Assembly: GCA_964554645.1 (NCBI GenBank)
Contig: CAZKPK010000002.1
Span: forward strand, 1,788 to 65,787
Direction of reading: 5' to 3'
From: an uncultured Candidatus Saccharibacteria bacterium
GTDB lineage: Bacteria; Patescibacteriota; Minisyncoccia; Phycocordibacterales; UBA9973
Length of the DNA stretch: 64,000 nucleotides
Shown: one piece after another, positions 1-64,000 of the stretch
How positions within the stretch are numbered: the stretch's first letter is position 1
Layout of the letters: every line of letters starts with the position of its first letter
Notes under the pieces: model-generated
Told to the model about the DNA's origin: nothing
Databases searched by the model: none
What the model saw: the letters and a program-made list of their open reading frames with translations, nothing else
Program-made: the position numbers and the translations under genes

Positions 1-129
1 TACTATGACAGTTTTACTTTGAGTTTCTTGTTTTCTAAATTTTAAGTGACTGCCTTTTTGAGATATAAAAACAAAACCATTATTTTCTAGAATTTTTATT
101 ACTTGTCTAGAAGATAAAAGTTTAGGCAT
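1..129 (-). CDS. hicA: HicA-family toxin, N-terminal part; the gene runs off the window start
   Basis: Reverse-strand translation from the ATG at 129-127 reads MPKLLSSRQVIKILENNGFVFISQKGSHLKFRKQETQSKTVIV, which carries the HicA signature (KILEnnGF...kGSH). The ATG overlaps the stop codon of the upstream antitoxin ORF. It is absent from the ORF track because it is truncated by the window edge. Confidence 0.6.
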   Translation of the reverse strand, partial: MPKLLSSRQVIKILENNGFVFISQKGSHLKFRKQETQSKTVIV

Positions 130-340
130 AACTCAACGCTAAAGACATAAGTTCTGCGCTCTTTACTTCTTGTATCTTAGAAATTTTGGCATCTTCAAAA
201 TAAAGATCCAAAGCTTCACTTAAATTTTTCAGGGCCTCGTTTTTAGTTTTACCAAAACTAGAGATATCAATATTCAAACATTGAGAAACATAATATTTTC
301 CTTCTTTCCAAACCACATTTTGGAAGTTAAATTTCTTCAT
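122..340 (-). CDS. hicB: HicB-family antitoxin (UPF0150-like)
   Basis: A 72-aa protein whose size and sequence pattern (KEGKYYVSQCLNIDISSFGKTKNEALKNLSEAL) are typical of HicB. It forms an overlapping pair with hicA. Confidence 0.65.
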   Translation of the reverse strand: MKKFNFQNVVWKEGKYYVSQCLNIDISSFGKTKNEALKNLSEALDLYFEDAKISKIQEVKSAELMSLALSYA

Positions 341-405
341 AAATATATTGTAGCATAACTTATTTATTTGGCAAACGGATGAATTTTAGGGTATGATGGA
401 AGCAT

Positions 406-891
406 ATGCGAGAATATGATCATAAAAAGATAGAACCTCAAAAAGGAATAACTGTTATAGAATTATTGGTGGTCTTGGCAGTGTTAGGTATTATAATGGC
501 AGTCGCGCTTCCGCAGTTTGCTAAAATAAAAGAAAATCAAGTGTTGAAAAATGGAGTTGGAGATATTTTATCGTCTCTAAACAAAGCGCGTTCGCAAACT
601 CTTTCGTCCTTAAATTCTTCGGAATACGGGGCGCATTTTCAATCCGATAAAGTTGTAATTTTTAAAGGCAGAGTTTTTTCGTCTGGGGATGCAAATAATG
701 AAAGTATTAGCGTCACAACGCCCGCCAGTATTACCAATGTTACCTTAGGTGGTGTGAGCGGAACTTTTGGCGATATGTATTTTAATCGTCTCTCTGGAAG
801 TCCAAGCGCGACTGGCGCCGTCACTATCTCTACCCCAAACTATTCAAAAATTATTTCAATTTCTGCCACTGGTATGGCGAGTGTGAATTAG
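406..891 (+). CDS. type IV minor pilin / pseudopilin (GspH/FimT-like)
   Basis: The N-terminus carries a prepilin cleavage/methylation motif (QKG|ITVIELLVVLAVLGII) followed by a hydrophobic helix. It is the first gene of a four-gene pilin cluster. Confidence 0.6.
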   Translation: MREYDHKKIEPQKGITVIELLVVLAVLGIIMAVALPQFAKIKENQVLKNGVGDILSSLNKARSQTLSSLNSSEYGAHFQSDKVVIFKGRVFSSGDANNESISVTTPASITNVTLGGVSGTFGDMYFNRLSGSPSATGAVTISTPNYSKIISISATGMASVN

Positions 892-957
892 GTGGGATTT
901 ACCCCCACACCTTTCCTTGCGTCGCAAAATTTGCCAGTCTATTATCTAGATATAAAA

Positions 958-1434
958 ATGAAACATCTTTTAAAAAACATAATTCTCAGAAAAAATTCCT
1001 ATTTGGCGGGGGCAAAAACGCAAGGAAAGGTGTGGGGGTTTATGGTCGTTGAGGTATTGGTGGCTACCTCGATTATCACCGCTTCCATTTTGGCTACGAT
1101 GGTCGTCGCGCAAAAATCTGTTTATGTTGCTCGCCAAGCTCTTCATACAACCCAAGCAGCCTTTTTATTGGAAGAAGGAGCGGAAGCGGTCCGGATACTT
1201 AGAGACAATGCGTGGAGCAATATAGTTTCTCTTAATTCTTCGGAGTCCATAGGTATTTTTACCAGAACGGTTGTCGCTTCGAGTGTGAATCGTGATAATA
1301 CCACCAAAGATATATCTTCTACGGGCACGGACGATCCCGGAACAAAATTAGTGACCGTGGCAATATCTTGGCCAGAAGGGGGAGTGGTCGTGACCAAGAC
1401 TTTACAATTTTATATATCTGATATTTTTTCTTAA
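958..1434 (+). CDS. type IV minor pilin (PilV-like); the likely true start is the ATG at 958 inside the 892 ORF
   Basis: The region downstream of the internal Met reads ...KVWG|FMVVEVLVATSIITASIL, a prepilin signal. The conserved ...EEGAEAVRILRD motif is also present. Confidence 0.55.
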   Translation: MKHLLKNIILRKNSYLAGAKTQGKVWGFMVVEVLVATSIITASILATMVVAQKSVYVARQALHTTQAAFLLEEGAEAVRILRDNAWSNIVSLNSSESIGIFTRTVVASSVNRDNTTKDISSTGTDDPGTKLVTVAISWPEGGVVVTKTLQFYISDIFS

Positions 1435-1442
1435 CCAAAAAT

Positions 1443-2000
1443 ATGCCCAGCATGATTTTACTAAATCAAATGAAAAATTTTTTCAAACAAAAAAATAAAG
1501 GCCGAAAGGTCCTGAGCGAAGCGAAGGGTTATGCGATCCTAGAACTTCTTTTTTATATTGCCTTTTTTGCCATTTTTTCTTTGATAGTGATTAACGCAAT
1601 GATTACAATGACAAAATCATTTCGAGAAACTTCCATATACGGAGAATTGGCGCAAAGCGGAGTCATAATGGAAAGGATGTCTAGAGAAATTAGGCAAGCT
1701 TATGACATAAGCTCCATTGGCGCGAATAATTTAAAACTCAATACCAAAGATGATGCTGGCGCGAACAAAACAATAGAGTTTTTACTTTCTGGCTTTAATT
1801 TGCAACTTCTTGAGAATAATATTTTTACGGGGAATTTAAATGCGCCCAATATCGCTGTTACCGTCCTCGCTTTTTCACAAATAACCACTGTTAAAGGAAA
1901 AGCGGTCAAAATATTTCTGACAGTCAAGTCAAACAATGACGCGCTAAACCGCACTTTTGATTTTTATGACACGATTGTGCTAAGAGGAGCTTATCAATAA
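1443..2000 (+). CDS. type IV minor pilin (PilW-like)
   Basis: It has the prepilin-like motif AKG|YAILELLFYIAFFAIFSLIV. It lies inside the pilin operon. Confidence 0.5.
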   Translation: MPSMILLNQMKNFFKQKNKGRKVLSEAKGYAILELLFYIAFFAIFSLIVINAMITMTKSFRETSIYGELAQSGVIMERMSREIRQAYDISSIGANNLKLNTKDDAGANKTIEFLLSGFNLQLLENNIFTGNLNAPNIAVTVLAFSQITTVKGKAVKIFLTVKSNNDALNRTFDFYDTIVLRGAYQ

Positions 2001-2001
2001 A

Positions 2002-3294
2002 ATGAAAAAATTAAATTTTAAAAAAATTAAGAAAAATAAAGGAGCGGCTATGCTGATCTCTGTCGTCTTTTTTCTTTTTATTTCTTTGGCGATAATTTCT
2101 GGGCTGGTAGGGCCAACAGTGCGTGAATTTAAAAATGTCACGATGAATTTTGATTCAAAAAAATCTTATTTTTTGGCCGAATCGGGAAGCGAAGACGCGC
2201 TTTATCGGATACTAAACAATCTGGCTATCGGGAGCAGCGAAACAATTACTTTAGATTCTAATTCGGCTACGACAACGGTTGACACTATTTTGGGTAATAA
2301 AGAAATTAGTTCACTTGGAGACGTGGGGAGCTTGCAACGAAAGACAAAGCTTGCGCTTTCCACCGGTCCGGGCGCTTCTTTTAACTATGGTGTGCAAGTT
2401 GGACAGGGAGGGCTTGTTTTAGAAAATACCGCCAGAATAACTGGCAATGTTTATTCCAGTGGAACTATCACTGTTTCTGACAATACTGTATATGGTGACG
2501 CTATTTCAGCTGGCGCAACGGGATTAATTAATAATATCCATACCACAGGCTCTGCTTATGCTCATACAATCCAAAATTCCGACATAGATATGGATGCTTA
2601 TTATGCGATAAAAACCAATACCACAGTTGGTGGAACTTCCTATCCAAATAGCCCAGATCAGCCTGTTGCTAGTATGCCGATTTCTGATAACCAGATTGCC
2701 GATCTGGAAGCTGACGCTCTGGCCGGGGGCATTTTCAGTTCGCCTTGTCCATACACGATTAACTCCGATAGAACATTAGGTCCCGTAAAAATAACTTGTG
2801 ATTTGGAAATTAGCGGCGATCCCACCGTTACCCTTAATGGCTCGGTATGGGTTACTGGTAACGTTTTAATACAAAATAGCGCCATTATTGAAGCTTCCGC
2901 CGATTTGGGAAACAAGAGTGTTGCCATTATCGCTGATAATCCAAACAACAGAACATCAAGCAGTCAAATTGATTTAAAAAATAGTTCTCAATTTTCCGGT
3001 TCCGGATCTGCCGGCTCATTTGTCTTTTTGATCTCTCAAAACAATAGCGCTGAATTGGGAGGAGACGAAGATGCTATTTCTATGGACAACTCTTCCAGCG
3101 GGTCTGTAGTTTTGTATGCCGGTCATGGTTTAATAAACATCCAAAATAGCGCTACCTTGAAAGAGGTGACGGGATACAAATTAAAAGTTAAAAATTCAGC
3201 CAATATTATTTATGATACTGGATTAACGAGCACTTTATTCACATCGGGTCCGGGAGGAGGATACGAAATAATTGGCTGGAAAGAAAGTCAATAA
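2002..3294 (+). CDS. PilX-like pilus assembly / tip-associated minor pilin
   Basis: The N-terminal hydrophobic segment is followed by a PilX_N-like motif (FLAESGSEDALYRIL). The rest is a long Ser/Thr/Asn/Gly-rich extracellular region. Confidence 0.5.
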   Translation: MKKLNFKKIKKNKGAAMLISVVFFLFISLAIISGLVGPTVREFKNVTMNFDSKKSYFLAESGSEDALYRILNNLAIGSSETITLDSNSATTTVDTILGNKEISSLGDVGSLQRKTKLALSTGPGASFNYGVQVGQGGLVLENTARITGNVYSSGTITVSDNTVYGDAISAGATGLINNIHTTGSAYAHTIQNSDIDMDAYYAIKTNTTVGGTSYPNSPDQPVASMPISDNQIADLEADALAGGIFSSPCPYTINSDRTLGPVKITCDLEISGDPTVTLNGSVWVTGNVLIQNSAIIEASADLGNKSVAIIADNPNNRTSSSQIDLKNSSQFSGSGSAGSFVFLISQNNSAELGGDEDAISMDNSSSGSVVLYAGHGLINIQNSATLKEVTGYKLKVKNSANIIYDTGLTSTLFTSGPGGGYEIIGWKESQ

Positions 3295-3300
3295 ATTAGG

Positions 3301-3333
3301 TTGTAGTTTCTAGGTTCTAGGTGCTAGAATAGA
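3301..3333. repeat. CTAG-rich intergenic array (ctaggttctaggtgctagaa)
   Basis: Overlapping palindromic CTAG units are seen directly. Related arrays occur at 18141, 42483 and 48601. Confidence 0.5.
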
Positions 3334-3336
3334 CAA

Positions 3337-4104
3337 ATGTCTAAAAAAATTATTATCGGCAATTGGAAAATGAATCCGCCCACCTTGAAAGAAGCGGAGA
3401 AATTGTTTGCTGACGTGGCGAAAGGTGTTTCGGCGGTAAAAAAAACGGAAATCGTCATATGCCCGCCGTTTATCTACTTAAATAAATTAACAAAAATTAA
3501 AACTGATAAAATAAAGCTCGGCGCGCAGAATGTTTTTTATGAAGAGGCGGGGGCTTATACCGGAGAAGTTTCGGCCCTCATGCTAGAGAACATCGGGGTA
3601 AAATATGTTCTAGTTGGACACTCGAAAAGGCGAGAGCTGGGGGAAACGAATTTTGATGTTAACCGGAAAGTAAAAGTTTCACTGCAAGTGGGGCTTGCGC
3701 CGATACTTTGTGTGGGAGAAAATTTACGGGACGAAAATCATGATTATTTTAAGCTGGTCGAGACCCAAGTTGTTGAATCGCTGGAAGGTGTTTCCAAAGA
3801 CTTTCTCTCCAAAATCATCATTGCTTATGAACCCGTTTGGGCGATTTCTACCACCCCCAACCGCCAGGATGCCACCCCGCATGATTCTGAAGAAATGGCT
3901 ATTTTTATAAAAAGAATTCTGGTTGATAAGTTCGGCGTAAAAATTAAAATGCCAAAAATTATTTATGGAGGAGATATAAATGAAAAAAACATCGGGGAGT
4001 TTTTAAAAGCTGGCGGAGTCGAAGGCGCGCTGATTGGTCGCGCGAGCCTAGATGTGAAAAAATTTATAGAGATTGTTAAAATATGCGAAGCCTTGAGCAA
4101 ATAA
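3337..4104 (+). CDS. tpiA: triosephosphate isomerase
   Basis: The N-terminal IIIGNWKMN motif and the active-site HSKRR and VGE motifs match TIM. Its length is also right for TIM. Confidence 0.9.
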   Translation: MSKKIIIGNWKMNPPTLKEAEKLFADVAKGVSAVKKTEIVICPPFIYLNKLTKIKTDKIKLGAQNVFYEEAGAYTGEVSALMLENIGVKYVLVGHSKRRELGETNFDVNRKVKVSLQVGLAPILCVGENLRDENHDYFKLVETQVVESLEGVSKDFLSKIIIAYEPVWAISTTPNRQDATPHDSEEMAIFIKRILVDKFGVKIKMPKIIYGGDINEKNIGEFLKAGGVEGALIGRASLDVKKFIEIVKICEALSK

Positions 4105-5180
4105 AAGACATCAAAGACAAAACTGTAATCGTGCGGGTGGATTTTAACGTGCCCATCAAGAACGATGAAGTAGAAGATGATTTTAAGATTAGAGCGGCAT
4201 TACCGACGATAAATTTTTTATTAAAAAAAGGCGCGAAAATTATTTTGGTTACCCACTTAGGCAAAAGCCTGTCCGCCTCTGGCGGAATGGTAGCCAACCT
4301 AGAGCCAGTTATTCAACGTTTTTGGGAAGTGGCTAAGTTTAAAAAAGATCGGATAGAATTTTTTGAAAATGCGCGAAAATTTCCGGGGGAAGAAAAAAAT
4401 GACCCTGTTTTTGCAAAAAAGCTTGCCCGCTTGGGTGATATTTATGTGAACGACGCTTTTTCTGTTTCACACAGAGAACATGCTTCTATTGTTTTATTAC
4501 CAAAACTTCTTCCATCTTATGCCGGATTCCAGCTGGAGAAAGAAATAAAAAATTTATCTCGCGCTTTTGAAAAACCGAAGCACCCGTTTTTATTTATTTT
4601 GGGCGGCGCGAAGTTTTCTACTAAAATACCCTTGATTGAAAAATATTTAAAATTGGCCGACCAAGTTTTTGTCGGTGGAGCGTTGGCGCATAACTTTTTT
4701 AGAGCGAAAGGTTATGAGGTGGGGCAATCTTTTATCAATGATCCAAATTATGAAATTAAAAAATTGTTTAAAAATGAAAAATTAATTTTACCAGTTGACG
4801 TGATTGTAAGGTCTGGGAATAAATTAATTAATAAAAGAGCAAATCAGGTTGGGAAAAATGAAATTATTTTAGATATTGGGGCTGAAACGGTAAAAAATCT
4901 GGCATCCATGATTAAAAAATCAAAATTTATTCTCTGGAATGGTCCGCTTGGTAAATATGAGGATAAGGGAGGCAAAGCCACTAAACAAGTTTTAGAATTC
5001 GTCCTAAAATCAAAAGCGGAAATTATAATTGGGGGAGGGGATATCGTGTCTGTTTTTTCTTCGCTAAAACCTAGTAGCTCTCAGCTAGAACCTAATTTAT
5101 TTGTATCTACTGGCGGCGGAGCGACACTGGATTTTCTGGCAAATGGCACTCTCCCGGGCATCAAAGCCCTCCTTCGTTGA
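4083..5180 (+). CDS. pgk: phosphoglycerate kinase
   Basis: The N-terminal KDKTVIVRVDFNVP motif matches PGK. The gene sits immediately downstream of tpiA. Confidence 0.85.
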   Translation: MRSLEQIKDIKDKTVIVRVDFNVPIKNDEVEDDFKIRAALPTINFLLKKGAKIILVTHLGKSLSASGGMVANLEPVIQRFWEVAKFKKDRIEFFENARKFPGEEKNDPVFAKKLARLGDIYVNDAFSVSHREHASIVLLPKLLPSYAGFQLEKEIKNLSRAFEKPKHPFLFILGGAKFSTKIPLIEKYLKLADQVFVGGALAHNFFRAKGYEVGQSFINDPNYEIKKLFKNEKLILPVDVIVRSGNKLINKRANQVGKNEIILDIGAETVKNLASMIKKSKFILWNGPLGKYEDKGGKATKQVLEFVLKSKAEIIIGGGDIVSVFSSLKPSSSQLEPNLFVSTGGGATLDFLANGTLPGIKALLR

Positions 5181-5182
5181 AA

Positions 5183-5602
5183 CTACGGGCGGGCAAGCGC
5201 TTGAGTAATTTTTTTTACCACCACTTTCTCTTCGCCTTTTTGATATAGCCTTTTCCCATGCCACGAGCCAAAACCATCGTTGGCAATTCTCGGAATTACA
5301 TGGATATGCGAATGAAAAACTGCTTGTCCCGCAGCTGGATCATTGTTTATCGTTACATTTATACCGTCGGCGTTTAACCCTTCTTTGATTGCGTGAGATA
5401 TTTTTTTTACAGTTTTCATCATATCCAATAATATTTCTTCCGGAGTTTCATATATATTAATGTAATGTTTTCTCGGTATAACCAAGGAATGTCCAATATT
5501 TACCGGAGTGATGTCTAAAAAAGCCAAAGTGGTTTTATCTTCGTATACCTTTTGACATGGTATTTCTCCTTTAACTATTTTACAAAAAATGCAGTCTGAC
5601 AT
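5183..5602 (-). CDS. HIT-family (histidine triad) nucleotide hydrolase
   Basis: It has the HSHIHVIPR histidine-triad motif and an N-terminal CIFCKI. Its 139-aa length fits the family. Confidence 0.85.
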   Translation of the reverse strand: MSDCIFCKIVKGEIPCQKVYEDKTTLAFLDITPVNIGHSLVIPRKHYINIYETPEEILLDMMKTVKKISHAIKEGLNADGINVTINNDPAAGQAVFHSHIHVIPRIANDGFGSWHGKRLYQKGEEKVVVKKITQALARP

Positions 5603-5638
5603 ACTGCTATTATAGCAAACTGTGGTAAAATTTCATTT

Positions 5639-7366
5639 ATGTCTGAATTACTTGATATTTTGCTTGAAAAAAGAGGAATTGTGGATTCAGCGCAAGCGGA
5701 AATTTTTTTGAACCCAGATTACAAGCGAGATTTATACGACCCTTTTCTGATGAAAGATATGGAAAAAGCTTGTGTTCGTCTTTTTGAAGCAATAGAAGCA
5801 AAAGAAAAAATAGTTATTTACGCGGATTATGATTGCGATGGAATTCCGGGAGCCGTTATTTTGACTGACTTATTTAAGTTATTAAACATACCTGTTGAAG
5901 TTTACCCCCACACCAAATCTTTTGGTGTGGGGGTGTATATTCCGCAAAGAAATTCTGAAGGTTACGGGTTGAATCTTGATGCGATAAAAATTTTTGCCAA
6001 GTCTGAAGTGAAACTTCTAATAACCGTTGACCTTGGCATTACTGCAGTTGCCGAAGTGGCTCAAGCAGAGGTAGATGGTATCGATGTGATAATTACCGAT
6101 CATCATTTACCTCGCCAAAGCTCAAGCGACGGCGGGCCCGCCTTCGATCTTCCCAGAGCTTACGCGATTTTAAATCCAAAAGTGGATAATTATCCGGAAA
6201 AAATGTTGTGCGGGGCAGGTGTGGCATTTAAATTAGCGCAAGGATTCATAAAAAAGTATGGAGAATATTTTAAAATCAAAGATGGCGCGGAAAAATGGAT
6301 GCTGGATATGGCGGGTTTGGCGACGCTTTCTGATATGGTTCCGCTTCTGGGAGAAAACAGGGCTCTGGCGTATTTCGGAGTGAAAGTTTTGAAAAAATCT
6401 CCCCGTCCGGGCTTACAAAAACTTCTGGCAAAAATGAATATTGATCAGAGATATCTTTCGGAAGATGATATTGGTTTTATGATTACCCCCAGACTAAACG
6501 CGGCTTCCAGAATGGGCGATCCAATGCGGGCATTTGAACTTCTGGCGACCGAAGATGAAACGGAAGCCGGCGCGCTCGCAGACCATTTATCTGCAATAAA
6601 TGACGAAAGAAAAACTATCGTTACGGGAATTATGCGCGAAGTCAACAAGAAGTTTCAAAAGCGCGAGTCTCGGGAGGTAATAGTGATAGGCAATCCAAAT
6701 TGGCGCGTGGGAGTTTTAGGGCTGGTGGCCGGGAAAATTTCCGATGAATGTCAAAAACCTGTTTTTGTTTGGGGGAAGGATGAAAACGATTGCATTAAAG
6801 GTTCTTGCCGGAGCGATGGCTCGGTATCCATAGTAGAACTTATGACCGCGACCAGCGAATCATTCATAGATTTCGGCGGACACGAACTGGCTGGAGGATT
6901 TACTGTCCGCAATGATAAAATTCATTTTTTGGAAGAGGCTTTATCTGCGACTTTTAATAAAATGCAAAATTCAGAAAAAGGACAGTCCTTAAAGAATTCA
7001 AAAAGGACAGTCCTTGAAAAAGCTGATTTTGGTGGAGATTTAGATATTGTAAGTATGAAAAATTGGCGAGAAATAGAAAAAATGTCGCCTTTTGGTTTAG
7101 GAAATCCCAAGCCCGTTTTTCTCTTTCCTAATGTCAAAATAGAAAAAATAAAAAAATTCGGCAAAAATGGTTCTGGCGAACATCTGGAAATTACCTTTTC
7201 CGATTCTAGTAAAAATAAAGCGAAAGCTGTTTCTTTTTTTTCTAACATTGATTCTTTTAAAAACACTCTAGCAGAAGGATTAGCCGTGAGCCTGCTCGCT
7301 ACTTTTGATCTATCTAGATTTCGAGGCAGAGAAGAGTTAAGATTAAGAATTGTTGATATACTTTAA
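5639..7366 (+). CDS. recJ: single-stranded-DNA-specific exonuclease RecJ
   Basis: It has the DHH-family motifs DYDCDGI and ITDHH, and is about 575 aa long. Confidence 0.85.
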   Translation: MSELLDILLEKRGIVDSAQAEIFLNPDYKRDLYDPFLMKDMEKACVRLFEAIEAKEKIVIYADYDCDGIPGAVILTDLFKLLNIPVEVYPHTKSFGVGVYIPQRNSEGYGLNLDAIKIFAKSEVKLLITVDLGITAVAEVAQAEVDGIDVIITDHHLPRQSSSDGGPAFDLPRAYAILNPKVDNYPEKMLCGAGVAFKLAQGFIKKYGEYFKIKDGAEKWMLDMAGLATLSDMVPLLGENRALAYFGVKVLKKSPRPGLQKLLAKMNIDQRYLSEDDIGFMITPRLNAASRMGDPMRAFELLATEDETEAGALADHLSAINDERKTIVTGIMREVNKKFQKRESREVIVIGNPNWRVGVLGLVAGKISDECQKPVFVWGKDENDCIKGSCRSDGSVSIVELMTATSESFIDFGGHELAGGFTVRNDKIHFLEEALSATFNKMQNSEKGQSLKNSKRTVLEKADFGGDLDIVSMKNWREIEKMSPFGLGNPKPVFLFPNVKIEKIKKFGKNGSGEHLEITFSDSSKNKAKAVSFFSNIDSFKNTLAEGLAVSLLATFDLSRFRGREELRLRIVDIL

Positions 7367-7368
7367 AT

Positions 7369-7857
7369 ATGTCCAAGAAAGAAGAAATAAAAATTTATAC
7401 CGATGGGGCGGCGAAGGGGAATCCGGGACGTGCTGGCTGGGGCGCTGTATTTTTATTTGGCAAAAAAATCTTGGAAATCGGCGGGGGAATAGATCATGCC
7501 ACAAATAATCAAATGGAATTAACTGCTCCAATAGAGGCTTTAAAATATGTTAAAGATGGTATGTCAAAGAGACACTTTGACATTAAGGAAATAGAAATCA
7601 TTTCTGATTCAAAATATGTGATTTTGGGAATCACTGAATGGATTTTTAATTGGCAGAAAAATAATTGGCGAAATGCCAATAAAAAACCGGTTTTGAATCG
7701 CGAACTCTGGGAAGAACTCTATGAGCTTACGCAAGAATTAAAGCCGAAATGGACGTATGTCAAAGGACACAATGAAAATAAATATAATGACCGCGCCGAT
7801 TTCATCGCCACCAGTTTTGCCGAAGGCGAACCAGTGGAATTTCTAAATGCGAGATAA
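7369..7857 (+). CDS. rnhA: ribonuclease HI
   Basis: It has YTDGAAKGNPG and the acidic DEDD residues (NNQMEL, SDSKYV, NDRADF). Confidence 0.85.
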   Translation: MSKKEEIKIYTDGAAKGNPGRAGWGAVFLFGKKILEIGGGIDHATNNQMELTAPIEALKYVKDGMSKRHFDIKEIEIISDSKYVILGITEWIFNWQKNNWRNANKKPVLNRELWEELYELTQELKPKWTYVKGHNENKYNDRADFIATSFAEGEPVEFLNAR

Positions 7858-8152
7858 AATTTTTTATGCAATTTGTTTTGGTTTTATTTTCGGAGTGCTG
7901 TTGCGCTCTTTTTTATTTATGAATGTTTATTTTGCTATTTTATTTAGTTTAATTTCTTTTGCACTGATTTTATTTTTCTTCGTCCGCCGGAGCTTTAGCG
8001 AAGGAGGATCCTTTACTTCTTTTAATAAATGGGGAATTATAACTTCCGTTTTTGTTCTGACATTCTCACTTGGAATTTTTAGATTTCAGATGCTTGTAGC
8101 CATCCGACGACTCCAATTCGATATTAGTTTTCCACAGCTATGCTTGCACTGA
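7847..8152 (+). pseudogene. displaced and diverged 5' fragment of comEC (101 codons)
   Basis: Its N-terminus (MRDKIFYAICFGFIFGVL...WGIITSVFVLTFSLGIFRFQM) is a diverged duplicate of the first ~80 codons of the full-length ComEC ORF at 8865. It then diverges from that gene and terminates. Confidence 0.6.
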
Positions 8153-8178
8153 AGGTCATCTTAAGTTAAACTTTAAAC

Positions 8179-8445
8179 ATGATTACAAAAACAAAAAATA
8201 TGACCAATATTATTGGTTTTAAGGAGCTTCGACAAAATGCGGATAAATATATTTCTGCCGTAGAAAAAGGCAGGACTTTTACTGTTGTTCGGCGTTCAAG
8301 ACCAATATTTAAAATGATGCCAGTTGACGAGTGGGGGGATGAAGGAGTCTGGGAAACGGTTGTTGATTTCACTAAATTAAAAAAAGGCGGAGTAAAAGCC
8401 GAGGAAGTTCTTGCCAGCTTGAAGCGTCTCGCGGCATATGAATAA
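8179..8445 (+). CDS. Phd/YefM-family antitoxin
   Basis: An 88-aa protein matching the Phd/YefM antitoxin fold pattern (NIIGFKELRQNADKYISAVEKGRTFTVVRRSRPIFKMMPVDEW). Confidence 0.6.
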   Translation: MITKTKNMTNIIGFKELRQNADKYISAVEKGRTFTVVRRSRPIFKMMPVDEWGDEGVWETVVDFTKLKKGGVKAEEVLASLKRLAAYE

Positions 8446-8671
8446 AATTGATAAATTTCTTTTTAAACTGGACAAGAAAATTCGCGCAGTTGCGATGGTG
8501 GCAATTGCTTCAATTTTAAAAAGAGATACATCAATGCTCAATATAAAAAATTAAAAGGAAGTGAAAATAGATATAGAGTGAGAGTTGGTAGAATACGAAT
8601 TACCTTTGACCAGACAAATTACGGAAACAAAATACAGGATATTTCTTTCCGCAACGATAATACATATAACT
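8438..8671 (+). pseudogene. RelE/ParE-family toxin gene, frameshifted
   Basis: The ATG overlaps the antitoxin stop codon (tATGaataa). Frame 1 reads MNKIDKFLFKLDKKIRAVAMVAIASILKRDTSMLNIKN and then stops. A +1 shift at an A-run (ataaaaaattaaaagg) continues as KKLKGSENRYRVRVGRIRITFDQTNYGNKIQDISFRNDNTYN, which has the toxin signature (KkLkGsen.YRvRvG.yRi). Neither piece reaches 60 aa, so neither appears in the ORF track. Confidence 0.55.
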
Positions 8672-8794
8672 AATATCAAAAATTGACAGCCGGGTGAAGA
8701 TGATGACATTATTGCGTTTAGGTAAAGGAAATTAAGGGCTTTTTAACAATCCCGACGACCATCGGGACAAGTTTAATAATTTGACAATTGGGTC

Positions 8795-8822
8795 CCTGGC
8801 CATTTTATGGCCAGGATTTTTG
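8795..8822 (+). terminator. intrinsic terminator-like hairpin (cctggccat-ttt-atggccagg followed by a T-run)
   Basis: A perfect 9-bp stem with a 3-nt loop is followed by atttttggg. It lies downstream of the toxin-antitoxin cassette. Confidence 0.5.
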
Positions 8823-8864
8823 GGTATTATGCCGAAAATTTCGTAAATTTGTTATACTTTTTAA

Positions 8865-10361
8865 ATGCGAGATAGAATTTTTTATGCAATTTGTTTTGGT
8901 TTTATTTTTGGGGTGCTTTGGCGCTCTTTTTTGTTTGTGAATTTTCACTTTATTGTTTTACTGGGTGTAATTTCTTTTGTTTTATTTTTATTTTTTAGTT
9001 TTATTTCAAGAAATAACTGGGGAATAATTATCTCTGTTCTGGTTCTGACATTCTCACTTGGAATTTTTCGTTTTCAGATGGTTGATGTTCCTGCGCCTAA
9101 TATTTTCGAATCACACGTAGGGAAAAATGTTTCTTTTTCTGGAAAAATTATCGATGAACCAGATATGAGAGAAAATAATCAAAAATTAACTATTGAGGTA
9201 GAGGTTGGTGAAAACCCACGCCAAGGCGGGGCAAGCAAAACAAAAATTTTAGTCACGGTTAATTTTGATGAGGATTTTAGATATGGAGATGAAGTTAGTT
9301 TTTCCGGGACATTAAAAAAACCGGAGAATTTTGTAACCGATCAAGGCAAGGATTTTGACTATCTAAATTATTTAAGGAAAAACGGGATTCATTACGTGAT
9401 GAATTACGCAGAGGCTGAAATTATTTCACGGGACCATGGAAATAAAATTAAAAGCGTCCTGTTCTTTGTGAAAGAAAAATTTTTGGAGAAAATCAATTTT
9501 GCTATTAAAAATCCTGATAATTTGCTAATGGGCGGGCTTATTTTAGGAGAGAAAGCGTCTTTTAGTCAAGAGTTGCGACAGAAATTTATCGATACTGGCA
9601 CGATCCATATTGTGGCGCTTTCCGGATACAATGTGACGATTGTCGCTGAATGGATTATGAAAATATTCGCGTTTTTGCCTCGCAATCTCGGCTTTGGCGC
9701 GGGCCTTCTCGGAATTTTGCTTTTTGTCGTGATGGCCGGCGGGCAATCTACCGCTGTCCGAGCTGGGGTGATGGCGTCTTTAGCGCTTATTGCGCGCGCG
9801 ACCGGCCGGAATTACGATGTCGCGCGCGCTCTTCTTCTGGCAGGCGTAGCAATGATTTTGTTAAATCCTTTTATTCTCGTCTATGATGTTTCTTTTCAGC
9901 TTTCTTTTATCGCGACAGTCGCCGTGATTTTTCTGGCGCCGAGAATTGAAAAATATTTTTTATGGGCGCCAGATTATTTTAAACTTCGGGATATTATATC
10001 AGTGACTTGCGCCGCTTATATTTTCGTTTTGCCTTTTATTTTATACAAAATGGGCAATCTTTCTTTAGTTGCTTTGCCGGCCAATATTTTAATTCTTCCT
10101 TTCATACCAATCACGATGATTTTCGGGTTTTTCACCGGTTTGGCGGGACTTATTTCATACATATTTGCCGTGCCATTTGGCTTTGTCTCATATTTGTTTT
10201 TGCATTATGAACTTTGGGTTGTTGATTTTTTCTCTAGTCTTCCGTTTGCTTCTTTTTCTCTTCCCAATTTTCCGCTTTTTCTCACAATTTTAATCTACCT
10301 CTATTTTATTTATAGACTTTTTGGGAGGAACATCAAAAGTTTTTTTACTGAATTCCAATAA
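8865..10361 (+). CDS. comEC: ComEC/Rec2 DNA-uptake channel: N-terminal and competence (membrane) domain, encoded separately from the MBL domain
   Basis: The protein is polytopic, with many hydrophobic helices. Its ...GTIHIVALSGYNVTIVA... region is typical of the ComEC Competence domain, and its 498-aa length fits that domain alone. Confidence 0.7.
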   Translation: MRDRIFYAICFGFIFGVLWRSFLFVNFHFIVLLGVISFVLFLFFSFISRNNWGIIISVLVLTFSLGIFRFQMVDVPAPNIFESHVGKNVSFSGKIIDEPDMRENNQKLTIEVEVGENPRQGGASKTKILVTVNFDEDFRYGDEVSFSGTLKKPENFVTDQGKDFDYLNYLRKNGIHYVMNYAEAEIISRDHGNKIKSVLFFVKEKFLEKINFAIKNPDNLLMGGLILGEKASFSQELRQKFIDTGTIHIVALSGYNVTIVAEWIMKIFAFLPRNLGFGAGLLGILLFVVMAGGQSTAVRAGVMASLALIARATGRNYDVARALLLAGVAMILLNPFILVYDVSFQLSFIATVAVIFLAPRIEKYFLWAPDYFKLRDIISVTCAAYIFVLPFILYKMGNLSLVALPANILILPFIPITMIFGFFTGLAGLISYIFAVPFGFVSYLFLHYELWVVDFFSSLPFASFSLPNFPLFLTILIYLYFIYRLFGRNIKSFFTEFQ

Positions 10362-10372
10362 AACTTGTTGCA

Positions 10373-10465
10373 GGCGTACTTTTTAGAAAGCCTTGCGCAG
10401 GCGGACGCGCCGAGCAGTTCGCTGGCATAGCAATGCCAGATAGATTGCTTTATAAAAAGTATGCC
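10373..10465. repeat. GC-rich palindromic module (outer 19-bp imperfect stem plus inner ctggcat...atgccag hairpin) at a convergent gene junction
   Basis: The core GTTCGCTGGC-hairpin-GCCAGATAGATTGCTTTATAAAAAGTATGCC is repeated in inverted orientation at 36359-36413. Both copies lie between convergent 3' ends. Confidence 0.5.
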
Positions 10466-10556
10466 AAGAAAGAGTTTTATTGAATTGAACCTTTTTTAAA
10501 TTTTCCTCTACAACAACTTCCCCCGCCTTCGCTAAAGCTACGGACGGGCAGGCAGT

Positions 10557-11159
10557 TTAAGATGTTGCCTCAATAAAGTTTTTCTCAATAATCTCCCAGT
10601 TGATGTTGTCGAAGAATGCGTCAACATATTTTTTCTTATCGGTCGCATAATCTAGATAAAAAGAATGTTCCCACATATCAATTCCAAAAATCCATTTGAG
10701 TCCGGTCAAGTGTCCGAGATGTTGTTCATCAATCCAAGCATTGAGAAGTTTTTTATTGATTGGGTCATAATAAAGCACTGCCCAGCCGATGCCTCGGGTC
10801 ATCGCGATTGTTTTGAAGCGCGCGAACCAAAGGTCAACACTGCCCCATTCTTCGATCATCGCTTTTTTGAGCGGACTTTCTCCCTGCATTGTTTTTGCTC
10901 CACCTTCTAAACTTTTGAAATAATATTCATGATTTCTCATTCCATCAAATTCAAAAGCGAAACGGCGTCCCAATTCACCCACCACATACGGCGCAAATGT
11001 GTCTTCCTTTGCATAACCTTCATATTCTGGGATTTTTTCCAAAATTAAATTAGCATTTTTCACATAACCGGCATAAAGTTTCAAATGCTCTTCGATTGTT
11101 TTTTTTGAAATACCCTTTAGCTCTCCAATCTTGAATTTCATTTCTTCAAATTTTTTCAT
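10557..11159 (-). CDS. Fe/Mn-family superoxide dismutase-like protein
   Basis: The C-terminal GIDMWEHSFYLDY motif matches the SOD DxWEHAYY motif. The N-terminal helical region contains the conserved His, and the 200-aa length fits. Confidence 0.65.
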   Translation of the reverse strand: MKKFEEMKFKIGELKGISKKTIEEHLKLYAGYVKNANLILEKIPEYEGYAKEDTFAPYVVGELGRRFAFEFDGMRNHEYYFKSLEGGAKTMQGESPLKKAMIEEWGSVDLWFARFKTIAMTRGIGWAVLYYDPINKKLLNAWIDEQHLGHLTGLKWIFGIDMWEHSFYLDYATDKKKYVDAFFDNINWEIIEKNFIEATS

Positions 11160-11173
11160 GCTAACATTATAAC

Positions 11174-12049
11174 ATGATTAGGAATTTTAAAAAACACAGT
11201 CTGTTAGTTTTTACGTTTTTTCTTCTTTTCATCACTATGTTTCTTTTTTATCTTGATTTTCGAGGTTTCGACAAAGGTTTTACTTTTGCGATGCTGGATA
11301 TCGGTCAAGGCGATGCGCTTTTTATAGAGTCACCGACTGGAACACAGGTGTTAGTGGATGGAGGACCGCCGAGAAAAATATTAAGCCAGCTCTCGCGAGT
11401 TATGTCGCCCTTCGATCGCACAATTGATGGCATCATTATTACTAACCCGGACCAGGATCACATTGGCGGATTTTTGGACGTTTTGAAAGTGTATAAAGTA
11501 GATAAAGTATTTGAGCCCGGCACCTACAATGATTCCAAAACTTATCAGAATCTCAAGACAGAAATAAAAAATAAAAACATTCCCAATATTTTAGCGAGAA
11601 GAGGAATGCGGCTGAATATCGGCGGCGGGGCAGTGATTGATATTTTATTTCCCGACCGGGATGTTTCCACTTGGGCTAATAATGATGGTTCAGTTGTTGC
11701 TAAACTTACCTACGGCAAAACTTCCGTAATGCTTACCGGTGATGCTACGACCGAAACGGAGAAAATAATTTTAGCGGAAAATCCTAAAGCGATGTTAGCA
11801 AGCACTATTTTAAAAGTCGGACATCACGGCTCGCGCACTTCCACTGGTTCTGCATTTGTGCAAGCGGTGACCCCGACTTACGCGCTCATTTCCGACGGCA
11901 AGGACAATAAATATGGGCATCCGCACCAAGACATCTTGAATACTTTAGAGAGATTAGGTGTAAAGATTCTCCGAACTGATATTTTAGGGACAATCATATT
12001 ATCTTGTGATAAGATGGGTACATGCGAGACAAGCAGGTGGAAAAATTGA
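11174..12049 (+). CDS. ComEC C-terminal metallo-beta-lactamase (MBL) domain protein, encoded as a separate ORF
   Basis: After an N-terminal TM helix it reads MLDIGQGDALFIE...VLVDGG...IIITNPDQDHIGG, the HxHxDH-type MBL motif. This is the ComEC lactamase_B-like domain. Confidence 0.7.
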   Translation: MIRNFKKHSLLVFTFFLLFITMFLFYLDFRGFDKGFTFAMLDIGQGDALFIESPTGTQVLVDGGPPRKILSQLSRVMSPFDRTIDGIIITNPDQDHIGGFLDVLKVYKVDKVFEPGTYNDSKTYQNLKTEIKNKNIPNILARRGMRLNIGGGAVIDILFPDRDVSTWANNDGSVVAKLTYGKTSVMLTGDATTETEKIILAENPKAMLASTILKVGHHGSRTSTGSAFVQAVTPTYALISDGKDNKYGHPHQDILNTLERLGVKILRTDILGTIILSCDKMGTCETSRWKN

Positions 12050-13266
12050 TAAAGGCGGAAGAGAAACGACAACGGGAAGGCTTGGAACTCATTCCCTCTG
12101 AAAATTATGTTTCCGAAGATGTTTTGAAGGCGAACGGTTCTGTGTTCACTAATAAATATTCTGAAGGTTATCCGGGCCGGCGTTACTATGGAGGACAGGA
12201 TTTTACCGATGCGGTTGAACGCCTGGCGATTGAACGCGCCTGCAAGTTATTCAACTGCAAGTTTGCTAATGTCCAGCCGCACTCCGGCGCCCCGGCCAAC
12301 TTGGCTGTTTATGCCGCGTTGCTTGAGCCCAGAGATACAGTCTTGGGTATGGATCTTTCCCATGGAGGACATTTGACTCACGGACATCCAATGACTCTTC
12401 CGGCGAAGATTTATAAATTTGTCGCGTATAAAATGAAAAATCTGGAGACAGGAGAGATAGATTATGCAGAGCTTCGCCGAATAGCCTTAGAAAAAAAACC
12501 AAAAATAATTCTCGCTGGTTTTTCCGCCTATTCCCGAACGCTGGATTACAAAAAATTTGTGGAAATTGCCCGGGAAGTTGGCGCTATTACGATGGCGGAT
12601 ATGGCGCACATTGCCGGGCTTATCGCCGCCGGGGTTCTGCGCAATCCATTTGCTGATGGTTTTGATATTATTACTTCCACTACGCACAAAACTCTTCGCG
12701 GTCCAAGAGGAGGCATCATCCTTGTTCGCGAGAATGAAGAAATCGCCAAGAAAATTGACAAAGCAATTTTCCCCGGTATCCAGGGCGGTCCGCATATGCA
12801 CATTATTGCCGCCAAAGCCGTTGCCTTTGGAGAAGCAATGACGCCGAAATTTAAAAAATACTCGCAACAAATTTTGAAAAACGCCAAGGCAATGGAAGAA
12901 ATCTTGCGCAAGAATAATATTCGCATGATCGGTGGCGGCACCGACAATCATCTGATTTTAGCGGACGTTTTTGGTTCTCTGGGGGTGACCGGCAAAGAAG
13001 CGCAGACGGTGCTGGATGAAGTAGGTATTACGCTTAATATGAATGCGATTGCGGGGGACACCAGAAAACCTCTTGATCCTTCCGGTATCAGATTCGGCAC
13101 TCCGGCCATTACCACCCGTGGTTTTAAAGAGAAAGAATGCGCAAAAGTAGCCGAGCTGATGATTAAAGTTTTAAAAAACAAAGACAATGAAAAAATAAAA
13201 GAATCCGCGCGCCAAGAAATAAAAGCTTTAGCCAGAAAGTTTCCGATACCAAAAAGATTTGTGTAA
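12022..13266 (+). CDS. glyA: serine hydroxymethyltransferase
   Basis: It has LELIPSENYVS and the THKTLRGPRGG PLP-lysine region. Its 414-aa length fits. Confidence 0.9.
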   Translation: MRDKQVEKLIKAEEKRQREGLELIPSENYVSEDVLKANGSVFTNKYSEGYPGRRYYGGQDFTDAVERLAIERACKLFNCKFANVQPHSGAPANLAVYAALLEPRDTVLGMDLSHGGHLTHGHPMTLPAKIYKFVAYKMKNLETGEIDYAELRRIALEKKPKIILAGFSAYSRTLDYKKFVEIAREVGAITMADMAHIAGLIAAGVLRNPFADGFDIITSTTHKTLRGPRGGIILVRENEEIAKKIDKAIFPGIQGGPHMHIIAAKAVAFGEAMTPKFKKYSQQILKNAKAMEEILRKNNIRMIGGGTDNHLILADVFGSLGVTGKEAQTVLDEVGITLNMNAIAGDTRKPLDPSGIRFGTPAITTRGFKEKECAKVAELMIKVLKNKDNEKIKESARQEIKALARKFPIPKRFV

Positions 13267-13271
13267 AAATT

Positions 13272-13970
13272 ATGTTAAAAAATAAAAAAGTAATTGTGAT
13301 AACGGGCGGGAATAGCGGATTAGGAAAGGCCACCGCGAAAATTTTGGCTCCGAAAAATTATGTTGTAATTTTGGGCAGAAATGTAAAAGAAGTTGAAAAA
13401 ACTGCCCAAGAATTTAAATGCGATGGCATTATTTGCGATGTTACCGATGCCGGGCAGGTGAAAAACGCGTTTGCCCAAATTATAAAGAAGTACAAAAAAG
13501 TCGACTGCCTGATAAATTGCGCTGGAGTTTGGATCAAGGGTCCGGTTGAAGAAAATAGTCCAGAAGAGATTCGGAATGCTATTTTGGTGAATACTTTCGG
13601 GTCAATTTTGACCGTTAATATTTTAGTGCCACAGTTGAAAAGACAGAAACATGGCAGAATAATAAATATTATTTCTCAATCTGGCCTGAATATAAAAAAA
13701 GATCGGTCTGTTTACTATGCTTCAAAGTGGGCAATGACTGGTTTTATAAAATGTCTTAAATTGGACCTTACTCCTTTCAATATCAGTGTGGTAGGATTTT
13801 ATCCGGGATTTTTTCATACGGGTATTTTTGAAAAGGCCGGAGATTCTAAGACAGATTTTAGCACTGCAATGCCTGTCGAAAAACCAGCCAAAGCCTTGGC
13901 GTATCTAGTTGACGCTGATGACGATTTAGTGGTTAATACTTTAGAAATACAATCTATAAAACAAATCTAG
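13272..13970 (+). CDS. SDR-family short-chain dehydrogenase/reductase
   Basis: It has a TGGNSGLGKA Rossmann motif and a YYASKWA catalytic YxxxK. Confidence 0.75.
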   Translation: MLKNKKVIVITGGNSGLGKATAKILAPKNYVVILGRNVKEVEKTAQEFKCDGIICDVTDAGQVKNAFAQIIKKYKKVDCLINCAGVWIKGPVEENSPEEIRNAILVNTFGSILTVNILVPQLKRQKHGRIINIISQSGLNIKKDRSVYYASKWAMTGFIKCLKLDLTPFNISVVGFYPGFFHTGIFEKAGDSKTDFSTAMPVEKPAKALAYLVDADDDLVVNTLEIQSIKQI

Positions 13971-14006
13971 TTACTTTACTTAACTAAAGTGAAATAAATT
14001 TTAATT

Positions 14007-14699
14007 ATGACTCGAGGAAAATTGATTGTGATAGACGGCACAGATAGTAGCGGCAAAGCGACCCAGACAGAGCTTTTGATCAAGCATTTGAAACGCGATG
14101 GTTGCAAGGTTAAAATCGTTGATTTTCCAGATTATTATTCCAATTTTTTCGGCCAATTTATCGGGCACTGTCTTTCCGAGCAGTATTTCAATTTCGTGAA
14201 AGTGCATCCGAAGATTGCTTCAGTGCTTTACGCGGCGGATCGTTTTGAATCAAAAGACAGAATTAAAAAATGGCTATCCGAAGGAAATATTATTATTGCC
14301 AATAGGTATGCCAGCGCCAATCAAATCCATCAAGGCGGGAAAATTGCAGATATAAAGAAGAGGGAAAATTTTTTAAGGTGGCTGGCCAAGATGGAATACG
14401 AAGTCTTTAAAATTCCAAGACCGGATGCCGTGTTTTATCTTTCGGTGCCGATTCCCATAGTCTTGAAATTGATTCGCGCGCGGAATCAGCAGCGCCACCG
14501 AAGTTACTTGGGGAAGAAAAAAGATGTGCATGAAAAAGATGTAAAATTTTTGGAAAATTCTCGCAGAAGCGCGCTTTGGCTTGCTAAAACGCAAAAGGGC
14601 TGGATTAAAATAGAATGCGCAAAGGATGGCAAATTGGAAACTCGTGAAAATATCCACCAAGAAATTTATGAAAAAGTTAAAAAAATCATTAAAAAATAA
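14007..14699 (+). CDS. tmk: thymidylate kinase
   Basis: It has the IVIDGTDSSGKAT P-loop, the LYAADR motif and the DRY-like region NRYASANQIHQGG. Confidence 0.75.
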   Translation: MTRGKLIVIDGTDSSGKATQTELLIKHLKRDGCKVKIVDFPDYYSNFFGQFIGHCLSEQYFNFVKVHPKIASVLYAADRFESKDRIKKWLSEGNIIIANRYASANQIHQGGKIADIKKRENFLRWLAKMEYEVFKIPRPDAVFYLSVPIPIVLKLIRARNQQRHRSYLGKKKDVHEKDVKFLENSRRSALWLAKTQKGWIKIECAKDGKLETRENIHQEIYEKVKKIIKK

Positions 14700-15258
14700 A
14701 AAACCGGTTACAATTTTTATTTATGGCCCTATGGCGGTAGGGAAGCTTACTGTAGCAAAAATTTTGAGCAAAAAGCTTGAATACAAAATGACGCATAATC
14801 ACTCTTTGAATGATTTGGTAGACGAATTATTTATACGTGGCACTTATGTACGAAATGCCATGGTTGAACGCTTGAGATATAACCTATTAGAAAATGCAGT
14901 CAAAGCAAAAATTAATTTTGTGACAACTCATTGCTATGCACACAATTATATTTCTCCGACTGGTCTCACGGATCCAAAATATGTGAAGACTTTAGAGAAA
15001 AAACTTACCAAACTTGGCGCAAAATTTTACCCTGTTCATTTAAAAGCAAGTTCTAAGGAATTATTGCGTAGAGTAAATATGAATTCACGTAAAACTTTTG
15101 GCAAACTTATAGATAAGAAAATTATGCATAAATTCATATTAAACAAAGATTGGCAAACTTCTCCCAAATTGAAGAATAATCTTGTCATTGACAATACCAA
15201 TCTTTCTCCACAAAAAGTTTCGGGTTTAATTATCAAACACTTCAAAATAAAAACCTAA
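14668..15258 (+). CDS. P-loop NTPase, putative small nucleoside/nucleotide kinase-like protein
   Basis: It has a deviant Walker A (IYGPMAVGKLT). The likely start is the internal Met at 14668, which overlaps the tmk end. No finer family could be assigned. Confidence 0.3.
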   Translation: MKKLKKSLKNKKPVTIFIYGPMAVGKLTVAKILSKKLEYKMTHNHSLNDLVDELFIRGTYVRNAMVERLRYNLLENAVKAKINFVTTHCYAHNYISPTGLTDPKYVKTLEKKLTKLGAKFYPVHLKASSKELLRRVNMNSRKTFGKLIDKKIMHKFILNKDWQTSPKLKNNLVIDNTNLSPQKVSGLIIKHFKIKT

Positions 15259-15273
15259 TAACCTATTTGATAA

Positions 15274-15295
15274 TAACAAACGGTCGTATACTAAT
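15274..15295. promoter_or_regulatory. 3'-side copy of the paralog-specific direct repeat TAACAAACGGTCGTATNCTAAT, bracketing the PaaX-like gene at 15306-15878
   Basis: The near-identical 22-mer recurs at 15895-15916, on the 5' side of the same gene. Both contain a near-palindromic ACGGTCGT core. Confidence 0.5.
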
Positions 15296-15305
15296 GGCAT
15301 AGATA

Positions 15306-15878
15306 TCAGGAAAGCTCAAATTTTTTTATCAAATGCAGTTCGTTATCAATTTCATCCGCTAAAACGAAACGAATATATTTTCTCGCATTATATAATTCAA
15401 TTAAAAACTCTAGTTCTTTGTTGCACGGATAAGGATGTACGAACACTGATTTTTGCAATTCAATAAAACCAAGTCCATGAAAATGTAATCGTAATGAGTC
15501 TCTCAATTTTCTAATTTTTTCAGGGATATCAAACATAACAATTCTCCACTTTCTATCCCATTCAATCGGTTTTTTTATTTTTAGTTGATCTATATTAAAC
15601 ATAAGTGCTTTCTTTTTTCCATTTTCATTTAAAACCAAAGTCGTTGTTCCATCTTTATTGTGTTTTTCTGAAACTAAATGTGATCTGTAAAGGGAATTTA
15701 TAGCTCTGTTTAAAGCACGGCGTTCTATATTTTTAAACTCTTTCGGTATTTGACGCAAAATCCAGAAGTGTCTTTTTACTGATCCGTTTAAACCAAGCGC
15801 AATACCGGCCAAAAGAAGTATCATAACTTTTTTCTTTACTATACCCATTCTCATATTTTTATTATTTTTATTTCCCAT
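15306..15878 (-). CDS. PaaX-like winged-helix transcriptional regulator (paralog 1 of 4)
   Basis: It has the motif WDRKWRIVMFDIPEKIRKLRDSLRLHFHGLGFIELQKSVFVHPYP. From memory of E. coli PaaX this matches WDGKWLLLLSEGLDKSTLADVKKQLIWQGFGALAPSLMASP. An N-terminal wHTH-like region is also present. Confidence 0.6.
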   Translation of the reverse strand: MGNKNNKNMRMGIVKKKVMILLLAGIALGLNGSVKRHFWILRQIPKEFKNIERRALNRAINSLYRSHLVSEKHNKDGTTTLVLNENGKKKALMFNIDQLKIKKPIEWDRKWRIVMFDIPEKIRKLRDSLRLHFHGLGFIELQKSVFVHPYPCNKELEFLIELYNARKYIRFVLADEIDNELHLIKKFELS

Positions 15879-15894
15879 ACTTTCATTATACCAT

Positions 15895-15916
15895 TAACAA
15901 ACGGTCGTATGCTAAT
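15895..15916. promoter_or_regulatory. 5'-side copy of the direct repeat for PaaX-like paralog 1, in the divergent promoter region shared with dut
   Basis: See the entry for 15274-15295. Confidence 0.5.
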
Positions 15917-15972
15917 ATCGAATTATGACTAGTTGGTTTTGGGCGGGGAAAGATATATAATAAAACGATAAA

Positions 15973-16395
15973 ATGATAATCAAAATCAAGAAACTGAAAG
16001 AGAAGGCAAAACTGCCGAAGTATCATCATCCGGGAGATGTGGGGATGGATTTATATGCGATGGAGACGGTGACGATAAAGCCCGGTGAGCATTATCGTTT
16101 CTGGCACGGCTTTGCGCTGGAATTTCCGGAAGGTTATGGGGCTATTATTATGGATAAAGGCAGTATTTCTAAAGCAGGATTTGCTCATATGGGCGGAGTC
16201 TATGATGCGGGGTATAGAGGCGAATACAATACGCTTTTAGTAAATTTATCGGACAAGAGTTATACTTTTGAAGCGGGTGATAAAGTTTCGCAACTGGTGA
16301 TTATCCCGGTGGTTATTGGAAAGTTAAAAGAGGTTGAAAAATTGAATGCATCTGCTCGCGGTGAGGGAAAGTTTGGAAGCACCGGCAGAAAATAA
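15973..16395 (+). CDS. dut: dUTP diphosphatase
   Basis: A 140-aa protein with the dUTPase motifs (HPGDVGMDLYA, GVYDAGYRGE, SARGEGKFGSTG). Confidence 0.85.
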   Translation: MIIKIKKLKEKAKLPKYHHPGDVGMDLYAMETVTIKPGEHYRFWHGFALEFPEGYGAIIMDKGSISKAGFAHMGGVYDAGYRGEYNTLLVNLSDKSYTFEAGDKVSQLVIIPVVIGKLKEVEKLNASARGEGKFGSTGRK

Positions 16396-16396
16396 T

Positions 16397-18139
16397 ATGC
16401 AAGAAAAAATAAAAAATTTAATCAAGGACGCGCTGAAAAATCTAAATATAGAGATGAGCGATGTTGGCTTGGAACATCCGGAAGATCTGAAAAATGGAGA
16501 TTATTCCACGAATGTGGCGCTGGTTGTCGCTAAAAATGTCAAAATCAGTCCAAAAGCATTGGCGGGAAAAATCGTGACAGAAATTTTGAGGTTAAACCTC
16601 GATAAATATATTGAAAAAGTAGAAGTGGCTGGCGCCGGTTTTATAAATTTCTATCTTTCCCGCAAATTTTTTGCCAGCTCGGTTGAAGAAATTGTCAATC
16701 AGGGAGAAAATGCCGGGAAAAATAATGTTCTAGCTGGCAAAAAAATAATGATTGAATACACCGACCCGAATCCTTTCAAGCCATTTCATATTGGACACTT
16801 AATGACGAACGCTATTGGGGAATCCGTAGCGAGAATTTTAGAGCATTCCGGCGCGGAGGTATCTCGGGCCAATTATCAGGGCGATATCGGTTTGCATGTG
16901 GCCAAGGCCATCTACGGCCTTTTGAAAGATGAAAAATTACAGGACAAGGCAGGCTCTCATATCTTGCAGTCGGCAAATATCGGCCAAGCTTATGCTCAAG
17001 GCGCGGAAGTTTACGAAAACAACAAGAAAGCAAAAAAAGAAATAGATGAAATAAATAAAAAAATTTACGCTAAGAGCGATAAAAAAATAAATGAAATGTA
17101 TGATTGGGGTTTCCAAGCGACGATGAAAGCATTTGAAGATTTATACCAAATTCTCGGCACGAAGTTTGATTTTTATTTTTTGGAAAGCCAAATGGCGCCG
17201 ATCGGGGAGAGAATTGTGAGAGATAATTTGGACAAAATTATAGATTCCAAGGGCAGTAAAATGATTTTTGAAGAATCAGAAGGCGCTATTATATTCAAGG
17301 CTGAAAAATACGATTCCCAACTTCACACCCGAGTCTTTATCACTTCGCAAGGTCTGCCTACATATGAAACCAAGGAATTGGGATTGACCGAGGAGAAATT
17401 CAGAACGGAGCCCAATTTAGATCTTTCCATCATTATTACCGCCAATGAACAGGCGGATTATATGAAAGTGGTTGCCAAAGCTGTTTCCCTGATTTATCCC
17501 GAGCACGGGAAAAAGATGCTTCACCTGACACATGGCATGATGCGCCTGCTGGGAGGAAAAATGAGCTCGAGAAAGGGTAATGTTGTAACCGGAGAATCTC
17601 TGCTTCGCGACACGGTGGCGCTAATAAGAGAAAAAATTAAAGAACGTGACTGGGCTGAAGCGGAAAAAAATAAAATTGCGGAAATTGTCGGTGTGGCGGC
17701 GATAAAATATTCGATTCTCCGTTCAGCATCCGGGAGCGATATTGTCTACAATCTAGAGGAATCAATTTCGACGGAAGGAGATTCCGGCCCGTATCTGCAA
17801 TACTCATTTGCGCGGGCAAAATCCATTTTAGAAAAGGCGCAGAAAGAAAATATCTTGCCGGATCCCCATGTTTTTCCGCCAGCAGTCTTTGAAGTGGAGA
17901 GGCTGTTGTACAAATTTCCGGAAGTTGTTCTGCGTTCCGCGCAAGAATACGAACCGCATTATATCGCAAACTATTTGATTGCAGTCGCTCGCGCCTTCAA
18001 TAGTTTTTATGGCAATATCGTTGTGGTGAACAAAAAAGACAAAACTTCCGCTTACAAAGTAGCCCTGACTTACGCTTTTATCTTCGTGATGAAAACCGGC
18101 CTATCTCTCCTCGGCATTCAAGCGCCGGAAAAAATGTAG
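16397..18139 (+). CDS. argS: arginine--tRNA ligase
   Basis: It has the class I HIGH motif (PFHIGHLMT) and a KMSKS-like motif (GKMSSRKG). Its length and overall pattern match ArgRS. The likely start is the ATG at 16397, just after the dut stop. Confidence 0.75.
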   Translation: MQEKIKNLIKDALKNLNIEMSDVGLEHPEDLKNGDYSTNVALVVAKNVKISPKALAGKIVTEILRLNLDKYIEKVEVAGAGFINFYLSRKFFASSVEEIVNQGENAGKNNVLAGKKIMIEYTDPNPFKPFHIGHLMTNAIGESVARILEHSGAEVSRANYQGDIGLHVAKAIYGLLKDEKLQDKAGSHILQSANIGQAYAQGAEVYENNKKAKKEIDEINKKIYAKSDKKINEMYDWGFQATMKAFEDLYQILGTKFDFYFLESQMAPIGERIVRDNLDKIIDSKGSKMIFEESEGAIIFKAEKYDSQLHTRVFITSQGLPTYETKELGLTEEKFRTEPNLDLSIIITANEQADYMKVVAKAVSLIYPEHGKKMLHLTHGMMRLLGGKMSSRKGNVVTGESLLRDTVALIREKIKERDWAEAEKNKIAEIVGVAAIKYSILRSASGSDIVYNLEESISTEGDSGPYLQYSFARAKSILEKAQKENILPDPHVFPPAVFEVERLLYKFPEVVLRSAQEYEPHYIANYLIAVARAFNSFYGNIVVVNKKDKTSAYKVALTYAFIFVMKTGLSLLGIQAPEKM

Positions 18140-18140
18140 A

Positions 18141-18193
18141 TTAAATTAGGTGCTAGGGACTAGTTGCTAGAACCTAGAACCTAGAACCTAACT
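18141..18193. repeat. CTAG-rich array (three tandem ctagaac units)
   Basis: Seen directly; it is related to the arrays at 3301, 42483 and 48601. Confidence 0.5.
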
Positions 18194-18194
18194 T

Positions 18195-19853
18195 ATGACT
18201 CAAAAAGAAGCGTTGAATATTTTAAAAACTGGCGCGAATGTTTTTTTGACCGGCGAGCCGGGAGCGGGGAAGACGCACACCGTCAATAATTTTGTGAATT
18301 ATTTGCGCGCCTGCGATGTGGAGCCAGCGATTACCGCTTCGACTGGTATTGCCGCGACGCATATTGGCGGGATGACGATTCATTCTTGGAGTGGCATCGG
18401 CATTAAAACAAAATTGGATAAATATGATTTAGATAAAATTGCGAGCAGTGAATATATTGTAAGGCGTGTTGCTCGTACGCGGGTCTTGATTATTGATGAG
18501 ATTTCTATGCTCTCTATTAATATGCTCGAGATGGTGGATATAGTCTGTCGAGAAATAAAACAAAGCAGTGAGCCCTTTGGAGGAATTCAGATTATTCTCG
18601 TCGGTGATTTTTTCCAGTTGCCACCGATTATAAAAAGAGATTTTACAGAAGAAAAACAAAACAAACTTCTTGTAGACGTTCTTGTAGACGTCGGACGTCT
18701 ACAAGTGGGGAATTTTGCTTATGATAGCGGGGCCTGGGAGCGAGCGCGAATGGTTACTTGTTATTTGACTGAAAAACATCGGCAAGATGATACTGATTTC
18801 CTCTCGGTGCTGGGAGGCATCCGTTCTAACAATGTTTCGCAGGCGCATCGAAGTTACATTACTGCTCGGCATATTCGCGAGAATCAGACGCCAGAAAATA
18901 TTACTAAACTTTTTTCGCATAATGTGGATGTAAATCGGATAAATAACGTGGAACTTGCGAAATTAAAAAAAGAAATTAAATGTTTCAAAATGTCTGGAAG
19001 TGGAAATGATAAAGTAGTGGAGATACTGAAGAAAGGATGTTTATCGCCGGAGAATTTGGAGCTCAAAATCGGCGCGGTCGTGATGTGCACCAAAAATAAT
19101 CCAAAAGAAAGATTTGTCAATGGCACACTTGGCACGGTGACAGGCTACGAAGAATTTAGCGGACACCCGATTATTAAAACTAAGAATGGACGGAGTCTTG
19201 TAATTGCGCCGATGGATTGGACAGTTGAAGAGAATGGTAAAATTCGCGCGCAAATAACCCAAATTCCGCTTCGCCTCGCGTGGGCGATCACGGTGCACAA
19301 AAGTCAGGGGATGAGTCTGGATGCGGCGGTGATGGATTTGTCGCAAGTGTTTGAATTTGGGCAGGGGTATGTAGCGCTCTCACGCGTGCGCAGACTCTCT
19401 GGATTATATTTGCTTGGTTTCAATGAGCAGGCGCTGAAAGTACATCCAGAAATTCTTAAAAAAGATATTGACTTTAAGAAAAGTTCCGAAGAAACAGCGC
19501 GAGTTTTTGGGGAGATTTTAGAAAATGATCTTCAAAAAATACATAATAATTTTGTATTGGCGTGCGGAGGGAAGGTTTTCCACCTCGACCCGATGGTCAT
19601 CGGGTCACCCCTCAAGAGGGGAATTAAAATGGAAAACACAGAGGGCGCGCCGAGTACGGCGCGCCCAAAAGCATTTGCCGAAATCAGAACAAAACACCCC
19701 AACGCTTATCGAAAATGGATGCCAGAGGAAGAAATGGAAATGGTATCACAATTCAAAAATGGAAAATCTATCAGAAATATTTCTGCGCTTTCTGGTCGAA
19801 AAGTTGGCGGCATACGCGCTCGGCTCGTCAAACTAGGATTAATAGAAAAATAA
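18195..19853 (+). CDS. PIF1/RecD-family ATP-dependent DNA helicase with a C-terminal HTH domain
   Basis: It has the Walker A motif LTGEPGAGKTH and the ILVGDFFQLPP motif, plus a C-terminal helix-turn-helix-like tail. The ORF also contains in-frame GC-rich repeat insertions at 18669-18705 and 19566-19670. Confidence 0.7.
   Translation: MTQKEALNILKTGANVFLTGEPGAGKTHTVNNFVNYLRACDVEPAITASTGIAATHIGGMTIHSWSGIGIKTKLDKYDLDKIASSEYIVRRVARTRVLIIDEISMLSINMLEMVDIVCREIKQSSEPFGGIQIILVGDFFQLPPIIKRDFTEEKQNKLLVDVLVDVGRLQVGNFAYDSGAWERARMVTCYLTEKHRQDDTDFLSVLGGIRSNNVSQAHRSYITARHIRENQTPENITKLFSHNVDVNRINNVELAKLKKEIKCFKMSGSGNDKVVEILKKGCLSPENLELKIGAVVMCTKNNPKERFVNGTLGTVTGYEEFSGHPIIKTKNGRSLVIAPMDWTVEENGKIRAQITQIPLRLAWAITVHKSQGMSLDAAVMDLSQVFEFGQGYVALSRVRRLSGLYLLGFNEQALKVHPEILKKDIDFKKSSEETARVFGEILENDLQKIHNNFVLACGGKVFHLDPMVIGSPLKRGIKMENTEGAPSTARPKAFAEIRTKHPNAYRKWMPEEEMEMVSQFKNGKSIRNISALSGRKVGGIRARLVKLGLIEK
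18669..18705. repeat. GACGTC-type palindromic element inside the helicase CDS, in-frame
   Basis: The unit cttgtagacgtt is followed by the perfect 25-nt palindrome cttgtagacgtcGgacgtctacaag. A related palindrome cluster lies at 58012-58075. Confidence 0.55.
19566..19624 (+). repeat. partial copy (D) of the four-hairpin GC-rich element, in-frame within the helicase CDS
   Basis: cccgatggtcatcggg...cacccctcaagaggggaat matches hairpins 3 and 4 of the elements at 41607, 52756 and 58074. It is followed by a 10-bp GC hairpin (gggcgcgccg-agta-cggcgcgccc). Confidence 0.55.
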
Positions 19854-19992
19854 AATACTAGTTATCCCCATTTGGTTTTGAAAATTACTGGGATATTTTT
19901 TTAACGTCAATGTTCCTAGTTTTTCTAATGCCCTTGCAGGAACCCTTTTAGTCAATCTTGTTTGTTGGTATTTTTTTTGTTATGATTGTGGT

Positions 19993-20409
19993 ATGAAATC
20001 AAAAGAAGCAAAACCGTCTGAGGTAGGAGATAATAAAACAACCCCAGAGGCAAAGTTAACAAAACAAGAAATCTTGGATCTAATTGAAAAAGCATCTCAC
20101 CAAACTTGGATGAGGCAGGCGCATAGGGACAAAGGAACCAACATGGATAAACTTTCACAGGCAGTGTCAGATGGCGATCGCGAAAGGGCGGCAGATGCTT
20201 GGAAAGAGCTAGAGAAAGAAAAACCAAAAACTCGGGCGGAGGCTGTGACTCTGCTGGCTAGAAGGTCTCACGAAATGTGGTTGGCCCATAAAAGAGTGCT
20301 TGTTTCTACAGAAGAATTTGATCTTAATCCAAATGATCATGACCGCGAGCGGGCAGAAGATATCATAAAAGCGCTTGAAGTTCGCGGAGTCTTATCTTAT
20401 GGAGAATAA
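19993..20409 (+). CDS. hypothetical protein (138 aa, charged and helical)
   Basis: The ORF is open but has no recognisable motifs. Its end overlaps the ileS start. Confidence 0.4.
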   Translation: MKSKEAKPSEVGDNKTTPEAKLTKQEILDLIEKASHQTWMRQAHRDKGTNMDKLSQAVSDGDRERAADAWKELEKEKPKTRAEAVTLLARRSHEMWLAHKRVLVSTEEFDLNPNDHDRERAEDIIKALEVRGVLSYGE

Positions 20410-23400
20410 TCAGGATAAAAACAAAAAATCAGACGCAACGTTGCGCGAAGAAAGTGTTTTGGAATTTTGGCGGGAAAATAAAATTTTTGAGAAATCTTTA
20501 AAACAGACAGAAGGGAAAAAAGAATTTATTTTTTTTGAAGGTCCGCCGACAGCGAATGGCAAGCCGGGAATTCATCATCTGGAAGCGCGAGCGTTCAAAG
20601 ACGCTATTCCAAGATATAAAACGATGCAAGGTTTTTACGTCCGTCGCAAGGCCGGGTGGGATACGCACGGGCTAGCGGTAGAAATTCAGACAGAGAAAAA
20701 ACTCGGCCTGAATTCTAAAAAAGCGATTGAAAAATACGGCATCGCCAAGTTCAATCGGGAATGCAAAGAAAATGTTTGGGAATATTTGGATGTTTGGAAT
20801 AAATTTACCGAGCGGATCGGTTTTTGGGTGGATCAGGAGAATCCGTATGTGACATACCGCAATGACTATATTGAATCTGCCTGGAATGTGCTAAAAAAAA
20901 TAAATGACCGGAATTTGCTTTACAAAGATTATAAAGTAGTGCCGTGGTGTCCGAGATGCGGGACCGCTCTTTCCACCCACGAGCTGGTGCAAGGATACGA
21001 GGAGGTGAAAGATTTGTCGGTTTATGTGAAGTTTAAGGTGCGTGGGGGCGGAAATGATGCTTCTGCGGGGTCGCTGTCTCCGTCTGCTGACGGAGCGCTG
21101 CCTCTCGGCTCGTCAGCCTGCGAGACACCCCGACAAAAGCACATTTCCGCCCCCACTTTCGTTCTTGCCTGGACGACGACGCCGTGGACTTTGCCGGGAA
21201 ATGTGGCGCTGGCAGTAGGGAAGGACATTGATTATGTGAAAGTTAAAACTGGAAATGAAATTTACATTTTGGCCAAGGAAAGACTTTCAATACTCACTGA
21301 AGCTTATGAAATTGTTGGAGAAATAAAAGGCAAAGATTTGGTAGGTTTAGAATATGAACCGCTTTTTCCATTTCTGCCTGCCATTATTTCTGAAGCCGAA
21401 AAACCTAAATTAGAAAAAGCTTTTAAAATATATGAAGCGGATTTTGTAAATATACAAGATGGCACAGGGATTGTGCATACGGCGGTAATGTATGGACAAG
21501 ACGATTTTGAACTGGGCGCCAAAGTCGGTTTGCCCAAGCATCACTTGGTTAATCTTGAAGGCAAATTTATAAAAGGCACAGGATTTTTAGAAGGAAGATT
21601 TGTAAAAGAAAAAGACGAAAACGGCAAACCGACTATAGATATAGATATTATCAAATATCTAACGGACAAAAACTTATTTTACAAAAAAGAAAATTATGAA
21701 CATTCCTATCCGCACTGCTGGCGCTGTCACACGGCGCTTATTTATTACGCTCGCGATTCTTGGTATATCAAAATGTCCGACCCGACAATAAAGGAACAGA
21801 TGATAAAAGAGAATAAAGGGATAAATTGGGAGCCGTCATATATTCAAGAAGGGCGTTTCGGCGAATGGCTTCGGGAGATAAAAGACTGGGCAATATCTCG
21901 CGAAAGATATTGGGGGACGCCGCTACCGATATGGGCTTGCGAATCCTGCCAGAAAATCAGCGTCATCGGAAGCATTGCGGAATTGAAAGAAAAAACAAAA
22001 AAGTCCGGCAATACATATTTTGTGATGCGGCATGGGGAAACTACCACCAATTTGAGAAATTTGGTTAGCACGGTAATGAATAGCGGGAGCCATTTGACCG
22101 ATGAAGGAAAAAGAAAGACAAGAGGAATGGGCGAACTTCTGAAGAAAAAAGGTATTGATCTGATTTTTACTTCGCCGTTTAATCGCGGCAGAGAAACGGC
22201 AAAAATAATGCAGGAAATTATAGGTATTGGTGACGAAAATGTTTGTGAAGATAAGCGCTTGGGAGAGATGAATGTAAAAAGTTATGAAGGAAGAACTTGG
22301 GCCGAATATCACAACGACTTTCCGAAAACGCCAGAATATTTTGATAAAGCAAAAAACGGAGATGAATCTTTGAGAGACATAAAAAAAAGAATGATGGATT
22401 TTCTTTTTGAGCTTGAAGAGAAATATCAGAACAAAAAAATTCTCATTATTACTCACGGCGGGCCGACCTGGCTTATGGCCGCGGGGGTGAAAATGTTTGA
22501 TGTGGAAAATACGCTTGCGATGGTTCGCGATAAAGAAAATTTTCATTATCTCAGAAATTCGGAAATACAAAAATTATCATTCACACCTTTTCCTCATGAT
22601 CAATTTGGCGATTTTGACCTGCATCGTCCATATATTGATGAAGTTCCACTTGTTTGTTCCCACTTGACAGGCTCAGGACAGGCCTGTGGCGGAAAATTGA
22701 CGCGCGTTCGCGAAGTGATGGATGTTTGGTTTGATTCCGGTTGTATGCCATTTGCGCAAGATCATTATCCTTTTGACGCCAAAAAAATTCTATATCCGGC
22801 AGATTTTATTTCGGAAGCAATCGATCAGACCCGCGGATGGTTCTACACTTTGCATGCCATCGGAGTGCTGATGGGTCGCGGGAAAGTTTTTAAAAATGTA
22901 ATCTGCCTCGGGCTTCTTTTAGACGCTCAGGGCAAAAAAATGTCCAAATCGCTGGGTAATGTCGTTGATCCTTGGGTGATGATGGATAAATATGGCGTGG
23001 ACACTTTGCGTCTTTGGATGTATTCCGTGAATCAACCGGGCGAATCGAAAAATTTTGACGAGAAAACGATATCTTTGCTTCATCAGCAAGTTTTCGGCTT
23101 GCTTTATAACGTGCTAGCTTTTTACGAACTATATCGAGATAAAGAAAAAGAGATAAATGATCGTCCCAAATCCAAAAATATTTTGGATATTTGGATCTTG
23201 GTCAAATTGGATGAATTAGCAAAATTAATTACCGCGAATCTTGATAATTATAAATTACTTGAACCAACCAGAGCGCTACGAGATTTTATCGGCGATCTTT
23301 CCACCTGGTATCTGCGTCGTTCGCGGGAACGGATCAAAGAAGGAAGCAATGAAGCTAAGCAGACTTTATATTTTGTCCTGAAAACTCTTGCCACAGTCCT

Positions 23401-24022
23401 GGCTCCTTTCGCGCCTTTTGCGGCAGAAGATATTTGGCTGAAATTAAGAAATAAAAATGACGCAGAGAGCGTGCATTTAGTTAAATGGCCAAAAATGCCA
23501 AAGAGTTTCTTTGGCATTTTTGGCAGCAAAGAAAATAAAACTTTGGAAAACATGCAAACAGTCAGGAAAATTGTCACCCTTTGCCTTGAAGCCCGCCAAA
23601 AAGCAGGGATAAAAGTTCGCCAGCCTCTGGCTTCACTTAAATACAAAGTTAAAAACAAAAAATTATCAGGCGAGTATCTTGATCTGATAAAAGATGAGCT
23701 TAACGTGAAAGAAATTATCGAAACAGACTTAATTGAAAATGAAGTTGAACTGGATGTTAAAATCACAGAGGAATTAAAACAGGAAGGAAATTATCGAGAG
23801 CTGGCGCGGGCTTTGCAAGATATGCGCAAAAAACTTGGATTAACTCCGGATGATACAATTTCACTTGTTTTTGAAGCGAATGACGCAGGCAAAAAGTTAA
23901 TTGAAAAATTTGCAACCGATCTTAAAAAAACTGTTTTGGTGTCCAAGATAGAATTTGGAAATAATAATGGCGAAGAAATAAAAATAGATGATTTGGTGTT
24001 TAAAATAAAAATTTATAAGTAG
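20399..24022 (+). CDS. ileS: isoleucine--tRNA ligase with two in-frame insertions: a GC-rich segment and a histidine-phosphatase-like domain
   Basis: It has a HIGH-type motif (PPTANGKPGIHHLEARA), WTTTPWTLPGN, LHRPYIDE, DVWFDSG and KMSKSLGN. The likely start is the ATG at 20399. Residues spanning about 22010-22560 read RHGETT...SPFNRGRETA...ITHGG, which is PGM/His-phosphatase-like. Confidence 0.8.
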   Translation: MENNQDKNKKSDATLREESVLEFWRENKIFEKSLKQTEGKKEFIFFEGPPTANGKPGIHHLEARAFKDAIPRYKTMQGFYVRRKAGWDTHGLAVEIQTEKKLGLNSKKAIEKYGIAKFNRECKENVWEYLDVWNKFTERIGFWVDQENPYVTYRNDYIESAWNVLKKINDRNLLYKDYKVVPWCPRCGTALSTHELVQGYEEVKDLSVYVKFKVRGGGNDASAGSLSPSADGALPLGSSACETPRQKHISAPTFVLAWTTTPWTLPGNVALAVGKDIDYVKVKTGNEIYILAKERLSILTEAYEIVGEIKGKDLVGLEYEPLFPFLPAIISEAEKPKLEKAFKIYEADFVNIQDGTGIVHTAVMYGQDDFELGAKVGLPKHHLVNLEGKFIKGTGFLEGRFVKEKDENGKPTIDIDIIKYLTDKNLFYKKENYEHSYPHCWRCHTALIYYARDSWYIKMSDPTIKEQMIKENKGINWEPSYIQEGRFGEWLREIKDWAISRERYWGTPLPIWACESCQKISVIGSIAELKEKTKKSGNTYFVMRHGETTTNLRNLVSTVMNSGSHLTDEGKRKTRGMGELLKKKGIDLIFTSPFNRGRETAKIMQEIIGIGDENVCEDKRLGEMNVKSYEGRTWAEYHNDFPKTPEYFDKAKNGDESLRDIKKRMMDFLFELEEKYQNKKILIITHGGPTWLMAAGVKMFDVENTLAMVRDKENFHYLRNSEIQKLSFTPFPHDQFGDFDLHRPYIDEVPLVCSHLTGSGQACGGKLTRVREVMDVWFDSGCMPFAQDHYPFDAKKILYPADFISEAIDQTRGWFYTLHAIGVLMGRGKVFKNVICLGLLLDAQGKKMSKSLGNVVDPWVMMDKYGVDTLRLWMYSVNQPGESKNFDEKTISLLHQQVFGLLYNVLAFYELYRDKEKEINDRPKSKNILDIWILVKLDELAKLITANLDNYKLLEPTRALRDFIGDLSTWYLRRSRERIKEGSNEAKQTLYFVLKTLATVLAPFAPFAAEDIWLKLRNKNDAESVHLVKWPKMPKSFFGIFGSKENKTLENMQTVRKIVTLCLEARQKAGIKVRQPLASLKYKVKNKKLSGEYLDLIKDELNVKEIIETDLIENEVELDVKITEELKQEGNYRELARALQDMRKKLGLTPDDTISLVFEANDAGKKLIEKFATDLKKTVLVSKIEFGNNNGEEIKIDDLVFKIKIYK

Positions 24023-24045
24023 TATACTGATACTGAATTAGTATA

Positions 24046-24066
24046 ATAGACACGGCCGTTGTTATT
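24046..24066. promoter_or_regulatory. 5'-side copy of the paralog-specific direct repeat ATAGAYACGGCCGTTGYTATT (palindromic ACGGCCGT core) for PaaX-like paralog 2
   Basis: It is repeated at 24671-24692, downstream of the gene and upstream of recO. Confidence 0.5.
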
Positions 24067-24084
24067 ATGTTATTATAATTTAAT

Positions 24085-24645
24085 ATGAAACTCATTGATA
24101 AAGAATCAAATAACGGGAAAATAATTCGCGCTTTAGGTATGGGGGTTGGAGTAACAGTAGCTTTGGCAAACAGAAGGACAAGTTATAAGGTTACTAAATT
24201 ACTGATTAAAGAAATTTTTGGATTAAATAAAAAACCTAAAAATATGGCTGGTTACTTTTTTAAATTAAGAAAACAAAAATTAATTGAGATTAAAAAAGAG
24301 GGAAACTTTTATAAAATTTTCCTCACCGAAAATGGCCGAGAAATCTTTTTGCGATTTAATTATGAAGAATTGAAAATAAAAAATCCAAAAATCTGGGATA
24401 GAAATTTTCGAGTAATTGTCTTTGATATTCCTGAAAAGAAAAGAGCCGCTCGGGATTCACTGCGGGAGAAAATGAAAGAATTGGGATGTGAAAAATTCAA
24501 TGATAGCGTGTGGGTTTATCCTTATCCATGCCAGCAAGAAATTGACTTCATAGCCAACTATTGGGGAATAGGCAAGTATGTTCACTTTATACTGGCCAAA
24601 GATATAACAAACAGAAGTGTTTTGGAAAAGCACTTTAATTTATAA
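24085..24645 (+). CDS. PaaX-like winged-helix transcriptional regulator (paralog 2 of 4)
   Basis: It has the family motif WDRNFRVIVFDIPEKKRAARDSLREKMKELGCEKFNDSVWVYPYP. Confidence 0.6.
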   Translation: MKLIDKESNNGKIIRALGMGVGVTVALANRRTSYKVTKLLIKEIFGLNKKPKNMAGYFFKLRKQKLIEIKKEGNFYKIFLTENGREIFLRFNYEELKIKNPKIWDRNFRVIVFDIPEKKRAARDSLREKMKELGCEKFNDSVWVYPYPCQQEIDFIANYWGIGKYVHFILAKDITNRSVLEKHFNL

Positions 24646-24670
24646 GTACGCAATTATTGTAGATAATACT

Positions 24671-24692
24671 ATAGATACGGCCGTTGCTATTT
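24671..24692. promoter_or_regulatory. 3'-side copy of the paralog-2 repeat, about 30 nt upstream of the recO start
   Basis: See the entry for 24046-24066. Confidence 0.5.
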
Positions 24693-24720
24693 TACTATCA
24701 GTCTCTGAGGAAGAAACCTA

Positions 24721-25302
24721 ATGCATCACATTTATCACACGGAGGGAATAATCTTGGGGAGCAAAAATTTCGGAGAAGCCGGAAAATATTATCATATTTT
24801 TACCCGTGATTTGGGAATGATAACAGCTGGAGCTCAAGGGGTGCGCAAGATGTCTTCCAAGCTCCGTTTTGTCTTGCAAGATTTTGCCTGTCTTAAAATC
24901 GATTTGGTGCAAGGCAAGAATATCTTTCGGGTAACGAATGCATCCAAGACGGGCATTTTAGAGCAAGTTACTAAACAACCGGAAACTTTTAAAGTTTTTA
25001 CAAACATCACGCGCTTGCTGAAACGTCTGCTGGCTGGTGTTGAGCCGAACGAAACGCTGTTTGTGGATTTGCTCCGCAGCCTATCGGTTTTAGAGAAAGC
25101 CGAAACCAAAGAAAATCTGCGGAATATTGAAGCAATTATTGTTTTGCGCATCTTGGATAATCTGGGGTATATAGGTGAAAATGAAATATTGCAGAGTCTT
25201 ACAAAATCTCCATTTGAAGAGAACCTGATATTTGAAGTTTCAAAAAATAGAAGCAAAGTATTGCGCCAAATCAATAAAGCTCTTAAAGAGACGCATTTAT
25301 AA
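24721..25302 (+). CDS. recO: DNA repair protein RecO (short form without a C-terminal zinc finger)
   Basis: It has the N-terminal OB-fold pattern (EGIILGSKNFGEAGKYYHIFTRDLGMITAGAQGVRK) and a helical C-terminus. It is 193 aa. Confidence 0.6.
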   Translation: MHHIYHTEGIILGSKNFGEAGKYYHIFTRDLGMITAGAQGVRKMSSKLRFVLQDFACLKIDLVQGKNIFRVTNASKTGILEQVTKQPETFKVFTNITRLLKRLLAGVEPNETLFVDLLRSLSVLEKAETKENLRNIEAIIVLRILDNLGYIGENEILQSLTKSPFEENLIFEVSKNRSKVLRQINKALKETHL

Positions 25303-25382
25303 AATGCCAATCTCGCCGAATTTAGCTAAACCTGCTCCGTAATAAATTTTCTAAATTTTGTTTGGGGTGATATAATCCTAGA

Positions 25383-27329
25383 ATGCCACTAAATGACGGG
25401 GACAAATTAAACAGAATAGAGGAACTCAAAAGCAAACTTTTTAGTAAAAATTATCAGATAAAAGTAGAGCATCGAGATGGATTTACTCATCCCAAAAGGG
25501 ACGACATACCGGATGTTTGGGAAAATGAAAGGAAAAATGAGATTGATTCCTTTCCATCTCAAGATAGATTTTTTATGAGAACCTCCATATTTAAGAATTT
25601 TTTCATTTTTTCTTTGGCTTTTTTTATTTTAACGATAGGATACGCTTCCTATGTGTTTTTTGCTGGTGGCAATACTGTTTCTAATGATAATATTGACATT
25701 TCTATACTTGGGAATAATTTTACTGCCGGCGGAGAAGATCTTTCGCTTATTGTCGGGATTACTAATAGAAATAATTCTGCATTGGATTTAGTCGATCTTG
25801 TCATGGAGTATCCAAAAAGCTCTTCGAGTTTGGAAACGGATCCGGCGGGAGTGGAGAGATTCCGGGAATCTTTAGGCACGATTCCGACGGGAACCACGCG
25901 CAACGAGAATCTAAAAGTAGTGCTTTTTGGAGAGCAGGGAAGCGTGCGTCCCATAAAAATTTCTATTGAATATCGAGTGGAAGGATCGAACGGCATTTTT
26001 GTGAAAAATAAAACTTTTGAGGTTACGTTAAGCTCTACGCCGCTTAATCTTTCCGTTGACGCTCCTCTGACCGTAAGTCCGAATCAAGATATCACTCTCA
26101 ACGTAAAAACGGCGCTGAATGCCACTCGCACAGTTTCAAAAATACTTCTTAAATTCGATTATCCGGTTGGATTTCAATTTAAATCATCGGTTCCAGCCCC
26201 TTCGCTTGGAAACAATGTTTGGAACTTAGGAGATCTGGCTCCTGGCGCAGAACGCAATATTTCTGTGACTGGCAAGATGTTTGATGTTACCGATGGGGAA
26301 GAAAAGACTTTCCATATATCCAGCGGATCGCAATCAGGCGGAGATAAATCTGTGATTGATGTAGTTTTTAATTCTCTTTCGCACACCGTCACGGTTAAAA
26401 AACCCTTCGTTGAAGCAAAACTTTTTGTGAATGGCATATCTCAGAGAGAATATGCTACGAATACGAAAACCCCGGTCAATGGCGAAATTAGGTGGACAAA
26501 CAATTTGGATACAAAAGTGAATGATTTGGAAATTCGGGCTAAAATTTCCGGGAATGCCGTTGATCGTAAGACGATAAATGCGCAGCAAGGTTTTTATGAT
26601 TCATTAACCGATACAATAACTTGGGACAAAAATTCCAAAAATGGGTTTAATGAAGTGAACCCGGGCGATTCCGGATCTGTAAATTTTTCCGTTTCCCCGC
26701 TTTCTTTATTCTCGGCCGCCGGCGGGATGCTTTCTAATCCCTCTATTAATATAGAAGTTTCTATTTCCGGCAAGCAATTGATTACTGGCTATGCTACGGC
26801 CAACTTGAATAATTCTGATTCTTCAATAATTAGAATTATTTCGGATGTTGGATTTACAGCCCAGGCGCTTTATTATTCGGGATCTTTTACCAACACTGGT
26901 CCCGTGCCTCCGAAAGTCGGAAAAGAAACTTCTTACACCATAGTTTGGTCTCTTTCCAATACAGCCAATAATATTTCAAAAGCGATCGTTCGTTCTACTA
27001 TTCCTTCGTGGATGAAATTTGCCGGTTCAATTTCACCTTCGGCTGAAGATCTAAATTACAATCCTGTTACTAAAGAAATAGTTTGGAATATAAGTGGGAT
27101 ACCAAAGGGGACCGGAATTACCGCGGCCGACCGTAGCGTTTCCTTTCAAGTTGTATTTACCCCCTCCCTTTCTCAAATTCGCACTATGCCAATTATTATA
27201 AATGACGCAATTTTGACTGGACATGACGATTTTGCTAATGTGGATGTGAGAGTGAATAAAGCATCGCTCCGCACGCAACTGGACAATGATCCGCTATTTC
27301 CTCCTAATGGAGGCTCGGTAGTTGAATAA
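25383..27329 (+). CDS. hypothetical membrane-anchored extracellular protein with repeated beta-rich (DUF11/CARDB-like) domains
   Basis: It has a single N-terminal TM helix (IFKNFFIFSLAFFILTIGYASYVFFAG). The remainder has long Ser/Thr/Asn-rich beta-strand character. Confidence 0.45.
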   Translation: MPLNDGDKLNRIEELKSKLFSKNYQIKVEHRDGFTHPKRDDIPDVWENERKNEIDSFPSQDRFFMRTSIFKNFFIFSLAFFILTIGYASYVFFAGGNTVSNDNIDISILGNNFTAGGEDLSLIVGITNRNNSALDLVDLVMEYPKSSSSLETDPAGVERFRESLGTIPTGTTRNENLKVVLFGEQGSVRPIKISIEYRVEGSNGIFVKNKTFEVTLSSTPLNLSVDAPLTVSPNQDITLNVKTALNATRTVSKILLKFDYPVGFQFKSSVPAPSLGNNVWNLGDLAPGAERNISVTGKMFDVTDGEEKTFHISSGSQSGGDKSVIDVVFNSLSHTVTVKKPFVEAKLFVNGISQREYATNTKTPVNGEIRWTNNLDTKVNDLEIRAKISGNAVDRKTINAQQGFYDSLTDTITWDKNSKNGFNEVNPGDSGSVNFSVSPLSLFSAAGGMLSNPSINIEVSISGKQLITGYATANLNNSDSSIIRIISDVGFTAQALYYSGSFTNTGPVPPKVGKETSYTIVWSLSNTANNISKAIVRSTIPSWMKFAGSISPSAEDLNYNPVTKEIVWNISGIPKGTGITAADRSVSFQVVFTPSLSQIRTMPIIINDAILTGHDDFANVDVRVNKASLRTQLDNDPLFPPNGGSVVE

Positions 27330-27332
27330 TTT

Positions 27333-28586
27333 ATGTTAAAAAACAATAAAAAGGAAAATGATTTGATGGAAAAAATAGTTTCGCTTTGTAAAAGGCGCGG
27401 TTTCGTTTTTGCTGGTTCAGAGATTTACGGAGGGCTCGCAGGCACTTATGATTGGGGGCATTACGGGGTTGCTTTGAAAAATAATATCAAGCAAAGTTGG
27501 TGGAAAAAATTTGTGGATGGCCGGAGAGACATATACGGCATAGATACAGCAATTTTAATGAGTAGTAAAGTTTGGGAAGCCGCAGGGCATGTGGCCAATT
27601 TTGCGGATCCGCTTGATGGTAAGCAATTCAATACAATGCTTCAGACGTCTGTCGGGGCGAAAAAAGATGAAATTGCAATTTCTTACTTGCGTCCAGAAAC
27701 AGCCCAGGGAATGTTTGTAAATTTCAAGAATATTATTGATGCCCTGCATCCTAAATTACCTTTCGGAATGGCGCAGATAGGCAAAGCGTTTAGGAACGAA
27801 ATAGCGCCTCGAGATTTTCTTTTTCGCCAACGAGAATTTGAACAAATGGAAATTGAGTATTTTATAAGACAAGAAGATTGGGAAAAATATTTTGAATATT
27901 GGAAAAGCGAGATGCTTGATTGGATGGAGGAAATTGGGCTTGATCTGGCAAAGATTCACGAGTTGGAAGTGCCATCTCTGGATCGCGCTCATTATTCTAA
28001 AAGAACAATTGACTTTGAATTTGATTATCCTTTTGGCAGAAAAGAACTTTTTGGTCTTGCTTATAGAGCGGATTTTGATTTAAAGAATCACCAGCTTGAA
28101 TACATAGATGAACCCTCCGACGCTGAAGCTAAGACGGGCAATGGAAAAAGCGAGAAAATAATTCCGCATGTTATAGAACCGACTTTTGGTGTTGATCGCG
28201 CCGTGCTCGCGTTGCTTCTTTCTGTTTATGCTGAGGATGAGAAAGATGGAGAGATGCGTTCATATTTAAAATTTAAACCTTCCATTGCGCCAGTTATATG
28301 CGCCGTTTCGCCATTACTTAAAAATAAACCAGAGCTTGTAGAATATGCCAATACTAAAATCTATGCCCCGCTTAAAGCAGAATTCGGACGGGTAGCATGG
28401 GACGATAATGGCAATATTGGAAAACGCTATCGCCGACAAGACGAAATCGGTACGCCATTTTGCATTGTGGTAGACTTTGATACGCTGACAGATAATATGG
28501 TAACAGTCCGCGATCGCGATACGGGGAAGCAAGAAAGAATAAAAGTGGAAGATTTAAAGAAATATATCAAAGAAAAAATAATTTAA
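27333..28586 (+). CDS. glyQS: glycine--tRNA ligase (dimeric class II type)
   Basis: The N-terminus reads RRGFVFAGSEIYGGLAGTYDWGHYGVALKNNIKQSW, the GlyRS signature. Class II motifs are present and the length is 417 aa. Confidence 0.8.
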   Translation: MLKNNKKENDLMEKIVSLCKRRGFVFAGSEIYGGLAGTYDWGHYGVALKNNIKQSWWKKFVDGRRDIYGIDTAILMSSKVWEAAGHVANFADPLDGKQFNTMLQTSVGAKKDEIAISYLRPETAQGMFVNFKNIIDALHPKLPFGMAQIGKAFRNEIAPRDFLFRQREFEQMEIEYFIRQEDWEKYFEYWKSEMLDWMEEIGLDLAKIHELEVPSLDRAHYSKRTIDFEFDYPFGRKELFGLAYRADFDLKNHQLEYIDEPSDAEAKTGNGKSEKIIPHVIEPTFGVDRAVLALLLSVYAEDEKDGEMRSYLKFKPSIAPVICAVSPLLKNKPELVEYANTKIYAPLKAEFGRVAWDDNGNIGKRYRRQDEIGTPFCIVVDFDTLTDNMVTVRDRDTGKQERIKVEDLKKYIKEKII

Positions 28587-29086
28587 TGACAACTTGCACT
28601 TTAGGATTTTTATTTAAAAATGGGAAGATAATTCTCGCAAAAAAGAAGCGTAAATTTGGTGTAGATAAATGGAATGGATACGGAGGTGTAATGGAAAAAG
28701 GGGAAACAAAAGCAAAATGTCTTGCGCGTGAGACGAAAGAAGAATGTGGAGTGATTATTAGGTTAGAGAAATGTAAAGAATTGGGATATATAGTTTTCTC
28801 TTTTGAAGGCAAAAGTGAACGAGATATGAAGGTATATATGTATCGGGTAGATGAATTTTTGGGCGAACCAGAGGAATCAGAAGAAATGGGTGAGCCAAGA
28901 GAATTTGATGTGGATAAAATTCCATATAATGAAATGATAGTCGGGGATGATAAATTTATTCCCTTTGTTGTTGAGGGTAAAAAATTTGAAGGTAGGATTT
29001 ATTTTTCGGAAAATGGAGAAAAATTGCTAAGGTATAAGGTCTTTGAAATAAAAAACGATAAAGACAATGAAATTAAATTAAAATAA
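28586..29086 (+). CDS. NUDIX hydrolase
   Basis: It has the Nudix box GGVMEKGETKAKCLARETKEECGV. Confidence 0.8.
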   Translation: MTTCTLGFLFKNGKIILAKKKRKFGVDKWNGYGGVMEKGETKAKCLARETKEECGVIIRLEKCKELGYIVFSFEGKSERDMKVYMYRVDEFLGEPEESEEMGEPREFDVDKIPYNEMIVGDDKFIPFVVEGKKFEGRIYFSENGEKLLRYKVFEIKNDKDNEIKLK

Positions 29087-29127
29087 TTAAGTTATTTTAT
29101 TTTAATTTAATTTCATTGTCTTTATTC

Positions 29128-29152
29128 ACGCTATAGCGTAATAATAGACAAT
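29128..29152. promoter_or_regulatory. 5'-side copy of the paralog-specific direct repeat ACGCTATAGCGTnnTnATAGACAAT (palindromic CGCTATAGCG core) for PaaX-like paralog 3, overlapping its promoter
   Basis: It sits immediately upstream of an extended -10 (ttgTATAAT at 29154-29162). It is repeated at 29786-29810. Confidence 0.55.
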
Positions 29153-29153
29153 C

Positions 29154-29753
29154 TTGTATAATGTAAATATGGGGAAATTGGAAAAAGAATTTAAGAAAAG
29201 GGAAAGAAAGGCTAATATTCAAAAGATTATTCTTTCAAGTATTGCCACAGTTGGACTTTTGAGTGTGGCAGTTTTGGCGCCGAATGCTCTACAGGCTTTA
29301 AAATTTTTCGGTATTGAACCAAAAAGTAAATGGCAAAAATATAATATTAATCACAGCGTTAAAAGATTGAAAGATCATGGTCTTATCTGTTTTGAAACAA
29401 CCAGTAGGGGGACTTTTACGCGCCTTACTCCAAAAGGGGAAGATAAGTTGAGAAAATTTAGACTTTTAGGTTATAAACTTAAGAAACCAAGAAAGTGGGA
29501 TAAAAAATGGCGTATGCTTATTTTTGATATCAAGGAAAAAAGAAAGGGAACAAGAGATAAAATTCGCTTTACCTTAAAAAGAATTGGATTTTTGCGTCTT
29601 CAAGATAGTGTTTGGGTTTATCCTTATGACTGCGAAGATCTAGTAACTCTAATGAAAGCTGATTTTAAAATCGGAAAGGATTTACTTTATTTAATAGTTG
29701 ATACCATTGAAGGGGATACAAAAATAAAAAATTATTTTAAACTTCCTATTTAA
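29154..29753 (+). CDS. PaaX-like winged-helix transcriptional regulator (paralog 3 of 4); the track start is a TTG, and a more likely ATG lies at 29169 (possibly leaderless)
   Basis: It has the family motif WDKKWRMLIFDIKEKRKGTRDKIRFTLKRIGFLRLQDSVWVYPYD. Confidence 0.6.
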   Translation: MYNVNMGKLEKEFKKRERKANIQKIILSSIATVGLLSVAVLAPNALQALKFFGIEPKSKWQKYNINHSVKRLKDHGLICFETTSRGTFTRLTPKGEDKLRKFRLLGYKLKKPRKWDKKWRMLIFDIKEKRKGTRDKIRFTLKRIGFLRLQDSVWVYPYDCEDLVTLMKADFKIGKDLLYLIVDTIEGDTKIKNYFKLPI

Positions 29754-29785
29754 TAATTAATTTAATATTATTATTGTTTATAATT

Positions 29786-29810
29786 ACGCTATAGCGTGGT
29801 GATAGACAAT
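29786..29810. promoter_or_regulatory. 3'-side copy of the paralog-3 repeat, about 60 nt upstream of the downstream NUDIX gene and followed by a tagaat -10-like hexamer
   Basis: See the entry for 29128-29152. Confidence 0.55.
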
Positions 29811-29873
29811 ATTTAGAATATTTAGTTTACCTTTCCATTGATAATTATGTCTATTTTGTGATATATTTTATTC

Positions 29874-30305
29874 ATGCAAAAGGGAATTGATTACATTGGA
29901 ATTTCTGTGGTTTATTTTTGCCACGACGGCAATGGTAAGGTATTGTTGGCTAAAAGGGGAAAAAACGCCAGAGATGAACGAGGTAATTGGGATATAGGGG
30001 GAGGTGGAGTGGAGTTTGGAGATACCGCTACCAATACTTTAAGAAAAGAAATCAAGGAAGAATATTGTACCGATGTTTTGGATTATAAATTTCTGGGATA
30101 TCGAGACGTGCATAGAGAACAGAACGGCAAAAAAACTCACTGGATTACACTTGATTTCAAAGTTTTCGTTGATCCCAAAAAAGTAGAAAATGGCGAACCG
30201 CATAAATTTGATGCTTTAGAATGGTTTACGTTGGAAAATCTACCTTCACCAATACATTCTCAGTTGCCAAATTTTTTAAAATTATATAAAGATAAATTAA
30301 AATAA
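29874..30305 (+). CDS. NUDIX hydrolase (MutT-like)
   Basis: It has the Nudix box GGGVEFGDTATNTLRKEIKEEYC. Confidence 0.8.
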   Translation: MQKGIDYIGISVVYFCHDGNGKVLLAKRGKNARDERGNWDIGGGGVEFGDTATNTLRKEIKEEYCTDVLDYKFLGYRDVHREQNGKKTHWITLDFKVFVDPKKVENGEPHKFDALEWFTLENLPSPIHSQLPNFLKLYKDKLK

Positions 30306-30316
30306 AATTTTTAATC

Positions 30317-31585
30317 ATGAAATTTTCAAAAAAATTTTTAAAGAATGGACTGCGGGTAATTACTGTGCCAATGAAAGACAATCCGACAGTGACAGTACTG
30401 GTTTTGGTGGAAACCGGCTCCAAATATGAAACCAAAAAAATAAATGGCATTTCACACTTTTTGGAGCATATGTGTTTTAAAGGCACTATTAAAAGGCCAA
30501 AAGCAGTTGATATTTCAAAGGAATTAGACGCGTTGGGTAGTCAATACAATGCTTTTACGGCGCAAGAATATACGGGATATTATGCCAAATCTGATGCTCG
30601 GCATTTTGAGCGGATTTTTGATATTGTTTCCGATATCTATTTAAATTCCATTTTCCCTCCGGCTGAAGTGCAAAAAGAAAAGGGCGTGATCATAGAGGAA
30701 ATAAACATGTACGAAGATATGCCACAGAAGCATGTGCAGGACCTGATGATGAAATTGCTATATGGAGATCAGCCGGCCGGCTGGAATATTGCCGGAGAAA
30801 AGAAAAATATTTTGAATATGAAACGGGATGATTTCGTTAATTATCACCAGAAACATTATTTGCCAGAGGCTACTGTGCTAGTGGTTGCGGGGCAGGTGAC
30901 CGAAAAGCAAGTGATGAGCGAGGTAAATAAAATTTTTGGAAAAATTCAACATGGAAAGAAAGGGGCGAAGGTCAAAGTAAAAGAAAAACAGACAAAACCG
31001 CAAGTATTAATTAATTATAAAAAAACGGATCAGACACATTTTGTTTTTGGGATACGCACTTATGATTTATTCAGCCGGCAAAATGCGATTTTGTCCGTGC
31101 TTGGCGGAATCCTTGGCGGAGGAATGAGTTCTCGGCTTTTTGTGAAGCTTCGTGAAGAGATGGGCGTTGGCTATTATGTTCGGGCCTATAACGATTCTTT
31201 TACCGATCATGGATTTTTTCAAATCTCTGCCGGAGTGGATAATAAAAGAATCAACGAAGTATTACAGGCCGTGCTTCTTGAATGCAAAAAATTAAAAGTT
31301 GCATTAGTAAGTGAGGAAGAATTAAGCAAAGTTAAAGAGTGCTTGATAGGCAACATGAAGCTCTCTCTTGAGTCGAGCGATGACATTGCCAATTTTTACG
31401 GCGGGCAGGAACTTTTGAAACGCGAAATAGATGGAGCGCAAGAGAAAGCGAAAAAAATACGCAAAGTTACGACGAGTCAAATCCAAACTCTCGCCAAAGA
31501 TATTTTTAAAAACGATAGGCTTAACTTAGCGCTGATCGGTCCTTTTAGAGAAAAAGCTAAGTTTTTGAAGATACTGAAATTGTAA
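30317..31585 (+). CDS. M16-family (pitrilysin/insulinase-like) zinc peptidase
   Basis: It has the inverted zinc-binding motif HFLEHMCFKGT (HxxEH). Confidence 0.8.
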   Translation: MKFSKKFLKNGLRVITVPMKDNPTVTVLVLVETGSKYETKKINGISHFLEHMCFKGTIKRPKAVDISKELDALGSQYNAFTAQEYTGYYAKSDARHFERIFDIVSDIYLNSIFPPAEVQKEKGVIIEEINMYEDMPQKHVQDLMMKLLYGDQPAGWNIAGEKKNILNMKRDDFVNYHQKHYLPEATVLVVAGQVTEKQVMSEVNKIFGKIQHGKKGAKVKVKEKQTKPQVLINYKKTDQTHFVFGIRTYDLFSRQNAILSVLGGILGGGMSSRLFVKLREEMGVGYYVRAYNDSFTDHGFFQISAGVDNKRINEVLQAVLLECKKLKVALVSEEELSKVKECLIGNMKLSLESSDDIANFYGGQELLKREIDGAQEKAKKIRKVTTSQIQTLAKDIFKNDRLNLALIGPFREKAKFLKILKL

Positions 31586-31622
31586 TCTTTCTCTGCGAGT
31601 AGTTTTGTGGTAATATACTTCT

Positions 31623-32696
31623 ATGTTTGAAAAGAGCAATACCACTTCTATTTCTATAACTACGGGTACAATGGTCCGAGCCGTTTTAGTGCTTCTCTCT
31701 GTTTTTTTATTATGGTTTTTGCGGGATTTAGCCTTGGTGCTTTTAACGGCTATTGTCATCGCTTCTTTTGTCGAGTCAGCGGTTCCTTATTTTGGCAGAA
31801 TAGGAATTAATCGGGTATTTGGAATTGTAGTCTTATACGCCACATCGCTTTTTGCTTTAGCCGGAGTATTTTATCTTTTTGCTCCCCTTTTGATAACTGA
31901 AGTTTATAATTTTTCTACTTTCATTTCAACTTATATTCCGGGTGTTTCCTTTCTAAATTATTTCCAAGATGAAGCATTTTCTGGCGCCAAGGACATAGTG
32001 AGTTCTCTAGGAAACGATTTTTCGTTAGCCGCACTGTTTTCAGTATCCAAAGCTTTTGTCTTGAATATCTCTGGGGGATTTTTTCAAACACTTTCTATCG
32101 CTTTCGGAAGCGTCTTTAATTTCATACTGATTGTCCTTATTTCTTTTTATCTTTCAATTCAAGAAAGAGGAATAGAAAATTTTCTTCGGCTTATTTTTCC
32201 GGCTCAGCATGAGGATTATGTGGTGGATCTTTGGGAGCGTTCTCGCCGAAAAATTGCCTTATGGATGAAAGGGCAGATGGTTCTGGGAGTGGTTGTAGCG
32301 GTTCTCATCTATTTAATACTTTCCCTTTTAGGCATAGAATATGCGCTTCTTTTGGCCATTATCGCGGGAGTAATGGAAATTATTCCTTATGGCATCTGGG
32401 TTGCCATGATTCCTGCTTTTACCTTTTCTTATCTTTCCGGAGGAATATCCAGCGCGTTGATGGTCGCCGGAGCTTATTTGATTATTCATCAATTTGAAGT
32501 TTTTCTTTTTGCCCCGCTTATTATTAAAAAAATAGTTGGCCTTTCGCCGATTGTCATTATCCTGTCTGCTTTGATTGGTTTCGAATTGGGCGGATTCTGG
32601 GGATTGGTGCTGGCTATTCCGGTCGCTGTTATCGTGATGGAATTTTTGAGTGATATTGAAAAGAATAAAACTTTAGCTCGAACCAGCACTAAATAA
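31623..32696 (+). CDS. AI-2E family transporter (PerM/UPF0118-like) membrane protein
   Basis: It is polytopic and has the characteristic length and helix pattern of the family (...ALWMKGQMVLGVVVAVL...). Confidence 0.6.
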   Translation: MFEKSNTTSISITTGTMVRAVLVLLSVFLLWFLRDLALVLLTAIVIASFVESAVPYFGRIGINRVFGIVVLYATSLFALAGVFYLFAPLLITEVYNFSTFISTYIPGVSFLNYFQDEAFSGAKDIVSSLGNDFSLAALFSVSKAFVLNISGGFFQTLSIAFGSVFNFILIVLISFYLSIQERGIENFLRLIFPAQHEDYVVDLWERSRRKIALWMKGQMVLGVVVAVLIYLILSLLGIEYALLLAIIAGVMEIIPYGIWVAMIPAFTFSYLSGGISSALMVAGAYLIIHQFEVFLFAPLIIKKIVGLSPIVIILSALIGFELGGFWGLVLAIPVAVIVMEFLSDIEKNKTLARTSTK

Positions 32697-34150
32697 TGAC
32701 AAAAAAAAATCCTTTCTATATTACGACCACGATTCCTTATGTGAATGCGGATCCCCATATCGGTTTTGCGCTGGAGCTGGTGCAATCAGACGCTATCGCG
32801 CGCTATCAGCGAATCATCGGGCGCGAAGTTTTTTTTAGTACAGGTACGGATGAGCACGGTCAAAAAATCTGGGAGGCAAGTCAGAAAGAAGGCAAGACCG
32901 TTCAAGATTATGTGGATTATTATGCGAAAAAATTTTTAGATCTTAAAAATATATTAAATCTTTCGTATGATAATTTTATTCGAACCATAAACCCTCTCCA
33001 CATTCAGGCAGTGCAAGAATTTTGGCGTTTATGTTTTGAGCAAGGTGATATTTATAAAAAAAAATACAAAGGGCTTTACTGCGTCGGATGCGAGAAATTT
33101 ATTACTGAAAAAGACTTGATTGACGGCAAGTGTTTATTGCATCCTCTCCAAAAGCCGGAAGTGGTCGAAGAAGAGAATTATTTTTTTAAATTAACGAACT
33201 ATCGGAAAAAGCTTCTGGAATACTTGTCAAAGGAAAAAGTTATTATTCCAGAATGGCGCAGGATTGAAGCGATTGATTTTGTGAAAGATGGGATGGAGGA
33301 TTTTTCAATTTCTCGCAGCAAAGAGCGTTTTTCTTGGGGTGTGCCGATCCCGGGAGACGAGAGTCAAATTATGTATGTCTGGTTTGATGCATTTATAAAT
33401 TATATTTCAACATTAGGCTGGCCTCGGTCCGCTGAAGCCTCCGGCGAAGGAGACCTCGATAATCTTTTTGAAAAGTTTTGGATCAACGGAGAAAAAGTCC
33501 AAACGGCTGGCAAAGATATGGTCAAATTTCAGTCAGTGATGTGGCAGGGGATGTTAATGTCCGCTGGTTTGCCGACAACAGATAAAATTGTCTACCACGG
33601 TTTTATTACCGGCGAGGGCGGAATTAAAATGTCTAAATCTATCGGAAATGTAATTAACCCAAACGACATTGTGAAAGAATATGGCACCGATGCCTTGCGG
33701 TATTTTCTTTTGCGCGAGATTTCTCCTTTTGAAGACAGTCCGTTTACGATGGAACGTTTCAAGGATGCTTACAACGCAAATTTAGCAAATGGGCTGGGGA
33801 ATTTGGTGAGTCGGATCTTAACAATGGCAGAAAATTATAATGTGTCTCTCATTGACTCAATATTTGACCGTACTGATTTGGATATTCAAGATTTTGATGT
33901 AAAAAAATACATGGATAAAATTTGGATAAAAATTCAGGAAGCAGATAAGAAAATTCAGGAAAAAGAGCCATACAAATTATTTAAAACCAAAAAAGATTTC
34001 GCAATCGAAATTGTTTCTGATTTATGTACCGATTTATCTATCATTGCAAAATTACTTCTTCCGACAATGCCAGAGACTGCAGAAAAGATACTTTATTATC
34101 TAAAAGAAAACAAAAAACCGGAAAAACCTTTATTTTTGCGCAAAGACTAA
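32696..34150 (+). CDS. metG: methionine--tRNA ligase
   Basis: It has the class I signature PYVNADPHIGF, a zinc-knuckle (CVGCEKF...CLLH) and a KMSKS motif (IKMSKSIGN). Confidence 0.85.
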   Translation: MTKKNPFYITTTIPYVNADPHIGFALELVQSDAIARYQRIIGREVFFSTGTDEHGQKIWEASQKEGKTVQDYVDYYAKKFLDLKNILNLSYDNFIRTINPLHIQAVQEFWRLCFEQGDIYKKKYKGLYCVGCEKFITEKDLIDGKCLLHPLQKPEVVEEENYFFKLTNYRKKLLEYLSKEKVIIPEWRRIEAIDFVKDGMEDFSISRSKERFSWGVPIPGDESQIMYVWFDAFINYISTLGWPRSAEASGEGDLDNLFEKFWINGEKVQTAGKDMVKFQSVMWQGMLMSAGLPTTDKIVYHGFITGEGGIKMSKSIGNVINPNDIVKEYGTDALRYFLLREISPFEDSPFTMERFKDAYNANLANGLGNLVSRILTMAENYNVSLIDSIFDRTDLDIQDFDVKKYMDKIWIKIQEADKKIQEKEPYKLFKTKKDFAIEIVSDLCTDLSIIAKLLLPTMPETAEKILYYLKENKKPEKPLFLRKD

Positions 34151-34151
34151 T

Positions 34152-34994
34152 ATGCAATCCAAATACATAGACATCCATAGCCATCTTAATTTCAAGGCTT
34201 TTGACGAAGACAGAGACGAGGTCATAAAACGCGCCTTAGATAATGATACTTGGGTGATAAATGTCGGCACGCAAATGGATACTTCCAAAAAAGCGGTGGA
34301 GATGGCGAATCAGTATCAAGCGGGAGTCTACGCGATTATCGGATTGCATCCTATCCATACCGGAGCGTCTTATCACGATGAAAAAGAACTTGGTTTTGGC
34401 GGAAAAGAATTTACTTCTCGCGGAGAAGTTTTTAACAAAAAAATTTACCGAGAACTTTTGCAAGATAAAAAGGTGGTCGGGATAGGAGAGTGCGGACTCG
34501 ATTATTATCGAATGGATTCTGAATCAATTGAAAAACAAAAAAAAGCATTTATAGAACAAATAGAACTGGCGAACGAATTTAACAAACCTCTAATGTTGCA
34601 TCTACGCCATGGCGTAGATCATATAGAGCATAATGCGTACGTTGATGCATTGGAAATTTTAAAAAAATGTTCGAGAGTGAGAGGCAACGTTCATTTTTTT
34701 GCCGGGACTTGGATTGAGGCAAAAGCCTTTTTGAATTTCGGTTTTTCTCTTTCTTTTACTGGGGTGATAACTTTCACGCATGATTATGATGAAGTTATAA
34801 AAAATACTCCTCTTGAGATGATTATGTCAGAAACAGATTCTCCCTATGTTGCTCCTATTCCATACCGAGGAAAGCGCAACGAACCCTCTTATGTCAGAGA
34901 AATTGTTAAAAAGATTGCCGAAATAAAAAATTTATCTGAAAAAGAAGTAGCCGAAGCGATTGTCGGGAATGCCAGGCGAATATTTGCTATTTGA
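34152..34994 (+). CDS. tatD: TatD-family metal-dependent deoxyribonuclease
   Basis: It has IDIHSHLNF and GECGLDY, plus the conserved His/Asp positions. Confidence 0.8.
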   Translation: MQSKYIDIHSHLNFKAFDEDRDEVIKRALDNDTWVINVGTQMDTSKKAVEMANQYQAGVYAIIGLHPIHTGASYHDEKELGFGGKEFTSRGEVFNKKIYRELLQDKKVVGIGECGLDYYRMDSESIEKQKKAFIEQIELANEFNKPLMLHLRHGVDHIEHNAYVDALEILKKCSRVRGNVHFFAGTWIEAKAFLNFGFSLSFTGVITFTHDYDEVIKNTPLEMIMSETDSPYVAPIPYRGKRNEPSYVREIVKKIAEIKNLSEKEVAEAIVGNARRIFAI

Positions 34995-35027
34995 GAGGAT
35001 TTTTGATATCATTCCAAAATAGCAGAA

Positions 35028-35516
35028 ATGGAAAATGATACGTTAAAAGAAGAACAGGAGGGAGTAAGCAGAGTTTATGAGCTTGGCTATCTTTTAGTGC
35101 CGACGATTAAGGAAGAAGATGTCTCGGTTAATTATGGCAACCTTAAAGAACTTATTTCTTCTTTCGGTAGCGAGATTATAACGGACGAGATGCCGAAAAT
35201 GATCAACCTCGCTTATTCTGTGCGGAAAGTCATATCTAATGTACGCAGTAATTTTAATAAGGCATATTTTGGCTGGACCAAATTTACGATGAACGGAGAA
35301 CAAGTTTTGGAGCTGAAAAAGAATCTTAATCTCAATCCCAATTTTATTCGATTTTTGATATTGAAAACAGTAAAAGAAAACACTATCGCTGCAAAGAGAT
35401 TTGTTCGCGGGGAAATATACAGAAAGCCAAAGTTGAAAAATATAGAAGACGAAACTGTTGTTCCTATTAATAAAGAAGAAATAGATAAAGAGATAGACGC
35501 ATTAGTAGCAGTTTAG
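35028..35516 (+). CDS. rpsF: 30S ribosomal protein S6
   Basis: It has the S6 fold pattern (YELGYLLVP...LAYSVRK...). The conserved rpsF-ssb-rpsR gene order supports the call. Confidence 0.65.
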   Translation: MENDTLKEEQEGVSRVYELGYLLVPTIKEEDVSVNYGNLKELISSFGSEIITDEMPKMINLAYSVRKVISNVRSNFNKAYFGWTKFTMNGEQVLELKKNLNLNPNFIRFLILKTVKENTIAAKRFVRGEIYRKPKLKNIEDETVVPINKEEIDKEIDALVAV

Positions 35517-35553
35517 GTGAAAATCAATGAACGAAGTGAATATGATTTTCCCT

Positions 35554-35656
35554 ATCCAGCTCCACTTTTAACATTAACATTTATTGAACAATTAAAATTT
35601 TACAAGCAATGAACTTTAGGTTATAATCAGATTAATTGTTAAAAGTGGGGCTGGAT
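35554..35656. promoter_or_regulatory. 19-bp inverted-repeat arms (35554-35572 and 35638-35656) enclosing a strong sigma70-like promoter (TTACAA-16 nt-TATAAT) for ssb
   Basis: atccagctccacttttaac pairs with gttaaaagtggggctggat with one mismatch. The promoter hexamers lie in the 65-nt spacer. Confidence 0.5.
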
Positions 35657-35695
35657 GACGATTTTTATAGTCATTTCATTCCTTAAAAATCAGCC

Positions 35696-36145
35696 ATGTA
35701 TTTAAATAAAGTAATAATTGTAGGTAATCTGACCCGAGATCCAGAGCTTGCCACTATCCCTTCTGGGCAAAAAGTTTGCAAGTTCGGGGTAGCAACCAAT
35801 CGTGTTTGGAAGGACAAAAGTGGCGCCAAACAAGAGTCAGTCAGTTATCACAATATCGTAGTCTGGGGCAGACAAGCAGAAACTTCTGCTCAATATCTAA
35901 AAAAAGGTCAGCAAGTAATGGTGGAAGGTCGGATCGAAACACGCAGTTGGGATGACAAGACCAGCGGAGAGAAAAAGTATAGGACCGAAATTATTGCGGA
36001 CCGAGTGCAATTTGGAGCCAAAAGCGGGGGAGCGAATACTGGAGCATCAGGCGCAGGGGCTCAAAAATCATCTTCTGAAAACAAAGAAGTCGATTCCATT
36101 GAATATCCAGAAGAAGACATCAATCCCGAAGACATACCATTTTAA
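35696..36145 (+). CDS. ssb: single-stranded DNA-binding protein
   Basis: It has an OB-fold N-terminus (VIIVGNLTRDPEL...), a Gly-rich tail and an acidic C-terminus ending DIPF. Confidence 0.9.
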   Translation: MYLNKVIIVGNLTRDPELATIPSGQKVCKFGVATNRVWKDKSGAKQESVSYHNIVVWGRQAETSAQYLKKGQQVMVEGRIETRSWDDKTSGEKKYRTEIIADRVQFGAKSGGANTGASGAGAQKSSSENKEVDSIEYPEEDINPEDIPF

Positions 36146-36148
36146 TTT

Positions 36149-36349
36149 ATGAAGCAAGATTATTTTTCAGCCAACAATATAAAATATATAGACTACAAGG
36201 ATGTTGAAATTTTAAAGAAATTTTTAAATCCTAATGGCAAAATTATGAGCCATAAGCGTACTGGCGTGACCGCCAAAAATCAGCGCGCTTTAGCTTCAGC
36301 TATCAAACACGCAAGATTTTTTGGTTTGTTGCCTTTTGTGGTGAAATAA
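36149..36349 (+). CDS. rpsR: 30S ribosomal protein S18
   Basis: A 66-aa protein with the S18 signature ([28 protein letters not shown]). Confidence 0.85.
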
Positions 36350-36358
36350 CTCTTTTTT

Positions 36359-36413
36359 GGCATACTTTTTATAAAGCAATCTATCTGGCCAAGCTTGGCC
36401 AGCGAACTTCTCA
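36359..36413. repeat. inverted-orientation copy of the GCCAG-hairpin module; here the hairpin is the perfect palindrome ctggccaagcttggccag
   Basis: It matches 10417-10465 in reverse complement. It lies between the convergent rpsR and efp 3' ends. Confidence 0.5.
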
Positions 36414-36501
36414 TCGCTCAAAAAAATAATAAATGGATTACCATTTTTATTTTCTAAGCTCCTGCGAAAGGCTTTCTAAAAAGTATGCCTGCAACGAGTT
36501 T

Positions 36502-37083
36502 TTACACTCTCTCCACATATTCTCCAGTTTCCGTATTTACGCTAATTACATCTCCTTCACTTATAAACATCGGAGCGTTAAGGGTCGCTCCATTTTCCAG
36601 AGTAATGACTTTCATTCCTCCCTTGGAGGTGTCTCCGCGGACGGCCGGTGGAGCCTCTTTTACTTTGAAATTAATTTTGATGGGCAGAGTAACTTTGATA
36701 ATTTGCTCGATTTCATCTTCATTTTCCCAAATTACAGCTTCTACATCGCCGTTCTGTTTCAGAAATTTTGAAGCATTTCCAATCAGCGCGACATCCAGCT
36801 TGAATCTTTTGCTTTTGTCATTTTTGTCGCAGAACCAATATTCACCCCGGTTATGGTAGAGAAAAGTAATAGGCCTTTTTATTATTTCCGCTTCGTCAGC
36901 TGATTCGGAGACATGAAAAGTGGCGTTGATAGTCTTGCCTGAAATCAGAGTTTTTAGTTTGACCTGATTTTGGGGTTTTCGCTGTTGAGTTCTGGCGACA
37001 TGGGATTCAATAACTTCACAGGGCTCGCCGTCGTAAATTATTATTTTCTTCTCGCGAATTTCGCTGTATTCCAGTTTTGACAT
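36502..37083 (-). CDS. efp: elongation factor P
   Basis: It has the EF-P pattern (MSKLEYSEIREKKIIIYDGEPCEV...KPQNQVKLKTLISGK...). The likely start is the Met at 37083 within the longer ORF. Confidence 0.7.
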   Translation of the reverse strand: MSKLEYSEIREKKIIIYDGEPCEVIESHVARTQQRKPQNQVKLKTLISGKTINATFHVSESADEAEIIKRPITFLYHNRGEYWFCDKNDKSKRFKLDVALIGNASKFLKQNGDVEAVIWENEDEIEQIIKVTLPIKINFKVKEAPPAVRGDTSKGGMKVITLENGATLNAPMFISEGDVISVNTETGEYVERV

Positions 37084-37142
37084 GTGAAATATCTTAACAG
37101 ATACAACCTTATTTCGCAACCTTCTGTTGACACTGCACTTAC

Positions 37143-37181
37143 TTCTACTACAAAAACGGTCGTTGTTATGGTAGAATTTAC
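37143..37181. promoter_or_regulatory. 5'-side copy of the paralog-specific direct repeat TTCTACYAYAAAAACGGTCGTYRTTAYRGTAGAAT for PaaX-like paralog 4, including an extended -10 (tgGTAGAAT)
   Basis: It is repeated at about 85% identity at 37791-37828, downstream of the gene. Confidence 0.5.
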
Positions 37182-37186
37182 ATGTT

Positions 37187-37780
37187 ATGCCGAGAGGAAA
37201 AATTTTAATAAAAATTTTAGAATTACTTTATGATCAAGCCATGAATCAGGTTGATTTTTTCAGCGCAGTTTTAGTAAGTGGTTATGGAGCTAGTGCTCGC
37301 AAGATTGATTATGAATATCAAAAACGTCGAAGACTTGCTTCTAAATCAGAGTTAGATATACAAGATTTTAGCAATAAGAAACTACGCTTGCAAAAATTTT
37401 TATCCAAGTTAAAACATGACGGTCTTATAAGACAAACGGAAGGTGTCAGTGGCAGATTCACCATCTCAAGTAAAGGGAGAACTAAGCTCGCGGAACTAAA
37501 GAAAAAATTTCAGAACAAATATTATGAGGTTGAGGATAAAAAAGTCAGTCCGATAATAATTAGTTTCGATGTTCCAGAAGAGTTCAAAAGAAAGAGAGCT
37601 TGGTTGCGCGCAGTAATTCAAAATCTTGGATTTGAAATGGTGCATAAAAGTGTATGGATGGGAAATACTAAGTTACCCAAGCAATTAATACTGGATTTAG
37701 AAAAAATGAACATTTTAGAGTTCATTGAGATTTTCGAAATTACTAAAACTGGAACGTTAAAAAAAGTCGATAAAGCTTAG
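37187..37780 (+). CDS. PaaX-like winged-helix transcriptional regulator (paralog 4 of 4, the most divergent)
   Basis: It has the family motif ...PIIISFDVPEEFKRKRAWLRAVIQNLGFEMVHKSVWMGNTKLP. Confidence 0.5.
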   Translation: MPRGKILIKILELLYDQAMNQVDFFSAVLVSGYGASARKIDYEYQKRRRLASKSELDIQDFSNKKLRLQKFLSKLKHDGLIRQTEGVSGRFTISSKGRTKLAELKKKFQNKYYEVEDKKVSPIIISFDVPEEFKRKRAWLRAVIQNLGFEMVHKSVWMGNTKLPKQLILDLEKMNILEFIEIFEITKTGTLKKVDKA

Positions 37781-37790
37781 TTTTTAATAG

Positions 37791-37828
37791 TTCTACCATA
37801 AAAACGGTCGTCATTACAGTAGAATCCA
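37791..37828. promoter_or_regulatory. 3'-side copy of the paralog-4 repeat, facing the 3' end of the convergent recA
   Basis: See the entry for 37143-37181. Confidence 0.5.
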
Positions 37829-37850
37829 CACAAGTTACAAAAGTAAAGTT

Positions 37851-38975
37851 TTAGGTTTCTTCCGCGAATTTCTTCTTGATTTCTTTCAAAATCTGATCTG
37901 AGATTTTTTTATTTTCTTTCAGAAACGTGCGAGTGGAATCATAACCCACGCCCAGTTTTACCTTGTCCGCCGTAGCTTTGGCGGAGGAGGATTCACTCGG
38001 CATACTCGCCTTCGCCGAGGCTATGACGGGCAAGTAGAAATACGAATTCCCAGTTTTTTCGATTATTTTAAATCTTTCTCCGAGCGCCATAATTTCACCT
38101 TCTTTAGAAATACCCTCATTGTAAATAATATCAAATTCTGTCTGTTTGAATGGAGCGGAGACTTTATTTTTCACCACTTTGACACGAGTGCGTGAGCCCA
38201 CGACTTCCTCTCCTTTTTTGATTTGGGCGATTTTGCGGATATCCAGCCGGACGGAGGTATAAAACTTCAACGCCTTGCCTCCCGGAGTCGTTTCCGGGTT
38301 GCCGAACATCACTCCAATTTGCATTCTGATTTGATTTATAAAGATAACAACGGTTTTGGATCTGGCGACAATGGCAGTCAATTTGCGGAGCGCTTGAGAC
38401 ATCAGCCGGGCTTGTTTGCCGACATGATAGGCGCCCATATCGCCTTCGATTTCGTCTTTTGGGGTGAGCGCCGCCACCGAATCGATCACAATAACATCGA
38501 TCTTGCCGGTGCGCACCAAGCTCTCTACTATTTCCAGCGCCTGTTCGCCGTTATCTGGCTGGGAAATAAGCAATTCATTTATGTTCACTCCGAGCTTCTT
38601 TGTATATTCAGGATCCATTGCGTGTTCAGCGTCTATATATGCGCAAACGCCCCCTAGTTTCTGCGCTTCCGCCACGATATGAAGGGACAATGTTGTTTTT
38701 CCGGAAGATTCAGGTCCGAATATTTCAATGATTCGGCCACGCGGTATTCCGCCTACCCCCAAAGCCATATCCAGGCCGATAGAACCGGTCGGAATTACAT
38801 TCACATCTACTTTCGGCGAGTCGCCAAATTTCATTATTGATCCTTCTCCAAACTTGGTTTGGATTGATTTTAGGGTGTCTTCAAGCACCGCTATTCCCAT
38901 AGTTTTATTTTCTTTTTTTTCCCCGCCTGCAACGCTATGCGTAGCATTGCGGGCAGGTTTTTTCTTATTTATCAT
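37851..38975 (-). CDS. recA: recombinase RecA
   Basis: It has the Walker A motif [10 protein letters not shown] and [13 protein letters not shown] (a loop L2 region). The N-terminus extends beyond the usual RecA start, so the true start may be internal. Confidence 0.9.
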
Positions 38976-39328
38976 ATATTTTCGTATATTATCTTATAAT
39001 TTTTTTCATCAGTATATCCGAATTTATCTTGCGCTCTGATGTTGATTATATTATATCCCGGCAAGAGCGCAATTGTCTCATTGAAATCGCCAGTTTCACT
39101 TATTGAAATTTCTCGACCATTCAAAGTCAAATTTACCGCATTTTTTGCATTCCCCTTTATTTCAATAATACTATTCGCAACTTTTATCCCGTCCATTATA
39201 TTTACATCTTTTATTTTCACTCCGTAAATTAAATCACGAGAGCCAAAAAGAGCGTAAATAATGATAAAGAGAAAAAAGGCAACGAGAATCGCTATTTGCA
39301 ATATTTTTTTAGCATCGGGATTCATCAT
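38972..39328 (-). CDS. small membrane-anchored hypothetical protein
   Basis: The likely start is the ATGATG at 39328-39323, overlapping the ftsK stop. One TM helix ([20 protein letters not shown]) is present. Confidence 0.45.
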
Positions 39329-39329
39329 A

Positions 39330-41573
39330 TTATGTTTCCTGCCTGCCGGCAGGCAGGTCTCCGGTTTCCGTGCGTTCAATTTTTTCTAATACCTCTCTCG
39401 GTTTTGCGCCTTCTCCCGGACCGATTACTCCGCGTTCTTCCAGTTTGTCCATCAGGCGCGCCGCGCGCGCGTATCCTAATTTTAATTTTCTTTGCAGATA
39501 GGAAGTTGAGGCCTTGCCGGCTTCTATTACGCAAGCCCTCGCTTCCTCATACAATTCATCATCTTCTTCAGAGTCTTCATCATACAAGCTTTCTCCGCCC
39601 AGGGCGGATCCGCCTTGGGCGGAAAAAATACTCTTATCAGCCGAAATAGAGCCTGTAGTCAGGGTTATCTCTCCCAATATTTCATCTTTGTAAGCGTCCG
39701 CTAGATAATTAACAACCTTTTTAACTTCGGTTTCTGAAATAAACGCGCTCTGCAAGCGTTCTGGTTGAGCGTCGCCCGAGGCATAGAGCATATCGCCGGC
39801 TCCCAAAAGTTTCTCTGCACCGCCAGCATCCAAGATAGTGCGCGAGTCCACTTGCGAAGAAACTTTCAGGGCGACGCGGGCTGGGATATTCGCCTTGATC
39901 AAACCAGTGATGACATTTACTTCCGGGCGCTGGGTGGAAATTATCAAGTGTATGCCCACAGCTCTGGACATCTGAGCGAGGCGGACAATAGCCGATTCCA
40001 GCTCCCTAGGATAGGAACTCATTATGTCTGCTAACTCGTCTATTATGATGATGATATACGGCAGGCGATCCCTAAACGCCTCACTTTGCGAGGCGTCGGG
40101 CGAACCGCCTTTGGCGGTTTTAGCCACACCACTGTAGACATTGTTGTGATAAGATTCTATATCTCGCACCGATTCTGCTTCCAATATATCGTAACGGCGG
40201 TCCATTTCCTTGGCCGCCCATTTCAAAGCTAAAATCGTTTTTTTAGGATCGGTTATGACCGGAGTCAATAAATGCGGAATGTTGTTGTAAAGGGTTAGTT
40301 CTACCCGTTTTGGATCGATCAGTATGAATTTTAGGTCATCCGGCCCGTTTCGGTATAAGAGAGAAGTAATCATAGAATGAATAGCGACTGATTTTCCGGA
40401 GCCGGTTGTTCCGGCGACTAAGCAATGAGGCATTTTGGCAAGATTGCCGAAGATTGATTTGCCTCCGATATTGCGGCCGAGAGCGATCGTCAGAGGTTTG
40501 GAAGAATTTTGGAATTTGTCGTCGGCCAGAAGAGTGGCCAGACCGACCAAAGATTTTGTCCTATTTGGAATTTCAATGCCGACCAAGGATTTTCCCGGGA
40601 TTGGCGCTTCTATTCGTATCGGGTGCGCCGCCAGCGCAAGCGAGAGATCATTCTGCAGAGCGACGATGCGCGAAAGTTTCATTCCTTCGGCTGGTTTCAA
40701 TGCATAACGAGTAACGGTCGGTCCGACTGTTACTTCGTCCATTTCCACTTCGATGCCGAAGTTCAAGAGCGTGCGCTTTATTATGTTTGCGTTCGCTTTT
40801 ATGTCGCCCGTATTCGGTTTTCCTTGATCTTCTTCCAAGAGGGACAACGGGGGAGGGACGTAGGTGGAAACTAATCCGCCGCGCCTCTTTTTAATCGGAA
40901 TTTCTTCTTCTTCATCTTCCCCTTTTTTTATACCCAATGCTTTTTTTATTTTTTCACCAGTAGTTTCCGTTTCTCTTTCTTCCCTAAACACTTCTTCTGA
41001 AGCGTCGGGCGATCCAGCTTCGCTGGATTTAGCCTCCTCCTCTTCCACTTTTCTTCTGGTAATAAAATCCCAAATTTTTTTGAAAAATGGCAGGAGATCC
41101 AATTTTGTATCGAATATCACCAGAATTGAAATTATTAAAATCGCGCCGAGAAAAATAATACTGGCATATACATCAAAGAGGGAAACAAGAGGTATTGATA
41201 AAACTTCTCCTAATAATCCGCCGGAACGCCTGCCCGCCAATTGGGCGGGTGAACCTCCCGCGATGTCTATCAAACCCAATCCAGAGAGAAGAAACATTAC
41301 CGCGCTGATCGCGCTTCTCCATCCGATTTCTGGAGTTTCTGATCTGACAAATGAAGACCCCAAAAGAACAAGCAGAGCCGGTAAAAGAATATAGCCGACA
41401 CCCAACAAGTAATAAAGTTTTTCATAAATAAACTTGCCTGCGATTCCCGTCATATCAAATGCGGACATCAAAAAAAATAATGCCAAAACAAAAAAAACTA
41501 TTGCCATAATGCCATGTTTGGTATTGCTCTTTAGTCCGGGACCTTCCTGATTTTTCTCTTTCTTATTTGCCAT
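39330..41573 (-). CDS. ftsK: DNA translocase FtsK/SpoIIIE
   Basis: It has N-terminal TM helices, a low-complexity acidic linker, a motor domain with the Walker A motif GTTGSGKS, and a C-terminal gamma-like winged helix. Confidence 0.85.
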   Translation of the reverse strand: MANKKEKNQEGPGLKSNTKHGIMAIVFFVLALFFLMSAFDMTGIAGKFIYEKLYYLLGVGYILLPALLVLLGSSFVRSETPEIGWRSAISAVMFLLSGLGLIDIAGGSPAQLAGRRSGGLLGEVLSIPLVSLFDVYASIIFLGAILIISILVIFDTKLDLLPFFKKIWDFITRRKVEEEEAKSSEAGSPDASEEVFREERETETTGEKIKKALGIKKGEDEEEEIPIKKRRGGLVSTYVPPPLSLLEEDQGKPNTGDIKANANIIKRTLLNFGIEVEMDEVTVGPTVTRYALKPAEGMKLSRIVALQNDLSLALAAHPIRIEAPIPGKSLVGIEIPNRTKSLVGLATLLADDKFQNSSKPLTIALGRNIGGKSIFGNLAKMPHCLVAGTTGSGKSVAIHSMITSLLYRNGPDDLKFILIDPKRVELTLYNNIPHLLTPVITDPKKTILALKWAAKEMDRRYDILEAESVRDIESYHNNVYSGVAKTAKGGSPDASQSEAFRDRLPYIIIIIDELADIMSSYPRELESAIVRLAQMSRAVGIHLIISTQRPEVNVITGLIKANIPARVALKVSSQVDSRTILDAGGAEKLLGAGDMLYASGDAQPERLQSAFISETEVKKVVNYLADAYKDEILGEITLTTGSISADKSIFSAQGGSALGGESLYDEDSEEDDELYEEARACVIEAGKASTSYLQRKLKLGYARAARLMDKLEERGVIGPGEGAKPREVLEKIERTETGDLPAGRQET
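39591..39629. repeat. CCGCC double-hairpin element inserted in-frame in the C-terminal low-complexity region of ftsK
   Basis: ttctccgcccagggcggatccgccttgggcggaaaaaat closely matches the intergenic copy at 42846-42882. On the coding strand it encodes FSAQGGSALGGE. Confidence 0.55.
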
Positions 41574-41606
41574 GAAAGTATTTTAGCATATTTTTAGAAT
41601 TTAAAA

Positions 41607-41699
41607 TTCTCCTCTTTGAGGAGTACCCGTTACAGCGGGGGAGGTGGAATATATCCACCCCGTCCCGATGAACATCGGGGCACCCTTCAAGAGGGGAAT
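41607..41699 (+). repeat. four-hairpin GC-rich structured element, copy A (candidate sRNA or repeat family)
   Basis: The element reads ttCTCCTCtttGAGGAG - GGGGGAGGTGGA-loop-TCCACCCCG - CCCGATGaaCATCGGG - CCCTTCaaGAGGGGaat. A TAGAAT -10-like hexamer lies 6 nt upstream. Copies occur at 52756, 58074 and 19566. Confidence 0.55.
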
Positions 41700-41740
41700 G
41701 AAATGCTTGCTTTTCTTCATGTCCCATATATAATGGACAA

Positions 41741-42502
41741 ATGTTAGCAGGAGATAAAAATCTTAAAGACTCTACTAAGGACACGAATATTTCTTTAACG
41801 GACATTTCTTTTTCTATTTCTTATACTAAGACACATAAGCTTATTACAGCGCTTTATATGGTAACGGACATAATGGACCGAGGTGAGCCGCTTAGAAATA
41901 AATTAAGGACATTAGGGGTAGAAATTCTATCAGACACTATATCAATGTCAAGGTTGAACCTTGATAAAAAGATCCAAGAAGTTTTGTCCTTTATAGATGT
42001 AGCTTTAACTTTGAATTTTATTTCAGAGATGAATTGTGCTATCTTAAAAAAAGAGTTTCTTGAATTAAAAACATCTATTGGACATCTAGATGTAAAACCT
42101 ATGTGGCTTGAAGAACTTTTTTCCGTTCCTCAACCTAAAGGACATTATATTGGACAATCATTAAGGACACGAATTGGTGTCCAAAAGGGAAGTACTTTAA
42201 TGAAGGCTCTGTCTGATCTAGAAGCAAAACCTAATATATTAGGTCTTGCTTCACATTTTGGTTTTAATATATTAAAAAAACAAAGGCAAAATGATATAAT
42301 CGATATTGTAAAAAGTAATGGAGGAAACGCTACTATAACGGACATTAGAACAAAGATAAATACTGAGATCCATAAATCACTTGCCTCTTGCAGTGAAAAA
42401 ACATTACAAAGAGAATTAATGTCCATGACAAAAGACGGTGTCCTTAATAAGACAGGTGAAAAACGCTGGAGCAGGTATTTTATCAAGGTTCTAGGTTCAT
42501 AG
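41741..42502 (+). CDS. hypothetical protein with a possible C-terminal winged-helix domain
   Basis: It has no catalytic motifs. The C-terminal segment (ITDIR...TLQRELMSMTKDGVLNKTGEKRWSRYFI) resembles wHTH DNA-binding domains. Confidence 0.4.
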   Translation: MLAGDKNLKDSTKDTNISLTDISFSISYTKTHKLITALYMVTDIMDRGEPLRNKLRTLGVEILSDTISMSRLNLDKKIQEVLSFIDVALTLNFISEMNCAILKKEFLELKTSIGHLDVKPMWLEELFSVPQPKGHYIGQSLRTRIGVQKGSTLMKALSDLEAKPNILGLASHFGFNILKKQRQNDIIDIVKSNGGNATITDIRTKINTEIHKSLASCSEKTLQRELMSMTKDGVLNKTGEKRWSRYFIKVLGS

Positions 42503-42615
42503 GGGCTAGTTTCTAGTAAAAATTCTTGCTTTTGATTAAAGAATATGCAATAATTGACCTGTGGAGTTTTCTCCGCAAGTCTTATCTTCTAGAACCTAGT
42601 AAACTAGCTGCTAGA
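42483..42615. repeat. CTAG-rich intergenic array
   Basis: It contains ctagtttctagt...cttctagaacctagtaaactagctgctagaacctaa. Confidence 0.5.
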
Positions 42616-42629
42616 ACCTAATTCTGGAG

Positions 42630-42638
42630 TTATCCACA
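42630..42638 (+). promoter_or_regulatory. TTATCCACA box (DnaA-box consensus 9-mer) upstream of the surface-protein gene
   Basis: It is an exact 9-mer. It recurs in the same orientation at 48682, 53458 and 58649, each upstream of a large secreted-protein gene. Confidence 0.4.
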
Positions 42639-42845
42639 TAATATATTGCTCTATTTTTGAGCTATGTATTATAATGTATCTGTGTTTAGCGATTGCGCGC
42701 TTTTATGCGTGTTATCTTGAACACAAAATTTGTGTATTTATTTTCGCTTTTGTTTTTCGTTTGCGATTTCGTCGAAAAAATTTCAAATGAACTTGGTGAA
42801 AATAAATGTCCATTGAAAACTGAATAGCAAATTTTTTGTTCAGTC

Positions 42846-42882
42846 TTCTCCGCCCAAAGCGGATCCGCCTCAGGCGGAAATG
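42846..42882. repeat. CCGCC double-hairpin element, intergenic copy
   Basis: It reads ttctccgcccaaagcggatccgcctcaggcggaaatg, with two adjacent short GC hairpins. Confidence 0.55.
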
Positions 42883-43100
42883 TTTAGTTTACATCTGTTC
42901 TTTATTTTTTTATTCGCTGCATTACAAATTGTTTTTAAATTGTGCTGACTAGCGAGGAGCATATGAAAATAAAATTTTCGTAATGTCCGAGCGACGTCGA
43001 AAATATTGCACGCAATATTATTATTTATTGGCGGATAAAAAATAGAGATAGAAAAAAAATACGCTTTTAGTCAAGTCGAAACTAATTAATGGCGTAGAAT

Positions 43101-43134
43101 CCCTCACCAAATTTTTAGAAAAATTTAGTGAGGG
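43101..43134. promoter_or_regulatory. 16-bp inverted repeat with a 2-nt loop (ccctcaccaaattttt-ag-aaaaatttagtgaggg), 20 nt upstream of the surface-protein ATG
   Basis: The arms are near-perfect with one mismatch. The element lies in the 5' leader or operator position of the 43155 gene. Confidence 0.5.
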
Positions 43135-43154
43135 ACAAGAATTAGAAAAAATTT

Positions 43155-46100
43155 ATGAGTAAATTATTAAAATCAAAATATCTTCTTGGAATTATGCTTG
43201 TTGCAACTCTTGCCGTTGCTTTCGTTTTCGCAATGTTTGCGACGACAGCTTTTGCGCAAACTGCTTGCTCAACAGGCACGACTACACTAAGAGTAGGTTC
43301 GAAAGGTGACGCAGTTAAGTGTCTTCAGTCCGCTGTTGGAGTAACTGCCGATGGTAGCTTCGGTCCAATCACCAAAGCCGCCGTGCAAACTTGGCAAACT
43401 TCCAAAAGTTTAGTGGCTGATGGAATATTCGGCAGATTGTCCCGAGCCGCTTTCACGGGTGGCACGGTTACAGTAAGTGGAACGACTCTTCCAGCAGGCT
43501 GTACTTCAACTTCCGGATATAGTCCTACGACTGGAACAAAATGTGATACTGCCGTTGCGGTGTCCACGACTCTTCCAGCCGGCTGTACATCGACGGCAGG
43601 ATACAGTCCTACCACTGGTACCAAATGCGACTCTGGCGGCACAACCACCACTACGACAAATCCTACTGGTCCCGTATCAGTTGCGCTTGCAACGGATAAT
43701 CCTGCATCCCGTTCCGTGACAACCACGGAAGCTGGCGCTGATTTAGCGCATTTCTCATTCACAGGTTCTGGGACGGTTACGAATATCACTTTGAAGCGTA
43801 CTGGTATTTCTGCCGATGCTTCTCTCTCAAGCGTCTACCTCTATGATGGAGCCCTTCGTTTGACGGATGCCGCTTCGGTATCGAGTGGCAGTATGATTAC
43901 CTTCAATGACCCCAACGGTCTCTTTGTTGTCAATGGCTCAAGGACCATTTCCATCAAATCTGATATGGCAGGAAATTCTGGCGAAACCATTGGTGTTGCC
44001 TTGGTTTCATTCACAGCTTCCGGTCAAGCTATTGTTACACTCAGTGCTCCGCTTTCCGGTAATTTGATGACGGTTGCTTCAGCAACTCTGGCTGGAGTTT
44101 CGTTCGGCACCATTACCCCTGCGGCCAATGCTAACTTGACTCCTGATAACGATGTTATTGTCTGGCAGAGCACAGCTGCAATTACCACTCGCGATGTATG
44201 GCTATCTCGCTTTACAATTCGTGAAGTCGGCTCAATCGCAAAGACCGATATTTCCAATCTTCGCTTGATAATTGATGCGACGACGGTGGCGACAGTGGCA
44301 AATCCAGATGCAAACGGTTATTCAACTTTTGCTCTTACTTCACCGCTAAAACTTATAACCGGTTCCCATACCTTCAAAGTTTTAGCTGATGTTACGGGAG
44401 GTTCATCTCTAACCTTTACTTTCTCCATAAGAAACAGAACAGATATCGGTTTGGTGGACAGCCAATACAATGTAGGCTTCTTGACCTCCACCGTTGTCGG
44501 TTCTCTGACTGCCGGCCAACAGACAATTTCAACTGGATATGTCACGGTCCAAAAGGCGACCGACTCTCCAACGAGCACGATTGTTTTGGCTGGTACGGAT
44601 GTGGTTTTGGGACGCTTTACAGCTAAAACATACGGCGAGAAAGTTAAGGTTGATACTATGCTGGTTGATTTCTCGGGTACTTCCGGCACGACCCTTCGCA
44701 ATGGACGCATCTTGGTTGATGGTCAGCAAGTTGGTTCAACCACTACCATCAATCCCGCATCGACCGGTACATCATTTAATGTAAATCATACTTTCTTGCC
44801 TGGCGCTACTGCCATCATTGAAGTTCGCGCTGATATTTACAACAATGATGCTGATGCTCTTCCTGCTTACGCGGCTGGAGACACTATTCAAGTAATTTTG
44901 TCTACCGGTGTCAACAATGCTCAAGGACTAGTATCTGGGGATGCTACTCTGGATGTTCCTACAGCAAATGTTAATGCCAATAGCCTGACTGTGGGTTCCG
45001 GAAGCATCACTCTTGCCAAAGACCAGGTTTACGGTAACCAATCAGTGGTTGTTCCTACGACGGCAACTCTGCTTGGTTCTTGGGTTTTGACTTCAGGCAC
45101 AACTGAAGCTCTAAACCTCGATACTATTCAGGTTGACCTTGCTTTTCTTAATGAATTTGCGGCGGCTGACCTCTCTAATGTCTATGTGATGTATGGTTCT
45201 AAGATCACTTCCAGCAAAGCGACAGTTTCAGCTACGGCCGGGGCAAACACTTGGAATATATCCGAAGCGATGGCGGTTAATAGCACAATGACTTTCAAAG
45301 TATATGGCGATATTGCGACTGGCGCTGTGGTTGATACTGTAAATGCCGACACCGTTATCCCGTCTCTCTTGGTTTCCGGTACATCCGCTTCTGGCACAGC
45401 TGTGAATACGAATAGCAATACCGTGCTTGCAGGTCAGACAATTACCGCGGTAAACTCGGGCTCGCTTACGGTATCTCTTGACGCTAACACTCCAATAGCC
45501 GCGCAGGTAGTGGCTGGAACTACCGATTCAGGTGGTTCTCTTAAGATTAAACTTGCCGGTACCAACGAAGATCAATATGTAAAGACTGTAAGGATTTACG
45601 CAAATACCAGCGCTAACTCAGCGGCTATCTCTTCAATGAATCTTGCCTGGTCTGCGACTTCCAATGGAGCTTACGCTACTGTTGGGCAGGATCAAACATT
45701 GACTAACGACGGCACCAATCCTGGTTACAGCGTTTGGAGCTTAACCGGCGCTAGTCGGGTGACTGTTCCTAAGAATGGTTCAATCTACCTGAAGGTTACG
45801 CCTTCATATGTTTCTTCAGGCCAAACGGAAGTTTCCGGCTTAACGCCTAAACTCTTCTTGGGCGACCTTCAAGCTGAAGGCACATCCCTATTGGCGGCAG
45901 GCGGAACAACTGCTACTCTTATAAACTCAACTGGTATTATCATTCAAGCGAACAGCTCGGCTGTGGCTGGACGCACGTATATTGATTCAACAGAGAATAG
46001 GCTTGCTGCTGCTATAACTGCTACTGCAACAACTATTACTACAGCAGGCGGTCAAACGTTTTTGCCAGGTGATATCATCTTTGTTGATTGGAGTGGTCCT

Positions 46101-47327
46101 ACTTCTGGCACTGGCGACGAACAATGGACACCAGCGGATGAGGAACTTATGGTTGTTCTAGCTGATGCTGGTGCAAACCTTACAGTAAAACGTGGTGCAT
46201 TTGGAACAACTGCTACAGCAATAGATGCAACAGGTACTGACAGTATCTTCCGCTTGAACACCGCTACTATGACTACGTCTGCTGGCTTGGTGGGCAACGC
46301 AATGACAGTTCTTGAAACCAAACTTGGCTTTGCCATCAAGTCTGATGCGCCTTCTGGCGCCTTTACTGGCGGTACTGATAAATACTTGTTCGGTGTTACT
46401 GTTACGGCGGCCAATAACTCTGCTGATACAGCTACCAATACCGCGACAATTAACCGCATTGATGTAACCAGCAACAAGTCTGCCGCTTCAGTGGCAAATT
46501 TGAAAGCTTACCCATCTGAGTACAACCAAAACTCAACTTACGCCACAACTTGTGTCGGTCTATCTGAAACAAAGTGGCGCTGTACTTTGAGCTCAACCGG
46601 TTCTACTAATCTAGTTGACGAGAATTCTTCCAGAAGCTACACCTTCCGCGGAGACCTTGGTTACTCGGCCGCGGGTTCAGTTGACTTCAGTATTGCGGCT
46701 TTAGGTACCTCTGACACATCCACCAACTCTGTTTCTTGGTCAGACGGCGCGGCTACCCCGACTACACAGGTATGGGTAAATCAAGCCACGACGGTTATCC
46801 AGGGAGGTTCTTTGACCACGACTGCCGCTTCTGGCACTCGTGACCAGACAGTTCCGACAATGACAGCAATTGGTGTTGCAAGTAGTGGTACTACAGATGA
46901 CAGTGTTGATGCAGGTGATATCATTACAATTACGCTTAGCGAAATGATTGATCCTTCAAACATCAATGCCTCATTGGTTCCTGGTGGTTCAGCAGTGACT
47001 GGTGTTGCCGCTACCGCAACTGGTGGCGTGACTGGAGTTCAAGCCGATGGTATTATAACCGTTACTAATATCACCACATTTGACTCCGGCGCTTCTATCG
47101 CCGCGGCTGCAAGCTTCACCACGGACTTGACTCTTAACTCAGCGGGTACATTGCTCACGATTACCTTAAACACAGGTACTGCGAGAGTCGTTACTACCCC
47201 TGCTCTAGGCGCCGGTACGACTGTTGTCGGTACGGCGACTGTGGGCATCAAAGATGTCAACGGAAATGTGATGGCTTCTGCCGCATCTCCAGTGCCAACA
47301 CAGACTGGTGGCGGCACAGCCTTCTAG
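43155..47327 (+). CDS. very large secreted cell-surface protein with an N-terminal peptidoglycan-binding (PG_binding_1-like) domain and repetitive beta-rich domains
   Basis: It has a signal peptide (LLGIMLVATLAVAFVFAMFATTAFA) and a PG-binding-like segment (GSKGDAVKCLQSAVGVTADGSFGPITKAAVQTWQ...LVADGIFG). A duplicated Cys-pair module (TTLPAGCTSTSGYSPTTGTKCD) occurs twice. The 1390-aa protein is rich in Thr, Ala, Gly and Ser. Confidence 0.7.
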   Translation: MSKLLKSKYLLGIMLVATLAVAFVFAMFATTAFAQTACSTGTTTLRVGSKGDAVKCLQSAVGVTADGSFGPITKAAVQTWQTSKSLVADGIFGRLSRAAFTGGTVTVSGTTLPAGCTSTSGYSPTTGTKCDTAVAVSTTLPAGCTSTAGYSPTTGTKCDSGGTTTTTTNPTGPVSVALATDNPASRSVTTTEAGADLAHFSFTGSGTVTNITLKRTGISADASLSSVYLYDGALRLTDAASVSSGSMITFNDPNGLFVVNGSRTISIKSDMAGNSGETIGVALVSFTASGQAIVTLSAPLSGNLMTVASATLAGVSFGTITPAANANLTPDNDVIVWQSTAAITTRDVWLSRFTIREVGSIAKTDISNLRLIIDATTVATVANPDANGYSTFALTSPLKLITGSHTFKVLADVTGGSSLTFTFSIRNRTDIGLVDSQYNVGFLTSTVVGSLTAGQQTISTGYVTVQKATDSPTSTIVLAGTDVVLGRFTAKTYGEKVKVDTMLVDFSGTSGTTLRNGRILVDGQQVGSTTTINPASTGTSFNVNHTFLPGATAIIEVRADIYNNDADALPAYAAGDTIQVILSTGVNNAQGLVSGDATLDVPTANVNANSLTVGSGSITLAKDQVYGNQSVVVPTTATLLGSWVLTSGTTEALNLDTIQVDLAFLNEFAAADLSNVYVMYGSKITSSKATVSATAGANTWNISEAMAVNSTMTFKVYGDIATGAVVDTVNADTVIPSLLVSGTSASGTAVNTNSNTVLAGQTITAVNSGSLTVSLDANTPIAAQVVAGTTDSGGSLKIKLAGTNEDQYVKTVRIYANTSANSAAISSMNLAWSATSNGAYATVGQDQTLTNDGTNPGYSVWSLTGASRVTVPKNGSIYLKVTPSYVSSGQTEVSGLTPKLFLGDLQAEGTSLLAAGGTTATLINSTGIIIQANSSAVAGRTYIDSTENRLAAAITATATTITTAGGQTFLPGDIIFVDWSGPTSGTGDEQWTPADEELMVVLADAGANLTVKRGAFGTTATAIDATGTDSIFRLNTATMTTSAGLVGNAMTVLETKLGFAIKSDAPSGAFTGGTDKYLFGVTVTAANNSADTATNTATINRIDVTSNKSAASVANLKAYPSEYNQNSTYATTCVGLSETKWRCTLSSTGSTNLVDENSSRSYTFRGDLGYSAAGSVDFSIAALGTSDTSTNSVSWSDGAATPTTQVWVNQATTVIQGGSLTTTAASGTRDQTVPTMTAIGVASSGTTDDSVDAGDIITITLSEMIDPSNINASLVPGGSAVTGVAATATGGVTGVQADGIITVTNITTFDSGASIAAAASFTTDLTLNSAGTLLTITLNTGTARVVTTPALGAGTTVVGTATVGIKDVNGNVMASAASPVPTQTGGGTAF

Positions 47328-47375
47328 TAGTTAATAAAATTTTGCAGAGGTCGAAATACTGCAAACTTCAAAAAA

Positions 47376-47406
47376 CACCCTGAGAGAAATCGAAGGGTGT
47401 TTTTTG
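47376..47406 (+). terminator. intrinsic terminator (caccct...agggtg stem followed by a T-run)
   Basis: It reads aaaaaacaccctgagagaaatcgaagggtgttttttg and lies immediately after the 43155 gene. Confidence 0.6.
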
Positions 47407-47442
47407 TTGCGTAAAAGATTTTATTTGCTATACTCAAACAAC

Positions 47443-48171
47443 ATGAATAAAAATGCGCAAACATATATTGGTTTTGTTGTCTTGGTTTTGATTGTCGGGG
47501 CCGGGTTCTTTCTGCTGAGAGATAAAAAAGAAAATATTCCGATTGACGTTAACAATAATGTGACAGAAGTGCCGGATAACATTACGCCCGCGCCGGAAAA
47601 ACCGATTGAAACAAAACCGGATGCCAACAAACAAACCGGCCTTACGGCAGGGCAAAAAACCCTCTTGGCGAAATTGCAGAAGTCCGTGGATGCCCGAGAT
47701 TTTGAAACTTTTGCCGGTATTCTTCTTGAAGTCTATAAAAAAGAATGGGGCGGAATCAAGGAATTTGGCGCCTTGGAAAGCAAACTGTATGTCTATGCCA
47801 CGAATGAGTATTGGGTAAAGGGGGATTTGGGGAATTCCCTCAAGGTTTCCACTATCGTGTATAATAAAGTTCCGGAGGCATGGCGTTTCCGTTATCTTCG
47901 CATTATTACCCTTCATAAATATGGCAGAAATGCTTTTGAGAAAGGGGATTTGTCCGTCGCGGAGGACTACGCAAATCAAATTTTACAGATGATGTATCGG
48001 CCGGAAGGGGCGCATTTGCTGGCGGATGTGTACATTTCCAGGATTGAAACTAATCTAAAAGATGGTAATATGAATATGGCCAAGCAAAATTTAGACTTTA
48101 TTTGGGATTTTGAGGTAAGTCAAGACCGCCGGGATAAGCTAAATGAGCTTAAAAGGCAGATAGAGAAGTAA
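47443..48171 (+). CDS. hypothetical membrane-anchored protein with a helical-repeat (possibly TPR-like) domain
   Basis: The likely start is the Met at 47443. One N-terminal TM helix (IGFVVLVLIVGAGFFLL) is followed by a helical region. Confidence 0.4.
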   Translation: MNKNAQTYIGFVVLVLIVGAGFFLLRDKKENIPIDVNNNVTEVPDNITPAPEKPIETKPDANKQTGLTAGQKTLLAKLQKSVDARDFETFAGILLEVYKKEWGGIKEFGALESKLYVYATNEYWVKGDLGNSLKVSTIVYNKVPEAWRFRYLRIITLHKYGRNAFEKGDLSVAEDYANQILQMMYRPEGAHLLADVYISRIETNLKDGNMNMAKQNLDFIWDFEVSQDRRDKLNELKRQIEK

Positions 48172-48181
48172 TTATTATAAG

Positions 48182-48228
48182 TCCCGACGTAAAGTCGGGA
48201 TCCCGACAATGAAATTCGTCGGGATTTA
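48182..48228. repeat. two tandem hairpins sharing the stem TCCCGAC/GTCGGGA
   Basis: It reads tcccgacgtaaagtcggga followed by tcccgacaatgaaattcgtcggga. A related hairpin lies at 8737-8757. Confidence 0.5.
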
Positions 48229-48243
48229 ATTAAAACCAATAGC

Positions 48244-48600
48244 ATGTCAAAAAAAAATATTGTAATAGCAATTATAGTAGTTGTGATTGTGATAGGAGTT
48301 GGTTTTTGGTTTAATAAAAAGACTGTGGAGAATGTTTATTCTGTGGTGTATATGACGACAGGGGAAGTATATGTCGGCAAATTAACAACTTTTCCCGAGT
48401 TAGAGCTTAAAAATGCCTATATCTTACAAGTAGTTAAGGATGAAAAAGACACTACTAAGAACAATTTCCAGTTGAATCCTATAAAGGACGCTCTTTGGGC
48501 GCCGGAGAGTATGCATCTCATAAAGGACAATGTCGCTTTTTTTGGGACCCTCTTGTCCGATAGCGCGATTGCTCAAACTTTGGCGGAGAAGGGAAAATAA
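48244..48600 (+). CDS. small membrane-anchored hypothetical protein
   Basis: It has an N-terminal TM helix (IVIAIIVVVIVIGVGFWF). Confidence 0.4.
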   Translation: MSKKNIVIAIIVVVIVIGVGFWFNKKTVENVYSVVYMTTGEVYVGKLTTFPELELKNAYILQVVKDEKDTTKNNFQLNPIKDALWAPESMHLIKDNVAFFGTLLSDSAIAQTLAEKGK

Positions 48601-48668
48601 AGAATTAGGTTTTAGTCACTAGGTTCTAGCTTCTAGTATGTTACTAGTTACTAGCACCTAGAAACTAG
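48601..48668. repeat. CTAG-rich intergenic array
   Basis: It contains cactaggttctagcttctagtatgttactagttactagcacctagaaactagcacctaa. Confidence 0.5.
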
Positions 48669-48681
48669 CACCTAACTAAAG

Positions 48682-48690
48682 TTATCCACA
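48682..48690 (+). promoter_or_regulatory. TTATCCACA box
   Basis: It is an exact 9-mer in the same context as 42630, following a CTAG array and preceding a tgtataat -10. Confidence 0.4.
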
Positions 48691-48780
48691 GTTTTTCTTG
48701 TGTTCTAATATTTGTTTGTATTGTATAATTATAAGTGCATAAAAGTCCTGCCTGCGGTAGGCAGGGTCGAATACTTTTTT

Positions 48781-48864
48781 GTTCGCCCGCCAAAATTTTC
48801 TTTACCCGCCTGAAATTTTCTTTGTAAAATTTCGGTGGGTGAATAAATTTAGGCGGGTAAATCT
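48781..48864. promoter_or_regulatory. array of three CCCGCC-containing half-sites (two direct, one inverted) upstream of the glycine-rich surface-protein gene
   Basis: The sites are gcccgccaaaatttt, acccgcctgaaatttt and the inverted aaatttaggcgggt. Confidence 0.4.
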
Positions 48865-48977
48865 TGAATTGTTTATAAATGCATTATTAAGCAATTGAGG
48901 AAGTTATTTTTATTATTAGAAATTATTATTAGCTTGTCCCGCGAAGCCTTGGCGTAGTGGGATAAAATTATCAATTT

Positions 48978-51545
48978 ATGAAAAAATTATTTAAAGGTTT
49001 AGGTTTGAGTTTTCTGGCGCTGGCGCTCGTCGTCGGAGTAGGGGCCCAATCTGCGAGTGCCACACTTACCGTGGCCGCTTTAGCGGCTACCAGTGATGGA
49101 GCTCTTACACTGAGTAGCAGTTCAATCACCAGCGCCATTACCGTCGGCACATCAACCATGACGACCGGCGCGACTACCATTTATGGCGGCACAGGAACAG
49201 GAGCCATCACTCTCACCCCGGGCACTGCCGGCACAATTGTCATCGGCGCGGCAGCTGGTACAGGAGCAATTACTCTTGGTTCGTCCACCGCGGCGCAAAC
49301 GGTTAACATTGGCAACGGTGTCCCTGCCGCTGACCAAACAGTAAATATCATGTCAGGCGCTGCTGCTTCTGCAGGCGCGGGTACTCTCAATATCGGTAAC
49401 AGCGACCGAATCACAACTATCAATCTCGGCAATGTGGCTCCTGATGCCGCAAGAACAACAACTGTTGCTGGAGGAGCTGCGGCTGTGGTAGATACGGTTA
49501 ACATTGGTACGGGTGCGGCAACAGCCGCTGGTGGTAAGACAATTCACATTGGCGATACTGACCCAACCGGTTCAGGCACAAATTTAATTACAATCGGTAG
49601 CAATGGAGCTTTCGCGTCCACTACTACCATTAAGGGTGGTAACGGCGCAACAGCTATCAACTTAACACCCTCCGATGCTGGAGGTATCGTCATCGGCACA
49701 GCCACTCAAACCACTAACGGCACTATCGTTTACGGTGGTACAAACACTGGCACCAACGCTTCAGGTATCTCTGGTATCGCTTTGACTCCCGGAACTGCTG
49801 GTACAATTAACATCGGTAAATCAGATGGTACTGGCATAATTACAGTTGGTTCGTCTTCTGGCACTCAATCTGTTCTAATCGGTAACGGCGCAGGTGTTGC
49901 AACTGTTTCTCTTGCGAACGCAGGTACTGCCGGCAACACAGTTAACATTGCCACTGCGGCTACTGCCGACACTAAGACAGACACGGTCAACATCGCAACT
50001 GGCAACGCAGCTGGCGGCACTTCTGGCGGAAAGACAGTAAACATTGCTACCGGTGTTCCGGGCGCGAGTGCGGTTAACACCGTTTCTATTGCTAGTGGTG
50101 GCACCACAACAGGTACTGCTGTTGTTACGATTGGTAGCAATGGCGCTGCCGCTCATACTACTACCATTAAGGGTGGTAATGGCGCAGGCGCTATTACCCT
50201 AACTCCGGAAGCAACTGCCGGTACTATTGTCATCGGAGCAACTGCTGGCGCTGGAGCAATTACCGTTGGTTCTTCTTCTACGACTCAGTCAGTCTTGATT
50301 GGTAACGGCGCAGGTGTGGCAACAGTTTCTATCGCTCATACTGGCACAGCGGGTAATACTGTGAACATCGCTGGCGCGGCAACGGCCGACACCAAGACAG
50401 ACACGGTCAACATCGCAACCGGAAATGCCGCCGCTCAAGCGGGAGCCACAACAGTGAAGGCTGTCAATATTGCTACCGGAACTCCTGGCGCGAATGGTAG
50501 AAACTATGTTACTATCGGCACGAATGCGCTTGCTTCTAAAACTTTGCTTCTTGGTGGTACTGGCGCAACTGGCACCACGGCTGCTACAGCCGCTATCGGT
50601 TTGTCTTCGGACACTGCCGGTACTATCGTTATCGGTGGTCCTGCGCAGACGGGAGCTATCTACCTTGGCGACAACGCTTCAACTGCCATAACAACTGTCA
50701 ATATCGGGACGGACTCAACTGGGCAAGATGTCGTGGTTGTCGGTTCCGCGCACGCAAGCTCTACTTTCACTCTTGAAGCTGGAACAGGCGCTACCGCTAT
50801 CCAAATCGGTAATGGCGCTACTGCTCATGGAATTAAGATTGGGACAAATGCTACCGGAGATAATGATATTTCCATAGGCGGGGCCAATGCGGGTTCTACG
50901 GTTATTGTTGAAGCTGGAACTGCCGCTGGCGCTATCTTGATCGGTAACGGCGCGACTGCGCACGGAATTCAAATCGGTAACGGCGCGTCTGTCAACACGA
51001 TTATCCTTGGTTCTACCAACACCACATCTACCTTGGCGCTTAACGCAGGTGTAGATGATACTACAGGCGGTATAACTATCTCTGGAGCAATAAACGGCGC
51101 TTCGCCTTTGGTTTTTGAAGGCGTAACAGTCAACGGTTTTGAGACTACCATAGCTGTTACAGATCCTACAGCTGACAAGACGGTTACTATTCCAAACAGA
51201 ACCGGACAAGTACAAATTGCCGGCGCATGTACGGCTTTGACGGCGGGCGCGGCGGTTACCTTAACTGTTGGGTCAAACTGCTACACTGATACCATTACAA
51301 CTGACAACGAAGACCAGACAATCACATTCTCCGGCGCAGGTGTAGCGGGTGAAATGGTAACAATTATCTTCATAACAGATGCCGCTGGCGCCAATGATGA
51401 AGTTATTACATTTCATACAACATTAACAAGCACTGTTGGCACATTGACTCTCGCCAATGTTGCTTCGCAACGTTATGCTGTTAGTTTCATGAGTGATGGC
51501 ACGATTTGGAATGAAATAGCAAGAACAGCGGTACAACCTTCATAA
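48978..51545 (+). CDS. secreted glycine/alanine/threonine-rich repeat protein (beta-helix or filamentous-adhesin-like)
   Basis: It has a signal peptide and dozens of GTAGTIVIGxxAGTGAITLGSS-type repeats. It contains an about 420-nt intragenic tandem duplication (49590-50010 / 50010-50430). Confidence 0.65.
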   Translation: MKKLFKGLGLSFLALALVVGVGAQSASATLTVAALAATSDGALTLSSSSITSAITVGTSTMTTGATTIYGGTGTGAITLTPGTAGTIVIGAAAGTGAITLGSSTAAQTVNIGNGVPAADQTVNIMSGAAASAGAGTLNIGNSDRITTINLGNVAPDAARTTTVAGGAAAVVDTVNIGTGAATAAGGKTIHIGDTDPTGSGTNLITIGSNGAFASTTTIKGGNGATAINLTPSDAGGIVIGTATQTTNGTIVYGGTNTGTNASGISGIALTPGTAGTINIGKSDGTGIITVGSSSGTQSVLIGNGAGVATVSLANAGTAGNTVNIATAATADTKTDTVNIATGNAAGGTSGGKTVNIATGVPGASAVNTVSIASGGTTTGTAVVTIGSNGAAAHTTTIKGGNGAGAITLTPEATAGTIVIGATAGAGAITVGSSSTTQSVLIGNGAGVATVSIAHTGTAGNTVNIAGAATADTKTDTVNIATGNAAAQAGATTVKAVNIATGTPGANGRNYVTIGTNALASKTLLLGGTGATGTTAATAAIGLSSDTAGTIVIGGPAQTGAIYLGDNASTAITTVNIGTDSTGQDVVVVGSAHASSTFTLEAGTGATAIQIGNGATAHGIKIGTNATGDNDISIGGANAGSTVIVEAGTAAGAILIGNGATAHGIQIGNGASVNTIILGSTNTTSTLALNAGVDDTTGGITISGAINGASPLVFEGVTVNGFETTIAVTDPTADKTVTIPNRTGQVQIAGACTALTAGAAVTLTVGSNCYTDTITTDNEDQTITFSGAGVAGEMVTIIFITDAAGANDEVITFHTTLTSTVGTLTLANVASQRYAVSFMSDGTIWNEIARTAVQPS

Positions 51546-51583
51546 TTATTTTGTTTCTTAAGTCTTAAATTATCAGCAAATAA

Positions 51584-51629
51584 ATATACGGGATTTTTCG
51601 CGAAGCTCTCTAGGTTGAATCCCGTATAT
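51584..51629. promoter_or_regulatory. perfect 12-bp inverted repeat (atatacgggatt...aatcccgtatat) with a 22-nt spacer, overlapping the promoter (gtatatataat) of the downstream gene
   Basis: Seen directly in the sequence. Confidence 0.5.
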
Positions 51630-51647
51630 ATAATCTTAAAAAACAAA

Positions 51648-52748
51648 ATGATTAAAAAATTAAAAATTGGTTTGTTGGTGGCTGTATTAACCTTGGCTGT
51701 CGGAGTCGGCTCCGCTTCTGCGGCTGACTTGATTTTCAGCGTGGATACGAATGTTACCATTGGTAGCGCCACCTACACTATTGCGAGCGGTTCCCAGGCG
51801 ACTACCATTGCTCCAGGCGCCTCCTCCATTGAAGTTGTGATTCCCGCCGATGTCTTCTTTACTTTCAAGTCAGCGGACAAATACACACTCAATAGTTCTT
51901 ATGGCGCTATGCAGTGCGGCGCGTCTTTCAGTTCTATCACTATAGAACGCGCTGGGACTTACACCATTACCCCGGACACTAATGCCGTATGTACTAGCGG
52001 TAGCGGTGGTACGCCCTCCGGCGGCTCGGCTCCTTCAGGTAGCGTAGCCCCAGCGGCTACTCCAACCGCTCCAGTCGTATCTGTAGCTCCTCCGGCTTTG
52101 GTTGTTCCGGATTTAGGCTGTACCGGCGGAGCTTTTAGCACGACAACAGGCAAAGCTTGCGCGGCGGCTACGGTTACTCCTGCCACTCCGGCTACCCCAG
52201 CAGTTCCGGGAGTAACTTCTGCCACTCCCGCTACCCCGGCAAAAGTCTACAACTTCGGCACCGCTACCTTGAAAAATGGCAGTAAAGGCGAAGCGGTCAA
52301 GGAATTACAAAGATTTCTGAATGCCAAACTGAATCTTGGTTTGGTAGTTGACGGAGCTCTAGGTCCAAAGACGATTGCCGTGATCAAACAATGGCAATCT
52401 GACAATGGTCTAGTGGCTGACGGTCTCATCGGCGCTAAAACAAAAGCGATGATGAACTCACAGGCTGATACAGCTACAACCCCAGCTACTGCTCCTTCGG
52501 CAAGCTCAGGATCTACGACCTACAACTTCGGCACCACTACTCTCAAAAACGGCAGCCGAGGCGAAGCGGTCAAGGAACTGCAGAGATTCTTGAATGCAAA
52601 GTTGAATCTAGGCTTGTCCATAGACGGAGCGCTCGGTCCAAAGACGATTGCCGTGATTAAACAATGGCAATCGGACAATGGTCTGGTAGCTGATGGTCTC
52701 ATCGGAACCAAAACAAAAGCGATGATGAACGCGCAGGCGGGTCAGTAG
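51648..52748 (+). CDS. secreted protein with two C-terminal peptidoglycan-binding (PG_binding_1-like) repeats
   Basis: The likely start is the ATG at 51648; the track's 51615 start is a TTG. It has a signal peptide (MIKKLKIGLLVAVLTLAVGVGSASA) and two nearly identical 70-aa repeats (GSKGEAVKELQRFLNAKLNLGLVVDGALGPKTIAVIKQWQSDNGLVADGLIG). Confidence 0.7.
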   Translation: MIKKLKIGLLVAVLTLAVGVGSASAADLIFSVDTNVTIGSATYTIASGSQATTIAPGASSIEVVIPADVFFTFKSADKYTLNSSYGAMQCGASFSSITIERAGTYTITPDTNAVCTSGSGGTPSGGSAPSGSVAPAATPTAPVVSVAPPALVVPDLGCTGGAFSTTTGKACAAATVTPATPATPAVPGVTSATPATPAKVYNFGTATLKNGSKGEAVKELQRFLNAKLNLGLVVDGALGPKTIAVIKQWQSDNGLVADGLIGAKTKAMMNSQADTATTPATAPSASSGSTTYNFGTTTLKNGSRGEAVKELQRFLNAKLNLGLSIDGALGPKTIAVIKQWQSDNGLVADGLIGTKTKAMMNAQAGQ

Positions 52749-52755
52749 AGTTTAA

Positions 52756-52848
52756 TTCTCCTCTTTGAGGAGTACCCTTTCAGGGGGAGGTGGACGAATT
52801 TATCCACCCCGCTCCGGCTTTTTGTCGGAGCACCCCTCAAGAGGGGAA
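52756..52848 (+). repeat. four-hairpin GC-rich structured element, copy B
   Basis: It has the same architecture as copy A. Hairpin 3 is replaced by a compensatory variant (ctccg-gctttttgt-cggag). A TAGAGT hexamer lies 4 nt upstream, and an intrinsic terminator follows. Confidence 0.55.
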
Positions 52849-52861
52849 TAGATTCTACAAA

Positions 52862-52887
52862 AAATCCGCTTTCTGGCGGATTTTTTG
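52862..52887 (+). terminator. intrinsic terminator (aaaatccgc-tttctg-gcggatttttt)
   Basis: It has a stem of 7-8 bp followed by a T6 run. Confidence 0.65.
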
Positions 52888-52910
52888 TGTGCTTGCAGTT
52901 TTTATTTTGA

Positions 52911-53153
52911 TTGTGTTATACTCAGTTTATGATTACGGTAACAATACCTAAAACTAAATATCAAGTAATTGTTCGTCAAGCTAATGCTTATCGCAAACTT
53001 GCTTCTAGTTTTGCTTCTCAAATGATTGAAACGCCGATTAATGTTGTAGTGGATAATTTTAATGCGACGGGGAAATATTCTCAGGCGTTTCTTAATGACC
53101 TTGAAGATGGTCTGAATGATCTTCGTGAATCAAGATTATGGAAATCAAAATAG
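52911..53153 (+). CDS. hypothetical small protein (80 aa)
   Basis: The ORF is open but has no recognisable motifs. Confidence 0.35.
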   Translation: MCYTQFMITVTIPKTKYQVIVRQANAYRKLASSFASQMIETPINVVVDNFNATGKYSQAFLNDLEDGLNDLRESRLWKSK

Positions 53154-53277
53154 TAACACCGAAAGTAACGCGTTATATTATTCTTCATGGTCTTCAATCA
53201 AAGTGGGAAAAATGCAAAATTCTTTTTTTTGGAAAATCCAAAGCATCCAAGTTTGCGTACCGAATGACTTGAACCAA

Positions 53278-53306
53278 AAGACGAAATGATTTTTTCATTT
53301 CGTCTT
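53278..53306. other. perfect 12-bp stem hairpin (aagacgaaatga-ttttt-tcatttcgtctt) in a 500-bp region with no long ORF
   Basis: Seen directly. It lies between gene ends and a downstream terminator, so it may be part of an sRNA or a transcription attenuator. Confidence 0.4.
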
Positions 53307-53419
53307 GATAAAAAATATAGAGCTCTGTTTATGATTAAAAATTCTGTTGCTTTTGTGTTTAGGATTACAAATCATTATCGATAGCGGAGAAATAAAAAAC
53401 TAAGATAGTTTTACAAAAA

Positions 53420-53446
53420 ATCCCCATATAGGGGATTTTTTGTTTT
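53420..53446 (+). terminator. intrinsic terminator (atcccc-atata-ggggat followed by a T-run; an A-run upstream makes it potentially bidirectional)
   Basis: It reads aaaaaatccccatataggggattttttgtttt. Confidence 0.6.
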
Positions 53447-53457
53447 ACCGTCCGAAG

Positions 53458-53466
53458 TTATCCACA
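53458..53466 (+). promoter_or_regulatory. TTATCCACA box within a conserved promoter module
   Basis: The about 45-nt module (ttatccacagg-taag-gtgg-ataataaattagtggtataataaa) is nearly identical to the one at 58649-58695. It includes an extended -10 (tgGTATAAT). Confidence 0.5.
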
Positions 53467-53648
53467 GGCTAAGTGTGGTATAATAAATTAGTGGTATAAT
53501 AAACTTATTATTAGAAAAATAACGAGCATAGCGAGATAGTTTTCTAACCCCGTCAAATAGCTTTTGTAAAACAAAAGCTAAAATCCGAAGGATTTTGTTT
53601 GACATGGGTAAAGATTTTTATATTTACTACGTTCATTAAAAATCATTT

Positions 53649-53918
53649 ATGGAGAATATTAATAAAAAAAATATGTGGATAGGGATTATTGTTTTAGTGG
53701 CAGTAATAGCGCTGGGTCTTTGGTATTCCGGCGCGAGGTACGATCAAGGATATGAAGCGGCTATCGCCGATATCAAAGCCCAGCAAGAAGAAGCTGGCAA
53801 CAAAGCGGCTCAAGCGGCATCCGATGAAGCTAATCCTTTCAAAGTATCCAATCCTTTGCAAGGGGTTGAAGCCAATCCGTTTGAAAAAGCCAAGAAAACT
53901 TTAAATCCGTTTGATTAA
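53649..53918 (+). CDS. small membrane-anchored hypothetical protein
   Basis: It has an N-terminal TM helix (MWIGIIVLVAVIALGLWY). Confidence 0.4.
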   Translation: MENINKKNMWIGIIVLVAVIALGLWYSGARYDQGYEAAIADIKAQQEEAGNKAAQAASDEANPFKVSNPLQGVEANPFEKAKKTLNPFD

Positions 53919-53949
53919 AACAAATTTTATTATTAGCAAATATATTCGT

Positions 53950-56900
53950 ATGATTTTAACTAAAAGAATAAATCTATTTGGGTTAGCCATAGGGCTGGTA
54001 TTGGTCTCGTTACCGGTGTCAAGCGTCGCTTTAGCTCAAACCGAAACTGTCGCTGTCTCCGCCGATGTTCCCAAAGAACTAGTTTCCTTGGCGCAAGATT
54101 TAGGCTGTCAAACTAAAGTTGAATGCGCTGAAAAATTTGACGCGAACATAGAGCAAGGCATCGCTTTGGCTCAAAAATATGATATCTATACTCCGGAACA
54201 AGAAAAAGTGGCCGCTACTTTCAAGACAGAAGTTTTGGAAAGATTACGTGGAGTCAGTCAGGATAATTTTGAGGAAGAAATCTTGGTTTTGGCCAATAAA
54301 ATTTTAAAAGAAAAGCCGGCCTTAGCTAGGACTATAAGCCTTACTCGGCAAACAGTAAATGCGGCTGAAACGATTATAAATACCGTTAAAGAAGCCGGTG
54401 TGGACATTAGAGTTTGTCAAAAATCGCCGGAAGACTTGTCGCGTGAACAGTTGATTGCCTGCGTCAAGGCCGGCAATAATTTATCCAGCAAAGAAAAAAC
54501 AGCTGGAGATTATATTCCAAAAGGAAATGTAAAAGCGGAAGAGGCGGGACGAATGCTTGACCTTGAAGATTCACTCCTAGCCGGAGAATATTCTAGTTTG
54601 GGTAAGATTAACGCTGAAGAAGCTGGACGAATTTGCCTGAAGCCCGGTTCAGAATCTATCGCCGATTGCGACCAAATTGCCCAAAAATTCTTCGGCAATG
54701 AAGGGGTAAAGCAGTTGCAGGAAGCCAGGCAACAAACAACTCGTATCAAAGAATACTATACGAAGGGCATAGAAAAAATGGAATTAGTAACGCCGGACGG
54801 GCAGAAACTAATCGGTAAAGGCGCAATAAAGAATGCCTGTGATCTGGCTTTTGAGAAAAATAATTTGGGCTTAGCCAGAGCCTGCGGAAATTTTGCCGTC
54901 AAGAACGGATATGCTTCCCAGGAAGAAATTGAAAGCGGGTTAAAACTTTTGGAGTCTTTTTCGCAAAAAGCGGGGAATGTCAATTTTGACGATTGCCGTT
55001 TCAATCCGGAGTCCTGCCGGGAGTTTCTGCCGGATGAATTTCGTCCGCAATTTGACTCCCAATTTGAAATTTTCAGAATAATGTCCGAATCCATCGGTTT
55101 TGACCCGGCGCGCTGTGAAAATTCTTACGACCCCGATATCGGCAAGCGATGTTTGGAAGGCGCTAAAAAGGCTTTGAGCCGGGTGGAAGAAATTGCCAAG
55201 AATTCTCCGGAAGCGCGCAGAATTGTCGATGAAATCAGAGGTCATATTGCTGAAGGAGAGAGAATGACGGAAAAATTGGGCGAGTTTCATCAAGATTCGG
55301 ACAGAGGAGGAAATGCCGGACCCGGAGGCTGTCGCGGGCCGGAAGAATGTTTCAAATACTGCACCCAGCCCGGAAATTCAGCCGAGTGTATTTCTTTTGG
55401 AGCGAAAAGTCAGATTTTTGACAGAGACACAGCCGCCCAAAAATTTAATATGGTAAATGAAAGATTTAACACCTTACCAGGACAATACCCGGGATTTACC
55501 GAGCCGGGAAAAGGAGATTACAGGTCTTATCCAAATGGACCGGATTATTCAGATCGGTCTAGGCAACAACCTGGATTTGATCAGTATCCTCAATACCCTT
55601 ACCCTTACCCACCACAGCAGCCAGTCGGTCCAAGTCCGGAATGTTTCGCGGCCGTCAGTAGTGGCGATTTTACTAAAGCCAAAATTGCCTGCTCTTCCAC
55701 AACGGAAAATTATCCTAAACCAATAGCCGAACCGTTCCCTGTTTGCCCGGCCTATTCTATGCCGTCACCTTGTCCGGAAGGCCAAATGCGGCAAGCGGCT
55801 AGCGACGCCAAGGGGTGTGTGGCTTACGGCGCCTGCACGGTGATAGAAAATTACAAACCGATTGACACCACTCCAAAATCTTGTCCTTCTGGTCAATATT
55901 GGGATGGTCGGTCTTGTGTTGCTCAACCGACAACCCAGTGCTCTTCCGGCCAGTGGTGGGATCCAGCCACCCAAGCTTGCCGATCTTCCACAGTTCCGAT
56001 GGTAGGTTCATGCGATTATTCTACCCAATACTGGAAAGCCTCAACTAGCCAATGCCAGCCCCGAACAAATTGTTATGACACAGCTAATTCTGAATATAAC
56101 TCTCAAGAATGCCAGGGCGTGCGCGGTTCAACGACAGTTAGTTATGGTTGCGGAAGTTTGACTACTCAAGCTACCTGCCAGGCAAGTCCCGGTTGCGGTT
56201 GGGCTAACGGCGCCTGCGGGGGAAACACCTCTACAGTTCCGGACCCAACTTATAGCAGTTGTCCTGCAAATATTAAAACTCTGCTTGGCGATGGCTGTCA
56301 TTCTATGTCCGTCGGCTACTTTAACAGCGGGATGACTTCTTATGTCCTCTTTGGCAGTACGGCCGTTAATAATTGTTCAACTTCGTCGGTTACTGGTTGT
56401 AGCGGTAACACAACTACCACTACCTGTCCGACCGGTCAATGGTGGAATGGAACTGCTTGTACATCATCTACATCTACATCTACATCTACAACCAGTCAAT
56501 GCTCTCCAGGGCAGTACTGGTACACTCCGCCTGGAGGCGGGGCAGGATACTGCACAGGCAATCCTAGCAGTAGCGGCGCTTGTCCAGCTGGATATCACCC
56601 TCATGGCGAGAGCGGCGGGTTCTGCATGAATGACCAAGAAAATTACAGCGGGACCTGTTATAATTCCGCCGGCACATCCACGATCACTTGTCCGCAACAG
56701 ACTTATACCCCGCCCGCCAGCGGCTGTTCGTCTGGACAATACTGGTACACGCCACCCGGAGGCGGGGCAGGATACTGTCAATCCTCATCTACAACCACCT
56801 GTCCTTCCAATCAATGGTGGGATTCTAGTACTGGCGCTTGTCGTGATAATTCATCAGCTTGCGCGCAAGCCGGCGGCACTTGGAATTCTTCAACCAATTA

Positions 56901-57528
56901 TTGCCAAATGCCGACTTGTCCCTCTGGTCAGTATTGGTTTACTCCTTCAGGCGGAGGCGCAGGATACTGCATGTCTAACACTACCAGTACTACCACTTGC
57001 GCTTCAGGACAGTACTGGAATGGTTCGTCTTGTGCAAGCTCATCTACAACTTCAAGTGACGGAGCTACTGCTTGCGCTCAAGCAGGTGGAACATGGAACA
57101 GCAGTATGACACCTCCCTGTCAAATGCCGAATACAACCACCAGCGGCGCATCTTCCTGTTCTTCCGGACAATACTGGAATGGTTCAGCCTGCGTAAGTTC
57201 AACTCCGTCAACTTACACTTCGCCTTCATACACTCCGCCTTCAGATACCTCAACATACACTTCTCCACCAACCTATACACCTCCTTCAGACACTTCTGGA
57301 ACATATACTTCACCACCCTCTTACACCCCGCCTCCAGACACCTCAACCTACACCCCGCCTCCATCTGCTATGATTTTGTGCTCGCAAACTGGTGGAAATT
57401 GGACCGGCGCCGCCTGCAACTTGGCCAAAAATATATCTGACCAAAAAGCTTACCTTAGCTATTTCCAAAAAGATTCTGACGGATTGTTAGCTCAAGTCTT
57501 TGGAGCATTTGCTGATTTATTCAGATAA
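53950..57528 (+). CDS. large secreted cysteine-rich repeat protein
   Basis: The likely start is the Met at 53950, followed by a signal peptide. It has many repeats of a Cys-loop motif C-x-[ST]-[GN]-Q-[YW]-W-x(3-12)-C (for example CSPGQYWYTPPGGGAGYC), and a Pro/Thr/Ser/Tyr-rich C-terminal repeat (YTSPPSYTPPSDTS). Confidence 0.65.
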   Translation: MILTKRINLFGLAIGLVLVSLPVSSVALAQTETVAVSADVPKELVSLAQDLGCQTKVECAEKFDANIEQGIALAQKYDIYTPEQEKVAATFKTEVLERLRGVSQDNFEEEILVLANKILKEKPALARTISLTRQTVNAAETIINTVKEAGVDIRVCQKSPEDLSREQLIACVKAGNNLSSKEKTAGDYIPKGNVKAEEAGRMLDLEDSLLAGEYSSLGKINAEEAGRICLKPGSESIADCDQIAQKFFGNEGVKQLQEARQQTTRIKEYYTKGIEKMELVTPDGQKLIGKGAIKNACDLAFEKNNLGLARACGNFAVKNGYASQEEIESGLKLLESFSQKAGNVNFDDCRFNPESCREFLPDEFRPQFDSQFEIFRIMSESIGFDPARCENSYDPDIGKRCLEGAKKALSRVEEIAKNSPEARRIVDEIRGHIAEGERMTEKLGEFHQDSDRGGNAGPGGCRGPEECFKYCTQPGNSAECISFGAKSQIFDRDTAAQKFNMVNERFNTLPGQYPGFTEPGKGDYRSYPNGPDYSDRSRQQPGFDQYPQYPYPYPPQQPVGPSPECFAAVSSGDFTKAKIACSSTTENYPKPIAEPFPVCPAYSMPSPCPEGQMRQAASDAKGCVAYGACTVIENYKPIDTTPKSCPSGQYWDGRSCVAQPTTQCSSGQWWDPATQACRSSTVPMVGSCDYSTQYWKASTSQCQPRTNCYDTANSEYNSQECQGVRGSTTVSYGCGSLTTQATCQASPGCGWANGACGGNTSTVPDPTYSSCPANIKTLLGDGCHSMSVGYFNSGMTSYVLFGSTAVNNCSTSSVTGCSGNTTTTTCPTGQWWNGTACTSSTSTSTSTTSQCSPGQYWYTPPGGGAGYCTGNPSSSGACPAGYHPHGESGGFCMNDQENYSGTCYNSAGTSTITCPQQTYTPPASGCSSGQYWYTPPGGGAGYCQSSSTTTCPSNQWWDSSTGACRDNSSACAQAGGTWNSSTNYCQMPTCPSGQYWFTPSGGGAGYCMSNTTSTTTCASGQYWNGSSCASSSTTSSDGATACAQAGGTWNSSMTPPCQMPNTTTSGASSCSSGQYWNGSACVSSTPSTYTSPSYTPPSDTSTYTSPPTYTPPSDTSGTYTSPPSYTPPPDTSTYTPPPSAMILCSQTGGNWTGAACNLAKNISDQKAYLSYFQKDSDGLLAQVFGAFADLFR

Positions 57529-57585
57529 AGTACTCCGCTTTACTTTTGTAATAAATTTTGGCAGTTAATTATTAACCAAACAAAT

Positions 57586-57996
57586 ATGAAAACATCGGGC
57601 CAAAAGGAGGAAAAAATGAATACTGCAGAAACAGAGCCGCTCCAACCGGTTTTCCAGATTCTAAGGGAAACAGCGAAAAAATTTCGTTCTTTGAAGGCTG
57701 AAGCAACCACAGCACTTTTGGATCAAGAAAATCCTACGGGCTATAAAGAAAGGTTAGAAGAACGGGCTAGGCTTTTGGTTAATCTACCTGAAAGTTTAGA
57801 AAGCGTCCTAAAGCAAATTGACCCGCAAGTCAAAAATAAAATAGAATCTTATGTGAAAATATTTGCTACTATAGCACAGGAACGTATTGATATTGGAGAA
57901 GAGGTTGGGCTTGCTACATTATTAGTTGACAAGGGGGCGAGAAAAGACGATAAAAATAACCTTGAGAAATTAATTGACTCTCTAGAAAACAAATAA
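57586..57996 (+). CDS. hypothetical helical/coiled-coil protein (136 aa)
   Basis: The ORF is open but has no recognisable motifs. Confidence 0.35.
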   Translation: MKTSGQKEEKMNTAETEPLQPVFQILRETAKKFRSLKAEATTALLDQENPTGYKERLEERARLLVNLPESLESVLKQIDPQVKNKIESYVKIFATIAQERIDIGEEVGLATLLVDKGARKDDKNNLEKLIDSLENK

Positions 57997-58011
57997 ACTG
58001 CCAAAATTTTG

Positions 58012-58075
58012 GTTTGTAGACGCCGGACGTCTCCAAGCAGACGTCTTCAAACATTCGGACGTCCAACGTCCGAAT
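58012..58075. repeat. cluster of GACGTC-containing palindromes/hairpins, including a 10-bp stem cattcggacg...cgtccgaatg
   Basis: gtagacgccggacgtct is related to the in-frame palindrome at 18681-18705. Confidence 0.5.
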
Positions 58076-58155
58076 GAGGAGTACCCTTTAGGGGGAGGTG
58101 GAAAATTCATCCACCCCGCCCCCGATGAACATCAGGGCACCCCTCAAGAGGGGAA
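58074..58155 (+). repeat. four-hairpin GC-rich structured element, copy C (hairpin 1 replaced by the preceding GACGTC hairpin)
   Basis: It reads gaggagtaccc...gggggaggtgga-aaattca-tccaccccgcccc-cgatgaacatcaggg-cacccctcaagaggggaat and is followed by a terminator. Confidence 0.55.
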
Positions 58156-58165
58156 TCTATTAACA

Positions 58166-58199
58166 AAAAATCCCTCATCCGCCAGCTGGCGGAAGGGTT
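58166..58199 (+). terminator. intrinsic terminator (ccctcatccgccagc/gctggcggaaggg stem followed by T6)
   Basis: Seen directly in the sequence. Confidence 0.6.
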
Positions 58200-58291
58200 T
58201 TTTGTTTTGCCCTTGACTTTTAAATTACTTTGTATATACTTTAGGTATTCTCCTTCGTTCTGAGCTAATACAGAACTACGGACGGACAAGT

Positions 58292-58561
58292 ATGAAAACA
58301 TCAGCATTAAGTATTAAAATAGATCCAAAAGTAAAGTATGAAGCGCAGAAAGTTGCTGACCAGCTTGGTTTTTCTCTTTCTGCTATTATAAACGCTTCTC
58401 TTAAGAATTTAACTCGTTCTAAAACAGTATCTTATTCACTTCTTGAACCTACTCCACTTTTAAAAAATGCTATTAATTCTGCTCGCAAAGACAGAGTTCT
58501 TGGGAAGTCTGTCGGGCATTTTAGGTCTTCTTCAGAAATGATGAAATCACTTTTGTCATAA
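58292..58561 (+). CDS. RelB/DinJ-family antitoxin, orphan (no adjacent toxin ORF)
   Basis: It reads LSIKIDPKVKYEAQKVADQLGFSLSAIINASLKNLTRSKTVSYSLLEPTPLLKNAINSARKD, which follows the DinJ pattern (rIDedlK.qA..vl...GLt.S.ai...L.kva.e..lPf.l.ePn). It is preceded by a TTGACT-16 nt-TATACT promoter. Confidence 0.6.
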   Translation: MKTSALSIKIDPKVKYEAQKVADQLGFSLSAIINASLKNLTRSKTVSYSLLEPTPLLKNAINSARKDRVLGKSVGHFRSSSEMMKSLLS

Positions 58562-58648
58562 TCTTTGTGAGCTATTTTCTTAATTCCAGATAGGGTTTAA
58601 GGCGCTAGCGGTTGGGGAGAGGCAGCTCCCTTATTAAAGTAGACGCAC

Positions 58649-58657
58649 TTATCCACA
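58649..58657 (+). promoter_or_regulatory. TTATCCACA box within the conserved promoter module of the giant surface-protein gene
   Basis: See the entry for 53458-53466; it is the same module. Confidence 0.5.
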
Positions 58658-58700
58658 GGGCAAGGGTGGCGTAATAAATTAGTGGTATAATAAAAAGATT

Positions 58701-61700
58701 ATGAAGAAAATATTTTCTCGTTTTTGTTTTGCAGTAATTTTATTAATAATTTTTTCGTTTTCCTTTTTTAATATTTCTGATGCTATTGTAACTACTCTTA
58801 TCACCGATCTCACTCCGTTGTTCGGTGGACAAAAGCTCAAAGCTTCTAGTGATAATACCGCGGTGCTTAAAGTACAATTTGGTTCTGACTCAAATGCTGA
58901 AACCTTAACTTCAATTAAAGTAACTTTTGTTTCGGTTACTGGTTGTGCTGGTTGTTGGACCTCTGGAGCTGCTACTTCGTCAGAGTTGGCTGATTTAGCC
59001 ACAACGAACGGTGGTATTCAGCTTTGGAAAGATGCGGGCGCGGCCGGATTTCAAGGCCAGGGGACAGACACACAAGTCACTTTAGCCGCCACTCCGCAAT
59101 ATGCTTCAGCTACAACTTTCATTATTACTCCCGCTTCCGCGCCAACGCTTACGACTGATGATATTTATTTTATTGTTCTTAAAACTGATTCAACTGGATT
59201 AACTCATAACAACGCCTTCACTATCGCGGTGGCGGCCAATGGAGATATTATCACTTCTGCCAGCAATCCAGTTATCACTGCGGTTACTAGTCGCACCATT
59301 ACTATTGATACTACCGCTCCAACATTAACTTCCGCTTCTAGTTTTCCTGCCAATGGTGCCACCGTGCCTATCAGCACTTTTCCTCATATGACTTTTTCGG
59401 AACAACTGGATCAAACAACTTTAACTTCAGCTAATATTTCTTTAGCTGCCGGAAGCGCTGTTAATGGCGCGATTCGTCTATTTCCAGACGGATTTGATTT
59501 TGTGGTTTCCAGTCCACCTACTTATGCGATCGGCTCCAGATTTGCCAAACTGACCACCGCTGCAACCGCTTTTTTCCAAATTGCCGGCACCAATCCGATT
59601 AGCCCGCAAGGAAGTTATTCAGCGCCAGTGGTGGGCGATATTGTAATTTCCCAAAGAGAAACTTTTCCAGCTGAGCTTGGTTTAGTCACTGCTTCTGGTT
59701 TAACTTCCGGCACATTTGCGGTCAACGGTTTTCCAGCCTTCAATTCTCAACAGATTACCAAGGTTGCCATACCAGCCGCTACCGGCGCTGTCACTGCGTC
59801 TACCGTGGTAACCACTGGGGACATTATTGTAGTAAATACCACAGCCAATCCGACTTCACAAAGATATGACTGGCACATTGTAACTACTGGCGCAGCTGTG
59901 AATCATGCCACAGACTTAAGATTAGATGGAGCAAGCGGTGTGCCTGCATATGTTTCCGGTTCCAGATTTTCAACCATTGCTCCGAATGACACTTCAGCAA
60001 TTAATGCTTCAAATGCAGTGGTTGGAACCGCCAATAGTGGGATTGATTTTGTTGTTGGCGACTTAGTTTTTGCTAAAGTTACTGCCAATGCTGACAATCT
60101 TGGCGTTTATGCTTGGCATGTTGTTACTACAGCTCAGAATATTACAACCGATATTGCGCCAACCACTTTGCGTTTGGATGGCAATACTACCGGCGCTCCG
60201 ACTTTTGTCGCCAGTTCGCAAGTTTCTAAAATTACTCCAGCGGCGCAGGGTATTGCGGAGGGCGCGGGCGTTGATACCGCTACCGCTTTTTCTCTAGGAG
60301 ATATAGTTTTGGCGAAAACGACAGCCAATGCCTCAAACAATAACGCTTACAACTTTCACATTATTAACAATGGAGCAACCGGCGCAAACTCCGCTAGCTT
60401 GCGCTTTGATAATGTGCCGGGAAACTTAATCACTGCCACCACTTATACTTTGACGATGACGACCGGAATTAAAGACTCGGCTGGTAATCCTTTGGCTGCC
60501 AACAATACTGTAACCTTTACTACTGGTTCTACCAGTACAACGAATACTACACCGCCGTTTATTCAGTCCAGCCAGCCACAATCGGGCTCACAAACTCATC
60601 CGATCAGCGCGCCAATTAAGTTAACTTTCAGCGTGGATATGAAGACGACAGACGGCAACAGCGGCGCTAACTCTGTGACTAATCCCGCCAATGTAGGATT
60701 GTTTACTGATAATTTTGGTACGCCGGGGACCGCCATTGCGACCACCAATACATATGATTCCGCCAGCAAAACTGTAACCATCACTCCTTCAACCGCTATG
60801 AACAGTGGAGTGGCGGCCAATCTGACTGCTAGCACTGCTTATGTAGTCAAGGTGCTTCCTGCTACGCAAAGCAGTACGGGTACCGCTTTCCCCCCAACCC
60901 CGCCTTTACCTTTCAAAACTCCTTCCGGCGCGGCGGATACAACCGCGCCAACAGTGCTGGGAGTAAATCCTGCCAATGCGGCCACCGGCGCGGCTCTCGG
61001 CACGGTGGTGACCGCCGGTTTTTCCGAGGATATAAATCCAGCGACCATTACAACTTCTACCGTTACCTTAAGCGGGGGGATTACTGGCACTGTTACCTAT
61101 AATCCGCAGAGCCGTAGCGCTTCTTTTGCTCCTTCTGCCGCGCTTACCGCAAACACCAGTTACACCTTTACGATAGTTTCCGGGGCGAGTGGAGTAAAAG
61201 ATTTGTCTGGCAATGCTCTGGCCTCTAACTACACTTCCACTTTTACCACTACCGCGACCGCTGACGAAGTCAAACCCTTTTTGACATTTGCTAATGCGGA
61301 TGACTTTAGCGTGGCGGTTACTTTCTCCGAACAAGTGAAGTCCGGCGGAGGTCCGAATGCAGCCGACAATATTGCCAACTATACTTTAGAAAGTCCGGTT
61401 GGTTCAACTATAGCGCTGGGAGGAAAGACTGTTACCTATGAAGCAGGAACAAAAACTGCGCGTATTACAGGTTTAAGTTTGCAAAATGGCGCTACTGCAA
61501 CTTACAAAGTGACAGTTCTTCCATTTGTTCAAGACTTGGCTGGTAACGTGATGGACGACACCAATGTTCCTCCGCCTAGGAACACTCAATTTGGAACAGT
61601 TGCCAGCGCTTCCGCTACCGGTGGTCAAATCGGTCCGGGCGGGGGCGCGATTGATGCCTCTATGCAAGGAATGAATCCAAGTCGAGTGATGCCGATGAGT

Positions 61701-64000
61701 CGGGGAGCGGGAGCCACTTCCAACTATCATGTGGAATTTTTAGCCAGCGCTTCCGTTCCGGCTACCGGCCAAATTGTTCTGACTTTCCCCGCCGGCTTTA
61801 CTCTGGCGAACGCCGCAGCGGTAAGTACGGCGAATAGTTTTTGCAATGCAGATTTAAATGGTCCGGCCACCGGTGTTCCGCTCATTGATACCGTGGTTGG
61901 CAATAATGACGCGGGGACTGTGACTATTACCACTACCGCCGCGGCCGCTACTGGCGCTAATGCCTTTTTGTGTCTGGACCTTTCCGGTATTGTCAATTCA
62001 ACAGTGCCTTCAAGCAGCGGTTATACCGTTACTATTCAGACTAAAAATACCGCCACCGCTAACCGAGCCACTCTGCAGAATATAACCACCGCGTCTTTCT
62101 ATCTAGGAACAGCCGGTACTCGCACCTTGACGGTGAATGTATTTAAAGACGCCAACAGCAATGGCACTAATGATGATAATGAAGGAATAGATGGTGTTAC
62201 TGTTTATTTATTTTCTCCGGCTACCGGCGGGCAGGAAGCAACTACGGCCACTAATGTAATTGAAGGCAAGGCAACATTCTTAAGTTTGGCTGACGGCGAT
62301 TATATGATTGGATTAAAGCCGACGGATGCGATTAATGTGGCCTTTAATTCCGCGCCCCAACCTTTTACAGTTTCGGCTACTAGTTTAACCAAAAACTTTG
62401 CCTTGAGTAATGCGGTGGCTAAAACTATTTCCGGGACGATTACGGTTGCTAGCGGATTAAATAATACCAAAGTTGACGTGTTTGCCTCTTCTCCCAATGG
62501 CTTTGCTAAAAAGACTCTCACTTTACTTACCGGTTCCAATAATTATTCTCTGCCGGTCAACACCAATACTTCTTACAATATCGGAATAGGTCCTTATATG
62601 CCGGAATCTTCCTTCACTCCCGGTTCTCCGCCTCCACCACCTCCAGACTTCACTTTTATGCCGCCACCGAATCTTCAAGTGGCAGTGGCTTCTGCGAGCG
62701 TAACTGGTCAGAACTTTACTTTATCAACTGCTAATAAGTTTATTACCGGAACGGTAGTTGATTCTTCGGGTACTGGAATATCCAATGCTGGTCTATTTTG
62801 CCGTCCTGTTTCCAGTTCAACAACCGGAGGCACATCGGGTGGTTTCGGCACGGGCGGACAGACCAATACCAGCGGAGCATTTTCTCTTAAAACAATAGAA
62901 GGAGTTTACCTCTGCGGAGTCTTCAAACCGGGTATGCCGCCGGTTGCCGAGAAACAAATCACCGTTGGAGCGCTCGCCAATACTCCAACTACGCTAGCTT
63001 TCGTGCTTGATGCCGCCACCACTTTGACTATCACTGGAACTATCAAAGATGATTCAGGCAATGCTATTCCTTACGCCGGAGTTTCCGGCCGCAAGGTTGT
63101 TTCTACTTCCAACACCACAGCCGTAGGAGGCGATAGCGGAAACTTTGTCGGCGGACCGACTGATGCTAATGGTGCTTACACTTTGTATGTTTCTGCCGGC
63201 ACATGGGTTGTGGAAGCTTTTGCTCCGGGATTCGGGCGTTTGGGAACCAAGACTATTACCATTACTACCAGCAGTTCTTCCGGTCAGGATTTCTCCGCGC
63301 AAAACTTAGCTATGGGAACTATTACTGGTACGGCTACGCAAGCATTAACTGCGGTGCAGGGTGTAATGGTACGGGCGGAAAGTTCTGATCAAACCAGCGG
63401 CAATATGGCTGTTTCCGGCTCGGACGGCACTTACAGTATCAAGGTTCCAGCCGGCACCTACTCGCTTGTTTGTTATTTCCCGGGAGTGGGTGAAGGCACA
63501 CCAGTAACTGGAATTACTGTCACAGCCAACACTACTACTTCTGGTAAAAATTGCACGCAATTAGCTCCTATCACTATCACAGTTAATGTTACTGACGGAA
63601 CTAATGCTATTGCCAATGCCGGGGTGGAAGTTCGCGACTCCAGTGGCCGCGGCAACTTTACTTCTACTTCAACCACTACGGGTGCCAATGCTGTTTATAC
63701 TCTGACTGTTCCGCCCGGCACTTACACAGTTCGTGTAGGTCATCCGGCTTACGGCAGTGTGGGAACAACCACTGGTGTTAACACTACGCGCACAATTACC
63801 TATACGGCCTCCGCTGGAGTGCTATACGCCGTGACTGGAACAGTGACCGGCGATGGTACGGCGCTTTCCGGGGCTTGGGTGTCTTTGAATGGCACACCGA
63901 CCGGACAGACCAATACTATATTCTTAGGCGGGCAAACTATTGCAAACGGAACATTCAGTATTAGCGTGCCACCGGGCATATACAAAGTTCGCGCGGACAA
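58701..64000 (+). CDS. giant secreted surface (S-layer/adhesin-like) protein; 5' end present, runs off the window end (more than 1766 codons)
   Basis: Frame 0 from the ATG at 58701 is open to position 64000; this was checked codon by codon at multiple points, and the track lists no frame-0 plus-strand ORFs here. It has a signal peptide (MKKIFSRFCFAVILLIIFSFSFFNISDA) and repeated bacterial Ig-like modules (DTTAPTV...NPANGATGV..., SGNAL). Later there are carboxypeptidase-regulatory-like beta-sandwich repeats (GTVVDSSGTGISNAGL..., TGTIKDDSGNAIPYAGV...). All track ORFs in this span are antisense or off-frame shadows. Confidence 0.75.
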   Translation, partial: MKKIFSRFCFAVILLIIFSFSFFNISDAIVTTLITDLTPLFGGQKLKASSDNTAVLKVQFGSDSNAETLTSIKVTFVSVTGCAGCWTSGAATSSELADLATTNGGIQLWKDAGAAGFQGQGTDTQVTLAATPQYASATTFIITPASAPTLTTDDIYFIVLKTDSTGLTHNNAFTIAVAANGDIITSASNPVITAVTSRTITIDTTAPTLTSASSFPANGATVPISTFPHMTFSEQLDQTTLTSANISLAAGSAVNGAIRLFPDGFDFVVSSPPTYAIGSRFAKLTTAATAFFQIAGTNPISPQGSYSAPVVGDIVISQRETFPAELGLVTASGLTSGTFAVNGFPAFNSQQITKVAIPAATGAVTASTVVTTGDIIVVNTTANPTSQRYDWHIVTTGAAVNHATDLRLDGASGVPAYVSGSRFSTIAPNDTSAINASNAVVGTANSGIDFVVGDLVFAKVTANADNLGVYAWHVVTTAQNITTDIAPTTLRLDGNTTGAPTFVASSQVSKITPAAQGIAEGAGVDTATAFSLGDIVLAKTTANASNNNAYNFHIINNGATGANSASLRFDNVPGNLITATTYTLTMTTGIKDSAGNPLAANNTVTFTTGSTSTTNTTPPFIQSSQPQSGSQTHPISAPIKLTFSVDMKTTDGNSGANSVTNPANVGLFTDNFGTPGTAIATTNTYDSASKTVTITPSTAMNSGVAANLTASTAYVVKVLPATQSSTGTAFPPTPPLPFKTPSGAADTTAPTVLGVNPANAATGAALGTVVTAGFSEDINPATITTSTVTLSGGITGTVTYNPQSRSASFAPSAALTANTSYTFTIVSGASGVKDLSGNALASNYTSTFTTTATADEVKPFLTFANADDFSVAVTFSEQVKSGGGPNAADNIANYTLESPVGSTIALGGKTVTYEAGTKTARITGLSLQNGATATYKVTVLPFVQDLAGNVMDDTNVPPPRNTQFGTVASASATGGQIGPGGGAIDASMQGMNPSRVMPMSRGAGATSNYHVEFLASASVPATGQIVLTFPAGFTLANAAAVSTANSFCNADLNGPATGVPLIDTVVGNNDAGTVTITTTAAAATGANAFLCLDLSGIVNSTVPSSSGYTVTIQTKNTATANRATLQNITTASFYLGTAGTRTLTVNVFKDANSNGTNDDNEGIDGVTVYLFSPATGGQEATTATNVIEGKATFLSLADGDYMIGLKPTDAINVAFNSAPQPFTVSATSLTKNFALSNAVAKTISGTITVASGLNNTKVDVFASSPNGFAKKTLTLLTGSNNYSLPVNTNTSYNIGIGPYMPESSFTPGSPPPPPPDFTFMPPPNLQVAVASASVTGQNFTLSTANKFITGTVVDSSGTGISNAGLFCRPVSSSTTGGTSGGFGTGGQTNTSGAFSLKTIEGVYLCGVFKPGMPPVAEKQITVGALANTPTTLAFVLDAATTLTITGTIKDDSGNAIPYAGVSGRKVVSTSNTTAVGGDSGNFVGGPTDANGAYTLYVSAGTWVVEAFAPGFGRLGTKTITITTSSSSGQDFSAQNLAMGTITGTATQALTAVQGVMVRAESSDQTSGNMAVSGSDGTYSIKVPAGTYSLVCYFPGVGEGTPVTGITVTANTTTSGKNCTQLAPITITVNVTDGTNAIANAGVEVRDSSGRGNFTSTSTTTGANAVYTLTVPPGTYTVRVGHPAYGSVGTTTGVNTTRTITYTASAGVLYAVTGTVTGDGTALSGAWVSLNGTPTGQTNTIFLGGQTIANGTFSISVPPGIYKVRAD

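What the first reader, a model, noticed from the sequence alone, without database searches (positions are those of the whole stretch)
22010..22560. Isoleucyl-tRNA synthetase with an embedded histidine-phosphatase (phosphoglycerate-mutase-like) domain
The ileS ORF is 1207-1215 aa, which is long for IleRS. Between the post-editing return motif (RYWGTPLPIW...) and the LHRPYIDE...DVWFDSG segment it contains about 185 residues reading TYFVMRHGETT...GIDLIFTSPFNRGRETA...ILIITHGGP. These are the RHGE and catalytic-His signatures of the histidine-phosphatase superfamily (PGM, SixA or cobC-like). I do not know of an IleRS with such an insertion. It could be a moonlighting or regulatory phosphatase, for example acting on a phosphorylated substrate or an Ap4A-type nucleotide.
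Basis: partly seen in the sequence, partly recalled or inferred. Interest (0 to 1): 0.65.

Follow-up and report, generated by a model that had tools for sequence, protein, structure and literature searches.

The report
Phosphatase domain inside isoleucyl-tRNA synthetase
The enzyme that loads isoleucine onto its tRNA in this ultra-small (CPR/Parcubacteria) bacterium really does carry a complete, apparently active phosphatase spliced into its catalytic core; hundreds of related species keep this arrangement, or keep the same phosphatase as the gene next door, and it has only been mentioned once in passing in the papers I could search.

Summary
Confirmed. One uninterrupted ORF (ATG 20399 to stop 24022, 1207 aa) is a type-2 IleRS. 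It carries a ~207-aa histidine-phosphatase domain (nt 21995-22615; Pfam His_Phos_1, E 6e-30) at the tip of the zinc-knuckle loop of the catalytic domain. It is not an artefact. The identical protein is in NCBI (Candidatus Nomurabacteria). All 120 best full-length homologues and at least 297 GTDB species genomes carry the domain, and 186 of 186 fused sequences keep the catalytic Arg-His, Arg, Glu and His.

New here: in the sister clade, IleRS lacks the insert and an orthologous free-standing phosphatase gene lies immediately upstream of ileS (6 of 6 loci: argS-hp-ileS-recO). Fused genomes have argS-ileS[hp]-recO and no second copy (80 of 80 loci). One relocation is enough to explain this. Another lineage has the domain at two other IleRS sites, and a 2013 paper noted PGM-type and Nudix domains in SR1 IleRS.

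The domain is a short PhoE/PspA/CobC-like phosphatase. It meets no curated subfamily threshold and lacks the dPGM substrate ligands. Its substrate and any coupling to aminoacylation are unknown. I infer a tethered phosphomonoesterase functionally linked to IleRS.

Side find: a mobile, in-frame palindromic mini-element in the editing domain (21042-21156).

The parts
20399..24022 (+). ileS ORF: type-2 isoleucyl-tRNA synthetase with the embedded phosphatase. It is 1207 aa from ATG 20399; an upstream in-frame TTG at 20375 would give 1215 aa.
   Evidence: ORF list. TIGR00392 scores 854.5 bits, above the 621.4 cut-off. It is identical to P0121, an NCBI Candidatus Nomurabacteria protein. AF2 model has pLDDT 86.3; the best PDB match is P. 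megaterium IleRS2 8C9D, TM 0.81.
20567..20578 (+). Class-I signature motif in its non-canonical GXHH form (G-I-H-H, residues 57-60).
   Evidence: Read from the sequence. The GXHH variant of IleRS2 is described by Brkic et al. 2023.
21938..21949 (+). First Cys pair (C-E-S-C, residues 514-517) of the zinc-knuckle that brackets the insertion.
   Evidence: It aligns to C461/C464 of T. thermophilus IleRS 1ILE. That these residues are Zn ligands is from my own knowledge (Nureki 1998).
21995..22615 (+). The inserted module (residues 533-739, ~207 aa): a linker with the conserved KKSGN-YF, a complete histidine-phosphatase fold, and a C-terminal strand plus PHD/N linker.
   Evidence: The junction is defined by alignment with the insert-free L084 IleRS. 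The module aligns end-to-end with free-standing ileS-adjacent phosphatases. AF2 pLDDT is 87-96 across it.
22019..22510 (+). Pfam His_Phos_1 (PF00300) match.
   Evidence: E 6.3e-30 in the whole protein and 2e-31 for the excised segment.
22028..22036 (+). R544-H545-G546, the RHG motif. His545 is the predicted phospho-accepting nucleophile.
   Evidence: R and H are invariant in 186 of 186 fused IleRS. The roles are assigned by homology to PhoE/dPGM.
22184..22186 (+). Arg596, the second phosphate-pocket arginine (SPFNRGRETA).
   Evidence: Invariant in 186 of 186. It aligns with R62 of E. coli GpmA.
22265..22267 (+). Glu623, the predicted general acid (RLGE).
   Evidence: Glu in 186 of 186 fused proteins and Asp in the free-standing orthologues.
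22454..22456 (+). His686, the second catalytic histidine (ITHGG).
   Evidence: Invariant in 186 of 186. It aligns with H184 of GpmA.
22616..22687 (+). Where IleRS resumes: DLHRPYIDE followed by the second Cys pair (C753...C763) of the zinc-knuckle.
   Evidence: It aligns to 1ILE residues 487-504, including C502/C504, and to 8C8U residues 485-534.
22937..22951 (+). KMSKS loop of IleRS, intact.
   Evidence: Read from the sequence. Invariant in alignment A5.
16346..18139 (+). argS, the upstream synteny anchor of the conserved argS-(hp)-ileS-recO block.
   Evidence: ArgRS HMM hit. The same order is seen in fused and insert-free relatives.
24721..25302 (+). recO, the downstream synteny anchor.
   Evidence: RecO HMM hit. 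The same order is seen in relatives.

Best explanation
The gene encodes what is most likely the housekeeping type-2 IleRS of a Nomurabacteria (Parcubacteria/Paceibacteria, CPR) bacterium. A complete short-form histidine phosphatase (branch 1, PhoE/PspA/CobC-like) is inserted in the 4-8-residue loop at the tip of the zinc-knuckle of the catalytic domain. This site corresponds to the gap between K482 and P487 of T. thermophilus IleRS, flanked by the two Cys pairs.

The insert is the orthologue of a free-standing ~190-aa phosphatase gene. In the sister clade that gene lies directly upstream of ileS, sometimes overlapping its start (argS-hp-ileS-recO). One relocation between 'upstream gene' and 'internal domain' accounts for the distribution.

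I infer that the domain works as an autonomous phosphomonoesterase. His545 would accept the phosphoryl group, Arg544, Arg596 and His686 would form the phosphate pocket, and Glu623 would act as the general acid. It is held in 1:1 stoichiometry on IleRS, which continues to activate Ile and charge tRNAIle (GIHH, KMSKS and the editing TTTPW motif are all intact). I also infer that its substrate is a small phospho-ester, most plausibly nucleotide-like, whose turnover is functionally tied to IleRS rather than to glycolysis.

Shown: identity, boundaries, intact catalytic residues, purifying selection, orthology with the operon partner, and recurrence of the phosphatase-IleRS association. Inferred: enzymatic activity, class of substrate, and functional coupling.
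For: Identity and intactness:
- Pfam and NCBIfam hits.
- A PDB profile search puts PhoE 1EBB/1H2E first at E 8e-31, then PspA and CobC.
- AF2 gives pLDDT 87-96 over the insert, and Foldseek matches short His_Phos phosphatases.
- The catalytic R, H, R, E and H are kept in 186 of 186 fused proteins.
- Among 66 fused proteins, the insert has 43% mean pairwise identity against 55% for the essential IleRS core.

Not an artefact, and widespread:
- All 120 top full-length homologues carry PF00300.
- At least 297 GTDB species genomes have it, and it lies in one uninterrupted ORF in about 70 of 80 loci.

Linkage to IleRS:
- 6 of 6 insert-free relatives have a His_Phos gene immediately upstream of ileS.
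- 80 of 80 fused loci have no second His_Phos within about 6 kb, and argS-ileS-recO is kept in most of them.
- The free-standing proteins align end-to-end with the insert.
- The IleRS tree and the phosphatase tree both split into the same two clans.

Independent recurrence:
- P0338 (1419 aa, six cluster members all 1419 aa long, on different contigs) has two His_Phos domains at two other IleRS sites.
- Tandem copies, 2 to 4, occur at the same site.
- SR1 IleRS carries Nudix plus two PGM domains (PMC3812714).

Phosphatase-type rather than mutase-type:
- The dPGM ligand positions Y92, K100, R116, R117 and N186 are not conserved, as in PhoE.
- The dPGM HMMs score far below their cut-offs.
Against: - No biochemical data exist and no substrate can be named. 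No IleRS-specific phosphorylated metabolite is known to me.
- CPR gene order is generally conserved and operons mix unrelated functions. Adjacency followed by fusion could therefore reflect co-expression only.
- A paralogue derived from the insert (P0031) sits in a NeuB/NeuC/NeuA sugar cluster, which suggests generic phosphatase chemistry.
I could not test whether the phosphatase pocket faces the synthetic site or the tRNA path.
- The direction of relocation is unresolved: the NJ tree has a single distant outgroup.
- Only 64 kb of the genome is visible, so a second, insert-free IleRS elsewhere cannot be excluded.
Confidence: 0.55

Rival explanations
1. Metabolic hitch-hiker. The domain is an ordinary housekeeping small-molecule phosphatase, or the lineage's divergent phosphoglycerate mutase. 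Its gene happened to lie in the argS-ileS operon and was later swallowed by ileS. The fusion would give only co-expression in a promoter-poor, reduced genome, with no mechanistic link to aminoacylation.
For: - The closest characterised relatives are small-molecule enzymes: PhoE, phosphoserine phosphatase, CobC, glucosyl-3-phosphoglycerate phosphatase and the short S. pombe dPGM.
- MetaClust labels a family member K15634 (gpmB).
- PGM is reported as patchy or undetected in several Parcubacteria clades (Jaffe 2020, PMC7304191).
- The window encodes PGK, so lower glycolysis is present.
- The P0031 paralogue was recruited into a sugar cluster.
- IleRS in these lineages also tolerates other unrelated inserts: HD, GNAT, a Y1 transposase and a palindromic element.
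Against: - The dPGM substrate-ligand residues and the C-terminal tail are absent.
- All dPGM, CobC and PspA curated models score far below cut-off.
- The easy route from an upstream gene would be an N-terminal fusion. Instead the domain sits in an internal loop of the catalytic domain.
- The same family-pair association arose again at two other internal IleRS sites in an unrelated lineage, and in SR1.
- Exactly one copy is kept per locus, always with ileS.
Confidence: 0.27
2. Macromolecular phosphatase. The domain would dephosphorylate tRNAIle (for example a 2'/3'-phosphate or a pyrophosphorylated CCA end left by nucleases or toxins), or would dephosphorylate IleRS or a partner protein after attack by a Hip-like kinase toxin. 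That would make it a built-in repair or immunity module.
For: - The insertion site is in the connective-polypeptide region on the active-site face of the Rossmann fold (mapping; the location relative to tRNA is from my own knowledge and was not measured).
- Other phosphohydrolase add-ons occur on IleRS in related lineages: an HD C-terminal extension and Nudix in SR1.
- From my own knowledge, the superfamily includes protein phosphatases (SixA, PGAM5, Sts).
- From my own knowledge, tRNA 3'-end-modifying toxins and aaRS-phosphorylating toxins exist.
Against: - No member of this superfamily is known to me as an RNA-end phosphatase.
- tRNA-end repair would be needed by all synthetases, not only IleRS.
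- The SixA model scores below its cut-off (34.6 against 74.5 bits).
- The closest structures are small-molecule enzymes.
- Nothing here tests this reading directly.
Confidence: 0.12
3. Non-catalytic module. The fold is retained only as a structural spacer or tRNA-binding surface, and phosphatase chemistry is irrelevant.
For: From my own knowledge, inserted domains in synthetases often end up as RNA-binding or structural elements. The insert evolves somewhat faster than the core.
Against: All five catalytic residues are invariant in 186 of 186 sequences across deep divergence. They are also kept in the free-standing orthologues and in the independent P0338 insertions.
Confidence: 0.04
4. Artefact. 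Two genes would have been fused by mis-assembly or by a sequencing frameshift.
For: Some database fragments of the family look split (for example P0004, P0006, P0033 and the L086 locus). These are frameshifted calls in individual assemblies.
Against: - There is one clean ORF with IleRS sequence on both sides of the insert.
- The identical protein is seen on two contigs.
- Hundreds of independent assemblies show the same architecture.
Confidence: 0.01

Closest known systems
[quoted passage not shown] 2013, mBio, PMC3812714)
   Same: It is a CPR IleRS interrupted by PGM-type (histidine-phosphatase) domains. This is the only mention I found in the searchable literature.
   Different: - The SR1 protein has two PGM domains plus a Nudix domain. 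The window protein has one His_Phos domain and no Nudix.
- It comes from a different CPR lineage.
- The paper gives one sentence with no sites, residues, distribution or function.
- It does not comment on the OD1 genome from the same study (RAAC4_OD1_1), whose IleRS carries the insert described here (L005).
PhoE (YhfR) broad-specificity phosphatase of Geobacillus stearothermophilus (PDB 1EBB, 1H2E)
   Same: It is the best sequence-profile match (E 8e-31). It has the same short ~200-aa form, the same catalytic set, and the same lack of dPGM substrate ligands.
   Different: PhoE is a free-standing enzyme. Identity is only about 21-30%. The insert family replaces the usual 'qGw.D' loop after RHG and has its own N-x-Y-F lead-in and HG(D/G)P.W motif.
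Type-2 IleRS (IleRS2), e.g. Priestia megaterium 8C8U/8C8V/8C9D and T. thermophilus 1ILE, including the GXHH hyper-resistant variant (Brkic et al. 2023)
   Same: The host enzyme is an IleRS2. Full-model Foldseek gives TM 0.81 at 32% identity. It has the type-2 C-terminal domains and a GIHH signature motif.
   Different: The solved enzymes have a 4-8-residue loop where this protein has 207 residues. The two IleRS-focused papers I checked (Brkic et al. 2023 and the 2026 C-terminal-remodelling preprint) do not mention a phosphatase or CPR.
Bifunctional RNase H / acid phosphatase (Rv2228c / RnhC type; NCBIfam NF005567)
   Same: It is a nucleic-acid enzyme fused to a CobC/PhoE-like histidine phosphatase. 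It is the second-best NCBIfam hit of the insert (70 bits).
   Different: It is an end-to-end fusion, not an internal insertion. The score is far below the 326-bit cut-off, and the partner enzyme is different.
NCBIfam NF040702, 'isoleucine--tRNA ligase, N-acetyltransferase domain-containing'
   Same: It is a curated example showing that IleRS can carry an extra catalytic domain.
   Different: The extra domain is a GNAT, not a phosphatase. The window protein scores 302.6 bits against a cut-off of 1999.

Membership tests
Isoleucyl-tRNA synthetase (TIGR00392 ileS), type 2 | Whole-protein score above the curated equivalog cut-off | tested here: met
   854.5 bits against 621.4.
Isoleucyl-tRNA synthetase (TIGR00392 ileS), type 2 | Class-I signature motifs HIGH and KMSKS | tested here: met
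   KMSKS is present at residues 847-851. HIGH is present as the GXHH variant (GIHH, residues 57-60), which is documented as functional only in IleRS2.
Isoleucyl-tRNA synthetase (TIGR00392 ileS), type 2 | CP1 editing domain with the TTTPW threonine-rich motif | tested here: met
   WTTTPWTLPGN is present and invariant in alignment A5.
Isoleucyl-tRNA synthetase (TIGR00392 ileS), type 2 | Type-2 fold and C-terminal domains | tested here: met
   Foldseek best hits are IleRS2 8C9D/8C8V (TM 0.81). Pfam finds Anticodon_1 plus DUF5915.
Isoleucyl-tRNA synthetase (TIGR00392 ileS), type 2 | Aminoacylation of tRNAIle | not testable with these tools
   Needs an enzyme assay.
Histidine phosphatase superfamily, branch 1 (PF00300) | Pfam gathering threshold | tested here: met
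   104.7 bits in the whole protein and 109.6 bits for the insert alone, against 21.7.
Histidine phosphatase superfamily, branch 1 (PF00300) | Catalytic core: the Arg-His of RHG, a second Arg, a second His and an acidic proton donor | tested here: met
   R544, H545, R596, E623 and H686 are present, and are invariant in 186 of 186 fused homologues.
Histidine phosphatase superfamily, branch 1 (PF00300) | alpha/beta fold of the superfamily | tested here: met
   The AF2 model (pLDDT 86) matches Rv2419c, PspA, PhoE, S. pombe PGM and CobC at E 1e-11 to 1e-13 with TM about 0.75.
Histidine phosphatase superfamily, branch 1 (PF00300) | Phosphatase activity through a phospho-histidine intermediate | not testable with these tools
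   Needs biochemistry.
Cofactor-dependent phosphoglycerate mutase (dPGM) | Curated HMM cut-offs (TIGR01258, NF010713, NF038349) | tested here: not met
   25.2 against 81.7; 24.7 against 305; 67.5 against 225 bits.
Cofactor-dependent phosphoglycerate mutase (dPGM) | Substrate-ligand residues (E. coli GpmA Y92, K100, R116, R117, N186) and the C-terminal tail | tested here: not met
   These positions are not conserved in the inserted or the adjacent family members, as in PhoE, and there is no tail.
Alpha-ribazole phosphatase CobC (TIGR03162) | Equivalog cut-off | tested here: not met
   76.8 against 162.9 bits.
Phosphoserine phosphatase PspA (NF045917 / NF009994) | Equivalog cut-off | tested here: not met
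   51.7 against 350 and 52.8 against 277 bits.
Phosphohistidine phosphatase SixA (TIGR00249) | Equivalog cut-off | tested here: not met
   34.6 against 74.5 bits, and only the N-terminal third aligns.
SR1-type interrupted IleRS (Kantor 2013) | IleRS interrupted by PGM-type domain(s) | tested here: met
   One His_Phos domain lies inside the catalytic domain.
SR1-type interrupted IleRS (Kantor 2013) | A Nudix domain and a second PGM domain | tested here: not met
   Pfam finds no Nudix and only one His_Phos stretch.
Mupirocin-resistance IleRS MupA/MupB (NF000257/8); ileS_w_GNAT (NF040702) | Exception-model cut-offs | tested here: not met
   760 and 753 against 1900; 302.6 against 1999 bits.

The most novel reading that the evidence does not exclude
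The phosphatase is mechanistically integrated with aminoacylation. The idea is that IleRS in these bacteria, and in the other lineages that fused or linked the same two families independently, needs a phosphoester hydrolysis step at or near its active site. Candidate steps are clearing a nucleotide by-product, clearing an aminoacyl-nucleotide-type inhibitor, or removing a blocking phosphate from the tRNAIle acceptor end. That would make this a previously unrecognised class of synthetase-resident 'housecleaning, repair or immunity' activity, with the HD, Nudix and GNAT add-ons as variations on the same theme.
Probability: 0.25. Interest if true: 0.85.

Novelty: new variant of a known kind. Interest (0 to 1): 0.62.

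Why it matters
Aminoacyl-tRNA synthetases with extra domains are known. A catalytically intact phosphatase placed inside the catalytic domain of an essential synthetase is unusual, and here it is conserved across a class-level bacterial lineage.

Three facts together give a classic Rosetta-stone signal that IleRS and this phosphatase do something together:
- the orthologue in the sister clade is the gene immediately upstream of ileS;
- the two arrangements are mutually exclusive;
- the same family pair fused again at other sites in other lineages.

No such partnership is described in the literature I could search, so there is a concrete, cheap biochemical question to answer. If instead the domain is the 'missing' PGM or a general phosphatase, that would correct metabolic reconstructions of Parcubacteria, because annotation pipelines that give each protein a single functional label could overlook an enzyme hidden inside IleRS.

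Tried and rejected
- **Assembly or frameshift artefact:** rejected.
- **Recent foreign insertion:** there is no composition break, and the insert co-diverges with IleRS.
- **Short database hits with PF00133+PF00300 on long contigs (P0004, P0006, P0033, P0038/L086):** I considered these as possible natural split genes. Their ends read as frameshift garbage, or the locus is fragmented, so they are sequencing-error calls.
- **Hits of about 900 aa with the domain at about residue 270:** I considered these as possibly editing-domain-less IleRS. They are N-terminally truncated partials.
- **Assignment to a specific phosphatase subfamily (CobC, PspA, dPGM, SixA, GpgP):** no curated model reaches its cut-off, and Foldseek hits are all equally distant at 18-24% identity.
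- **HD extension of relatives as a YqeK-, SpoT- or YfbR-type enzyme:** only generic HD/HDIG signals were found.
- **Model coordinates:** not exposed, so distances between the phosphatase pocket and the synthetic site, editing site or tRNA path could not be measured.
- **Literature searches for IleRS plus histidine phosphatase/PGM, or aaRS plus CPR insertions:** nothing found apart from Kantor 2013.
Full report
**Observation.** The window contains one uninterrupted ORF on the + strand, 20375..24022. It is 1215 aa from a TTG. The protein deposited in NCBI (P0121, 'class I tRNA ligase family protein [Candidatus Nomurabacteria bacterium]', 100% identical, seen on two contigs, the longer 73,935 bp) starts at ATG 20399 and has 1207 aa. 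Pfam finds tRNA-synt_1 (E 1e-117), His_Phos_1 at ORF residues 549-712 (E 6e-30; 2e-31 for the excised segment), Anticodon_1 and DUF5915. NCBIfam TIGR00392 (ileS) scores 854.5 bits against a cut-off of 621.4. GC content (0.37-0.45) does not break at the junctions.

**Anatomy.** The exact boundaries come from a close homologue without the insert, the L084 IleRS (895 aa; 52% and 46% identical on the two sides). Its sequence reads '...CIGSKERLKIK|DLHRPFVDKV...', where the window protein has 207 extra residues. In P0121 numbering the insert is residues 533-739, i.e. nt 21995-22615. Against solved structures, the site falls between K482 and P487 of T. thermophilus IleRS (1ILE) and between about 476 and 485 of P. 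megaterium IleRS2. This is a 4-8-residue loop lying between the Cys pairs C461/C464 and C502/C504. In the window protein these pairs are C514/C517 (CESC) and C753/C763. That they bind zinc is from my own knowledge (Nureki et al. 1998).

The host enzyme keeps KMSKS (847-851), the editing-domain TTTPW motif and the type-2 C-terminal domains. Its 'HIGH' motif is GIHH, the GXHH variant that Brkic et al. describe as functional only in IleRS2 and as conferring mupirocin hyper-resistance. An AlphaFold2 model of residues 8-1207, built on a 70-sequence alignment, has mean pLDDT 86.3 and pTM 0.78, with pLDDT 87-96 across the insert. Its best PDB matches are P. megaterium IleRS2 structures (TM 0.81, 32% identity). 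The insert is therefore a confidently folded, discrete excursion from the catalytic domain.

**Not an artefact, and widespread.**
- A search with the junction region found about 45 clusters that combine PF00133 and PF00300, all from Patescibacteria.
- A search with the full protein returned 120 of 120 top hits (62-83% BLASTP identity) carrying PF00300.
The best 80 are Nomura-, Kaiser-, Adler-, Zambryski-, Yonath- and Wolfebacteria, plus the complete genome RAAC4_OD1_1 and others.
- In about 70 of those 80, the domain lies in one uninterrupted 1100-1225 aa ORF that contains KMSKS.
- Apparent 'split' versions in some assemblies are frameshifted calls.

**The domain looks active.** In 186 distinct fused IleRS sequences, the RHG Arg and His, the second Arg, the acidic Glu and the second His are present in 186 of 186. 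Among 66 fused proteins, mean pairwise identity is 43% in the insert against 55% in the IleRS core. The insert is thus under purifying selection not much weaker than that on an essential enzyme.

**What kind of histidine phosphatase it is.** A profile of the insert family hits PhoE of G. stearothermophilus best (1EBB/1H2E, E 8e-31), followed by PspA-type phosphoserine phosphatase and CobC. A model of the insert plus flanks (pLDDT 86) matches the short ~200-aa members of the superfamily: Rv2419c glucosyl-3-phosphoglycerate phosphatase, PspA, S. pombe monomeric PGM, PhoE, a riboflavin-pathway phosphatase and CobC. All match at similar, distant levels (E 1e-11 to 1e-13, 18-24% identity). No curated NCBIfam equivalog cut-off is reached:
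- CobC: 76.8 against 162.9 bits
- archaeal dPGM: 67.5 against 225
- PspA: 51.7 against 350
- SixA: 34.6 against 74.5
- GpmA: 24.7 against 305

The catalytic R10, H11, R62, E89 and H184 are conserved, but the dPGM substrate ligands Y92, K100, R116, R117 and N186 are not, exactly as in PhoE. The dPGM-specific loop and C-terminal tail are also absent. The domain is therefore a distinct subfamily of the phosphatase type rather than the mutase type.

**The key new evidence: linkage to ileS in the sister clade.** A free-standing 186-aa His_Phos protein (P0049), one of the closest stand-alone relatives of the insert, is encoded immediately upstream of an insert-free ileS, overlapping its start by 4 bp. 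A small ORF and recO follow it, and argS precedes it (L084/L085). Searching with that IleRS shows a large clade of insert-free Paceibacteria IleRS (885-1013 aa; Nealsonbacteria, 'Pacebacteria' and others). Every context I looked up has a 180-200-aa His_Phos gene directly upstream of ileS, in the order smpB<-, argS, hp, ileS, (small ORF), recO. These are P0389, P0391, P0423 and P0446, plus P0049 and P0054, giving 6 of 6. In one of them a reverse-transcriptase element is wedged between hp and ileS.

The free-standing proteins align end-to-end with the insert. The alignment includes the N-x-Y-F lead-in to the RHG strand and the C-terminal strand. The acid residue is Asp instead of Glu.

Conversely, in the 80 fused loci most retain argS -> ileS[hp] -> recO, and none has a second His_Phos within about 6 kb. 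The window has argS at 16346-18139 and recO at 24721-25302. So there is exactly one copy per locus, either just before ileS or inside it.

A neighbour-joining tree of 881 core IleRS columns puts all insert-free sequences in one clan and all fused sequences in the complement. The phosphatase tree shows the matching split. A single relocation therefore suffices. Its direction is unresolved, because the only outgroup is distant and roots inside the fused group.

**Recurrence elsewhere.**
- P0338 is a 1419-aa IleRS2 with a canonical HYGH motif. Its cluster has six members, all 1419 aa long, on contigs up to 1.06 Mb, and its neighbourhood (DAHP synthase, PurA, an SLH protein) is unlike CPR. It has no insert at the zinc-knuckle. 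Instead it has two catalytically intact His_Phos domains at two other sites: after DCWFESGSMPYA, and at the start of the anticodon-binding domain.
- Some Paceibacteria IleRS have 2-4 tandem copies at the zinc-knuckle site (P0326, P0248).
- Some add a ~200-aa HD-domain C-terminal extension (P0202, P0170, P0222, P0235).
- One odd protein combines His_Phos with an IS200-like Y1 transposase domain and a GNAT (P0365).
- The only literature mention I found is one sentence in Kantor et al. 2013. [quoted passage not shown] That paper does not remark on its own OD1 genome, whose IleRS has the insert (L005).
- Two papers by IleRS specialists do not mention it, and the other searches were empty.

**How it most likely works.**
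- Shown: a complete PhoE-like phosphatase with an intact active site is inserted in a surface loop of the IleRS catalytic domain, is orthologous to the operon partner of ileS in the sister clade, and has been kept under selection in hundreds of species.
- Inferred: it is an autonomous phosphomonoesterase. His545 would be the nucleophile, Arg544, Arg596 and His686 the phosphate pocket, and Glu623 the acid. It is tethered 1:1 to a fully functional IleRS.
- I also infer that its function is tied to IleRS, because the same two families are linked four ways: as neighbouring genes, and at three different insertion sites in at least two or three lineages. The trivial evolutionary route from an upstream gene would have been an N-terminal fusion, not placement in the catalytic domain.
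- I favour a small, probably nucleotide-like phospho-ester as substrate, because the closest relatives are small-molecule enzymes and the other add-ons on the same scaffold (HD, Nudix) are nucleotide phosphohydrolases. This last step is the weakest.
- Overall confidence in this reading is 0.55.

**Rivals.**
- (i) A hitch-hiking metabolic enzyme with no mechanistic link, 0.27. This includes the possibility that it is the divergent 'missing' PGM of some Parcubacteria (Jaffe 2020 reports PGM undetected in several shallow clades; the window encodes PGK). The absent dPGM ligands argue against the mutase version.
- (ii) A macromolecular phosphatase acting on the tRNAIle 3' end or on phospho-IleRS, 0.12. 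This is attractive but untested, and it does not explain why only IleRS would need it.
- (iii) A non-catalytic module, 0.04. The invariant catalytic residues contradict it.
- (iv) An artefact, 0.01. This is refuted.

**Novelty and interest.** The architecture sits in public databases under generic names and was noted once in passing for another CPR lineage, so it is not unknown. I found no published description of its site, distribution, catalytic conservation, orthology to an ileS-adjacent gene, mutually exclusive arrangement or independent recurrences. I class it as a new variant of a known kind (a synthetase with an accessory catalytic domain) and score interest at 0.62. An aaRS specialist would be surprised by an active phosphatase conserved inside the IleRS catalytic domain, and the question of what it does is directly testable.

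**Side observation.** The same ORF contains a second, unrelated insert at 21042-21156.
- It is GC-rich, has perfect 15-nt terminal inverted repeats, and folds as one long hairpin (-75.1 kcal/mol, z = -7.8).
- It is translated in frame as a disordered 33-aa loop just before the editing TTTPW motif, with pLDDT below 50.
- Its core appears nearly identical at the nucleotide level (by eye) in ileS of genomes whose IleRS is only 66-70% identical, with one compensatory stem change.
- A 37-nt core occurs in 44 metagenome contigs. Only 3 of them are in ileS. The rest are mostly inside other long ORFs, on either strand: tgt-like, UvrD-like, tsaD-like, LeuRS-like, deformylase-like and cysteine-desulfurase-like genes.
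- It behaves like the Rickettsia palindromic elements (my own knowledge). I found no report of such elements in CPR, although that search was only loose.

**Limits.**
- There is no biochemistry.
- Two fold libraries were unavailable.
- The trees are neighbour-joining only.
- Only 64 kb of this genome is visible, so a second IleRS or a separate PGM elsewhere cannot be excluded.

Noticed in passing
window 21042-21156 (+), inside ileS; also L095:10667-10730, L096:10736-10799, L097-L140: This is an in-frame, GC-rich palindromic mini-element. It has perfect 15-nt terminal inverted repeats (GTGGGGGCGGAAATG / CATTTCCGCCCCCAC) and folds as a hairpin of -75 kcal/mol (z = -7.8). It is translated as a disordered ~33-aa loop before the editing TTTPW motif. 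Its core appears nearly identical at the DNA level (by eye) in distant genomes, with one compensatory stem change. The same 37-nt core sits in 44 metagenome contigs, mostly inside other ORFs (tgt-, uvrD-, tsaD-, leuS-, def- and iscS-like genes) on either strand. It resembles the Rickettsia palindromic elements. There is no Rfam match, and I found no CPR report.
   Followed up: partly
window 20567-20578: The class-I HIGH motif is G-I-H-H. This is the GXHH variant that Brkic et al. 2023 link to mupirocin hyper-resistance in IleRS2. The insert-free sister IleRS (L084) shares it.
   Followed up: partly
P0202, P0170, P0222, P0235, P0237 (relatives); probably also L052, L055, L065: Some fused IleRS (1330-1367 aa) carry an additional ~200-aa HD-domain phosphohydrolase at the C-terminus, after or within the last DUF5915 domain. 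It cannot be assigned to any HD subfamily.
   Followed up: partly
P0338 / L094:5001-9260: This is a 1419-aa canonical-HYGH IleRS2 from an unidentified bacterium that does not look like CPR (contigs up to 1.06 Mb). It has two intact His_Phos domains at two other insertion sites, which indicates independent fusions. P0326 and P0248 have 2 and 4 tandem copies at the zinc-knuckle site.
   Followed up: partly
P0365 (JGI, 11 kb contig): This is an IleRS-like protein with an IS200-like Y1 transposase domain in the editing region and His_Phos at the zinc-knuckle site. A C-terminal GNAT replaces the KMSKS and anticodon-binding parts. It may be a degenerate paralogue or a chimera.
   Followed up: no
L081:6001-6870 (P0031): This is a 289-aa stand-alone protein made of the insert plus remnants of the flanking IleRS zinc-knuckle sequence. 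It sits in a NeuB/NeuC/NeuA-type sugar cluster. It appears to be a copy of the ileS insert region recruited elsewhere.
   Followed up: partly
window 18195-20409: A PIF1/RecD-like helicase ORF (552 aa) and a 138-aa ORF of unknown function (19993-20409, overlapping the ileS start region) lie between argS and ileS. In many relatives argS abuts ileS. L095 has a PIF1-like gene in the same place.
   Followed up: no
L087:5659-8739, L088:3368-6457: A reverse-transcriptase (RVT_1) element with several small ORFs is wedged between the free-standing phosphatase gene and ileS in one insert-free lineage.
   Followed up: no
window 21923-22570 (-): A 215-aa antisense ORF overlaps the phosphatase insert. No evidence supports it as a gene. 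It is most likely a shadow ORF of the purine-rich coding strand.
   Followed up: no
window 24085-24645: The slot between ileS and recO is variable. Here it holds a 186-aa PaaX-like ORF. Insert-free relatives have a 97-134-aa unknown ORF there, L095 has a metallo-beta-lactamase-fold protein, and L096 has a 131-aa unknown ORF.
   Followed up: no

Follow-up and report, generated by a model that had tools for sequence, protein, structure and literature searches.

Are the GC-rich, hairpin-forming sequences scattered through an AT-rich Candidatus Saccharibacteria genome small RNA genes, or are they copies of a repeat that behaves as DNA? The question arises from a contiguous stretch of 64,000 nucleotides (hereafter, the window), in which an initial annotation had recognised four related copies, A to D, and proposed that they represent either a small RNA of a new type or a family of repeats. 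The presence of four such copies is far beyond chance: the 3' 19-mer CACCCCTCAAGAGGGGAAT has four matches in the window (one with a mismatch) against zero expected from shuffles, and a covariance model, R1, built from 24 cores that were all taken from other genomes, recovers all four right cores with E values of about 1e-9 (Table 1). A further R1 match at 36614-36651 was rejected as native EF-P coding sequence. Our preferred answer, to which we assign a probability of roughly 0.7, is that the repeat is a gene-less, MITE- or REPIN-like derivative of a cassette carrying a DUF559 nuclease gene, and that it acts as DNA.

The building block of the family is a core of ~42 nt composed of a C-rich box, (T)CCACCCCG, a hairpin of variable sequence and CACCCCTCAAGAGGGGAAT, in which a second box is fused to a fixed hairpin. 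In the full-length copies, the left half, AATTCTCCTCTTTGAGGAGTACCC-hairpin-GGGGGAGGTGGA, aligns with the right half, TCCACCCCG-hairpin-CACCC(C/T)TCAAGAGGGGAAT, once one of the two is reverse-complemented, which makes copies A and B inverted dimers of the core. Rather than the four hairpins in a row described initially, each of them holds five local hairpins: one at either end, two of variable sequence, and a central one to which both halves contribute. The outermost 15-16 nt constitute a terminal inverted repeat, which is also the closing stem of the closed cloverleaf predicted as the minimum-free-energy fold. Both dimers fold far better than shuffled sequences, as RNA (-53 kcal/mol, z about -6.9) and as DNA (z -5.1/-5.8 on the + strand and -3.9/-4.7 on the - strand). 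Copy B starts 6 nt past the stop codon of a PG-binding protein gene (51615-52748), and its variable hairpin, CTCCGGCTTTTTGTCGGAG, is unlike that of copy A. Copy C lies downstream of the ORF at 57586-57996; a database look-up found no record for the protein adjoining this copy. Copy D, correctly described at the outset as a partial in-frame copy, is a solo 3' core within a Pif1 ORF.

Table 1. Copies of the repeat and associated features in the window (energies and z values are for the terminator hairpins).
Feature	Position	Strand	Score	Remarks
Copy A	41605..41699	+	R1 right core, E 3e-9	Full inverted dimer
Copy A, left half	41606-41647		R1 on - strand, E 0.011	Reverse-complement core
Copy A, right core	41655-41699			Follows the central loop, ATATA
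ftsK	39330-41573	-		Neighbour of copy A, divergent
ORF	41741-42502	+		Neighbour of copy A, divergent
Copy B	52754..52849	+	R1 right core, E 3e-9	Full inverted dimer
Copy B, left half	52755-52793		R1 on - strand, E 0.004	
Copy B, right core	52804-52849			
Terminator hairpin after copy B	52856..52889	+	-20.1 kcal/mol, z -8.0	Intrinsic terminator, outside the repeat
Copy C	58076..58156	+	R1, E 9e-9	Dimer without the 5' terminal arm; begins at GAGGAGTACCC
Copy C, right core	58111-58156			
Terminator hairpin after copy C	58162..58206	+	-23.7 kcal/mol, z -4.6	Intrinsic terminator, outside the repeat
Copy D	19580..19624	+	R1, E 2e-9	Solo right core (3' core only)
Pif1-family helicase ORF	18195-19853			Host of copy D, in frame in a linker; peptide ..HLDPMVIGSPLKRGI..

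Two details of these copies deserve a record of their own. The variable hairpin of copy B (52811-52829, CTCCGGC-TTTTT-GTCGGAG) recurs in other genomes (L114, L065); in L114 it reads CTCCGAC-AAAAG-GTCGGAG, with the loop reverse-complemented relative to copy B and the flanks in unchanged orientation, and the hairpin seems to flip or to be exchanged as a module. Immediately 5' of the shortened copy C, two other hairpins occupy 58021-58076, of which the one abutting the copy, a perfect ATTCGGACG-TCCAA-CGTCCGAAT, combines a 9-bp stem that begins with AT and a loop of 5 nt, the shape of canonical CGTC-family REPs, and stands in place of the missing 5' arm.

The family extends well beyond this genome. 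Scanning one genome per species and demanding an exact match, we found the 19-mer at at least 118 loci in many phyla, where roughly ten were expected by chance. Conservation of the 19-mer among these matches holds by construction, because an exact match was demanded; the CACCCC box and hairpin upstream of it, which lie outside the query, accompany it in 133 of 143 instances among the matches listed. These listed matches come from Paceibacterota, Nomurabacteria, Saccharibacteria and Gracilibacteria, and also from Thermotogaceae, a termite-gut Bacillota MAG, Ignavibacteria/Kapabacteria, Nitrospirota, Desulfobulbaceae, Sulfurovum and Bacteroidota (including the isolates Pedobacter mendelii and Parasediminibacterium JCM 36343), some of the phylum labels being dependent on MAG binning. 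The range of the family is not limited to Patescibacteria; the full dimer with a TTCTCCTC-type left half occurs, among the matches listed, on essentially only Patescibacteria-type contigs. A search for a recurrent neighbour protein such as a RAYT, TnpB or integrase around 139 instances, at at least 118 loci, returned no family at more than four loci. Copy A is present in four of four other contigs of the same strain, recognised by an identical neighbouring protein, and among these contigs we saw neither a transposition event nor strain-level polymorphism. The strain is also present in Logan runs SRR12113420-31.

Many copies reside inside genes. Of 24 full-length relatives, 12 lie in long ORFs, ten in sense and two in antisense orientation. 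In RsmA/KsgA, full-length copies occupy one common site in three genomes, and in a fourth the copy adjoins a truncated gene; further full-length hosts are PurD (in two genomes), PheT, MurB, Tgt, RNase R and an FAD oxidase, while solo cores occur within TatD, an agmatinase-like protein and a second RsmA site. The RsmA of L019 carries two copies, the second at a site without counterpart in orthologues. Presence or absence of the insert differs among orthologues. The core is free of stop codons in all three forward and two reverse frames, so that copies can survive in genes as short Pro/Gly-rich inserts, and two reading frames are in fact used by the in-gene copies (..TPQEGN.. and ..PLKRG..). At the Pif1 locus, where the best homologues of the window protein are 79% identical and point to a host of the Nomurabacteria/Paceibacterota type, many of 70 orthologues carry ..STPTQASPLKRGI.. 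exactly at the site of copy D, and in others the linker is plain and rich in Lys. In its variable hairpin, copy D is like copies A and C of its own genome and unlike the Pif1 orthologues, which suggests replacement or homogenisation within the genome. Twenty nucleotides past copy D, at 19643-19666, the Pif1 ORF holds an unrelated, perfect GC palindrome in frame, GGGCGCGCC-GAGTAC-GGCGCGCCC; it encodes GAPSTARP, a peptide present in most Pif1 orthologues too, and may be an old hairpin insert or a real motif.

These in-gene copies in Patescibacteria are the same phenomenon as the Rickettsia RPEs: palindromes lodged in frame in the housekeeping genes of a bacterium that is small, AT-rich and dependent on a host, where they are tolerated as brief peptide insertions in conserved genes and are missing from some orthologues. 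They differ from RPEs, compared here by description only, in lineage and apparently in sequence, and in that a candidate parent cassette with a nuclease gene can be named.

The lead to this cassette came only through ORFs lying between inverted cores, which pointed to locus L036. There, a 137-aa ORF belonging to DUF559 (PF04480, E 1e-24; nearest solved structure 3hrl, E 2e-9) is bracketed by the inverted cores ATTCCCCTCTTGAGGGGTG-hairpin-ACGGGGTGGATGG and ATCCACCCCG-hairpin-CACCCCTCAAGAGGGGAAT, and the outer ends of this unit are those of the window element. In this single case, a 21-nt direct repeat, CCAAGTTTTTGGTGTTGGAGT, lies about 9 nt outside each cassette end (positions 1-21 and 564-584 of L036), being either a long target duplication or a piece of a larger repeat. 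We then turned the sampling around and gathered 80 metagenome loci by protein similarity only, with an alignment of four DUF559 proteins as the query. In an R1 search, 36 of these 80 gene-first loci have a core within 150 nt of a DUF559 gene end, and 68 of 87 R1 matches (E below 1e-3) fall in the 14% of bases adjoining the gene (binomial p 2e-40). Cores are found at 24 of the 27 closest relatives in the sample; around L053 and L060, which represent a more distant DUF559 subfamily in Nomurabacteria, no flanking R1-type cores were found. The window itself has no DUF559 gene in its 64 kb.

Two arrangements recur. 'Tails-out' pairs of cores flank the DUF559 gene on both sides at 16 loci and often sit in frame in large host genes, including type IIG/N6-methyltransferase-like proteins, while 'tails-in' pairs, at about 6 loci, are free-standing: their upstream core offers a Shine-Dalgarno-like GAGGGG about 10 nt before the ATG, and their downstream core supplies the DUF559 stop codon (TTC CCC TCT TGA). 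At L148, a left half of the window type (TTCTCCTCTTGAGAGGAGTACCCCGCAGGGGGGAGGTG) stands 12 nt ahead of the DUF559 ATG. When the ORF is removed from L148, L128, L123 and L036, the cassette ends align colinearly with copies A and B, and on each of the contigs L126, L128 and L178 a DUF559 unit occurs together with a gene-less dimer. Two loci from this sample merit separate mention. In L123 (334-2145), an HsdS protein, the specificity subunit of a type I restriction system, has an entire DUF559 domain, flanking cores included, inserted in frame after the central conserved region and before the second target-recognition domain, at one common site in four contigs (L123, L124, L125 and L132). In L087 (1808-2212), a DUF559 homologue adjoining cores has in-frame TGA codons at conserved Gly positions and one in-frame TAG; either the cassette reaches alternative-code lineages (Gracilibacteria-type code 25), or this copy is decaying.

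The bracketing of DUF559 genes by inverted repeats is broader than the R1 sequence. Flanking inverted repeats scoring at least 16 occur at 52 of 74 DUF559 loci as against 1 among shuffle maxima, and 27 of 44 loci without R1-type cores still have one. The arm sequences differ and the design is one, a C-run/G-run hairpin with a second copy of one arm. Among cultured organisms, Sphingomonas parapaucimobilis YK209 has 33-nt arms around a DUF559 gene (protein WP_347093239.1) between sufB and sufC, Deinococcus aetherius has 35-nt arms abutting the gene (WP_264778003.1), Pseudanabaena galeata has nested arms of 55 and 44 nt, its DUF559 domain being part of a 1621-aa CDS, and Picosynechococcus PCC 7002 has 17-nt arms (WP_041444102.1); the design is less clear in the flanks of Neisseria and Azospirillum. 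R1 gives no score to the proteobacterial, cyanobacterial and Deinococcus flanks, and the likeness is thus one of design, not of sequence. Another palindromic family with the same hairpin-plus-box design, CTCCCTCTCCTTAACAAGGAGAGGG + TTGGGGTGAGGTG, was seen at L100 (near a 19-mer match) and L069 (3527-3570), nested in the central loop of a dimer or beside cores, and sequences similar to it flank DUF559 in Neisseria and Deinococcus. Consistent with genes bracketed by inverted repeats, 'DUF559 domain-containing protein' was 14-fold enriched among predicted targets of programmed inversion (Milman et al., PMC9881135).

Whether the repeat acts as RNA or as DNA can be judged from its variable hairpin, H3, which takes about 100 different sequences among the matches listed. 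The compensatory change first noted in this hairpin is real and gains weight once copies are added: in the gapless subset, double changes affect 5/5 pairs, 0 of 500 shuffles reach the observed covariation and 95.8% of cells are paired, against 79.8% in shuffles. G-U makes up 3.5% of H3 pairs, compared with 26% in the best hairpins of shuffled spacers. A hairpin that covaries and yet rarely uses G-U looks like a DNA palindrome and gives no sign of RNA-specific selection; the U-G wobble of copy A, cited initially as RNA-level evidence, is a single substitution that proves nothing. The closing stem and central hairpin are invariant in 24 full-length copies and so are uninformative on covariation, lending none to the idea that the copies are paralogous, independently transcribed small RNA genes of about 100-140 nt. 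That idea draws on the very stable predicted fold, the strong covariation of H3, the strong intrinsic terminators correctly noted after B and C, and a + strand closing stem with a conserved U-G that is a C-A mismatch on the other strand; we nonetheless regard it as very improbable. The -10-like TAGAAT and TAGAGT reported ahead of A and B are not supported, as a promoter scan gave three weak matches at A against 1.0 +/- 1.0 expected and none at B, where TAGAGT is an overlap with the stop codon of the upstream gene. Copy A, between divergent genes, has no terminator, copy D is within an ORF, and half of the full-length relatives lie in coding sequences, on either strand. The shared orientation of the copies is true of the window and not of the family, in which intergenic cores relative to both neighbours are co-directional in 23 cases and anti-directional in 21. 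Searches of the window and of eight related loci against Rfam found nothing that reached gathering thresholds, and E-value thresholds added only noise, in agreement with the earlier impression that no known RNA family is involved; and the sequence of the repeat also makes up the ends of a protein-coding cassette. The repeat family thus stands, and independent transcription is, on the grounds of promoters, orientation, in-gene copies and G-U content, not supported. A weaker RNA role, in which inserted 3'-UTR copies stabilise or process the upstream mRNA in cis, is compatible with the preferred reading and in our view unlikely. B and C lie between a stop codon and a terminator and so are probably transcribed as part of a 3'-UTR, in three genomes a copy occupies an identical position upstream of rplJ, and REPs of other bacteria lie for the most part after genes and have been proposed to act as RNA (PMC3733652); yet B and C are already followed by a real terminator hairpin, A and D are outside 3'-UTRs, and there is no orientation bias.

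Selection on the encoded peptide fares worst of the readings we weighed. A linker kept for its usefulness (..STP..PLKRGI.. or ..NSPLEEYPLGGGG..TPQEGN..) would be in keeping with in-frame copies in many proteins, but the copies are read in two different frames and also on the reverse strand, the proteins that host them are not related to one another, roughly half lie between genes and conservation is at the level of the nucleotide and the palindrome, and we give the idea hardly any credence. The main alternative within the cassette reading concerns the order of events. The dimers could have come first and have spread by other means, with DUF559 as a free-standing homing endonuclease gene that inserts in their central loop: the gene sits exactly at that position, an arrangement that fits homing into pre-existing dimers equally well, other palindromes are nested there (as in L100), and Vsr-like folds include a proven homing endonuclease family (PMC3424549; PMC2677866). 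We hold this to be improbable, as the hairpin-plus-box ends of DUF559 genes hold across very different repeat sequences and phyla, as one would expect of a gene and ends that evolve together as a unit, and the cores come in two arrangements and supply GAGGGG and the stop codon.

Under the gene-less-derivative reading, then, the starting point would be the cassette seen in relatives, in which a DUF559 (Vsr-like PD-(D/E)XK) endonuclease gene of ~0.4 kb stands between two inverted cores. In copies A and B, both ends of such a cassette would be joined, with only 5-8 nt between them and the ORF gone; C and D are shortened copies. The repeat is, or was, presumably mobile as DNA, with the conserved box and hairpin as the putative recognition site of the nuclease, and the variable hairpin would stay palindromic for a DNA-level reason. 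Mobilisation would most likely depend on a DUF559 protein acting in trans on gene-less copies, in the manner of RAYT with REPINs.

REP/REPIN-RAYT is indeed the closest known system. Short, GC-rich, imperfect palindromes in many copies, single or as inverted dimers that fold into one larger hairpin, and found mostly after genes, are common to both, and the small single gene bracketed by its own repeats recalls a REPtron. Here, however, the GTAG tetranucleotide at one end of REPs is absent and a CGTC/GCC tag is found instead, the flanked gene encodes a DUF559 PF04480 PD-(D/E)XK nuclease and not a Y1 HUH transposase, many copies are intragenic, and the core joins a fixed hairpin to a second, freely varying one. 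MITEs such as Correia, ERIC and RUP resemble the repeat in length (about 95 nt), in terminal inverted repeats, in the existence of shortened copies and in ends that match a longer, gene-carrying element; unlike them, about 25 full-length copies have no consistent target-site duplication at their flanks, and the parent ORF is a DUF559/Vsr-like nuclease from no recognised transposase family. Vsr-like (EDxHD) homing endonucleases provide a precedent for a Vsr-fold nuclease as a selfish gene, but there is no intron or intein context here and the insertion sites are many and unrelated. In fungal mitochondria, GC-rich hairpin elements (GC clusters or double-hairpin elements) invade AT-rich genomes, including coding regions, and the present repeat resembles them as a GC-rich hairpin element in an AT-rich genome. 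CRISPR-like and TIGR-array readings were dropped since copies are dispersed rather than arrayed, attC because the conserved ends do not pair like attC R'/R'', a terminator reading for want of a consistent T tract, and a tRNA-derived reading for want of a D- or T-arm; the window contains no tRNA or tmRNA genes.

A special comparison is owed to the CGTC-tagged REPs, among which Di Nocera et al. 2013 (PMC3733652) include Neisseria dRS3 and Rickettsia RPE-4/-6. As defined there, an unpaired CGTC lies 5' of a palindrome with a ~3-nt CCA tail, the stem is 8-9 bp long with A-T pairs in the first two positions and the loop is 4-5 nt; these REPs, the paper states, 'apparently lack a dedicated transposase'. 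In our family, CGTC precedes the variable hairpin in 80 of 133 (60%) and CCA follows it in 93 of 133 (70%) of the matches listed, inverted dimers are common, intragenic copies occur, replication and repair genes included, and the phyla overlap (Thermotogae, Bacteroidetes, Chlorobi-like and Sulfurovum). The stems, on the other hand, are mostly 3-5 bp and up to 7-8 bp, with loops of 3-5 nt, as against stems with an AT start (ATTC..GAAT) in that definition, and, in this comparison with the definition as worded, CACCCCTCAAGAGGGGAAT is an extra conserved module outside it. We do not file the element as a CGTC-tagged REP member, given that its stem length misfits the definition.

Elements of the REP/MITE/RPE-like kind are already known; what seems to be new is the association with DUF559 cassettes and, in Patescibacteria, the residence of copies in frame within genes. 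In the searchable, incomplete literature we found no link of DUF559 to flanking repeats, nor any report on the motif string or on REPs or MITEs in Patescibacteria. Short palindromic repeats rank with the most common features of bacterial genomes that still want an explanation, and for the majority, CGTC-tagged REPs and the in-frame elements of Rickettsia among them, we know of no mobilising enzyme; nor, to our knowledge, has any transposase or homing activity been demonstrated for DUF559. One palindromic repeat family is now tied to a specific nuclease family of unknown function, by a statistical association that emerges from gene-first sampling and by the same design in cultured organisms, and both 'what moves repeats' and 'what does DUF559 do' become directly testable. 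Tentatively, and with the odds somewhat against so wide a claim, the proteins of the very large DUF559 family in general may be the nucleases of widespread, ~0.5-kb selfish cassettes bounded by hairpin-plus-box inverted repeats, which would mobilise or home into REP/RPE-like palindromes in trans, those of CGTC type included, and which can also live in frame in host genes such as HsdS, type IIG methyltransferases and, in gene-less form, housekeeping enzymes of Patescibacteria. The ultra-small genomes of Patescibacteria tolerate selfish inserts within essential genes, and annotation is affected through spurious low-complexity peptides, gene fusions and calls of giant 'DUF559 domain-containing' proteins.

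Several other features of the window also came to light. An isoleucyl-tRNA synthetase at 20375-24022 has a complete His_Phos_1 (histidine-phosphatase) domain (aa 549-712) in frame inside its catalytic domain, and an R1 search around this insert gave no flanking cores. A CTAG-rich intergenic repeat, AAATTAGGT..TAG..CTAGGTTCTAG..CTAGAAT, lies just past gene ends at 3279-3330, 18129-18180 and 48588-48639 and is a different repeat family. From 58683 to 64000, where GC is higher (45-53%), a single ORF of at least 1772 aa continues beyond the end of the window, and a reading of the 59-64 kb region as non-coding or rRNA was rejected in favour of this one giant ORF. Two copies, 81% identical, of a 69-nt repeat (53453-53521 and 58644-58712), with a DnaA-box-like TTATCCACA and two GTGGTATAAT boxes, are upstream of the giant gene at 53911-57528 and of the ORF that starts near 58683, and are probably a shared promoter region.
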